32,000 bases of DNA from Pseudodesulfovibrio mercurii (GTDB taxonomy: Bacteria > Desulfobacterota > Desulfovibrionia > Desulfovibrionales > Desulfovibrionaceae): the NCBI RefSeq assembly GCF_000189295.2, contig NC_016803.1, positions 3,480,001-3,512,000 on the forward strand, in the 5' to 3' direction. The position numbers were made by a program, and so were the translations under genes. The notes beneath the pieces were generated by a model, which searched no databases, was not told the DNA's origin, and saw only the letters and a list, made by a program, of their open reading frames with translations. Shown piece by piece: positions 1 through 32,000 of this stretch (the stretch's first letter is position 1; the number at the start of each line of letters is the position of its first letter).

Positions 1-1
1 C

Positions 2-835
2 GCGGACGTGCGGCGCGGGCTGCTGACCACGGGCATCGCCTCGGTCATCACCGGGCTGGGCGCCCTGGCCCTGTCCCTGGGCAACCCCTTTCATCTCTAC
101 ATGTTCATGGTCTCGCCGTCCTTCAGCTCCTGGACGACCATCGGCACCTTCCTGCTCCCGGTCTTTCTCGGCGTGTCCCTGCTGGCCCTGTACCTGGACA
201 GCGACGGCGACGGCCGCGCCCGGCCCGTGGCCGGACTGGCGGTTTTCCTGGCCCTGGGCGTGCTGACCTACGCCTCGCGCGAGATCGGCTACCTGCCGGG
301 CCGGGTCATGTGGCACGCCAAGGCGCTGCCTCTGGGCTTCGTCCTGGCCGGGCTGTCCGGCTCCGCCGGGCTGTCCGCGCTCCTCGGCGCGTTCAAGGGC
401 CGGTCCATGCCCACCTGGCTCACGGCGGTCATGATCGCGGCCTCCCTGCTCTGCGCCGGGGCGGGCTTCCTGCTGACCCCGCCCGAGGGCTACGTGCTGG
501 CCGCGCCCTCGGCCTGGACCGCGCTTTCCCTGATCGGCGCGGTCGCGGCCGTGCTCGGCCTGATCGCCCTCAAGGCCCGGGGCCTGACCGCCCTGGCCGG
601 GCTGTTCGCCTACGGCGCGGGCCTGGGTTTCTACGTCCGGCTGATCTTCCTGGGCCAGTCCATTCCCCGCAAGTCCTTCACCGCCGTGGACGCGGGGGCC
701 GTGGCCCATCTGGTCTCGGCCAAGTCCCTGCTGATCCTGGCGGTGAGCCTGGTCTTCCTGCTCGGCCTGGGCGCGGTCCTGGGCGGTCTTTTCAGCAACG
801 TCGCCCTGGCAAGGAGGGAGCACTCCCATGGATAA
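2..835 (+). CDS. NrfD/TtrC-type polytopic membrane anchor subunit of a molybdopterin oxidoreductase (5'-truncated by the window edge)
   Basis: The frame is open to the window edge, with no stop between nt 2 and the GTG at 8. The 275+ aa are almost entirely hydrophobic helices, with an NrfD/PsrC/DmsC-like loop LGNPFHLYMFMVSPSFSSWTTIG. The stop TAA (833-835) overlaps the ATG of the next gene at 828, which suggests translational coupling. Confidence 0.65.
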   Translation, partial: ADVRRGLLTTGIASVITGLGALALSLGNPFHLYMFMVSPSFSSWTTIGTFLLPVFLGVSLLALYLDSDGDGRARPVAGLAVFLALGVLTYASREIGYLPGRVMWHAKALPLGFVLAGLSGSAGLSALLGAFKGRSMPTWLTAVMIAASLLCAGAGFLLTPPEGYVLAAPSAWTALSLIGAVAAVLGLIALKARGLTALAGLFAYGAGLGFYVRLIFLGQSIPRKSFTAVDAGAVAHLVSAKSLLILAVSLVFLLGLGAVLGGLFSNVALARREHSHG

Positions 836-3800
836 GAACAGACGCGAACTGGTCAAGAACACCCTGGCCGTGGCCGGGCTGGGCATGCTCGGCGCGGGCG
901 CGCTCCTCAAGCCGGGCCGCGCCGAGGCCGCGCAGGCGGCCATGCCCGAGGACCCGGCCAGGGTCTCGCCCGAGTCCCTGGCCCCGGAATACGAACGCAC
1001 CCCGGAGGGCGTCCGGCTGGGCGAAGGGCAGCACATGGCCTTCAACCAGTGCTGGGGCTGCACCACCTTCTGCGGCGTGCGCCTGCACATCGACGACGCC
1101 ACGGACGACGTGGTCCGGGTGGCGGGCAACCCGTACAACCCCCTGTCCCATGAAAAGCACTTCCCCATGTCCATGCCCGTGGGCGAGGCCCTGGATCGCC
1201 TGTCCGCCGACAAGGACATGGGCCACGCCCAGCGGTCCGCGGTCTGCGGGCGCGGGGCGGCCATGTTCGAGACCGCGCACAGCCCCTTCCGCATCACCCG
1301 CTGCCTCAAGCGCGCAGGCAAGCGCGGCGAGAACAGGTGGACGCACATCTCCTTTGAACAACTGCTCGAAGAGGTCGTCGAGGGCGGCGACCTGTTCGGC
1401 GAGGGCCACGTGGACGGCCTGCGGGCCATCCGCGACCTGAAAACCCCGGCCAACCCCGGTCACCCGGAGTTCGGGCCGGTGAGCAACCAGCTGCTCCTGA
1501 CCTACGCCGTGGACGACGGGCGCAGCGACTTCTTCTTCCGCCGCTTCGGCATGAACGCCTTCGGGACCAAGAACTTCGGCAAGCACGGGGCGTACTGCGG
1601 CCTGTCCTTCCGCATCGGCTCGGGCATGTTCATGGACGACCTAACCAAGAACGCGCACATCAAGCCGGACTGGGCCAACTGCGAGTTCGCCCTGTTCTGG
1701 GGCACCGCGCCGTCCCAGGCGGGCAACCCGTTCAACCGCTCGGCCCGCATCCTGGCCTCGGCGCGCACCGACGGGGACCTGCACTATGCGGTCATCGACC
1801 CGGTCCTGCGCATGCCCGCCTCGGACGCGGCCCGCGAGCGCTCCCGCTGGGTGCCCATCAACCCCGGCATGGACTCGGCCCTGGCCATGGGCATGATCCG
1901 CTGGATCATCGAGAACGAGCGCTATGATCGGAACTTCCTGGTCCGGCCGAACACGGCCGCCGCCGAAAAGGCGGGCGAGATCAGCATCTGCAACGCCACC
2001 TATCTGGTCGTCCGTTCGGGCGGGAGCCGGGGCAAATTCCTGCGCGCGGCCCAACTCGGACTGGGGAGCGACGAGGCCTTCGTGGTCGTGGACGCGGCCA
2101 CGGACAAGCCCGTCTCCTTCGACGCCTGCGACGAGGGCGTCCTGGACTTCGCGGGCGAGCTGACCCTGGCCTCGGGCGAGATCGTGCGGGTGGCCACCGC
2201 CTTCCGGCTGCTCAAGGAGCAGGCCATGGCCCACGGGCTGGACGAGATGTCCGCCCGCTGCGGCGTGCCCGTGGAGCGGATCGTCGAGCTGGCCCGCGAG
2301 TTCACCGCCCACGGCAAAAAGGCGGCCGTGGACGTGCACGGGGGCATGATGTCCACCTCGGGCGCCAACGCCACCTTCACTGTCCTGACCCTGAACACGC
2401 TCATCGGCAACATCAACGCCAAGGGCGGCATCTCGGCCACGGCGGGCAACTACCATGGCCCGGCCATGAACGGCCCCCGGTACGACCTGAACAAGTTCCC
2501 CGGCCAGATCCAGGCCAAGGGGTTCCCGGCCATCCGCTGCCGCGCACCGTACCAAAAGTCCACGGAATTCAAGGAAAAGAAGGCGGCGGGACAGAACCCG
2601 TACCCGGCGCGGTACCCCTGGTACCCGTTCACCCCGCCGAACATGCCCGCCGAGCATCTGCTTTCCCACGTGAACGGCCACCCGTTCCGCTACAAGTGCT
2701 GGATCAACTGGACCGGCAACGTCATTTACGGCCACGGCGGCCTGCACCGGGCCGTGGACGAGGCCCTGAAGGACCCCGCGAGCCTGCCGCTGATCATCGG
2801 CATCGACACCTTCCACAACGAGACCAACGCCTATGCCGACTACCTGGTGCCCGACCCGTGCATGTTCGAGGGCTGGGGCGGGTTCTCCGGGGCGTGGTCC
2901 GGGGTGCTGACCAAGATGTCCACGGCACGCTGGCCCGCCGTCGCGCCCAAGCAGGAGAAGACCTCGGACGGGCGTCCGGTGTGCATGGAGCAGTTCCTCA
3001 TCGAGGCGGCCAAACGCATGGGGTTGCCGGGGTTCGGCGACCAGGCCATCCCGGCGGCGGACGGCACGGCGGCCCCGCTGCACGGGCCCGAGGACTACTA
3101 CCTGCGCCTGGCGGCCAACATCGCCTTCTTCAAGGACCAGGTCCTGCCCGCCCCGAGCGAGGAGGACATCGCCTTGTCCGGCATCGGCCGTATCCTGCCC
3201 GACATCGAGCGGACCCTGCGCGAGGACGAGCGCGGTCCGGTGGCCGCCGTGTACAGCCGGGGAGGGCGGTTCGCCCCCTACGGCAAGAGCTACGACGGCG
3301 AGTGGCTCGGCGGGCGGTGGAAGAAGACCCTCCAGATCTACAACGAGCAGGTGGGCACCGCCATCAATTCCCAGACCGGGGAGCCGTACCTGGGCGTGGC
3401 CACCTTCATGCCGCCCAAACTGACTGACGGCAGCGAACTGCGCGCGGTCTGGACCGAGGCGGACTACCCCCTGGTCATGACCTCGTTCAAGTCCAACCTG
3501 ATCAACTCCTACGCCGTGGTCCTGGACCGGCTGCGGGCCATCAAGCCCCTGAACATGGTCATGGTCAACGACCGCGACGCGGCCCGGTTCGGCCTGGCCC
3601 ATGGCGACGAGGTGGAGATCACGAGTCCCGCCGCCTCGGCCCGGGCCACGGTGGTGGTCGGCGACGTGGTCGCCCCCGGCGTGGTCGCGGTGGAGCACGG
3701 CTTCGGCCACCGCTCCCTGGGCGCGGCCGACGTCATTGTGGACGGTCATGTCATCAAGGCCAACCCCGGCGCGGCCAACGGCTTCAGCCTCAACGACCTG

Positions 3801-3905
3801 GTCCCCAACGACCCCACCCGCCGGGGCGTCTCCACCCTCCAGGAACATGAAACCGGCGCGGCCGCCCGCCAGGGCATCCCGGTGCGCATCAAGAAAATCG
3901 GCTGA
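828..3905 (+). CDS. ttrA: Tat-exported molybdopterin (MopB-family) oxidoreductase catalytic subunit, tetrathionate reductase TtrA-like
   Basis: The 1025-aa ORF has a twin-arginine signal (MDKNRRELVKNTLAVAGLGMLGAGALLKPGRAEA). It carries an N-terminal 4Fe-4S motif CWGCTTFCGV followed by a downstream Cys (SAVCGRG). Its size (about 1020 aa) and the membrane-subunit-then-catalytic-subunit order fit ttrC-ttrA. Substrate specificity is inferred, not shown. Confidence 0.6.
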   Translation: MDKNRRELVKNTLAVAGLGMLGAGALLKPGRAEAAQAAMPEDPARVSPESLAPEYERTPEGVRLGEGQHMAFNQCWGCTTFCGVRLHIDDATDDVVRVAGNPYNPLSHEKHFPMSMPVGEALDRLSADKDMGHAQRSAVCGRGAAMFETAHSPFRITRCLKRAGKRGENRWTHISFEQLLEEVVEGGDLFGEGHVDGLRAIRDLKTPANPGHPEFGPVSNQLLLTYAVDDGRSDFFFRRFGMNAFGTKNFGKHGAYCGLSFRIGSGMFMDDLTKNAHIKPDWANCEFALFWGTAPSQAGNPFNRSARILASARTDGDLHYAVIDPVLRMPASDAARERSRWVPINPGMDSALAMGMIRWIIENERYDRNFLVRPNTAAAEKAGEISICNATYLVVRSGGSRGKFLRAAQLGLGSDEAFVVVDAATDKPVSFDACDEGVLDFAGELTLASGEIVRVATAFRLLKEQAMAHGLDEMSARCGVPVERIVELAREFTAHGKKAAVDVHGGMMSTSGANATFTVLTLNTLIGNINAKGGISATAGNYHGPAMNGPRYDLNKFPGQIQAKGFPAIRCRAPYQKSTEFKEKKAAGQNPYPARYPWYPFTPPNMPAEHLLSHVNGHPFRYKCWINWTGNVIYGHGGLHRAVDEALKDPASLPLIIGIDTFHNETNAYADYLVPDPCMFEGWGGFSGAWSGVLTKMSTARWPAVAPKQEKTSDGRPVCMEQFLIEAAKRMGLPGFGDQAIPAADGTAAPLHGPEDYYLRLAANIAFFKDQVLPAPSEEDIALSGIGRILPDIERTLREDERGPVAAVYSRGGRFAPYGKSYDGEWLGGRWKKTLQIYNEQVGTAINSQTGEPYLGVATFMPPKLTDGSELRAVWTEADYPLVMTSFKSNLINSYAVVLDRLRAIKPLNMVMVNDRDAARFGLAHGDEVEITSPAASARATVVVGDVVAPGVVAVEHGFGHRSLGAADVIVDGHVIKANPGAANGFSLNDLVPNDPTRRGVSTLQEHETGAAARQGIPVRIKKIG

Positions 3906-3938
3906 CCTTTCCTCCTCATAACCAAACTCCCCTTACCC

Positions 3939-3977
3939 GAGGCCCCCGCGGAAACCCCCCGGTTTCCCGGGGGCCTC
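3939..3977 (+). terminator. Strong GC-rich stem-loop downstream of the oxidoreductase gene (possible terminator without a U-tract)
   Basis: The arms are GAGGCCCCCGCGGAAACC (3939-3956) and GGTTTCCCGGGGGCCTC (3961-3977), giving 17 bp with one bulged C and a CCCC loop. It lies 34 nt after the stop codon. No T-run follows, so intrinsic termination is uncertain. Confidence 0.4.
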
Positions 3978-4004
3978 ACCCTTGGCGGGGCGGGTCCGGA
4001 CGGC

Positions 4005-4034
4005 TTGAGCGGCACATGTCGTGAATTGTATATT
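4005..4034 (+). promoter_or_regulatory. Putative sigma70-type promoter of the cas operon
   Basis: TTGAGC (4005-4010), an 18-nt spacer, then TATATT (4029-4034). It sits in the only AT-rich patch between the hairpin and cas3, about 50 nt upstream of ATG 4085. This is a pattern match only. Confidence 0.25.
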
Positions 4035-4084
4035 TTGTTGCCGGTTCTTTTGTGCTATCCCATCCGCAAACAGGAGCACACGGC

Positions 4085-6250
4085 ATGGCCATCTATGCGC
4101 ATTCCAGGGAAAACTCGGACCCGGAAGAGTGGCAGCTGCTTGAGGAGCATCTGCGCAATGTGGCGGACAGGGGGGCGGATTTCGCCGCCGCCTTCGGCGC
4201 TGCGGATTGGGCGCGGGTCCTCGGGGCGTTCCACGACATAGGCAAGCGGAACCCCCGCTTTCAGCAGAGGCTGACCGGCGAAAACACCGGCCACGCCGAC
4301 CACAAGGGGGCCGGGGCGCGGCTGTTCGAAAATCTGGGCACCGGTTTCGGGCGCATGGCCGCCTACTGCATTGCCGGGCACCACGGAGGACTGCCGGACT
4401 TCCATGATTCCGGCCATGGAACCTCGCTGGGGCGGATCCTTGAACGGGCCTTCGTCCTGCCGGGCCGCGACGTCCCGGACGGCATCCGGCCGCCCGACTG
4501 GCCTTTCACGCCGGAAAGCGGCTTTCAGTGTTCCTTTTTCACACGCATGCTCTTCTCCTCCCTGGTGGACGCGGACTTTCTGGACACCGAGGCCTTCATG
4601 GACGCGGCGGAGAGCGGTCGTCGCGAGCCCGGTCCTGCGCTCGGCGAGCTGCGCGAACTCCTGGACAGGCACCTGGCCGCGTTCGCCGGGGAGGGGCGCA
4701 TCAATTCCCTGCGCGCGGAGATCCTGTCCCATTGCCGGGAAAAGGCGGCCCTCGACCCCGGCCTGTTCACCCTGACCGTGCCCACCGGAGGCGGCAAGAC
4801 CCTGACCTCCATGGCCTTCGCCCTGGATCACGCCCTGCGGCACGGCCTGCGCCGGGTGGTTTACGTCATCCCCTATACCTCCATCATTGAGCAGAACGCG
4901 CGTGTTTTCCGGGACATCTTCCCCGCAGGCGCGGTCATCGAGCACCATAGCAACTTCGACCCGCGCAACGCCTTCGGCGACGAGGACAACGCCCGCGAAT
5001 CCGCCGGAGCCCGCCGCCACCGGCTGGCCTGCGAGAACTGGGACGCCCCCGTGGTCGTGACCACCAACGTGCAGTTCTTCGAGTCGCTGTTCGCGGCCAA
5101 AACCTCTCGCTGCCGCAAACTGCACAACCTGGCCGGGTCGGTCATCGTCCTGGACGAGGCCCAGATGCTGCCCGTGGACTTCCTGGCCCCGTGCCTGCGG
5201 GCTCTTGAGGAGCTGGCCGCGCACTACGGGTGCAGCGTGGTCCTGTGCACGGCCACCCAGCCCGCCCTGCGCCGAGAGGATTTCGCGCCGGGCCTGGCCG
5301 GGCTCGACGGCCGGGAGCTGGCCCCGGACCCGGCCCGGCTGCATGAGGCCTTCCGGCGCACGGAGCTGCGCGACCTCGGCGAACTGGAGCTGTCCGAGGT
5401 GGCCGACATGGTGCGGGAGCGGGAGCAGGTCCTTTGCATCGTCAACACCCGCGCCCGCGCGTCCGAGTTGTTCAAGTTGGTCCGTGACGAGCCTGGGGCG
5501 CGCCACCTGAGCGCCCTCATGTGCCCGGCCCACCGCTCGGAGCGGCTGGCCGAGATCAGGGGGATGCTGCGCGCCGGGGAGCCGTGCCGGGTGGTCTCCA
5601 CCCAGCTTGTCGAAGCCGGGGTTGACGTCTCCTTTCCCGAGGTCGTCCGCGAGATGGCCGGGCTCGATTCCATCACCCAGGCCGCCGGGCGGTGCAATCG
5701 GGAGGGCGAGCGCGATGAAGCGGCCCCGGTGTCCGTGTTCTATCCGGCCGAAGGGCTGCCGCGTGCCTTTTCGGCCCAGGCGGAGCATGCGGCGGCCGTC
5801 CTGCGCGGGCCCCACGGCGGCGACCCGTTCTCGCCCGAGGCCATCCGGCAGTATTTCGGCCTGCACTACTGGCTCAAGCGGGAGCGCCTGGACCGGAAGC
5901 GGATTCTGGACGCCCTGAGCAACGAGCGGGGGGAGTGGTATTTCCGTCGGGCGGCGGACGAATTCCGGCTCATCGACAATCCCATGGTCCCGTTGGTCGT
6001 GCCCTGGGACGGCCGGGCGCGGGAGCTGGTGGAGGCGCTGCGGTACGCGGAACACCCCGGCGGCATCCTGCGCAAACTCCAGCAGTACACGGTCCAGGTC
6101 TACGAGCGCCAGTTCCGCGCCCTGGACGAGGCCGGGGCAGTGGAGACGGTCGCCGACGGGTGCGAGGCGCTCTGTCGGATGGAGTTCTACGACGATCTGT
6201 TCGGTCTGCGGGTGCCCGGTCCGACCGATCCGGAGTATTTTTTGGCATAG
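4085..6250 (+). CDS. cas3: Cas3 HD nuclease / SF2 helicase (type I)
   Basis: The ORF spans 4052-6250. The preferred start is ATG 4085, 8 nt after AGGAG (4072-4076). HD-domain motifs are present (HDIGK, HADHKG, GHHGG). They are fused to helicase motifs: Walker A PTGGGKT, the DExx box VLDEAQ, TATQP and QAAGRCNR. Confidence 0.95.
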   Translation: MAIYAHSRENSDPEEWQLLEEHLRNVADRGADFAAAFGAADWARVLGAFHDIGKRNPRFQQRLTGENTGHADHKGAGARLFENLGTGFGRMAAYCIAGHHGGLPDFHDSGHGTSLGRILERAFVLPGRDVPDGIRPPDWPFTPESGFQCSFFTRMLFSSLVDADFLDTEAFMDAAESGRREPGPALGELRELLDRHLAAFAGEGRINSLRAEILSHCREKAALDPGLFTLTVPTGGGKTLTSMAFALDHALRHGLRRVVYVIPYTSIIEQNARVFRDIFPAGAVIEHHSNFDPRNAFGDEDNARESAGARRHRLACENWDAPVVVTTNVQFFESLFAAKTSRCRKLHNLAGSVIVLDEAQMLPVDFLAPCLRALEELAAHYGCSVVLCTATQPALRREDFAPGLAGLDGRELAPDPARLHEAFRRTELRDLGELELSEVADMVREREQVLCIVNTRARASELFKLVRDEPGARHLSALMCPAHRSERLAEIRGMLRAGEPCRVVSTQLVEAGVDVSFPEVVREMAGLDSITQAAGRCNREGERDEAAPVSVFYPAEGLPRAFSAQAEHAAAVLRGPHGGDPFSPEAIRQYFGLHYWLKRERLDRKRILDALSNERGEWYFRRAADEFRLIDNPMVPLVVPWDGRARELVEALRYAEHPGGILRKLQQYTVQVYERQFRALDEAGAVETVADGCEALCRMEFYDDLFGLRVPGPTDPEYFLA

Positions 6251-6275
6251 GCACTACAACACGGAGGTGACGTTC

Positions 6276-6944
6276 GTGTCAGGAGTCAAACTCAGAGTCT
6301 GGGGAGAGTATGCCTGCTTCACCCGGCCGGAAATGAAGGTGGAGCGCGTCAGTTACGACGTGATGACCCCTTCGGCGGCGCGGGGGATTCTGGAAGCGGT
6401 GTACTGGAAGCCGTCCATCCGCTGGGTGGTGGACCGCATCCACGTCATGAAACCCATCCGGTTCGACAACGTGCGCCGCAACGAGGTGTCCGCCAAGGTG
6501 CCGGTCAAGGGCGCGTCGGGCGTGAACGCGGCCATGAAGGGCGGAGGCGAGCCGTTGCGCCTGTTCATCGAGGACAACCGCCAGCAGCGGGCCGCCCTGG
6601 TCCTGCGCGACGTGGAGTACGTCATTGAGGCGCACTTCGAATACACGTCCGCCGAGGACCGCAACGACGGCAAGCATCTGGACATGTTCAACCGCCGCGC
6701 GGGCAAGGGGCAGTGCTTCCAGCGGCCCTATCTCGGCTGTCGTGAGTTCGCCGCGTTTTTCGAGCCCGTGGAGGGCGACGTCCCGGCCTCGCCCCTGGCC
6801 GACGAGCCTCCGCGCGACCTGGGCTGGATGCTCTACGACCTTGATTACCGCAACGACATGGCCCCGCTGTTCTTCCGCCCGGCCCTGGAAGGCGGGGTGG
6901 TCGAGGTGGCCAGGGCGCTCGAACGCGAGGGGGTGGCCTCATGA
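6276..6944 (+). CDS. cas5: Cas5d (type I-C Cas5, pre-crRNA endoribonuclease)
   Basis: The hallmark N-terminus KLRVWGEYACFTRPEMKVERVSYDVMTPSAARGILEAVYWKP is present. GTG 6276 lies 8 nt after GGAGG (6263-6267). The ORF-track start GTG 6267 overlaps that SD, so 6276 is preferred, with about 9 nt of uncertainty. The stop overlaps the cas8c start (ATGA at 6941-6944). Confidence 0.92.
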   Translation: MSGVKLRVWGEYACFTRPEMKVERVSYDVMTPSAARGILEAVYWKPSIRWVVDRIHVMKPIRFDNVRRNEVSAKVPVKGASGVNAAMKGGGEPLRLFIEDNRQQRAALVLRDVEYVIEAHFEYTSAEDRNDGKHLDMFNRRAGKGQCFQRPYLGCREFAAFFEPVEGDVPASPLADEPPRDLGWMLYDLDYRNDMAPLFFRPALEGGVVEVARALEREGVAS

Positions 6945-8656
6945 TCCTCCAGGCCCTGAATCAATATTACGATCGGCTGCGGGCGGACCCCGAGGCGGAC
7001 GTACCCGAGTTCGGTTTCGGCCGCCAGGGGGTGCATTTCTGCCTGTCCCTGGACCGGTCGGGCAACCTGGCGGGCCGTCCCATGGACCTGCGCGACGAAA
7101 AGGGTCGCCCGGACCGCATCGAGGTGCCGGGGCCGGTGGTGCGCACGGTGGGCGTTGCTTCCAATTTTGCCTGGGACAATACCGGTTATGTCCTGGGGGA
7201 CGACGGGGGAGACAATCCCGAACGCACGGCGAGGACCCATGCGGCCTTCAAGAGCCTGGCCGACGAGGTGCTGGACGGCGTGGACGACGAGGGGGCGCGG
7301 GCCCTGCTGGCCTTCCTCGCCGACTGGGACCCGGCGCGGGCCCAGGAACTGCCCGGCTGGGAGGACATGGTCGGGCTCAACGTGGTCTTCATGCTCGACG
7401 GCGAGCCCGGTTTCCTGCACGACCGGCCCGCATTCCGCCAGGCTTGGCGTGAACATCTCGCGGCCAACGACGAGTTCGAAACGGGCCGTTGCCTGGTCAC
7501 CGGTGAAGTCGGGCCCATTCCGCCGACCCACGCCAAGATCAAGGGCGTGCCCGGAGCGCAGACCGCAGGGGCCTCGCTCATTTCCTTCAACATCGACGCG
7601 GCCGAGTCCTATGGCAAGAAGCAGAACCTCAACTCCCCGGTCTTGGAACGGGCGGCCTTCGGCTACGCCACGGCGCTCAACCACCTGCTCGCGCCGGACA
7701 GTCCGCGCAAGGTCCAGGTGGGCGAGACCACCGTGGTCTTCTGGAGCGATGCGCCGGGCGAGGCCGAACCGTTTTTCGGCCACGCCATGGGCGGCAAGCG
7801 GGCCGAGGACGACGGACTGACCGCCCGCCTGGAGGGGTATCTGTCGGCCGTGGCCCGCGGGAAATATCCGGAGGCGCTGGGCAGGGCGGAAACTCCGTTT
7901 TACGTGCTCGGCCTGTCGCCCAACGCGGCCCGGCTGTCCGTGCGCTTCTGGCATGTGGGCACCGTGGGAGAGATGGCGGAGAACGTCGGCGAGCACTACC
8001 GCACCCTGGCCCTGCAACGCCGCTTCGACAGCGAGCCCGAGCACCCGAGCCCGTGGCAGCTGCTCAAGGAGCTGGCGCCTCAGCGGGACGCGAAAAACAT
8101 GTCGCCGCTGCTCTTCGGCCAGCTCGTCCGATCCGTGGTCCAGGGGCTGCCCTATCCGCAGACCCTGCTGTCCGCCGCCATCGGCCGCATCCGGGCCGAC
8201 AAGGAGGTCAACTACCTGCGGGCGGCGATGATCAAGGCCTTTCTCGTTCGCAACAGAAAACAGGAGATTCCCATGACCCTCGATACCACCAACACGAACA
8301 TTGGCTACCGCCTGGGTCGGCTGTTCGCCATTGTCGAACGCATTCAGGAGGAGGCGGTCCCCGGCGCCAACGCCACGGTGAAGGATCGTTTCTTCGCCTC
8401 CGCGGCCGCCACCCCGGCCCGGATCTTTCCGATCATCGTCAAGAACGCTCAGCATGGGCTGGCCAAGATCCGCAAGGACAAGCCGGGCTGGGCGGTCAAT
8501 CTCGACAAGGCGATACAGGAGATCGTGGGCGGCATCGACGCCGCAACCGGCTTCCCGGCCTCCATGGCCTCGGAAAAGCAGGGCATGTTCATTCTTGGCT
8601 ACTATCAGCAGCGCCAGGATTTCTACACCAAAAAAGAAAAGAATACGGAGGACTAG
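6941..8656 (+). CDS. cas8c: Cas8c (Csd1), type I-C large subunit
   Basis: The protein is 571 aa with the Csd1-type N-terminus MILQALNQYYDRL. Its position between cas5 and cas7 in a cas3-5-8-7-4-1-2 operon is diagnostic of subtype I-C. Confidence 0.92.
   Translation: MILQALNQYYDRLRADPEADVPEFGFGRQGVHFCLSLDRSGNLAGRPMDLRDEKGRPDRIEVPGPVVRTVGVASNFAWDNTGYVLGDDGGDNPERTARTHAAFKSLADEVLDGVDDEGARALLAFLADWDPARAQELPGWEDMVGLNVVFMLDGEPGFLHDRPAFRQAWREHLAANDEFETGRCLVTGEVGPIPPTHAKIKGVPGAQTAGASLISFNIDAAESYGKKQNLNSPVLERAAFGYATALNHLLAPDSPRKVQVGETTVVFWSDAPGEAEPFFGHAMGGKRAEDDGLTARLEGYLSAVARGKYPEALGRAETPFYVLGLSPNAARLSVRFWHVGTVGEMAENVGEHYRTLALQRRFDSEPEHPSPWQLLKELAPQRDAKNMSPLLFGQLVRSVVQGLPYPQTLLSAAIGRIRADKEVNYLRAAMIKAFLVRNRKQEIPMTLDTTNTNIGYRLGRLFAIVERIQEEAVPGANATVKDRFFASAAATPARIFPIIVKNAQHGLAKIRKDKPGWAVNLDKAIQEIVGGIDAATGFPASMASEKQGMFILGYYQQRQDFYTKKEKNTED
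8273..8656 (+). CDS. cas11: Predicted Cas11c small subunit, made by internal in-frame translation initiation within cas8c
   Basis: An in-frame ATG at 8273 is preceded by AGGAG (8262-8266) with a 6-nt spacer. It would give a 127-aa C-terminal product (MTLDTTNTNIGYRLGRLFAIVERIQEE...). Type I-C operons have no separate cas11 gene, and internal initiation in cas8c has been reported for I-C systems. Confidence 0.5.
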   Translation: MTLDTTNTNIGYRLGRLFAIVERIQEEAVPGANATVKDRFFASAAATPARIFPIIVKNAQHGLAKIRKDKPGWAVNLDKAIQEIVGGIDAATGFPASMASEKQGMFILGYYQQRQDFYTKKEKNTED

Positions 8657-8659
8657 ACC

Positions 8660-9535
8660 ATGACCGTCATCAATAACCGCTATGAATTCGTGTACCTGTT
8701 CGATGTGGAGAACGGCAACCCCAACGGCGACCCGGACGCGGGCAACACCCCGCGCATCGACCCCGAGACCGGGTTTGGCCTGGTCACTGACGTCTGCCTC
8801 AAGCGCAAGATCCGCAACTACGTGGACGTGGTCAAGCAGGGGGCCGAGGGGTACAACATCTACGTGGCCGAGAAGGGCGTGCTTTCCCAGACTCGCGAAC
8901 CCGCCTACAAGACCGAGGAGGTCCAGAAGCTCAAAAAGAAGGATGAGCAGATCGCGGCCGCGCGCAACTGGATGTGCGCCAACTTCTTCGACGTGCGCAC
9001 CTTCGGCGCGGTCATGTCCACCAAGGAGAACAATTGCGGCCAGGTGCGCGGGCCGGTGCAACTGACCTTCGCCAAGAGCATCGAGCCCATCGTCCCGGCC
9101 GAGGTGTCCATCACCCGTATGGCCGTGGAGACCAGCAAGGAGGCCGAGGCCCAGGAAGGCGACAACCGGACCATGGGCCGCAAGCACATCGTGCCCTACG
9201 GTCTGTACCGCGCCGAGGGGTTTGTCTCGGCCAACCTGGCCCAGGGCGACAAGGGGACCGGCTTCTCGGATGCCGACCTGGAACTGTTGTGGCAGGCCCT
9301 GGGAGGCATGTTCGATCACGACCACTCGGCGGCCCGGGGCAAGATGAGCCCGCGCGGCCTGATCGTCTTCAAGCACCAGGATGCCCTGGGCAACGCCCCG
9401 GCCCACAAGCTGTTCGAGGCCGTGACCGTGACTCGCAGGGAAGGCGACGGCCCGGCCCGTTCCTTCACCGATTACGCGGTCGCCGTGGACAAGGGGGCCA
9501 TTCCCGACACGGTCGCCGTGGACGTGAAGTTCTAG
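8660..9535 (+). CDS. cas7: Cas7c (Csd2), Cascade backbone subunit
   Basis: The hallmark sequence [47 protein letters not shown] is present. GGAGG (8647-8651) lies 8 nt upstream of ATG 8660. The protein is 291 aa. Confidence 0.95.
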
Positions 9536-9537
9536 CC

Positions 9538-10149
9538 GTGGATAGGACCCTGCCCCTTTCCGCGTTGCAGCACTATCTGTACTGCCCGAGGCAGTGCGCG
9601 CTCATCCACGTGGAAAAGGTCTGGGAGGAAAACCGGTTCACCGCCGAGGGACGGCTTCTGCACCTGCGTGCCGATGCCGGGGGGGCCGGTCGGCGCGGGG
9701 GCGTGGTCCAGGACCGGGCCGTGCCCCTGCGCAGCGACCGGCTGGGGCTGTACGGCGTGGCCGATGTGGTCGAGCTGCGGCCCGGGCCGGACGGCCGCGA
9801 GGCGCCGTATCCCGTGGAGTACAAGCGCGGCAGCCCCAAGATCGAGGACTGGGACCGGGTCCAACTCTGCGCACAGGCCCTGTGCCTGGAGGAGATGCTC
9901 GGCGTGACCGTGCCCGAGGGGGCCATCTTCTACGGCAAGCCCCGCCGCCGGGAACGGGTGGTCTTCGACGCCCCTTTGCGGGAGGCCGTGGAGCGGCATT
10001 GCCGCGAACTGCACGCCATGATCGAGGCGGCCGCAACGCCCGAACCCGTGCCGGGCAAGTTGTGCAGGGGCTGCTCGCTCCGGGACGCATGCATGCCCGG
10101 CACCTCCCGGCACGTGGAAAGCTATCTGCAAAGGGGGTTGGACCCGTGA
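9538..10149 (+). CDS. cas4: Cas4 RecB-like nuclease with Fe-S cysteines
   Basis: GTG 9538 lies 2 nt after the cas7 stop. The N-terminus reads LPLSALQHYLYCPRQCALIHVE and the C-terminal cysteine cluster reads CRGCSLRDAC. The longer ORF-track extension (from 8974) overlaps cas7 and is rejected. Confidence 0.88.
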   Translation: MDRTLPLSALQHYLYCPRQCALIHVEKVWEENRFTAEGRLLHLRADAGGAGRRGGVVQDRAVPLRSDRLGLYGVADVVELRPGPDGREAPYPVEYKRGSPKIEDWDRVQLCAQALCLEEMLGVTVPEGAIFYGKPRRRERVVFDAPLREAVERHCRELHAMIEAAATPEPVPGKLCRGCSLRDACMPGTSRHVESYLQRGLDP

Positions 10150-11177
10150 AGAAACTGCTGAACACGCTCTACGTCACCTCCCAGGGCAGCTACCTGTCCA
10201 AGGACGGCGAGTGCGTGGTGGTGCGCACCGAGGACGGGGAGAAGCGCCGCTTCCCGGCCCACGTGCTGGGCGGCATCGTCTGCTTCGGCAACGTGCTGTG
10301 CAGCCCGTTTCTGCTGGGCCACTGCGGTGAAAAAGGGTTGGCCGTCTCGTTTCTGACCGAACGGGGGCGGTATCTGGCCGGGGTGCGCGGTCCGCAGAGC
10401 GGCAATGTCCTGCTCCGGCGGGCCCAGTACCGGCTGGCCGACGATCCGGACGATGCGTCGCGCCTGGCCCGGTCGGTCATCGTCGGCAAGGTCGCCAACT
10501 CACGGGCCGTGCTCCGTCGGTGTCTGCGCGACCACGGGGGGCGTGTTGACCGCGACGCCCTGGACAGGGCCGTGGCCGTGCTCGACGACTGCGCAGAGCG
10601 CCTTCGTCGCCCGGTCTCCCTGGACGAGGCGCGCGGTATGGAAGGACGGGCGGCCAACACCTATTTTGCGGTTTTCGGCAACCTGATCCTCGCGGAGGAC
10701 CCCGCCTTTCGCTTCGTGGGCCGCAACCGGCGGCCGCCGCTGGATGTGGCCAACTGCCTGCTTTCCTTCATCTACACTCTGCTCGCCCACGACGTGCGTT
10801 CCGCCCTGGAGGCGGTGGGGCTCGATCCGCAGGTGGGCTTTCTGCATCGCGACCGGCCGGGCCGTCCGGGGCTGGCCCTGGACGTCATGGAGGAGTTCCG
10901 GCCGGTTCTGGCCGACCGGCTGGTTCTGTCACTGATCAACCGGGGCGAGGTGCGCGCCAGGGGCTTCGTGCGCAAGGAAAGCGGCGCGGTGTTCATGGAT
11001 GACGACACGCGCAAGGCGGTCCTCACGGCCTGGCAGAAACGCAAGCAGGACGAGGTGATGCATCCGTTCCTGAAGGAACGCATCGCGCTCGGCCTGGCCT
11101 TTCACGTGCAGGCGCAGCTCATGGCCCGGGCCGTGCGCGGCGACTTGGACGGCTATCCGCCCTACTTCTGGAAGTGA
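10146..11177 (+). CDS. cas1: Cas1 integrase
   Basis: GTG 10146 overlaps the cas4 stop (GTGA). The protein is 343 aa. The N-terminus KKLLNTLYVTSQGSYLSKDGECVVV and conserved blocks such as GFLHRDRPGRPGLALDVMEEFRP are typical of Cas1. Confidence 0.95.
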   Translation: MKKLLNTLYVTSQGSYLSKDGECVVVRTEDGEKRRFPAHVLGGIVCFGNVLCSPFLLGHCGEKGLAVSFLTERGRYLAGVRGPQSGNVLLRRAQYRLADDPDDASRLARSVIVGKVANSRAVLRRCLRDHGGRVDRDALDRAVAVLDDCAERLRRPVSLDEARGMEGRAANTYFAVFGNLILAEDPAFRFVGRNRRPPLDVANCLLSFIYTLLAHDVRSALEAVGLDPQVGFLHRDRPGRPGLALDVMEEFRPVLADRLVLSLINRGEVRARGFVRKESGAVFMDDDTRKAVLTAWQKRKQDEVMHPFLKERIALGLAFHVQAQLMARAVRGDLDGYPPYFWK

Positions 11178-11179
11178 GT

Positions 11180-11473
11180 ATGCTGGTACTGGTCAGTTAC
11201 GACGTCAGTTTCGAGGAGCCGGACGGCAAGCGGCGGTTGCGCAAGATCGCCAAGGTTTGCGAAAATTTCGGGCAACGGGTGCAATATTCCGTGTTCGAAT
11301 GCGTGGTCGAGCCCGCCCAGTGGGTCCAGTTGCGCCATCGGTTGCTCGAGGCCTACGACGAGGAGCGAGACAGCCTGCGCTTCTACTTTCTGGGCAAGAA
11401 CTGGCAGCGGCGGGTGGAGCAGCACGGCTCAGGCACCGCCTACGATCCGGAAACGGACGCCCTGATCCTCTAG
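11180..11473 (+). CDS. cas2: Cas2
   Basis: ATG 11180 lies 3 nt after the cas1 stop. The 97-aa protein begins MLVLVSYDV and contains QYSVFEC, as in Cas2 ferredoxin-fold proteins. The ORF-track GTG 11174 is an alternative start. Confidence 0.92.
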   Translation: MLVLVSYDVSFEEPDGKRRLRKIAKVCENFGQRVQYSVFECVVEPAQWVQLRHRLLEAYDEERDSLRFYFLGKNWQRRVEQHGSGTAYDPETDALIL

Positions 11474-11652
11474 CGCGAACCCCAAGTGGTGGCAAAATCC
11501 TCGGGAGGTTCGCGCGGTTGCCAATAATCGGTCATTTCAGGTAATTGAAGAATCATGTCCCGCCATGGGACATGGTGTGGCCGACCCGTTCCTGCCTGTT
11601 CGCGGAGTCCCGCCTGGAAACCCGCGCCAAGAGGACCTTCGGCCCCCCCACA
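11474..11652 (+). promoter_or_regulatory. CRISPR leader
   Basis: This is a 179-nt non-coding stretch between cas2 and repeat 1, at the opposite end of the array from the degenerate repeats. An AT-richer core (about 11518-11557) contains TTGCCA (11518-11523), but the -10 element is weak. Two stem-loops are present (11473-11515 and 11554-11574). Confidence 0.65.
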
Positions 11653-12447
11653 GTCGCCCCCCACGCGGGGGCGTGGATTGAAACGACCGGCAGCGTGCCG
11701 GGCAGCTGCGGGGCATGAGTCGCCCCCCACGCGGGGGCGTGGATTGAAACGTTGGTATCGCCATGAGATATTGGAAGCTCTAGATGTCGCCCCCCACGCG
11801 GGGGCGTGGATTGAAACTATTGATAAAGCCGCTTCCCGCGCCGCCATACCCGTCGCCCCCCACGCGGGGGCGTGGATTGAAACCTATTTCCGCGCCCGGT
11901 TCGTAGGCTGCGGATGCGTCGCCCCCCACGCGGGGGCGTGGATTGAAACATGTAATAGAGATCGTAGCCAGACACAGAAATGAACGTCGCCCCCCACGCG
12001 GGGGCGTGGATTGAAACATTACCTGTTGGATTACGTCCCAAAACCGCAGGAGTCGCCCCCCACGCGGGGGCGTGGATTGAAACAGGCAACTGGACCTCAT
12101 CCAAGTCACCGGCGAACCGTCGCCCCCCACGCGGGGGCGTGGATTGAAACTTGCGCAGCCTGGGCCGCACGCGCTTGGCCAGGGTCGCCCCCCACGCGGG
12201 GGCGTGGATTGAAACGGGCCATGATCCTGCATGACCGGCCGCCGCGCGAGGTCGCCCCCCACGCGGGGGCGTGGATTGAAACTCGGGATCACGCTTCTCG
12301 GTGATGCCGTCGAAGGTCGCCCCCCACGCGGGGGCGTGGATTGAAACTGGTTCCAGGTGTCAGGTAGTCGCGTGCTCCTGGTCGCCCCCCACGCGGGGGC
12401 GTGGATTGAAACTAGTCCGCTTCTATCCTCCTGACTCGTTGTGGTAG

Positions 12448-12481
12448 GTCGCCCCCCCACGCGGGGGGCGTGGATTGAAAC
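12448..12481 (+). repeat. Variant 34-nt CRISPR repeat (repeat 13) with a paired C and G insertion
   Basis: It reads GTCGCCCCCCCACGCGGGGGGCGTGGATTGAAAC, with 7 C and 6 G where the consensus has 6 C and 5 G. Each arm of the hairpin gains one base. Confidence 0.9.
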
Positions 12482-15400
12482 CGGTCCCGTCCAGCATCTT
12501 GGCGATGTCCGCGCGTCGCCCCCCACGCGGGGGCGTGGATTGAAACATCAATGTTCCGGCGGAGCGACGGGCCGACATGTGTCGCCCCCCACGCGGGGGC
12601 GTGGATTGAAACGAGGACGGTCCAGGACGAGGCCACGCCCTCGCGGGTCGCCCCCCACGCGGGGGCGTGGATTGAAACCACCCCGGTGACGATCGCCGGG
12701 GACCCGGCGCTGGTCGCCCCCCACGCGGGGGCGTGGATTGAAACGCCGATAGGCGGCAGGAAACACTTGCCCGCCCTGACGTCGCCCCCCACGCGGGGGC
12801 GTGGATTGAAACAAATTTTTCGCTGACGAAGACTAAAGGGGAAAATGTCGCCCCCCACGCGGGGGCGTGGATTGAAACCAGTCGCTGCGAGGGCAGGCTG
12901 GACAGAGGCAGGGTCGCCCCCCACGCGGGGGCGTGGATTGAAACCTGATGCTGGCCATGTCTGACCGGCGCGAGATCACCGGTCGCCCCCCACGCGGGGG
13001 CGTGGATTGAAACTGATTACGCTTTGAAATTTGGTGAGATAACCTGTGTCGCCCCCCACGCGGGGGCGTGGATTGAAACTTCGCCTACGTCAACCATTAC
13101 AAGTGGGACGTCGGTCGCCCCCCACGCGGGGGCGTGGATTGAAACCTCCTGCGCGTCACAGACGTGAGTGAGGTTTAACGTCGCCCCCCACGCGGGGGCG
13201 TGGATTGAAACTCATTACCAATTGATAATATTATCAACTGAAACGAGTCGCCCCCCACGCGGGGGCGTGGATTGAAACGGACCATATCGCCCAGACCCGC
13301 AGCGGGCACCGGGCGTCGCCCCCCACGCGGGGGCGTGGATTGAAACGTCTCCGGGGCATCCGGGTGCACGTCCAGGCGATGTCGCCCCCCACGCGGGGGC
13401 GTGGATTGAAACTCGTCGAAGATGCGGTTTCGGGTATCCTTGTCGGGGTCGCCCCCCACGCGGGGGCGTGGATTGAAACCCGGCGTATCTGCGTAGATAT
13501 GTCGGACATCGCCGTCGCCCCCCACGCGGGGGCGTGGATTGAAACGCCAATGAGTGTCACGAAAACCACCACTCCGGCCGTCGCCCCCCACGCGGGGGCG
13601 TGGATTGAAACTGCGCCATAGGCGAGGGCTTTGTGGAGCCCGGAGGGTCGCCCCCCACGCGGGGGCGTGGATTGAAACTCCACGCGGAGAGTATGTGTCG
13701 GCGGTGGAGCAGTCGCCCCCCACGCGGGGGCGTGGATTGAAACTTTTCTGAAAAGTTTTTTGCCAATAGGAAAATGCCGGTCGCCCCCCACGCGGGGGCG
13801 TGGATTGAAACGCGCACCGCCCTCGGGCTCGGCGCGGCAGCGACCAGTCGCCCCCCACGCGGGGGCGTGGATTGAAACGCCCTCGAACTGTCGGGGGACG
13901 ACGACCGCGATTAGTCGCCCCCCACGCGGGGGCGTGGATTGAAACCGGTCCCGTCCAGCATCTTGGCGATGTCCGCGCACGTCGCCCCCCACGCGGGGGC
14001 GTGGATTGAAACAGCCGCCCGAATAATGAGCTTATTAGTGCTGTCGCGTCGCCCCCCACGCGGGGGCGTGGATTGAAACATGGACCCCAAGGTCAAGACC
14101 ATCGAGTTCGTGGTCGCCCCCCACGCGGGGGCGTGGATTGAAACGACAGGTGCGAGTGTGGGACGATAACCGGCAAAAGGTCGCCCCCCACGCGGGGGCG
14201 TGGATTGAAACATGGAGCCGTCCAGGCTCAAAGTCCTCAACGGGGCCGTCGCCCCCCACGCGGGGGCGTGGATTGAAACTCACGCGAAACCCAACAGCCC
14301 GCCGAGCAGTAAGTCGCCCCCCACGCGGGGGCGTGGATTGAAACCTCCGGTGATCTCCAGCACGGCGGGCGACGTGGGGTCGCCCCCCACGCGGGGGCGT
14401 GGATTGAAACAAAGCGTAATCAGAAACGGTATAGGCGGTTTGATGTCGCCCCCCACGCGGGGGCGTGGATTGAAACAGCACGTGATGGCGCTGTGCGACT
14501 CGCTGATCGGGAGTCGCCCCCCACGCGGGGGCGTGGATTGAAACTTGTGTATGGATTGCGCCAATAGACGCGATACGGGTCGCCCCCCACGCGGGGGCGT
14601 GGATTGAAACCCGCCCCACGGCATGTTGCTGGCCAGGGTCAGGGCGTCGCCCCCCACGCGGGGGCGTGGATTGAAACGGTCTGCTGGGCAGGGCGACGGA
14701 CAGTCTGCGGCCGTCGCCCCCCACGCGGGGGCGTGGATTGAAACAACCACAAGACGGAAGGTGAAAGGCTCGCCAGCGGTCGCCCCCCACGCGGGGGCGT
14801 GGATTGAAACACGGTGTTGCCGTCCTCCCAAATGGTCTTGCCGGTGTCGCCCCCCACGCGGGGGCGTGGATTGAAACTTGTGCCACGTCGGATACGGTAG
14901 CGAGTACCGCGTTGTCGCCCCCCACGCGGGGGCGTGGATTGAAACGTCCGGCGACACGAGACGGTCCCCGGAACTGCGCCGTCGCCCCCCACGCGGGGGC
15001 GTGGATTGAAACAGGAGGCGGTGTGCTGTTTGCGGGAAGCCTGTGAAGTCGCCCCCCACGCGGGGGCGTGGATTGAAACGTCAGATCGCCCGCGTCTCCG
15101 TCCGGGGCCAAGTAGTCGCCCCCCACGCGGGGGCGTGGATTGAAACCTGGAGGCCTTGAGCGGCTCCATTTCGGCTACTGCGGTCGCCCCCCACGCGGGG
15201 GCGTGGATTGAAACCGCGTCCGTGGATACTTCGTAGCCCGAGGCGTTGTCGCCCCCCACGCGGGGGCGTGGATTGAAACCTAGACAAAAAGGACGCGGGG
15301 AGCCTCCAGACATTGTCGCCCCCCACGCGGGGGCGTGGATTGAAACGGCTACCGTCTTTGCCCGCTTGGCGAGGCCGTCCGTCGCCCCCCACGCGGGGGC

Positions 15401-18226
15401 GTGGATTGAAACACCGGCGATCTGACCATGACCACCTACTCCGGCGTCGCCCCCCACGCGGGGGCGTGGATTGAAACGCAGCCTGGAGCAAGGCCGATGC
15501 GTGCAGCCCGTGTCGCCCCCCACGCGGGGGCGTGGATTGAAACAGGATGCCCTTGCCCAGGGCGGTCAACACGCTCATGTCGCCCCCCACGCGGGGGCGT
15601 GGATTGAAACGATTTATTCACCGGGCGATTAAAGCCGGTGTTTGGTCGCCCCCCACGCGGGGGCGTGGATTGAAACGGCCTGCTTATGAAAGAATGTCCG
15701 TTGATACTCCAGTCGCCCCCCACGCGGGGGCGTGGATTGAAACCGATGGTCGCCGTGCCTGCCGCGATGGCGAACTGTCGCCCCCCACGCGGGGGCGTGG
15801 ATTGAAACCCGTGGCGTAGTCGCCCGGCATGTCCTCCCGTCTCGTCGCCCCCCACGCGGGGGCGTGGATTGAAACCGTGACACCGTTAAATAAATAGGTA
15901 ACACAAAATGGTCGCCCCCCACGCGGGGGCGTGGATTGAAACGAGCGTGCCGAAAAGCTTAACCTCAAAAAGTCGGGTCGCCCCCCACGCGGGGGCGTGG
16001 ATTGAAACATGTAATACAGATCATATCCAGACACGGAAAAAGTCGCCCCCCACGCGGGGGCGTGGATTGAAACGGTCAGGCTGTACCCCTTGTAACGCTT
16101 GGCTTCGGTCGCCCCCCACGCGGGGGCGTGGATTGAAACTGGCAAGCGGGGTGCCTGTGTCTGCCCTGATCCCAGTCGCCCCCCACGCGGGGGCGTGGAT
16201 TGAAACATGCTCTGCCGCTCGACGGTCACTGTCTGCCGGGTCGCCCCCCACGCGGGGGCGTGGATTGAAACGAAAGTAAATCGTTGCTGCATGCTACTCC
16301 TCCGGGTCGCCCCCCACGCGGGGGCGTGGATTGAAACCAGACCGCGACGTTCCAGGAACATCCTCAAACGTTGTCGCCCCCCACGCGGGGGCGTGGATTG
16401 AAACCTGTCCAGGTCTTGAGGTTGGACAGCGTGGGCTGGTCGCCCCCCACGCGGGGGCGTGGATTGAAACCGTTGCTAATAAGATTCGGAGCCACCGCCA
16501 AGAGGTCGCCCCCCACGCGGGGGCGTGGATTGAAACGAGCCCCAGGGCAAGGGCGAGCAGTACGGGAACGGTCGCCCCCCACGCGGGGGCGTGGATTGAA
16601 ACCAGACCGCGACGTTCCAGGAACATCCTCAAACGTTGTCGCCCCCCACGCGGGGGCGTGGATTGAAACATCAAGGCGGTTGGAATCGCGATTATCGCCG
16701 GACGTCGCCCCCCACGCGGGGGCGTGGATTGAAACTCGAAACTGCCGTCGACGTAGAGCGCCAGCACACGTCGCCCCCCACGCGGGGGCGTGGATTGAAA
16801 CCATTCCTCGCACCCGTTGCACTGGGGCGGCCTGGGTCGCCCCCCACGCGGGGGCGTGGATTGAAACTGCCCCAGCTCGTATGCGCCCGGCACCTGTAGT
16901 AGTCGCCCCCCACGCGGGGGCGTGGATTGAAACCGTGGCCGCATATGCACCGGACCAGGAGTCGAAGTCGCCCCCCACGCGGGGGCGTGGATTGAAACGA
17001 GCAGATCCTGATATGCGAGGCGCTGGCCGACGAGTCGCCCCCCACGCGGGGGCGTGGATTGAAACTATAAGCCCAGGACTACCGTCGCCACCAGCAACAG
17101 TCGCCCCCCACGCGGGGGCGTGGATTGAAACAATCCTAACTCCAACCAGGGGAGCGCATCGTGAGTCGCCCCCCACGCGGGGGCGTGGATTGAAACCGCC
17201 TCTCGCCCTGCCCGAGCCGCCGAAGCCTAAGGTCGCCCCCCACGCGGGGGCGTGGATTGAAACGCTCGGGGGGGTACACCCACCCCATCGAGGCCTGGTC
17301 GCCCCCCACGCGGGGGCGTGGATTGAAACTTTCTCCGGCGGCGAGACTGACCTGTTCCGTGAGGTCGCCCCCCACGCGGGGGCGTGGATTGAAACTTGAC
17401 CTGCCAGGGTGTAGTCGTGGTTGCCATGGGGTCGCCCCCCACGCGGGGGCGTGGATTGAAACTGTCGAGCAGGGACGCCGATAAATGCCGTATCGCGTGG
17501 TCGCCCCCCACGCGGGGGCGTGGATTGAAACGTCGGTCAGTGTAAGTTCGGTGCCGTTGACGGTTGGTCGCCCCCCACGCGGGGGCGTGGATTGAAACCA
17601 CGTCGCGTGGATGCCCTTGATCGCCTTGGCCGTCGCCCCCCACGCGGGGGCGTGGATTGAAACTCTGTTTTCGAAAACCGTGACCACGGTCTCAGTGACG
17701 TCGCCCCCCACGCGGGGGCGTGGATTGAAACTGCAATGAATAGGCAGGAAAGCTCTACAGGATGGTCGCCCCCCACGCGGGGGCGTGGATTGAAACCCTG
17801 GCGCACCGCTGCGGAGTGCATCGACTGGTCGTCGCCCCCCACGCGGGGGCGTGGATTGAAACACCTGGGCGTCGGGGCCATCGGCAACGGCGGTGCTGGT
17901 CGCCCCCCACGCGGGGGCGTGGATTGAAACACCTCCTCCATCATCAGGGCGTCGGTGATCATGGTCGCCCCCCACGCGGGGGCGTGGATTGAAACCGCCC
18001 CGAGGAGTAGCGCAAAGGTCCGCATGGTGTCGCCCCCCACGCGGGGGCGTGGATTGAAACCTGCAATGACTGCGACCGGCGGCATGCCCAGGAGTCGCCC
18101 CCCACGCGGGGGCGTGGATTGAAACCACGCGGACTCGCGCAAAATCTGGTCCGCCCTGTGTCGCCCCCCACGCGGGGGCGTGGTTTGAAACGACACCGTG
18201 GACACCAGGGACTGCTCCGGCAACTC

Positions 18227-18260
18227 GTCGCTCCCCACGCGGGACGTGGAGCGTGAAATC
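18227..18260 (+). repeat. Degenerate terminal CRISPR repeat (repeat 100)
   Basis: The sequence GTCGCTCCCCACGCGGGACGTGGAGCGTGAAATC matches the consensus over the first 17 nt apart from one mismatch, then diverges. Leader-distal repeats typically decay in this way. Confidence 0.75.
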
Positions 18261-18361
18261 TGGAACTTGCAAGGCTTCACCGTTGGTGGTTGCGGAGAAT
18301 GGTGCGCGAGGGCTGAAACCGGGGGTGTCCGGTCAGTTCCGTGACCTCCGGGAATCCGGGG

Positions 18362-19204
18362 TTATTCCACGGTGAGGGTCAGGGTGTGGGTCAGGGTGGC
18401 GGTGGCGTCGGTGCCTCGGAAGGCGCCTTGGGCCGGGGCGGTCTGGGCCGGGTCGTGGGAGGCGGCCAGGGCCAGGTGGCGGTCGGCCGTGAGCAGGCCG
18501 TGGGTGGGGTCCAGGCCGAGCCAGCCCGCGCCGGGCAGGTAGGCCTCGGCCCAGGCGTGCAGGTCGCGCTTGTCCTGGGCGTCGTCGCCGGACTGGTAGC
18601 CGGACACGAACCGGGCCGGAATGCCCGCCCGGCGGCAGCAGGCGATGAACAGGACGGCCGAGTCGCGGCAGGCTCCCCGGCGCTCGCGGCAGACCGTGGC
18701 CGGGGCGAGGATGCCGGGCTCCCGGCGGATGACCTTGGCCACGTTGCCGAAGATCCAGGCGTTGAGTTCCAGCAGGAAGTCCAGGCCACGCCCGTCCGAG
18801 CGGTCCAGGAGGGAGCCGGTCAGGGCGGCCACGGCGTCGTCGGCCGCGTCGGTCCGCAGGCAGGGGGCCAGGGCCCGTTCCTCGGCCGGGGCAAAGGCGG
18901 GCGGAACGCGGCAGGCCGCGTCGTCGAGCAGGAAGCCGAAGGGATTGGCGCGCAGGGTCTCGGCCGTGGTCAGGGCCTCCACGGTCAGGGTCTCGGTCAG
19001 GCCGTCGAACCAGGCCTGGACAAAGGGATTGCCCTCGGCGTCCGTGCCCTCGAAGCGTCCGGCGGGGGCGGGGTTGATGCGCAGTTCGTGGGCCAGCACG
19101 CGCTGGCAGGCGTCCTGCCTCGGGGTCAGGCGAAAGGTGTGGGGTTCGAGGAAAACCGGCCGGGAGTAGGCGTATCGGGTCAGGTGGCGCAGGGTGAAGC
19201 GCAC
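18362..19204 (-). CDS. Transglutaminase-like cysteine protease-fold protein (Bact_transglu_N + transglutaminase core), Anbu-operon member
   Basis: The preferred start is GTG 19204, 2 nt after the Anbu stop, giving 280 aa. The N-terminus is RFTLRHLTRYAYSRPV. Catalytic-triad contexts are GACRDSAVLF (Cys), HAWAEAY (His) and GLDPTHG (Asp). The 447-aa ORF-track extension overlaps the upstream gene and is rejected. Confidence 0.85.
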   Translation of the reverse strand: MRFTLRHLTRYAYSRPVFLEPHTFRLTPRQDACQRVLAHELRINPAPAGRFEGTDAEGNPFVQAWFDGLTETLTVEALTTAETLRANPFGFLLDDAACRVPPAFAPAEERALAPCLRTDAADDAVAALTGSLLDRSDGRGLDFLLELNAWIFGNVAKVIRREPGILAPATVCRERRGACRDSAVLFIACCRRAGIPARFVSGYQSGDDAQDKRDLHAWAEAYLPGAGWLGLDPTHGLLTADRHLALAASHDPAQTAPAQGAFRGTDATATLTHTLTLTVE

Positions 19205-19206
19205 GC

Positions 19207-19971
19207 CTAGCCCGTCCCGTTCCGGCCCATGCGTCGCTGCACGCGCTGGAGCTTGGCCGCGATGTTCTCGATCCATTCGGACGGCAGCTCGTTGACGCTC
19301 TCGCGCAGCCGGTTCTGCCACCAACTGGATATGTCGGCCAGGTCCTTGGCCTCGTAGCGCTGCTCCACGATCTCGTGGCTGTGGCGCGAGTAGAGGACCA
19401 CGTCCACCGGGAAATCCACGTCGGACGCGGAGATGCGCGTGGAGTCGAAGGCCAGGCAGCCGACCTTGAGGGCGAAGTGCAGGGGATCGCCGTGCTGGAG
19501 GGTGCGGTCGAGCACGGGCTTGCCGTACCCGCCCTCGCCGATGATGTGGTAGGGCGTGGTGCCCTGGCCGATCTCCACCCAGTTGCCCTCGGGATAGATG
19601 AGATAGAGCTTGTGGGTCGAGTCGCCCGTGAGCTGACCGCCCACCAGGGTGTGCAGGTTGATGTTCAGCCCGCCCCGGCAGAGGTAGGCCTCGTCCTCCC
19701 CGCACACGCGCCGAAGCTCCTCGGCCATCAGGTTGACCATCTTGTAGAGCTTGTCGGGGCGCTCCTCCATGGTGTCGAGGCGCTCCTCGAAATAGGTGAT
19801 CATCTTGTCGCGCACGCTGCGCAGGCCGGAGGTCATGACGAAGAACGCGCCGAACCCGTTCTGGTAGGCCGTGACCTTGCGCGCGGTGATGATCTCGTTG
19901 CCGGAGGTGATGCGCGTGTCGGCGATGCCGACCAGCCCTTCCTCGACGTTGATTCCAAGGCAGAATGTCAT
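19207..19971 (-). CDS. Anbu (ancestral beta-subunit) proteasome-like T1 peptidase
   Basis: The preferred start is ATG 19971, giving MTFCLGINVEEGLVGIADTRITSG. This is the Anbu-type MT(Y/F)C N-terminus, with Thr as the presumed nucleophile. The protein is 254 aa. Its position between alpha-E and transglutaminase matches the conserved Anbu operon. Confidence 0.8.
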   Translation of the reverse strand: MTFCLGINVEEGLVGIADTRITSGNEIITARKVTAYQNGFGAFFVMTSGLRSVRDKMITYFEERLDTMEERPDKLYKMVNLMAEELRRVCGEDEAYLCRGGLNINLHTLVGGQLTGDSTHKLYLIYPEGNWVEIGQGTTPYHIIGEGGYGKPVLDRTLQHGDPLHFALKVGCLAFDSTRISASDVDFPVDVVLYSRHSHEIVEQRYEAKDLADISSWWQNRLRESVNELPSEWIENIAAKLQRVQRRMGRNGTG

Positions 19972-19984
19972 GGCGCGATTGTTC

Positions 19985-20962
19985 TCACTGTTCGCCGGGG
20001 GAGTCAAGCGGCTCGTCGGACACGCTGAAGAAGGTCCGGGACACGGCCTCGTCCACCTGGTTCATGCGCGTCTGCAGGTTGTCCGTGAACTCGTGCAGGC
20101 CCCGGCCGATGATCTCCTCCACGGAGTGGAAGGACATCTCGCCCACCAGCTGGCCCAGGACCTTTTCCGCCAGGTTGGAGAAGTGGCCGATGGGCGTGCC
20201 CGTGATCTGGTGCAGGGAGTTGCGGGACACGGTCAGGCAGTGGAGCACGGCGCGGGGGAAGTCGTGGTCCAGGAGCAAAAACTCCACCACGCTGCCGGGC
20301 GAGATGGGCCCGAAGCGGTGGCGGTAGGCCTGGAAACCGGAGGCCGCCTTGAGCAGTGCGCTCCACTGGATGTGGTCCAGGGTGGAGTTGATGTCCTCGG
20401 CCTTGGGCAGGAGGTGAAAGTACTTGACGTCCAGCAGGCGGGAGGTCTTGTCCGCGCGCTCCAGCATGTTCCCGAGATGGGTGAAGTAGAAGGTCTCGTC
20501 CCGGGTCATGGCCGCGGCCGAGACCCCGCCGAGGATGAAGCCGCGCCGCTTGACCTCGTTGCAGAACGAGAACGGGTTGACGACCACGGTCTCGGGCCGG
20601 TCCGCCGCGCGCTCGACCATGTGGTAGAAGATGTTCACCTCTTCCCACATCTCGGTGGGGATCATCTCGCGGATGGTCCGGGCGTTCTCCCTGGCCATGC
20701 GCAGGCAGGAGCGGATGGAGTTGGTGTATTCGGTGTCGAAGAGCAGGAACCGGAGGACGTTTTCCCGGTCCGCCCGTTTGAAGCGTTCGAAGAACAGGGC
20801 GCGGTCGCCCGTGGTGGCCACCAGGGGCTCCCACTGCTCCCCGAAATTCTCGGGCATGTCCAGGGTCAGCAGCCAGTTGACGTCCACCAGCCGGGCCAGG
20901 TTCACGGCCCGCTCCAGGTAGCGGCTCATCCAGTATACCGCGTCGGCAACGCGTGAAAGCAT
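19985..20962 (-). CDS. Alpha-E domain protein (DUF403 family)
   Basis: The protein is 325 aa with the N-terminus MLSRVADAVYWMSRYLERAVNLARLVDV, characteristic of alpha-E proteins. An SD (GAGAGGAAAG) lies upstream of ATG 20962. The gene follows the circularly permuted ATP-grasp gene. Confidence 0.88.
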   Translation of the reverse strand: MLSRVADAVYWMSRYLERAVNLARLVDVNWLLTLDMPENFGEQWEPLVATTGDRALFFERFKRADRENVLRFLLFDTEYTNSIRSCLRMARENARTIREMIPTEMWEEVNIFYHMVERAADRPETVVVNPFSFCNEVKRRGFILGGVSAAAMTRDETFYFTHLGNMLERADKTSRLLDVKYFHLLPKAEDINSTLDHIQWSALLKAASGFQAYRHRFGPISPGSVVEFLLLDHDFPRAVLHCLTVSRNSLHQITGTPIGHFSNLAEKVLGQLVGEMSFHSVEEIIGRGLHEFTDNLQTRMNQVDEAVSRTFFSVSDEPLDSPGEQ

Positions 20963-21004
20963 GGTCTTTCCTCTCGAAACGTTAAGTGGCGGTCCCCGTG
21001 CCCG

Positions 21005-22438
21005 CTAGCGGGCCAGGACCCAGGTGTCCTTGCTGCCGCCGCCCTGGGAGGAGTTGACCACCAGCGACCCCTTCTTGAGGGCCACGCGGGTCAGTCCGCC
21101 GGGGATGACGCGGATCTCGCCGCCGTAGAGCACGTAGGGCCGCAGGTCCACGTGCCGCCCCTCGAACCCGCCGTCCACGATGACCGGCACGCGCGAGAGC
21201 TTCACCGTGGGCTGGGCGATGTAGTTGCGCGGCCGGGCCTTGATGCGCTCCGCGAAGTCCGTCTGCTCCTCCCTGGTCGAGTGCGGGCCCACGAGCATGC
21301 CGTAGCCGCCGGACTCGTTGGCCGCCTTGACCACCAGCTCGTCCAGGTGGTCGAGGACGTAGGCGCGGTCCTCGTCCCGCCAGCACAGGTAGGTGGGCAC
21401 GTTGGGGATGATCGCCTCCTGGCCCAGGTAGTATTTGATGATCTCGGGCACGTAGGCATAGACGACCTTGTCGTCGGCCACGCCCGTGCCCGGCGCGTTG
21501 ACCAGGGTGACGTTGCCCCGCCGGTAGGCGTCCATGATGCCGGGCACGCCGAGCAGCGAGTCGGGCCGGAACACCGTGGGGTCCAGGAAGTCCTCGCCCA
21601 CGCGGCGGTAGATGACCTCCACGGGCTTGAGCCCCTTGGTGGTGCGCATGTAGACCACGCCCTTCCTGACCACCAGATCGCGGCCCTCGACCAGCTCGAT
21701 GCCGGTCTGCTGGGCCAGGTAGGAGTGCTCGTAGTAGGCCGAGTTGTAGATGCCGGGGGTGAGCAGGGCGCAGGTCGGGTTGGCGTTCCGGTTGGGGGCC
21801 ACGTCGTGCAGGGTCTGGAGCAGATGGGCCGGGTAGTCCTCCACGGGCCGGATGCCCGCGGCCGCGAAGACCTGGGGGAAGGTCCGTTTGAGGATCTGGC
21901 GGTTGGCCATGACGTAGGACACGCCGGAGGGCGAGCGCAGGTTGTCCTCCAGGACGTGGAACACGCCCTTGTCGTCGCGCACCAGGTCCGTGCCGGTGAT
22001 GTGGCACCAGACCCCGCCGGGCGGGTCGATGCCCAGGCACTCCTCGAAGTACCCCTCGGCGGTGAAGATGACGTCGCCGGGCACCACGCCGTCCCTGATG
22101 ATCTTCTGGTCGTGGTAGATGTCGTCGATGAACAGATTCAGGGCCTCGATGCGCTGCTTGAGCCCGAGCTCCAGCCGGTTCCAGTCGGCCGCCTCGATGA
22201 TCCGGGGGATGATGTCGAAGGGGAAGATCCGTTCGGTGCCCTCGTCGTTGCCGTAGACCGTGAAGGTGATGCCGAGATCGTAGAACGCCTGCTCCGCGGC
22301 CTGCTGCCTGGACTGGATCTCCTCCATGCCGAGGCTCATGATCTTGTCCACGAGCAGCTGCGCGCCGGGGCGCGGGACGCCGGGGGCGGCGAACATCTCG
22401 TCGTAGTGCGGTCCGATGTCGTAGTCCTTGAAATCCAT
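21005..22438 (-). CDS. Circularly permuted ATP-grasp type 2 protein (predicted amidoligase)
   Basis: The protein is 477 aa. Its size, its first position in the ATP-grasp / alpha-E / Anbu / transglutaminase order, and blocks such as [23 protein letters not shown] and [14 protein letters not shown] fit the DUF404/DUF407 family. Confidence 0.88.
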
Positions 22439-22504
22439 GGGACCTCTGTGGGGTTAGCGGTTTCGGCCCGCCTCAGGAGCGGCCGCCAGTGTCCACAGCT
22501 ACAC

Positions 22505-22575
22505 CCATTCACATTAAAGTACAACTAATCATTATTCTCGGTTGATATTATTATATAAAATTACATTTTTGGAAA
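22505..22575 (-). promoter_or_regulatory. AT-rich island upstream of the Anbu operon (putative promoter)
   Basis: This is the only strongly AT-rich stretch in the 310-nt gap. On the minus strand it holds a perfect TATAAT (plus-strand coordinates 22550-22555), about 110 nt upstream of ATG 22438. I found no convincing -35 element. Confidence 0.3.
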
Positions 22576-22748
22576 AGCGATCCGAAGCCGGGGCGGATTC
22601 ACCCGGTGGGTGGGCAGGCGAAACGTTCCGATGGCTTGTGGAGGAGGGGGTGGGCTGTCGGCGGGAGGGTGAATCGGGGCCGTTCGGACGGCAGGGCACG
22701 GAGTCTGCCCCCGACTCCCCGTTCATCGACAGCGACGGGGGCGCGGTA

Positions 22749-23732
22749 TCAGTTCGAACCCGTCACCGCCTCCCAATCCGCGAGAACGGCATCACCCATG
22801 GATTTCGCCGCCTCCGAGCCATACCGCGGCGCGGAAAAATCCGGGGCGGCGGGCAGCTTCTGGAGGAGGATGCCGTCCGTCCCGAACCAGAGGGGAAGAT
22901 AGGCGCTCAGGAAGAACCGTTCGCCGCGCAGGACGTCGATGGCCCAGGGCGTTGCCCGGTCCCCCAGGTCCAACCGAACGTGCATGGAGCATCCGGCGGC
23001 CTCGGCCCGGAACCGGGCCAGCACGTCGGGCAAGTCCTTGCCCGCTCGAAAGATCGTGAGCGTGGCCATGGAGGCGTCCCGCAGGACATCCGATTGCGCA
23101 TTGGTCGATGGGGGAACGGGTGAAGCTCCCGGCTCGACGGTCCGTTTGATCCCGAGTGCCCGATTGCGCCGTTCGATGAATTCGACATAGTCGGGATGCG
23201 GGTGGATGGTATGCGGGGTATCCCTGTAGATACGGAAAAGCGTGAGCAGGGAGGTGTTGACGACGACCCCATTGTCCTGTTTCGGTCCCATGGGCGGAAT
23301 CCGCTCCAACTCCACGCCCGTGGGGAGCAGCCCGCAGTTGGTCGCGGAAGGCTGGGACAGGGTGTGGCTGCACAGGGCCTCGATGAACACGGCGTCTACG
23401 GGGATCTGCGTCGGAAATTCCTCGAGGACCACACGTCCTATGATGTTGGACAGCCCTTTGCCCCGGTGTCGTTTGGAGACCATCAACTGACCGGCTTCAT
23501 AGAGCAGGGGATTGGGCGCAAAGCGAAAGAGGCTGCCCATGGCTGCGAGCCTGTCTTCGCCATCGCGCACAATTGTGGTCCGATGGTTCACGCCGTCGTA
23601 CCGCCGGGAGATTTCCGCCGGGTCGTAGACGTATTTGAGCGGGAAGCCGTCGCCATACGTCTCCTTGTAGAAACGGGAGACATCAGGGGCGTCTTCGGGA
23701 GTGAACAGGGTGATGCGGAATTCGTTGCTCAT
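22749..23732 (-). CDS. Double-GNAT-fold protein (N-acyltransferase superfamily), substrate unknown
   Basis: The protein is 327 aa. The N-terminal half has a GNAT acyl-CoA-binding-type block (QLMVSKRHRGKGLSNIIGRVV). The C-terminal half ends in a GNAT-like beta-hairpin region (RGERFFLSAYLPLWFGTDGILLQKL). Its architecture parallels residues of about 170-448 of the protein at 27479-28825. There is no obvious SD. A 108-nt gap containing a GC hairpin (23801-23827) separates it from the ThiF-like gene. Confidence 0.7.
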   Translation of the reverse strand: MSNEFRITLFTPEDAPDVSRFYKETYGDGFPLKYVYDPAEISRRYDGVNHRTTIVRDGEDRLAAMGSLFRFAPNPLLYEAGQLMVSKRHRGKGLSNIIGRVVLEEFPTQIPVDAVFIEALCSHTLSQPSATNCGLLPTGVELERIPPMGPKQDNGVVVNTSLLTLFRIYRDTPHTIHPHPDYVEFIERRNRALGIKRTVEPGASPVPPSTNAQSDVLRDASMATLTIFRAGKDLPDVLARFRAEAAGCSMHVRLDLGDRATPWAIDVLRGERFFLSAYLPLWFGTDGILLQKLPAAPDFSAPRYGSEAAKSMGDAVLADWEAVTGSN

Positions 23733-23840
23733 CGTGTTATCGGGTTGAGGGTTTTCGGGAATTCGCGGAAAGGCGCGACGGTTGCCGTCACCGCAGCCCG
23801 GACCGCCCGGCGGAGGGGGGGGCGGTCGGCCGGACGGGGA

Positions 23841-24641
23841 TCAGGGTTCCCCTGGCCGGGTGATGTCGGCCACCCGCATCCGCTGGGTCATGAAGTCTAG
23901 GGCCACATAGTTCGGGGCGAATACGGGAGAGCGCTCCACCAGGCCCGTGCCGGCCAGGAAATAGGCCAGCACCTCGTTGGCCAGCAGGGCATTGGCGGCC
24001 AGCCCGCCGATGGCCGTGGTCGCCACCTTTCCCGATGACAGTCCCTGCCGTATCCGCTCCATGGCCGGGCCGCAGAAATGGCGTTGCATGGAAGTGGGCA
24101 AAAGGCCTCCCCCGGTATCGTCCTTCATGGCGAGGGTCCAGAATTCGTCCGCCTTCATCCCGTCAGGCGCGAAGTTGACCATGATCGCCCCGAAGCCGAC
24201 GGCCCCGCATGTGAAGACCGGAACTCCGTATCGCTCCTGCATGGCCGGGGTCATCCTTTTCACATCCTCGCCCTTTTCCGCATCAATGACCGCGACATAG
24301 GCGTCCGCCCCGTCCAGGAAGCCCCCCAGGTTGTCGGCGTTGACGCCATCGGGGTACGGCACCATTTCCAGGTCGGGATTGATGGAAAGGGCAAGTTCCA
24401 TGTATACTTCGAGTTTATGTCGATTCATGGTGGAGCCGAAGGCCGCTGCCTGGCGATTCATGTCCGGCGGATCGAAGATGCCGTTCTCCGCCAGCCTGAA
24501 CCGGCTCGCGCCGCAACGAACCAGGGCGAGAAACGCCCCTCCGCCCACGCCGCCGAGCCCGGCAAAGGCGATCTCCTTGTCCCTGAGGATCGTGAAACCG
24601 CTTTCTTTCATGATCGGGCGGGTTCGGCTCAAAAAATCCAT
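23841..24641 (-). CDS. ThiF/MoeB/HesA-family E1-like adenylyltransferase (minimal, 266 aa)
   Basis: The preferred start is ATG 24641, preceded by GGGAGG about 6 nt upstream. A Rossmann nucleotide loop (AFAGLGGVGGGAFLAL) is followed by FDPPDMNRQ. INPDLEMV and the remaining blocks follow in the usual ThiF order. The upstream part of the 330-aa ORF-track product is Arg/His/Cys-rich junk and is rejected. Confidence 0.85.
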   Translation of the reverse strand: MDFLSRTRPIMKESGFTILRDKEIAFAGLGGVGGGAFLALVRCGASRFRLAENGIFDPPDMNRQAAAFGSTMNRHKLEVYMELALSINPDLEMVPYPDGVNADNLGGFLDGADAYVAVIDAEKGEDVKRMTPAMQERYGVPVFTCGAVGFGAIMVNFAPDGMKADEFWTLAMKDDTGGGLLPTSMQRHFCGPAMERIRQGLSSGKVATTAIGGLAANALLANEVLAYFLAGTGLVERSPVFAPNYVALDFMTQRMRVADITRPGEP

Positions 24642-24726
24642 GACTACCTCCCGGCCCATGGCTCGGTGACGGCCATGGCGCAAGTGTCGGCAAGACGAAG
24701 CATGCCGGTGTCGGCGATGAAGGAAC

Positions 24727-26202
24727 CTATCCTTGCCCTGCGCAATCCCGGCAGTCGAACAAGGAGAAACACATTTCCCCGTGGCCTTCCGGAGTCTCTC
24801 CCCGCAGGCCGAGGTCGTCGAGCAACGGGGCAAGGGAGTCGGGTTCCCCGTTATATCCGAGATGGTTCAGTTCGGCCAACCCCTCCTCCCGGGAGATCAG
24901 CCCGAAATAGACGCCCGCGCCGACCTCGACGACGGACTGGGGGAAAAAGGTGCTGCGCATATTTTTGAACCGCATGAACTGGCAGTGATCCTTGACGGTC
25001 TCAATGCGGCAACTGGTATGGAGCATCCCCTTGTGTCCGGGAGGCATTTCCCACGCCATCTCCTTTTTGATCAGTTCGCCGACCTCCTTCCAGGTGCCAT
25101 AGGTCTCGTTGGTCTTCAATCGGCGTAGTTCGGGCACGGCAAGGGTCGTGTCCCTGCGGGCCGCGTCCAAGGTCCGGTCGAGTTGGCGGTACAAGGGCGC
25201 GAGGCGTTGTCGGACGGAGCGTTGGTAGCGGAGGAACTCGGCCGTTATGGCGTGCGGCGAACAAGGCTCGGGGGCGTTGGCGACCATGTCGAAAAAGTTG
25301 AGGGTCATTTCCCGTTGGGTGGGAGCGGGAGCCTTCGCGGCCGTACGCGGGGATTTCAATTCGCTCATGACGTAGCTGAACACGGCGAGCTGGACCTCCT
25401 CGACCCCTTGCATGATGAAGGGAATCCGTTCCTCCACGGCCACAGGGAAGAAGAGGACGTGCGCCACGGTGGGGCAAAGACAGGGAATCCCGATGGCCGC
25501 GAACTGTTCCCGCATGGCCTGCCGTATCATGTCCCTGGGCAGGGTGCGTTCGATCAGTTCCACCGACGGCAGCAGCTCGATGGACCGTCGGAGATTTTCA
25601 CGACAGGTGTCGTTGGTGTAGGGCATGTTCCAGGCTGCGGCCAGGACCCGCAGGCCGAGTTTTTTCGCCAGTAACCATAAGAGATAGGTGGAGTCCTTTC
25701 CGCCCGTGCACAGCACCATGACATCGAAACGCGATTGGGTGTTGTTGCGCGCCGCCGCGAGCAATTCCGCTTCGGTGATGTAATTTTGCGGACCGGCCGA
25801 GGCCCCCGCCTTTTCCGCCCGTTCATAGCATTGGCAGAAAGCGCACAGGCCGTTCTCGTCGAATTCGAGGCCCGGAATGAGGTAATCGTCATTGACGCAA
25901 CGGATGCACCGCTGGCGGTGTTCCGGCGTGGCGGGTTTCCGGACGTTCGTGGCGTCGACGATGACCCCCTCTTCGGCCAGACGCGCAAAGTCGGGATGTC
26001 CGGTCAAGGATTCCGGCAGGTCGGCAAGAGTGCGGCCCCCATCCAGCGAGGCTATGCCCTCTGCAATTTCCGGAGCGACTTCCAGAATGGACCGGGTGTG
26101 CCGTGGGGGATTGCGCAATCCGTAATAGACCAGAACGGTCTTGTTTCCGTCTTCGCGCGGTTGCCAACGATATTGAAGAGTCGGACGAGTGGGGAGCGCC
26201 AT
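24727..26202 (-). CDS. PP-loop (N-type) ATP pyrophosphatase with an N-terminal zinc ribbon (WbpG/PseA-amidotransferase-like core) and an extra PqqD/RRE-like N-terminal domain
   Basis: The protein is 491 aa. AGGAG lies 5 nt upstream of ATG 26202. It has a zinc-ribbon motif (CIRCVNDDYLIPGLEFDENGLCAFCQCY), a PP-loop (VLCTGGKDSTYL) and a C-terminal cysteine cluster (CFSLFDCRDC). Residues of about 1-95 precede the ribbon and are not part of the standard family layout. Confidence 0.85.
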   Translation of the reverse strand: MALPTRPTLQYRWQPREDGNKTVLVYYGLRNPPRHTRSILEVAPEIAEGIASLDGGRTLADLPESLTGHPDFARLAEEGVIVDATNVRKPATPEHRQRCIRCVNDDYLIPGLEFDENGLCAFCQCYERAEKAGASAGPQNYITEAELLAAARNNTQSRFDVMVLCTGGKDSTYLLWLLAKKLGLRVLAAAWNMPYTNDTCRENLRRSIELLPSVELIERTLPRDMIRQAMREQFAAIGIPCLCPTVAHVLFFPVAVEERIPFIMQGVEEVQLAVFSYVMSELKSPRTAAKAPAPTQREMTLNFFDMVANAPEPCSPHAITAEFLRYQRSVRQRLAPLYRQLDRTLDAARRDTTLAVPELRRLKTNETYGTWKEVGELIKKEMAWEMPPGHKGMLHTSCRIETVKDHCQFMRFKNMRSTFFPQSVVEVGAGVYFGLISREEGLAELNHLGYNGEPDSLAPLLDDLGLRGETPEGHGEMCFSLFDCRDCAGQG

Positions 26203-26268
26203 GGTTTCTCCTGATGCTGGCTGGGCAGAATGGTTGAACCGTATATCCGAATCAGTCGGAACCTGTGA

Positions 26269-26297
26269 ATAATATTGCCAATCAGTTGCTAAAACAA
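26269..26297 (-). promoter_or_regulatory. Possible internal promoter ahead of the PP-loop gene
   Basis: On the minus strand: TTGTTT (plus-strand 26292-26297), a 17-nt spacer, then TATTAT (26269-26274). It sits in the AT-rich centre of the 183-nt gap between the aminotransferase and PP-loop genes. This is a pattern match only. Confidence 0.2.
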
Positions 26298-26385
26298 GTG
26301 CCTCCCCTCAGGCGGACGATCCGGGACGGCTCCCTTGCCGTTCAGTGCGGATTGCCCGGTGGCCGTATCGTCAACCGGGAAATCC

Positions 26386-27495
26386 TCATCGGAACATGTC
26401 CGTCAGGACGGAACAAAATTCCTCCAGCACAGGCCGTTGCTCCAGGCTGACGCGGATCCAGTTCGGGAAGCGGAAGCCCGTCATGGTGCGAACCAAAAAG
26501 CCTCGGCGCAGGAGTTTGCGTTGCAGCAGGGTATCGGAGAGCGGCGTCCGGATCATGACGTAGTTCCCCTCGCCGATGATGTGCTCGAAGCCGAGTTCGG
26601 CACAGGTTTCGTGGATCAACTCGCGTCCCTGACGGACCATTGCCCGGGTCTCCTCGATGAACGGGGACTGGTCCAACAGCGCTGCCCTGGCGGCCTGTTG
26701 GGCCGGGGTGTTCACGGAATAGGCCACGTGCGCACGGCTGATGATGTCCGTGACCTCCTCGCCGGCGCAGAGGTAGCCCACGCGCAGCGCGGCCAGGGCG
26801 TACATCTTGGAGAACGTCCGGAAGACCACCAGATTGGGGTACTCGTCCAGCAGGCGGATGCAGTCCGGATAGTCGGGCCGTTCCACGTATTCGAAATAGG
26901 CCTCATCCGCCACCACGATGCACCGTCCGTCCAAGGCGTTCAGAAAGCGGCGCATGGTTTCTTCATCCCAGTAGGTCCCGGTGGGATTGTTGGGATTGCA
27001 CACGAAGATGATCTTGGTCCGGCCGTCCATGGCGGCGAGCATGGCATCCGGGTCGAATCGCTGATTGCGGTCCAGCGGGATCAAACGCGGCTCGAAGCCG
27101 GAAAATCGCGCCACCCATTCGTAGACCGCAAACGTCTTGTCCGCGGTGATGATGTTGTCGCCGGGCTCACAGAAGGCCTTGACCACGCTCGAAATCAGTT
27201 CGCATGATCCGTTGCCCACCAGAAACCGCGACCGGTCATGGCCCAGGACTCCGGACAGCGCCTCCCGCAGGTCCTGGCTGTCGCCATGGGGATAGATGGG
27301 CACGATGCCCGCCTCGATTCCGGCCAGCAGCTCGCGCACCGCGGGCGAAGGCCCGAGTGTGTTCTCGTTGTTGTTCAGGCGATGCAGATGGGTCAGGCCG
27401 TTCAGCCGCATCAACTCCCTGTCCGGCGGACTCGGCCGGTACGGATCGAAGAGCCGGATGTACTCCGGGACGAGATGGTCAAGCTTCAGGGTCAT
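26386..27495 (-). CDS. HisC-family (class II) PLP-dependent aminotransferase
   Basis: The protein is 369 aa. It carries LNNNENTLGPSP, CNPNNPTGT and the PLP-lysine block FSKMYALAALRVGY, as in histidinol-phosphate/aromatic aminotransferases. Its ATG 27495 lies 17 nt inside the upstream gene, so the two overlap. Whether this is the housekeeping hisC or a pathway-specific paralogue cannot be decided from this window. Confidence 0.88.
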   Translation of the reverse strand: MTLKLDHLVPEYIRLFDPYRPSPPDRELMRLNGLTHLHRLNNNENTLGPSPAVRELLAGIEAGIVPIYPHGDSQDLREALSGVLGHDRSRFLVGNGSCELISSVVKAFCEPGDNIITADKTFAVYEWVARFSGFEPRLIPLDRNQRFDPDAMLAAMDGRTKIIFVCNPNNPTGTYWDEETMRRFLNALDGRCIVVADEAYFEYVERPDYPDCIRLLDEYPNLVVFRTFSKMYALAALRVGYLCAGEEVTDIISRAHVAYSVNTPAQQAARAALLDQSPFIEETRAMVRQGRELIHETCAELGFEHIIGEGNYVMIRTPLSDTLLQRKLLRRGFLVRTMTGFRFPNWIRVSLEQRPVLEEFCSVLTDMFR

Positions 27496-28825
27496 GGCGG
27501 AAGATCAGGGTATCGGACTGCCCGCCGTGGGGCAGCATGAGCACGGGCCGGAAGCCGCATTGCTTCAGGGGGCCGCCCAGGGCGGCGTGCCAGCCTTTGG
27601 CCAGATCGATCTCGAACAGGATGTTTCGGTAGCCCGAGGACGAAAGGCTCGCCACGTGCCGGGCCAGGTTGTCGCCGATGTCCGCCCCGTTGAGCTCCGG
27701 GTGCAGGAAGGCTTCGCTCAGGCCCGGGGTGAGACACGCGCCGATTACCGAGGCGTCCGGGATTGTTTCGCCGAAATCGTGCACCGGTCGCAGGTCGCGT
27801 ACCATCTCAAGGGAATCGTAGCGGCCGCGAAGAAAGTCCGCGAAGTCCTCATGCGCCCAGACCGCCGCGCCGAAATCCTCCTGGAGCATGCGGCCCCATA
27901 CGGAGTGCGTCACCGGATCAGGCGAGTCGGTGAGCCGGTACGGCAGGTTGGCCAGCAACTCGAAGCCGTGGTCCGACAGCGGCAGCGTGGACAGGCTGCT
28001 GAACACGTTTTTGGCCCGGCTTCGTCCCACTGTCTGCAGCAGGGCGTTGGTCAGTCCATCGGCCACGGAGCCGTCCGTGGAGAAATCGTAGGGCCCGAAA
28101 AACGTGACGCTCTGTTCGGAACGCATTTTCCAGAAAATGATCCCGCAGAGGCGACCGGCCGCGTCGCGGGCCTCGGTGGCGAAGAGTTCTCCGCCCCGGA
28201 CAAGGTCTGATGTCCGGCCCGGACTTGCACACCACTCCGGCACCAAATGTCCCGGGTAGAGCCCGGCGAGGGTGCCGCATGCCTCGAACAGCGTGTCCGT
28301 GTCCACGGCCGGGGAAAAGACCGGAGTTCCCTGCACCCGGACCCTCTCCGCCGGGAGCGGCGCGGGTTCGGGATAGACCTTGTCCACCCGCAGGACGATT
28401 TCCATGCGCAGGCCCTCCAGTCCCACCTTAAACCCGTCGGTCATCCGGGAGGCCAGCAGCAGGGGCAGGCAGGTCAGGTCGCACTCCTCGCTTTTCGTAT
28501 CGTGGACATACGTCAGATTCATCGCTGAAAGGTTGACGCCCGACGAGGAGAAGGAGAACCGTATCTCCGCTCCGGTGGCGATGGGACGAAGGGTCGCTTC
28601 GATCTCGCCGGCCTTGGCCGAACTGAGAAACAACAGCAACTCTTCGGAACAATGGGCCAGACGCATGGTCTTGGCCGAGTCCAAGCCGAAAACGGCTCCC
28701 GCCTGTTTGGCCGCCGCCTGCACCAGCCCGGCCCAGGCGGCCTCGGCAGGGAGATGGAGACGGATGCACGGCACGGATGTGTTCACGGAAATACTCGCTG
28801 ATGCAATTGAGAGAACTCGGCGCAC
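27479..28825 (-). CDS. Multi-domain protein: unrecognised N-terminal domain of about 150 aa plus a double GNAT-like module
   Basis: The ORF is 448 aa. Residues of about 170-448 parallel the 327-aa GNAT protein at 22749-23732, for example ...GRLCGIIFWKMR...GPYDF...ADGLTNALLQTV... and the C-terminal LKQCGFRPVLMLPHGGQSDTLIFRH. The start is uncertain: GTG 28825 has no SD, and in-frame GTGs 39 and 51 nt downstream are alternatives. Confidence 0.65.
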   Translation of the reverse strand: MRRVLSIASASISVNTSVPCIRLHLPAEAAWAGLVQAAAKQAGAVFGLDSAKTMRLAHCSEELLLFLSSAKAGEIEATLRPIATGAEIRFSFSSSGVNLSAMNLTYVHDTKSEECDLTCLPLLLASRMTDGFKVGLEGLRMEIVLRVDKVYPEPAPLPAERVRVQGTPVFSPAVDTDTLFEACGTLAGLYPGHLVPEWCASPGRTSDLVRGGELFATEARDAAGRLCGIIFWKMRSEQSVTFFGPYDFSTDGSVADGLTNALLQTVGRSRAKNVFSSLSTLPLSDHGFELLANLPYRLTDSPDPVTHSVWGRMLQEDFGAAVWAHEDFADFLRGRYDSLEMVRDLRPVHDFGETIPDASVIGACLTPGLSEAFLHPELNGADIGDNLARHVASLSSSGYRNILFEIDLAKGWHAALGGPLKQCGFRPVLMLPHGGQSDTLIFRHDPEA

Positions 28826-28925
28826 TTGCCGAACGCCATGACGAAAGGTCCGCCGGAACGGTCATCGCAGGCAGGCTTTGCACCCGAACCCCCGCGAACC
28901 GTGACGGCTGTTGTCAAACGGCGCA

Positions 28926-28954
28926 ACTATGCTTCTTTTCGCTCGGAATGACAA
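28926..28954 (-). promoter_or_regulatory. Possible promoter of the minus-strand five-gene cluster
   Basis: On the minus strand: TTGTCA (plus-strand 28949-28954), a 17-nt spacer, then CATAGT (28926-28931), about 100 nt upstream of GTG 28825. This is a pattern match only. Confidence 0.25.
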
Positions 28955-29195
28955 ATTGTTGTTCACTCCGGAGTGCCGCCCCTTTGGGCCTGGTCCCGCC
29001 GGGCGGCGCAGCGCGTCGGACGACCATGCAAAAGCGCTGGGCGGTCCGGTAACGTGGGCCCTATCGGTCGGTTTGCATCTCCTTCCTGTCTTTTCCCAGA
29101 TCAATGACAATGTCGGTAACCTCGCATCGGGAGTAACCAATAATGCAACGCCGGCAGTCCAGGCGGGGCCCTCCGCAAGTTTCGCTTGACGCCGG

Positions 29196-29230
29196 AAATA
29201 TTGTAGGACAAAGATTGTCGGACAATATTT
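29196..29230. promoter_or_regulatory. Operator-like element: four phased TTGT/ACAA half-sites inside a 35-nt imperfect palindrome
   Basis: The sequence is AAATATTGTaggACAAagaTTGTcggACAATATTT. Half-sites start at 29201, 29208, 29215 and 29222, a 7-nt phase. The outer 9-nt arms are perfectly complementary. The element lies about 80 nt upstream of the ABC permease ATG (29309). Confidence 0.35.
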
Positions 29231-29308
29231 GCCTGTTCGGTCCTTATCCAGTCGAAACCGACTGCAAGGCCGGAACGTATCGCGGCACCAAGGACCAATG
29301 GAATCGAG

Positions 29309-30187
29309 ATGGAAACAAACGACAAGATCATTCCCCTTAGGCATTACGGGCGCTGGGTTTCAGGTGCCATCCTGATCGCCCTCCTTGGCCTCATCGTCAA
29401 CGCATTCATCGTCGGCCAGATCGACTGGCCCGTGGTGGGCAAGTTCTTTTTCTCGCCGGCGCTCATCCGTGGCCTGGGAAATACCATCCTCATCACGGTC
29501 TGTTCCATGATTGTCGGTCTGATTCTGGGCGTTGTCTTTGCCGTCATGCGGCTGTCGAAGAATCCCGTCACTCGTTGGTTTTCCGGGCTGTACATCTGGC
29601 TTTTCCGCGGCACCCCCGTGTATTTGCAATTGCTGATCTGGTTCAATCTGGCACTGATCTTCCCGATCGTGAATCTCGGCTTCGCGGAATACCGGATGGT
29701 GGACGTCATGACGCCGTTCGTTGCCGCTCTTTTCGGCCTCGGCCTCAATGAGGGCGCGTACATGACCGAAATCGTACGGAGCGGCATTCTCTCGGTGGAC
29801 AAGGGGCAGGTCGATGCCGCGACAACCTTGGGGATGACCCGTCTGACGGCCATGCGGCGAATTGTTTTGCCCCAGGCCATGCGGGTCATTGTTCCCCCGG
29901 TGGGGAATGAATTCATAGGTCTTCTCAAGACCTCCTCCATGGCGAGCGCCATAGCCTTTACCGAACTGTTGCATCGGGCGCAGCTTATCTATTTCGTCAA
30001 TGCCAAGGTCATGGAATTGCTCATAGTTGCTACTGGTTGGTACTTGATCGTCGTGACGTTGCTGAGTTTTTTCCAAGTGGGAATCGAGCGCAGATTCAAT
30101 CGTGGGCACTCGTTCTCCGCCCGTCGGAGCCTGTTTGCTGTCTTCAAGTCTAATGTTTTGGGTAAAAAGCAACAGGGGAGAGCCTAG
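29309..30187 (+). CDS. Polar amino-acid ABC transporter permease (HisM/GlnP family)
   Basis: The protein is 292 aa with multiple TM helices. Its EAA-loop region ([30 protein letters not shown]) is typical of His/Glu/Gln/Arg/opine-family permeases. Confidence 0.9.
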
Positions 30188-30189
30188 TC

Positions 30190-30960
30190 ATGCCTCAAAC
30201 CGAACCGATGCTTCGGGCATTGAATGTCCATAAATCCTTTGGCGAACACGAGATTCTCAAAGGAATCACTCTCGAAGTGAACAAGGGCGAGGTCCTGTGC
30301 CTGCTTGGGCCTTCCGGCTCCGGAAAGAGCACGTTTCTTCGTTGCATCAATCACTTGGAAAGGATTAATGCCGGCCGGATTTATGTCGGCGGCGAATTGG
30401 TGGGGATAAACGAGCGCAATGGCCGACTGTACGAGCAGAATGAAAACGAGCTCTGCAGGATGCGCATGAAAATCGGGATGGTTTTTCAGAGTTTCAATCT
30501 CTTCCCGCACATGACCGCACTGGAAAACGTCATGGAAGGCCCGGTTACCGTGTTGAAGAAGGACCCGGAAGAGGTAAGGGCCCGCGCTTACGAGTTGTTG
30601 GAAAAGGTGGGACTCCGCGATTGGGCGGATCGATTTCCCAAACAACTTTCCGGCGGCCAACAGCAACGTGTCGCCATCGCCCGTTCCCTGGCCATGGAGC
30701 CCGAACTCATGCTGTTCGATGAACCGACCAGCGCCTTGGATCCTGAACTGGTGGGGGACGTCCTCAAGGTCATGCGCGACCTTGCCGAAAGCGGCATGAC
30801 CATGGTCGTGGTCACCCACGAGATGGAATTTGCCAAGAACGTGGCGCACAAAGTTGTCTTCATGGACGAGGGCAACGTGTTGGAACAAGGGACCCCGATC
30901 GATATATTCGAGAGCCCCCGGCATGAGCGCACAAAGGCTTTTCTGGGTTCCATCGATTGA
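30190..30960 (+). CDS. Polar amino-acid ABC transporter ATP-binding protein (GlnQ/HisP-like)
   Basis: The protein is 256 aa. It has Walker [10 protein letters not shown], the Q-loop, the ABC signature [13 protein letters not shown] and Walker [12 protein letters not shown]. The SD GGGGAGAG precedes ATG 30190, which lies 3 nt after the permease stop. Confidence 0.95.
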
Positions 30961-31150
30961 TCCCAGCTTCCGGGAGCGAAAAGTGCCCCTCAATTTCGTA
31001 ATAATTACGGCCAATACGGGATCAGGTGTTTGCCGGAAGGCGCAACCCTTCGTGAGGATGAATGGATTGTTGTCCCTTCAGGCCCATGCCTTCTGCCGTA
31101 TTACGTATGAACTGTAACCCATTCCATAAAAGGTGAGAGGAGAGAGAGTC

Positions 31151-31999
31151 TTGAAGAAATTCACCGCCATTGTTCTGTGTTTGCTCGTCTTGGGTCTGGT
31201 CGGGACGGCCTTTGCCGGCGAAAGCCGCGATCTGCTGCCTGACTCCATCAAGGAAAGCGGAAAAATCATTGTCGGCATCAACGGTATTTTCCCGCCCATG
31301 GAATTCAAGGAGCCCGGTACCGATACCCTGGTCGGCATCGATGTGGAGCTGGTCGAGGCCATCGCCAAGGAGTTGGGCGTCAAGATCCAGTACGATGACC
31401 AGCAGTTCGACCAGCTGATCAACTCCATCAACACCAAGCGTGTCGACATGGTCATCTCCGGCATGTCCGACAGCGCTGTCCGCCGTGAGTCCTTGGACTT
31501 CATCGACTACTTCAATTCCGGGACCCAGTGCTTCACCACAAAGGCCCTTGCGGGTGAGATTACCGACCTCGAGGCCCTGGACGGAAAGACCCTGGCCGTT
31601 TCCGCTGCAACGGACTACCTGACCACCATGCAGAAATGGAATGAGGACAACCTGGTTTCCAAGGGCAAGGCGGGCATCAACATCATGGCCGTCGACTCTG
31701 CCGCCTCCGCCCGCATGCAGATGTTGCAGGGCCGCGCTCAGGCCTCCGCTCTGAGCCCCGAGGCGTTGGGCTGGGCCAATGTGCAGCAGAAGGGGGCTTT
31801 TGTGGCCGTCGGACCGCTGCTGGAGTCCAATCCTTACGGCATCGCTTTCAGCAAGAACAACGCCCAGCTGCGTGACGCGGTGTACGCGGCGCTGCAGAAG
31901 GTCTTCGCCGACGGCACCTATATGGCGATCATGAAGAAGTGGGGAGCCGAGTCCGGTGCTCTGACTCAACCGCTGATCAACGGTAAAGCCGTCAATTAG
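31151..31999 (+). CDS. Periplasmic amino-acid-binding protein (family 3 SBP) of the ABC transporter
   Basis: The preferred start is TTG 31151, 8 nt after GGAG (31139-31142). This gives a signal peptide (M)KKFTAIVLCLLVLGLVGTAFA. Blocks such as GINGIFPPMEFK, GIDVELVEAIAKELG and DMVISGMS are typical of polar amino-acid SBPs. The ORF-track GTG 31133 is an alternative start. The stop is TAG 31997-31999. Confidence 0.88.
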   Translation: MKKFTAIVLCLLVLGLVGTAFAGESRDLLPDSIKESGKIIVGINGIFPPMEFKEPGTDTLVGIDVELVEAIAKELGVKIQYDDQQFDQLINSINTKRVDMVISGMSDSAVRRESLDFIDYFNSGTQCFTTKALAGEITDLEALDGKTLAVSAATDYLTTMQKWNEDNLVSKGKAGINIMAVDSAASARMQMLQGRAQASALSPEALGWANVQQKGAFVAVGPLLESNPYGIAFSKNNAQLRDAVYAALQKVFADGTYMAIMKKWGAESGALTQPLINGKAVN

Positions 32000-32000
32000 G

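What the first reader, a model, noticed from the sequence alone, without database searches (positions are those of the whole stretch)
22749..28825. Uncharacterised five-gene cluster: PP-loop and E1/ThiF adenylating enzymes with two paralogous multi-GNAT proteins and an aminotransferase
Five co-oriented minus-strand genes sit close together, with short gaps or overlap.
1. 27479-28825: 448 aa, an unrecognised N-terminal domain plus a double GNAT-like module.
2. 26386-27495: a HisC-family PLP aminotransferase whose start overlaps gene 1 by 17 nt.
3. 24727-26202: a 491-aa PP-loop ATP pyrophosphatase (TGGKDS) with a CxxC...CxxC ribbon and an extra N-terminal domain.
4. 23841-24641: a minimal 266-aa ThiF/E1-like adenylyltransferase.
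5. 22749-23732: a 327-aa double-GNAT paralogue of gene 1.

The set combines two mechanistically different adenylating enzymes, two acyl/aminoacyl-transferase-fold proteins and a transaminase. That reads like an amide-, amidine- or thioamide-forming tailoring pathway acting on an amino acid or peptide.

I cannot map it to any named pathway:
- There is no ThiS/MoaD-type GG carrier, ThiG/ThiH or MoaE, so it is not the thiamine, Moco or TtuABC context.
- There are no sugar-nucleotide genes, so it is not the WbpG/PseA context.
- There is no efflux pump and no N-terminal peptide clamp on the E1, so it is not microcin C-like.

The cluster lies directly beside CRISPR-Cas and the Anbu operon, and it is divergent from an amino-acid ABC importer. 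Any proposed function (metabolite biosynthesis, peptide or protein tagging, or a defence-related modification) is inference.
Basis: partly seen in the sequence, partly recalled or inferred. Interest (0 to 1): 0.8.

Follow-up and report, generated by a model that had tools for sequence, protein, structure and literature searches.

The report
Uncharacterised amidine-type small-molecule gene cluster
Five neighbouring genes in a mercury-methylating sulfate reducer form a real, conserved but modular cluster of uncharacterised enzymes that most likely builds an unknown small nitrogen-rich (amidine- or thioamide-bearing) metabolite; it has nothing to do with the CRISPR or Anbu genes next door.

Summary
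The five minus-strand genes exist exactly as described (Pseudodesulfovibrio mercurii DND132_3129-3133). Co-occurrence is not accidental. Among close relatives of the PP-loop protein, ThiF is adjacent and co-directional in 22 of 23 loci, and all five genes recur in 10 genomes with shuffled order. The unit is modular: PP-loop±ThiF, and ThiF+gene 1+aminotransferase+gene 5+efflux (once with an NRPS). The PP-loop protein is a far outlier of N-acetyl-sugar amidotransferases (NASAT): Zn ribbon, TGGKDS, fold match to 8wex, plus an extra winged-helix-like N-domain and three invariant cysteines. Gene 1's "unrecognised" N-domain is a degenerate RsbW-like domain, and genes 1 and 5 are tandem-GNAT paralogues. 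ThiF is adenylation-only (no Cys, no Zn, no GG carrier in 80 loci). The best reading is amine formation, then N-acylation, then ATP-dependent amide-to-amidine conversion (thioamide is the main rival), with ThiF activating a carboxylate. The CRISPR and Anbu adjacency is incidental, and there is no defence signal, precursor peptide or published description. Function remains inferred. This is a new variant of a known kind, of moderate-to-high interest.

The parts
27479..28825 (-). Gene 1 (448 aa, by position DND132_3133): degenerate RsbW-like (GHKL pseudo-kinase) N-domain followed by a tandem GNAT-like module whose acyl-CoA motif is degenerate. Always paired with gene 2.
   Evidence: No Pfam or NCBIfam hit. 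hhalign against the HATPase_c_2+GNAT family F3 gives 99.1% probability, E=5e-19, over residues 18-444. F3 members hit PF13581 at 5e-23 and RsbW 6m36. Orthologues occur at 31-38% identity in L004, L087 and 10 clade A loci.
26386..27495 (-). Gene 2 (369 aa): HisC-family class I/II PLP aminotransferase. Its start overlaps the end of gene 1 by 17 nt.
   Evidence: PF00155 at 3.4e-55; TIGR01141 at 275.2 bits against a 276.55 cutoff. Found next to a gene 1 homologue in 10 clade A loci and in L086 and L087, whatever the cluster arrangement.
24727..26202 (-). Gene 3 (491 aa, DND132_3131): NASAT-like PP-loop ATP pyrophosphatase, predicted to activate an amide or carbonyl oxygen.
   Evidence: TIGR03573 WbuX partial hit at 85 bits (cutoff 203), residues 98-270. 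AF2 model pLDDT 87.5. Foldseek best hit 8wex NASAT, E=6e-10. 348 relatives in reference genomes. About 43 clusters at E<=1e-30 among 1.84 billion representatives.
25918..26202 (-). Gene 3 N-terminal domain (residues 1-95), absent from canonical NASATs. Predicted as beta-beta-beta-alpha-alpha-alpha, winged-helix or RRE-like, with invariant R12-W13 and G28.
   Evidence: Secondary structure from the model; invariants. Only sub-threshold winged-helix hits, with PaaA-like_N in 2 of 18 members at E=0.07. Ligand unknown.
25834..25908 (-). Tetracysteine zinc-ribbon motif C99-x2-C102 ... G118-x-C120-x2-C123.
   Evidence: Invariant in 70 of 70 homologues. Matches the NASAT signature CxxC-Xn-[GN]xCxxC, which binds Zn in 8wex (PMC10607449).
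25690..25707 (-). PP-loop T166-G-G-K-D-S171 (ATP alpha/beta-phosphate binding).
   Evidence: Invariant in all clades.
25474..25482 (-). C241-L-C243 (PCLCP), two of three additional invariant cysteines.
   Evidence: Invariant. The equivalent CxxC or CxC is present in NRPS-embedded domains and in 73 of 73 NASAT-like relatives from glycan clusters, but absent from the Azospirillum NASAT.
25009..25020 (-). H395-T-S-C398, carrying the third invariant cysteine; a candidate second metal site together with C241 and C243.
   Evidence: Invariant. The spacing from the PP-loop (+70, +72, +227) resembles that of the CtaC and TtuA [4Fe-4S] ligands (+76, +79, +206).
23841..24641 (-). Gene 4 (266 aa): minimal E1-like ThiF-family adenylyltransferase, adenylation-only.
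   Evidence: PF00899 at 1e-16; PRK08223 at 140 bits, below its cutoff. Nearest solved structure is TcdA, 7e-9. Invariant GxGGVG, R42, D57, D60, N62-R-Q64, K76 and D120; no conserved Cys and no Zn CxxC pairs. Adjacent to and co-directional with gene 3 in 22 of 23 clade A loci, in either order.
22749..23732 (-). Gene 5 (327 aa, DND132_3129): tandem GNAT acyltransferase that keeps the acyl-CoA motif R88-x-x-G91-x-G93.
   Evidence: Weak PF00583 hit, E=0.05. hhalign to F3 residues 176-497 gives 99.9% probability, E=2e-35. Foldseek gives 497 GNAT hits, with tandem GNATs 2zw4, 3tt2, 7q3a and 9en3 among the top. Present in 16 of 23 clade A loci.

Best explanation
The five genes are a conserved but modular biosynthetic cluster for a small, nitrogen-rich metabolite derived from an amino acid or short peptide. 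Its signature step is ATP-dependent conversion of an N-acyl amide into an amidine.

Proposed order (inferred):
1. The HisC-type PLP transaminase (gene 2) installs an amine on a keto or amino-acid-like precursor.
2. The tandem GNAT (gene 5, intact acyl-CoA motif) N-acylates it.
3. The NASAT-like PP-loop enzyme (gene 3) adenylates the amide oxygen, releasing PPi. Ammonia, or an intramolecular amine, then displaces AMP to give an amidine.
4. The adenylation-only ThiF (gene 4) activates a carboxylate of the same molecule for ligation or cyclisation.
5. Gene 1 (pseudo-RsbW plus a degenerate tandem GNAT) is a regulatory or scaffolding subunit, possibly controlled by STAS/SpoIIE partner switching.

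What is shown: gene presence, folds and motifs, conserved linkage, modularity, and the association with NRPS and efflux genes in orthologous clusters. What is inferred: substrates, order of steps, the nucleophile (N versus S) and the product.
For: Linkage:
- ThiF lies next to the PP-loop gene in 22 of 23 close loci (17 of 17 with long flanks). It is always co-directional, appears in both gene orders, and often overlaps or sits within a few bases.
- All five genes occur together in 10 genomes despite rearrangement.

Chemistry:
- The only characterised relative of gene 3 by sequence and by fold is NASAT, which converts an amide to an amidine. Evidence is TIGR03573 at E=5.6e-24, 8wex at E=6e-10, and the shared Zn ribbon and PP-loop.
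- The triad aminotransferase + GNAT + NASAT-like enzyme is what bona fide acetamidino-sugar clusters contain (DegT or class III aminotransferase, PseH-like GNAT, NASAT, HisH/HisF). Those NASATs carry the same three extra cysteines.

Small-molecule, exported and peptide-linked nature:
- L086 reads GNAT-NRPS(C-A-T-C)-ThiF-gene 1-aminotransferase-MFS.
- L087 has MATE and MFS transporters.
- Clade C loci add an acyl-CoA ligase, a carboxyltransferase and an MFS transporter.
- NASAT-like three-cysteine PP-loop domains are inserted in NRPS adenylation domains (L090, P0419, P0429, P0431).

Other:
- ThiF keeps all adenylation residues but has no catalytic Cys, Zn site or carrier.
- Gene 5 keeps the acyl-CoA motif and a GNAT fold.
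Against: - Gene 3 scores far below the NASAT cutoff (85 against 203 bits), and only its N-terminal half aligns.
- There is no ammonia-supplying HisH/HisF in the cluster.
- In ~30%-identical Firmicutes and Bacteroidales relatives the same active site occurs with no ThiF, GNAT or aminotransferase. It occurs instead with a flavodoxin-ferredoxin fusion gene in 24 to 25 of 34 loci, which an amidotransferase should not need.
- ThiF+gene 1+aminotransferase+gene 5 clusters exist without the PP-loop gene (L086, L087), so the amidine step is optional.
- The window cluster contains no exporter.
- The gene 5 model is of low confidence (pLDDT 63).
- No product, substrate or expression data exist.
Confidence: 0.42

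Rival explanations
1. This is the same small-molecule cluster, but the PP-loop enzyme is a [4Fe-4S]-dependent sulfur insertase. It converts an amide or carbonyl to a thioamide or thiocarbonyl, as CtaC does in closthioamide biosynthesis and TtuA, LarE and YcfA do elsewhere. ThiF either supplies sulfur through a thiocarboxylate on a carrier encoded elsewhere or activates the substrate carboxylate.
For: - There are three invariant cysteines beyond the Zn ribbon, spaced from the PP-loop (+70, +72, +227) much like the CtaC ligands (+76, +79, +206).
- After NASAT, the next Foldseek hits are Fe-S or sulfur-inserting PP-loop enzymes: TtuA 7e-6, then LarE and YcfA.
- The family occurs only in anaerobes.
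- The distant clade is operonic with a flavodoxin-2x[4Fe-4S] ferredoxin protein.
- ThiF plus a PP-loop enzyme echoes TtuC plus TtuA.
- The organism lives in sulfide.
Against: - The same cysteine trio is present in 73 of 73 NASAT-like proteins, including those in classical acetamidino-nonulosonate clusters with HisH/HisF ammonia suppliers. The trio is therefore not diagnostic of sulfur chemistry.
- The motif is CxC, not CxxC.
- TM-scores to TtuA are low (0.2-0.3).
- No sulfur carrier, cysteine desulfurase or rhodanese lies nearby.
- ThiF lacks the persulfide or thioester cysteine.
Confidence: 0.22
2. The conserved core (PP-loop enzyme, with or without a TcdA-like ThiF) is an RNA or nucleotide modification system. 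The PP-loop enzyme would adenylate a nucleobase carbonyl, as TilS, TtcA and ThiI do, and the GNAT and aminotransferase genes would be lineage-specific add-ons.
For: - The active site and N-domain are almost invariant from Desulfobacterota to Firmicutes, and the gene often stands alone or with only a ferredoxin, even in small genomes.
- The nearest solved relative of ThiF is the tRNA t6A dehydratase TcdA.
- A TrmO/TsaA-like gene follows the PP-loop gene in 4 of 8 Syntrophorhabdus-type loci, and a TRAM-domain RNA methyltransferase lies nearby in 5 clade D loci.
Against: - No RNA-binding domain (THUMP, TRAM, PUA) is fused.
- The family is small and patchy (about 43 clusters at 1e-30, 348 of 185,579 species), unlike housekeeping RNA modifiers.
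- Close relatives are glycan amidotransferases and NRPS-embedded domains.
- ThiF clusters carry an NRPS, CoA ligases and efflux pumps.
- The TrmO and TRAM neighbours may reflect shared ancestry among the sampled genomes.
Confidence: 0.12
3. The cluster is a RiPP or protein-tagging system. The N-terminal winged-helix domain would be an RRE that recruits a precursor peptide or protein tail. ThiF would adenylate the C-terminus of that peptide, as MccB and PaaA do, and the PP-loop enzyme would modify its backbone.
For: - The N-domain has the beta3-alpha3 order of PqqD-like RREs and weak PaaA-like_N hits.
- Stand-alone E1-like enzymes act on peptides in the microcin C and pantocin pathways (established knowledge).
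Against: - No conserved small ORF or GG-ended protein occurs near any of 80 loci.
- The small ORFs in the window are low-complexity.
- ThiF lacks a peptide clamp.
- The RRE hits are sub-threshold.
- The N-domain is too conserved across phyla for a variable leader peptide.
Confidence: 0.06
4. The cluster is defence-related or functionally tied to the neighbouring CRISPR-Cas or Anbu genes, or the adjacency of the five genes is accidental.
For: - The cluster is physically close to a type I-C CRISPR-Cas locus and an Anbu-type operon.
- ThiF gives generic weak E1-E2 PADLOC hits at E~3e-4.
Against: - No Anbu, ATP-grasp, Alpha-E or Cas1 gene appears near the cluster in 80 other loci, and a Cas7 gene appears once.
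- PADLOC gives nothing for four of the five proteins.
- Conserved co-occurrence with shuffled gene order excludes accidental adjacency.
Confidence: 0.03

Closest known systems
N-acetyl sugar amidotransferases (NASAT; WbuX/WbpG/PseA/LfnA, TIGR03573; structure 8wex)
   Same: Both have the tetracysteine Zn ribbon directly before a PP-loop Rossmann-like domain, a similar overall fold (best Foldseek hit) and a helical C-terminal half. Many NASATs from glycan clusters share the extra three-cysteine site. In both cases the enzyme sits in gene context with an aminotransferase and a GNAT.
   Different: The window protein scores 85 bits against a 203 cutoff, and only half of the model aligns. It has an extra ~95-residue N-domain, TGGKDS instead of SGGxDS, and CxC-P/HTSC versions of the cysteine motifs. 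Its context has no sugar-nucleotide, glycosyltransferase or HisH/HisF genes and instead carries ThiF, tandem GNATs and a HisC-type transaminase, with NRPS and efflux genes in orthologous clusters.
CtaC, the closthioamide thioamide synthetase, and the TtuA/TtcA/Ncs6 [4Fe-4S] PP-loop sulfurtransferases
   Same: All are PP-loop enzymes from anaerobes, with three conserved cysteines at similar spacing. CtaC acts on a non-ribosomal peptide backbone amide, and the native sulfur source of CtaC is likewise unknown (PMC6772006).
   Different: They belong to a different PP-loop subfamily (Foldseek TM 0.2-0.3). The motif here is CxC rather than CxxC. No carrier protein is present in the window cluster. 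The cysteine trio is also found in amidotransferase-context NASATs.
TcdA (tRNA ct6A dehydratase) and other carrier-independent E1-like adenylating enzymes (MccB, PaaA)
   Same: The window ThiF is a minimal E1-like Rossmann domain with intact ATP and adenylation residues, no catalytic cysteine and no ubiquitin-like partner. TcdA is its best solved-structure match.
   Different: Identity is only ~25-30% and it falls below every NCBIfam cutoff; the nearest model is the uncharacterised PRK08223. It has no peptide clamp and no Zn site. Its partners (a NASAT-like PP-loop enzyme, GNATs, a transaminase) are unlike any described E1-like system.
Ectoine-type logic (EctB transaminase, EctA GNAT, EctC cyclic-amidine formation)
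   Same: Both follow the sequence transaminase, then GNAT N-acetylation, then amidine formation on an amino-acid scaffold. This is an analogy of logic only, drawn from established knowledge.
   Different: There is no homology to EctC. The amide activation here would be ATP-dependent (PP-loop), and the cluster has an additional E1-like enzyme.

Membership tests
NASAT (TIGR03573 WbuX subfamily) | Tetracysteine motif CxxC-Xn-[GN]xCxxC that binds Zn | tested here: met
   C99, C102, G118, C120 and C123 are invariant in 70 sequences. The motif definition comes from PMC10607449.
NASAT (TIGR03573 WbuX subfamily) | PP-loop SGGxDS | tested here: met
   T166-GGKDS171 is invariant; the first residue is Thr instead of Ser.
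NASAT (TIGR03573 WbuX subfamily) | Full-length match above the curated cutoff (203.2 bits) | tested here: not met
   85.2 bits, covering profile positions 3-172 of 344 only. The control NASAT scores 351 bits.
NASAT (TIGR03573 WbuX subfamily) | Fold of 8wex | tested here: met
   Foldseek E=6.4e-10, TM 0.42-0.55 over ~410 columns, the best PDB hit.
NASAT (TIGR03573 WbuX subfamily) | Glycan or nonulosonic-acid context with HisH/HisF ammonia supply | tested here: not met
   None in the window or in 80 related loci. The context is present around true NASATs.
NASAT (TIGR03573 WbuX subfamily) | Catalyses amide-to-amidine conversion with ATP | not testable with these tools
   Requires an enzyme assay.
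[4Fe-4S] PP-loop sulfur insertases (TtuA/TtcA/Ncs6/CtaC) | Three cluster-ligating cysteines (CxxC...C) after the PP-loop | tested here: inconclusive
   C241, C243 and C398 are invariant with similar spacing. However, the motif is CxC, and the same trio occurs in amidotransferase-context NASATs.
[4Fe-4S] PP-loop sulfur insertases (TtuA/TtcA/Ncs6/CtaC) | Sequence or fold membership | tested here: not met
   No sequence hit to these families. Foldseek gives TtuA at E=7e-6 but TM only 0.22-0.34.
[4Fe-4S] PP-loop sulfur insertases (TtuA/TtcA/Ncs6/CtaC) | Fe-S cluster bound and required | not testable with these tools
   Needs anaerobic purification, metal analysis and EPR.
ThiF/MoeB sulfur-carrier E1 (also TtuC) | Rossmann GxGxxG, the NRQ motif and the Mg-binding Asp of the adenylation site | tested here: met
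   G28-x-GGVG33, N62-R-Q64, K76 and D120 are invariant.
ThiF/MoeB sulfur-carrier E1 (also TtuC) | Zn-binding CxxC pairs and a crossover-loop catalytic cysteine | tested here: not met
   The protein has only C43, C145 and C190, none conserved and none in a CxxC pair.
ThiF/MoeB sulfur-carrier E1 (also TtuC) | Cognate beta-grasp carrier ending in GG | tested here: not met
   None in the window or within 6 kb in 80 loci. A carrier encoded elsewhere cannot be excluded.
TcdA (ct6A dehydratase) | Equivalog-level sequence match | tested here: not met
   PRK15116 scores 40.9 bits against a 304 cutoff. TcdA is the best PDB sequence hit, but only at 7e-9 over residues 10-149.
Microcin C-like (MccB) or RiPP | N-terminal peptide clamp or RRE on the E1, and a precursor peptide gene | tested here: not met
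   ThiF is 266 aa with no extra domain. No conserved small ORF exists in 80 loci.
GNAT acyltransferases (genes 5 and 1) | GNAT fold and acyl-CoA motif A (R/Q-x-x-G-x-G/A) | tested here: met
   For gene 5, Foldseek gives 497 GNAT hits and R88-H-R-G91-K-G93 is conserved. The Pfam score is below threshold (14.3 against 20.7). Gene 1 is homologous but its motif A is degenerate.
Histidinol-phosphate aminotransferase HisC (TIGR01141) | Equivalog cutoff of 276.55 bits | tested here: inconclusive
   The score is 275.2 bits, 1.3 below the cutoff. Constant pairing with gene 1 argues for a dedicated paralogue, but the rest of the genome was not available for checking.
Known anti-phage defence systems (PADLOC) | Match to any defence-system protein model | tested here: not met
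   Only generic E1-E2 hits at E>=2.6e-4 for ThiF, and none for the other four proteins.

The most novel reading that the evidence does not exclude
The PP-loop protein may represent a previously undescribed class of ATP-dependent backbone or side-chain amide-modifying enzymes (amidine or thioamide synthetases). The class would be built on the NASAT scaffold with a redox-active three-cysteine metal site. It would work in three formats: as stand-alone enzymes with an E1-like partner, as ferredoxin-coupled enzymes in gut Firmicutes, and as domains inserted into NRPS adenylation domains. On this reading the window cluster makes an unknown amidine- or thioamide-bearing, possibly metal-binding, metabolite in a model mercury-methylating sulfate reducer, with output gated by RsbW/STAS/SpoIIE partner switching acting directly on an acyltransferase.
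Probability: 0.25. Interest if true: 0.8.

Novelty: new variant of a known kind. Interest (0 to 1): 0.6.

Why it matters
If the reading is right, it extends amide-oxygen activation by NASAT-type PP-loop enzymes beyond cell-surface sugars, the only setting where it is known, into small-molecule and non-ribosomal peptide chemistry. It also points to an unexplored family of products in strictly anaerobic Desulfobacterota, which are poorly mined for natural products.

It links an adenylation-only E1-like enzyme to this chemistry without any ubiquitin-like carrier. It also suggests post-translational (partner-switching) control of a biosynthetic acyltransferase.

The side observation that NRPS adenylation domains are interrupted by the same PP-loop domain gives genome miners a handle for finding amidine- or thioamide-containing peptides. 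The host, P. mercurii ND132, is genetically tractable, so the predictions can be tested directly.

Tried and rejected
1. **Sulfur-carrier idea.** I searched the window and ±6 kb of 80 loci for 55-115-aa ORFs ending in GG. Only low-complexity spurious ORFs turned up.
2. **Precursor-peptide (RiPP) idea.** I clustered all intergenic 15-110-aa ORFs. Every cluster was an alternative-frame artefact.
3. **Cysteine trio as proof of Fe-S or thio-chemistry.** I favoured this at first. I withdrew it when 73 of 73 NASAT-like relatives proved to have the trio, including those in HisH/HisF/NeuB clusters.
4. **L086 as a ThiF-PP-loop locus.** I first read the 483-aa gene there as the PP-loop enzyme. BLAST showed it is a gene 1 homologue.
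5. **Functional link to Anbu, CRISPR or the ABC importer.** These neighbours are not conserved.
6. **Defence.** PADLOC was negative.
7. **σ54 promoter.** Matches were fewer than chance. Rfam found nothing. The promoter and terminator scans were uninformative.
8. **RRE identity of the N-domain.** Pfam and PDB profile searches gave only sub-threshold winged-helix hits.
9. **First ORF clustering.** It was polluted by overlapping frames in high-GC DNA, so I redid it with a greedy non-overlapping gene set.
10. **Literature.** There was nothing on the locus tags, on EFR1 partners or on PP-loop-interrupted A-domains.
11. **Context of P0366 and P0348.** The contigs were too short to be informative.

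Full report
**Observation.** The window comes from Pseudodesulfovibrio mercurii ND132. The 491-aa protein is 100% identical to DND132_3131, the 327-aa protein to DND132_3129, and the 266-aa protein to a protein annotated 'UBA/THIF-type NAD/FAD binding protein'. All five minus-strand ORFs lie at the reported coordinates. Genes 1 and 2 overlap by 17 nt, and the remaining gaps are 183, 85 and 108 nt.

- Gene 2 is a class I/II aminotransferase (PF00155 at 3e-55). It scores 275.2 bits on the hisC equivalog, 1.3 bits under the cutoff.
- Gene 4 is a ThiF-family protein (PF00899 at 1e-16) that reaches no NCBIfam cutoff. The nearest model is the uncharacterised PRK08223.
- Gene 3 has no Pfam hit and only a partial TIGR03573 'N-acetyl sugar amidotransferase' hit: residues 98-270, 85 bits against a 203 cutoff.
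- Genes 1 and 5 have essentially no family hits.

**Is the clustering real?** A scan of one genome for each of 185,579 species found 348 relatives of the PP-loop protein, and 80 loci were retained. I grouped them by identity to the window protein.

| Clade | Identity | Loci | Composition | ThiF within 10 kb |
|---|---|---|---|---|
| A | ≥57% | 23 | Desulfovibrionaceae, Desulfobulbia, Syntrophia | 22 of 23 |
| B | 50-57% | 8 | mostly Syntrophorhabdus | 1 of 8 |
| C | 38-50% | 16 | mixed | 7 of 16 |
| D | ~30% | 34 | Firmicutes, Bacteroidales, Bacilli MAGs | 0 of 34 |

In clade A, ThiF is found in 17 of 17 loci with at least 3 kb of flank on both sides. It is always co-directional, and it lies either upstream or downstream of the PP-loop gene. 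Gene 5 is present in 16 of 23 clade A loci, gene 1 in 10 and the aminotransferase in 10. All five genes occur together in 10 loci, although gene 1 plus the aminotransferase may be divergent from, upstream of or downstream of the rest. Start and stop overlaps or 3-nt gaps between ThiF and the PP-loop gene occur in three phyla. This rules out accidental adjacency.

The Anbu-type genes, Cas genes and ABC importer that flank the cluster in the window are not found near the cluster elsewhere, apart from a single Cas7 gene. PADLOC gives no defence hit beyond generic weak E1 matches. That context is incidental.

**Modularity.** Starting instead from ThiF relatives gave three arrangements.
- L088 (Syntrophales): ThiF and the PP-loop gene only.
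- L086 (Desulfuromonas sp.): gene 5-like GNAT, an NRPS module (C-A-T-C, 1317 aa), ThiF, a gene 1-like protein, a HisC-like aminotransferase (55% identity) and an MFS transporter, all co-directional.
- L087 (D. mangrovi): gene 1-like protein, HisC-like aminotransferase (63%), ThiF, MATE transporter, GDSL-like protein, gene 5-like protein and MFS transporter, beside a divergent RsbW/STAS/SpoIIE module.

The last two have no PP-loop gene within 7 kb. I first misread the 483-aa L086 protein as the PP-loop enzyme, and BLAST corrected this.

Clade C loci read ThiF, PP-loop, an RsbW-like HATPase_c_2+GNAT protein of ~500 aa and a carboxyltransferase, sometimes followed by an acyl-CoA ligase and an MFS transporter. 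Clade D lacks all of these. Instead, 24 to 25 of its 34 loci have a flavodoxin-like + 2×[4Fe-4S] 'EFR1-family' ferredoxin gene that overlaps the 3' end of the PP-loop gene.

The window cluster is therefore the union of two modules that share ThiF. One is PP-loop±ThiF. The other is ThiF + gene 1 + aminotransferase + gene 5, with efflux and sometimes an NRPS.

**The PP-loop enzyme.** Seventy homologues share these invariant features:
- the tetracysteine ribbon C99/C102/C120/C123
- T166-GGKDS
- three more cysteines, C241 and C243 (PCLCP) and C398 (HTSC)
- E268, Q271, E401 and K404
- an N-domain motif, R12-W13...G28

The AlphaFold model is confident (pLDDT 87.5, pTM 0.87). Its best PDB match is the Legionella NASAT 8wex (E=6e-10, TM 0.42-0.55). 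TtuA (7e-6), LarE, YcfA and AsnB follow. The NASAT signature, CxxC-Xn-[GN]xCxxC with bound Zn plus SGGxDS, is described in PMC10607449 and is met here.

The exhaustive profile search shows that the family proper is small: about 43 clusters at E≤1e-30 among 1.84 billion representatives. It grades into roughly 1,000 NASAT-like proteins.

**Is the cysteine trio a sulfur signature?** I initially took it for a TtuA/CtaC-type [4Fe-4S] site.
- Its spacing from the PP-loop (+70, +72, +227) resembles that of the CtaC ligands (+76, +79, +206; PMC6772006).
- A bona fide Azospirillum NASAT (351 bits on TIGR03573), flanked by HisH/HisF and sugar genes, lacks the trio.

However, most 340-430-aa NASAT-like hits do carry CxxC or CxC plus H-x-[DS]-C. 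They score 135-229 bits on TIGR03573. A metagenome scan with their alignment returned 73 anchors, and all 73 have the full trio. Seven of them sit in textbook nonulosonic-acid clusters with HisF-like and HisH-like ammonia suppliers, NeuB, a formyltransferase and PseH-like GNATs.

The trio is therefore typical of a large branch of genuine amidotransferases and does not indicate sulfur chemistry. It may be a second metal site of unknown nature.

**Links to peptide chemistry.** tblastn against plasmids found a Roseovarius NRPS of 2682 aa. Its first adenylation domain is interrupted by a ~325-residue insert (residues 839-1162) that carries the same kind of domain: Zn ribbon, SGGKDS, C-N-G-C and S-T-N-C. 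The insert lies between the domain core and the C-terminal subdomain, and module 2 of the same protein has no such insert. Three more such NRPS fragments appeared in the exhaustive search (P0419, P0429, P0431). I found no description of this architecture in the searchable literature.

**ThiF.** The subfamily consists of stand-alone ~265-aa proteins. All adenylation residues are invariant: GxGGVG, R42, D57, D60, N62-R-Q64, K76 and D120. There is no conserved cysteine and no Zn CxxC pair. The nearest solved structure is TcdA (7e-9). No GG-ended β-grasp protein and no conserved small ORF occurs near any locus. It is best read as an adenylation-only enzyme that acts on a small-molecule or peptide carboxylate.

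**Genes 1 and 5.** Profile-profile comparison gave three results.
- Gene 1 aligns full-length with the RsbW-like HATPase_c_2+GNAT family (99.1% probability, E=5e-19).
- Gene 5 aligns with the C-terminal two-thirds of that family (99.9%, E=2e-35).
- Genes 1 and 5 align with each other at 86.7% probability, E=4e-6.

Members of that family hit PF13581 at 5e-23 and the RsbW structure 6m36. In gene 1 the kinase N and G boxes and the GNAT acyl-CoA motif are degenerate; this is read directly from the alignment. Gene 5 keeps R88-x-x-G91-x-G93. Its model, although weak (pLDDT 63), hits 497 GNAT structures, with tandem GNATs among the top.

RsbW/STAS/SpoIIE(dCache-HAMP) modules lie next to the cluster in six loci: L011, L032, L051, L033, L045 and L087. 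This suggests partner-switching control.

**Most likely mechanism.** The only characterised relatives of gene 3 convert an N-acetyl amide to an acetamidine. In their clusters they work after an aminotransferase and a GNAT. The window cluster has the same triad, built from non-sugar enzymes, plus an E1-like adenylating enzyme. Orthologous clusters add an NRPS, CoA ligases and exporters.

I therefore favour this pathway: transamination, then N-acylation, then ATP-dependent amide-to-amidine conversion. ThiF would activate a carboxylate for ligation or cyclisation, and gene 1 would act as a regulatory or scaffolding paralogue. My confidence is about 0.42. The rivals are thioamide formation (0.22), RNA or nucleotide modification by the conserved core (0.12), RiPP or protein tagging (0.06), and defence or accidental adjacency (0.03).

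**Unexplained.**
- The ferredoxin partner in clade D.
- The ligand of the invariant N-domain. Only sub-threshold winged-helix and PaaA-like_N hits were obtained.
- The substrate of ThiF.

**Novelty.** No source names these proteins and no paper mentions them. The superfamilies are known, but this combination and this PP-loop branch are not. I rate it a new variant of a known kind, with interest 0.6.

Noticed in passing
L090:3511-11559 (Roseovarius pelagicus plasmid NZ_CP106737.1), protein residues ~839-1162; also P0419, P0429, P0431: NRPS adenylation domains are interrupted, between the core and the C-terminal subdomain, by a NASAT-like PP-loop domain (Zn ribbon, SGGKDS, CxGC, S-T/S-N-C). P0429 also has an N-terminal radical-SAM-like CxxxCxxC region. 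I found no description of this architecture in the searchable literature.
   Followed up: partly
L062:11350-12054, L073:11347-12057 and 24 to 25 of 34 clade D loci: In Firmicutes, Bacteroidales and Bacilli MAGs, the ~30%-identical PP-loop homologue is followed, usually with overlap, by a flavodoxin-like + 2x[4Fe-4S] 'EFR1-family' ferredoxin gene instead of ThiF. This implies a redox requirement that an amidotransferase would not be expected to have.
   Followed up: partly
L150, L158-L160, L163, L166, L168 (metagenome loci); P0366, P0374: Many NASAT-type amidotransferases in classical nonulosonic-acid clusters carry three extra conserved cysteines (CxxC plus K/H-x-E/D-C). These are absent from the Azospirillum NASAT and are not mentioned in the 8wex paper. 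This may be a second metal site that splits the family into two types.
   Followed up: partly
L087:1566-4270; L001:12560-15357; also L011, L032, L051, L045: RsbW-like kinase, STAS and dCache-HAMP-SpoIIE phosphatase genes sit beside the cluster in six loci from different lineages. Gene 1 and the F3 proteins carry an RsbW-like domain fused to GNATs, which hints at partner-switching control of an acyltransferase.
   Followed up: partly
window 12052-18191: A very long CRISPR array of about 90 units, with the 32-nt repeat GTCGCCCCCCACGCGGGGGCGTGGATTGAAAC and ~33-35-nt spacers, lies downstream of type I-C cas genes (Cas3 4052-6250, Csd1/Cas8c 6941-8656, Cas7 8660-9535, Cas1 region 9594-11177). The long ORFs listed inside the array (for example 13175-18272) are spurious.
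   Followed up: partly
It is not linked to the cluster in other genomes.
   Followed up: partly
window 22500-22600: A short AT-rich island (TTTTATATAATAATATCAA) with three of the six promoter-like hexamer pairs in the scanned region lies between gene 5 and the Anbu ATP-grasp gene. It is probably the promoter of the Anbu operon, and it marks the 3' boundary of the cluster.
   Followed up: no
window 29001-32000: G+C content drops to 54-57% over the divergently transcribed polar-amino-acid ABC importer (permease 29309-30187, ATPase 30190-30960, binding protein 31133-31999). The cluster is at 60-65% and the upstream region at 65-72%.
   Followed up: no
L041:11480-11896 and L027, L029, L043: In Syntrophorhabdus-type loci, a TrmO/TsaA-like protein (TIGR00104 at 118.6 bits, above its cutoff) follows the PP-loop gene, and a sigma54 GAF-domain activator precedes it in some. 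This is the only hint of an RNA-modification link.
   Followed up: partly
window 828-3905: A large (1025 aa) molybdopterin oxidoreductase-family ORF lies upstream of the cas genes. It is unrelated to the finding.
   Followed up: no
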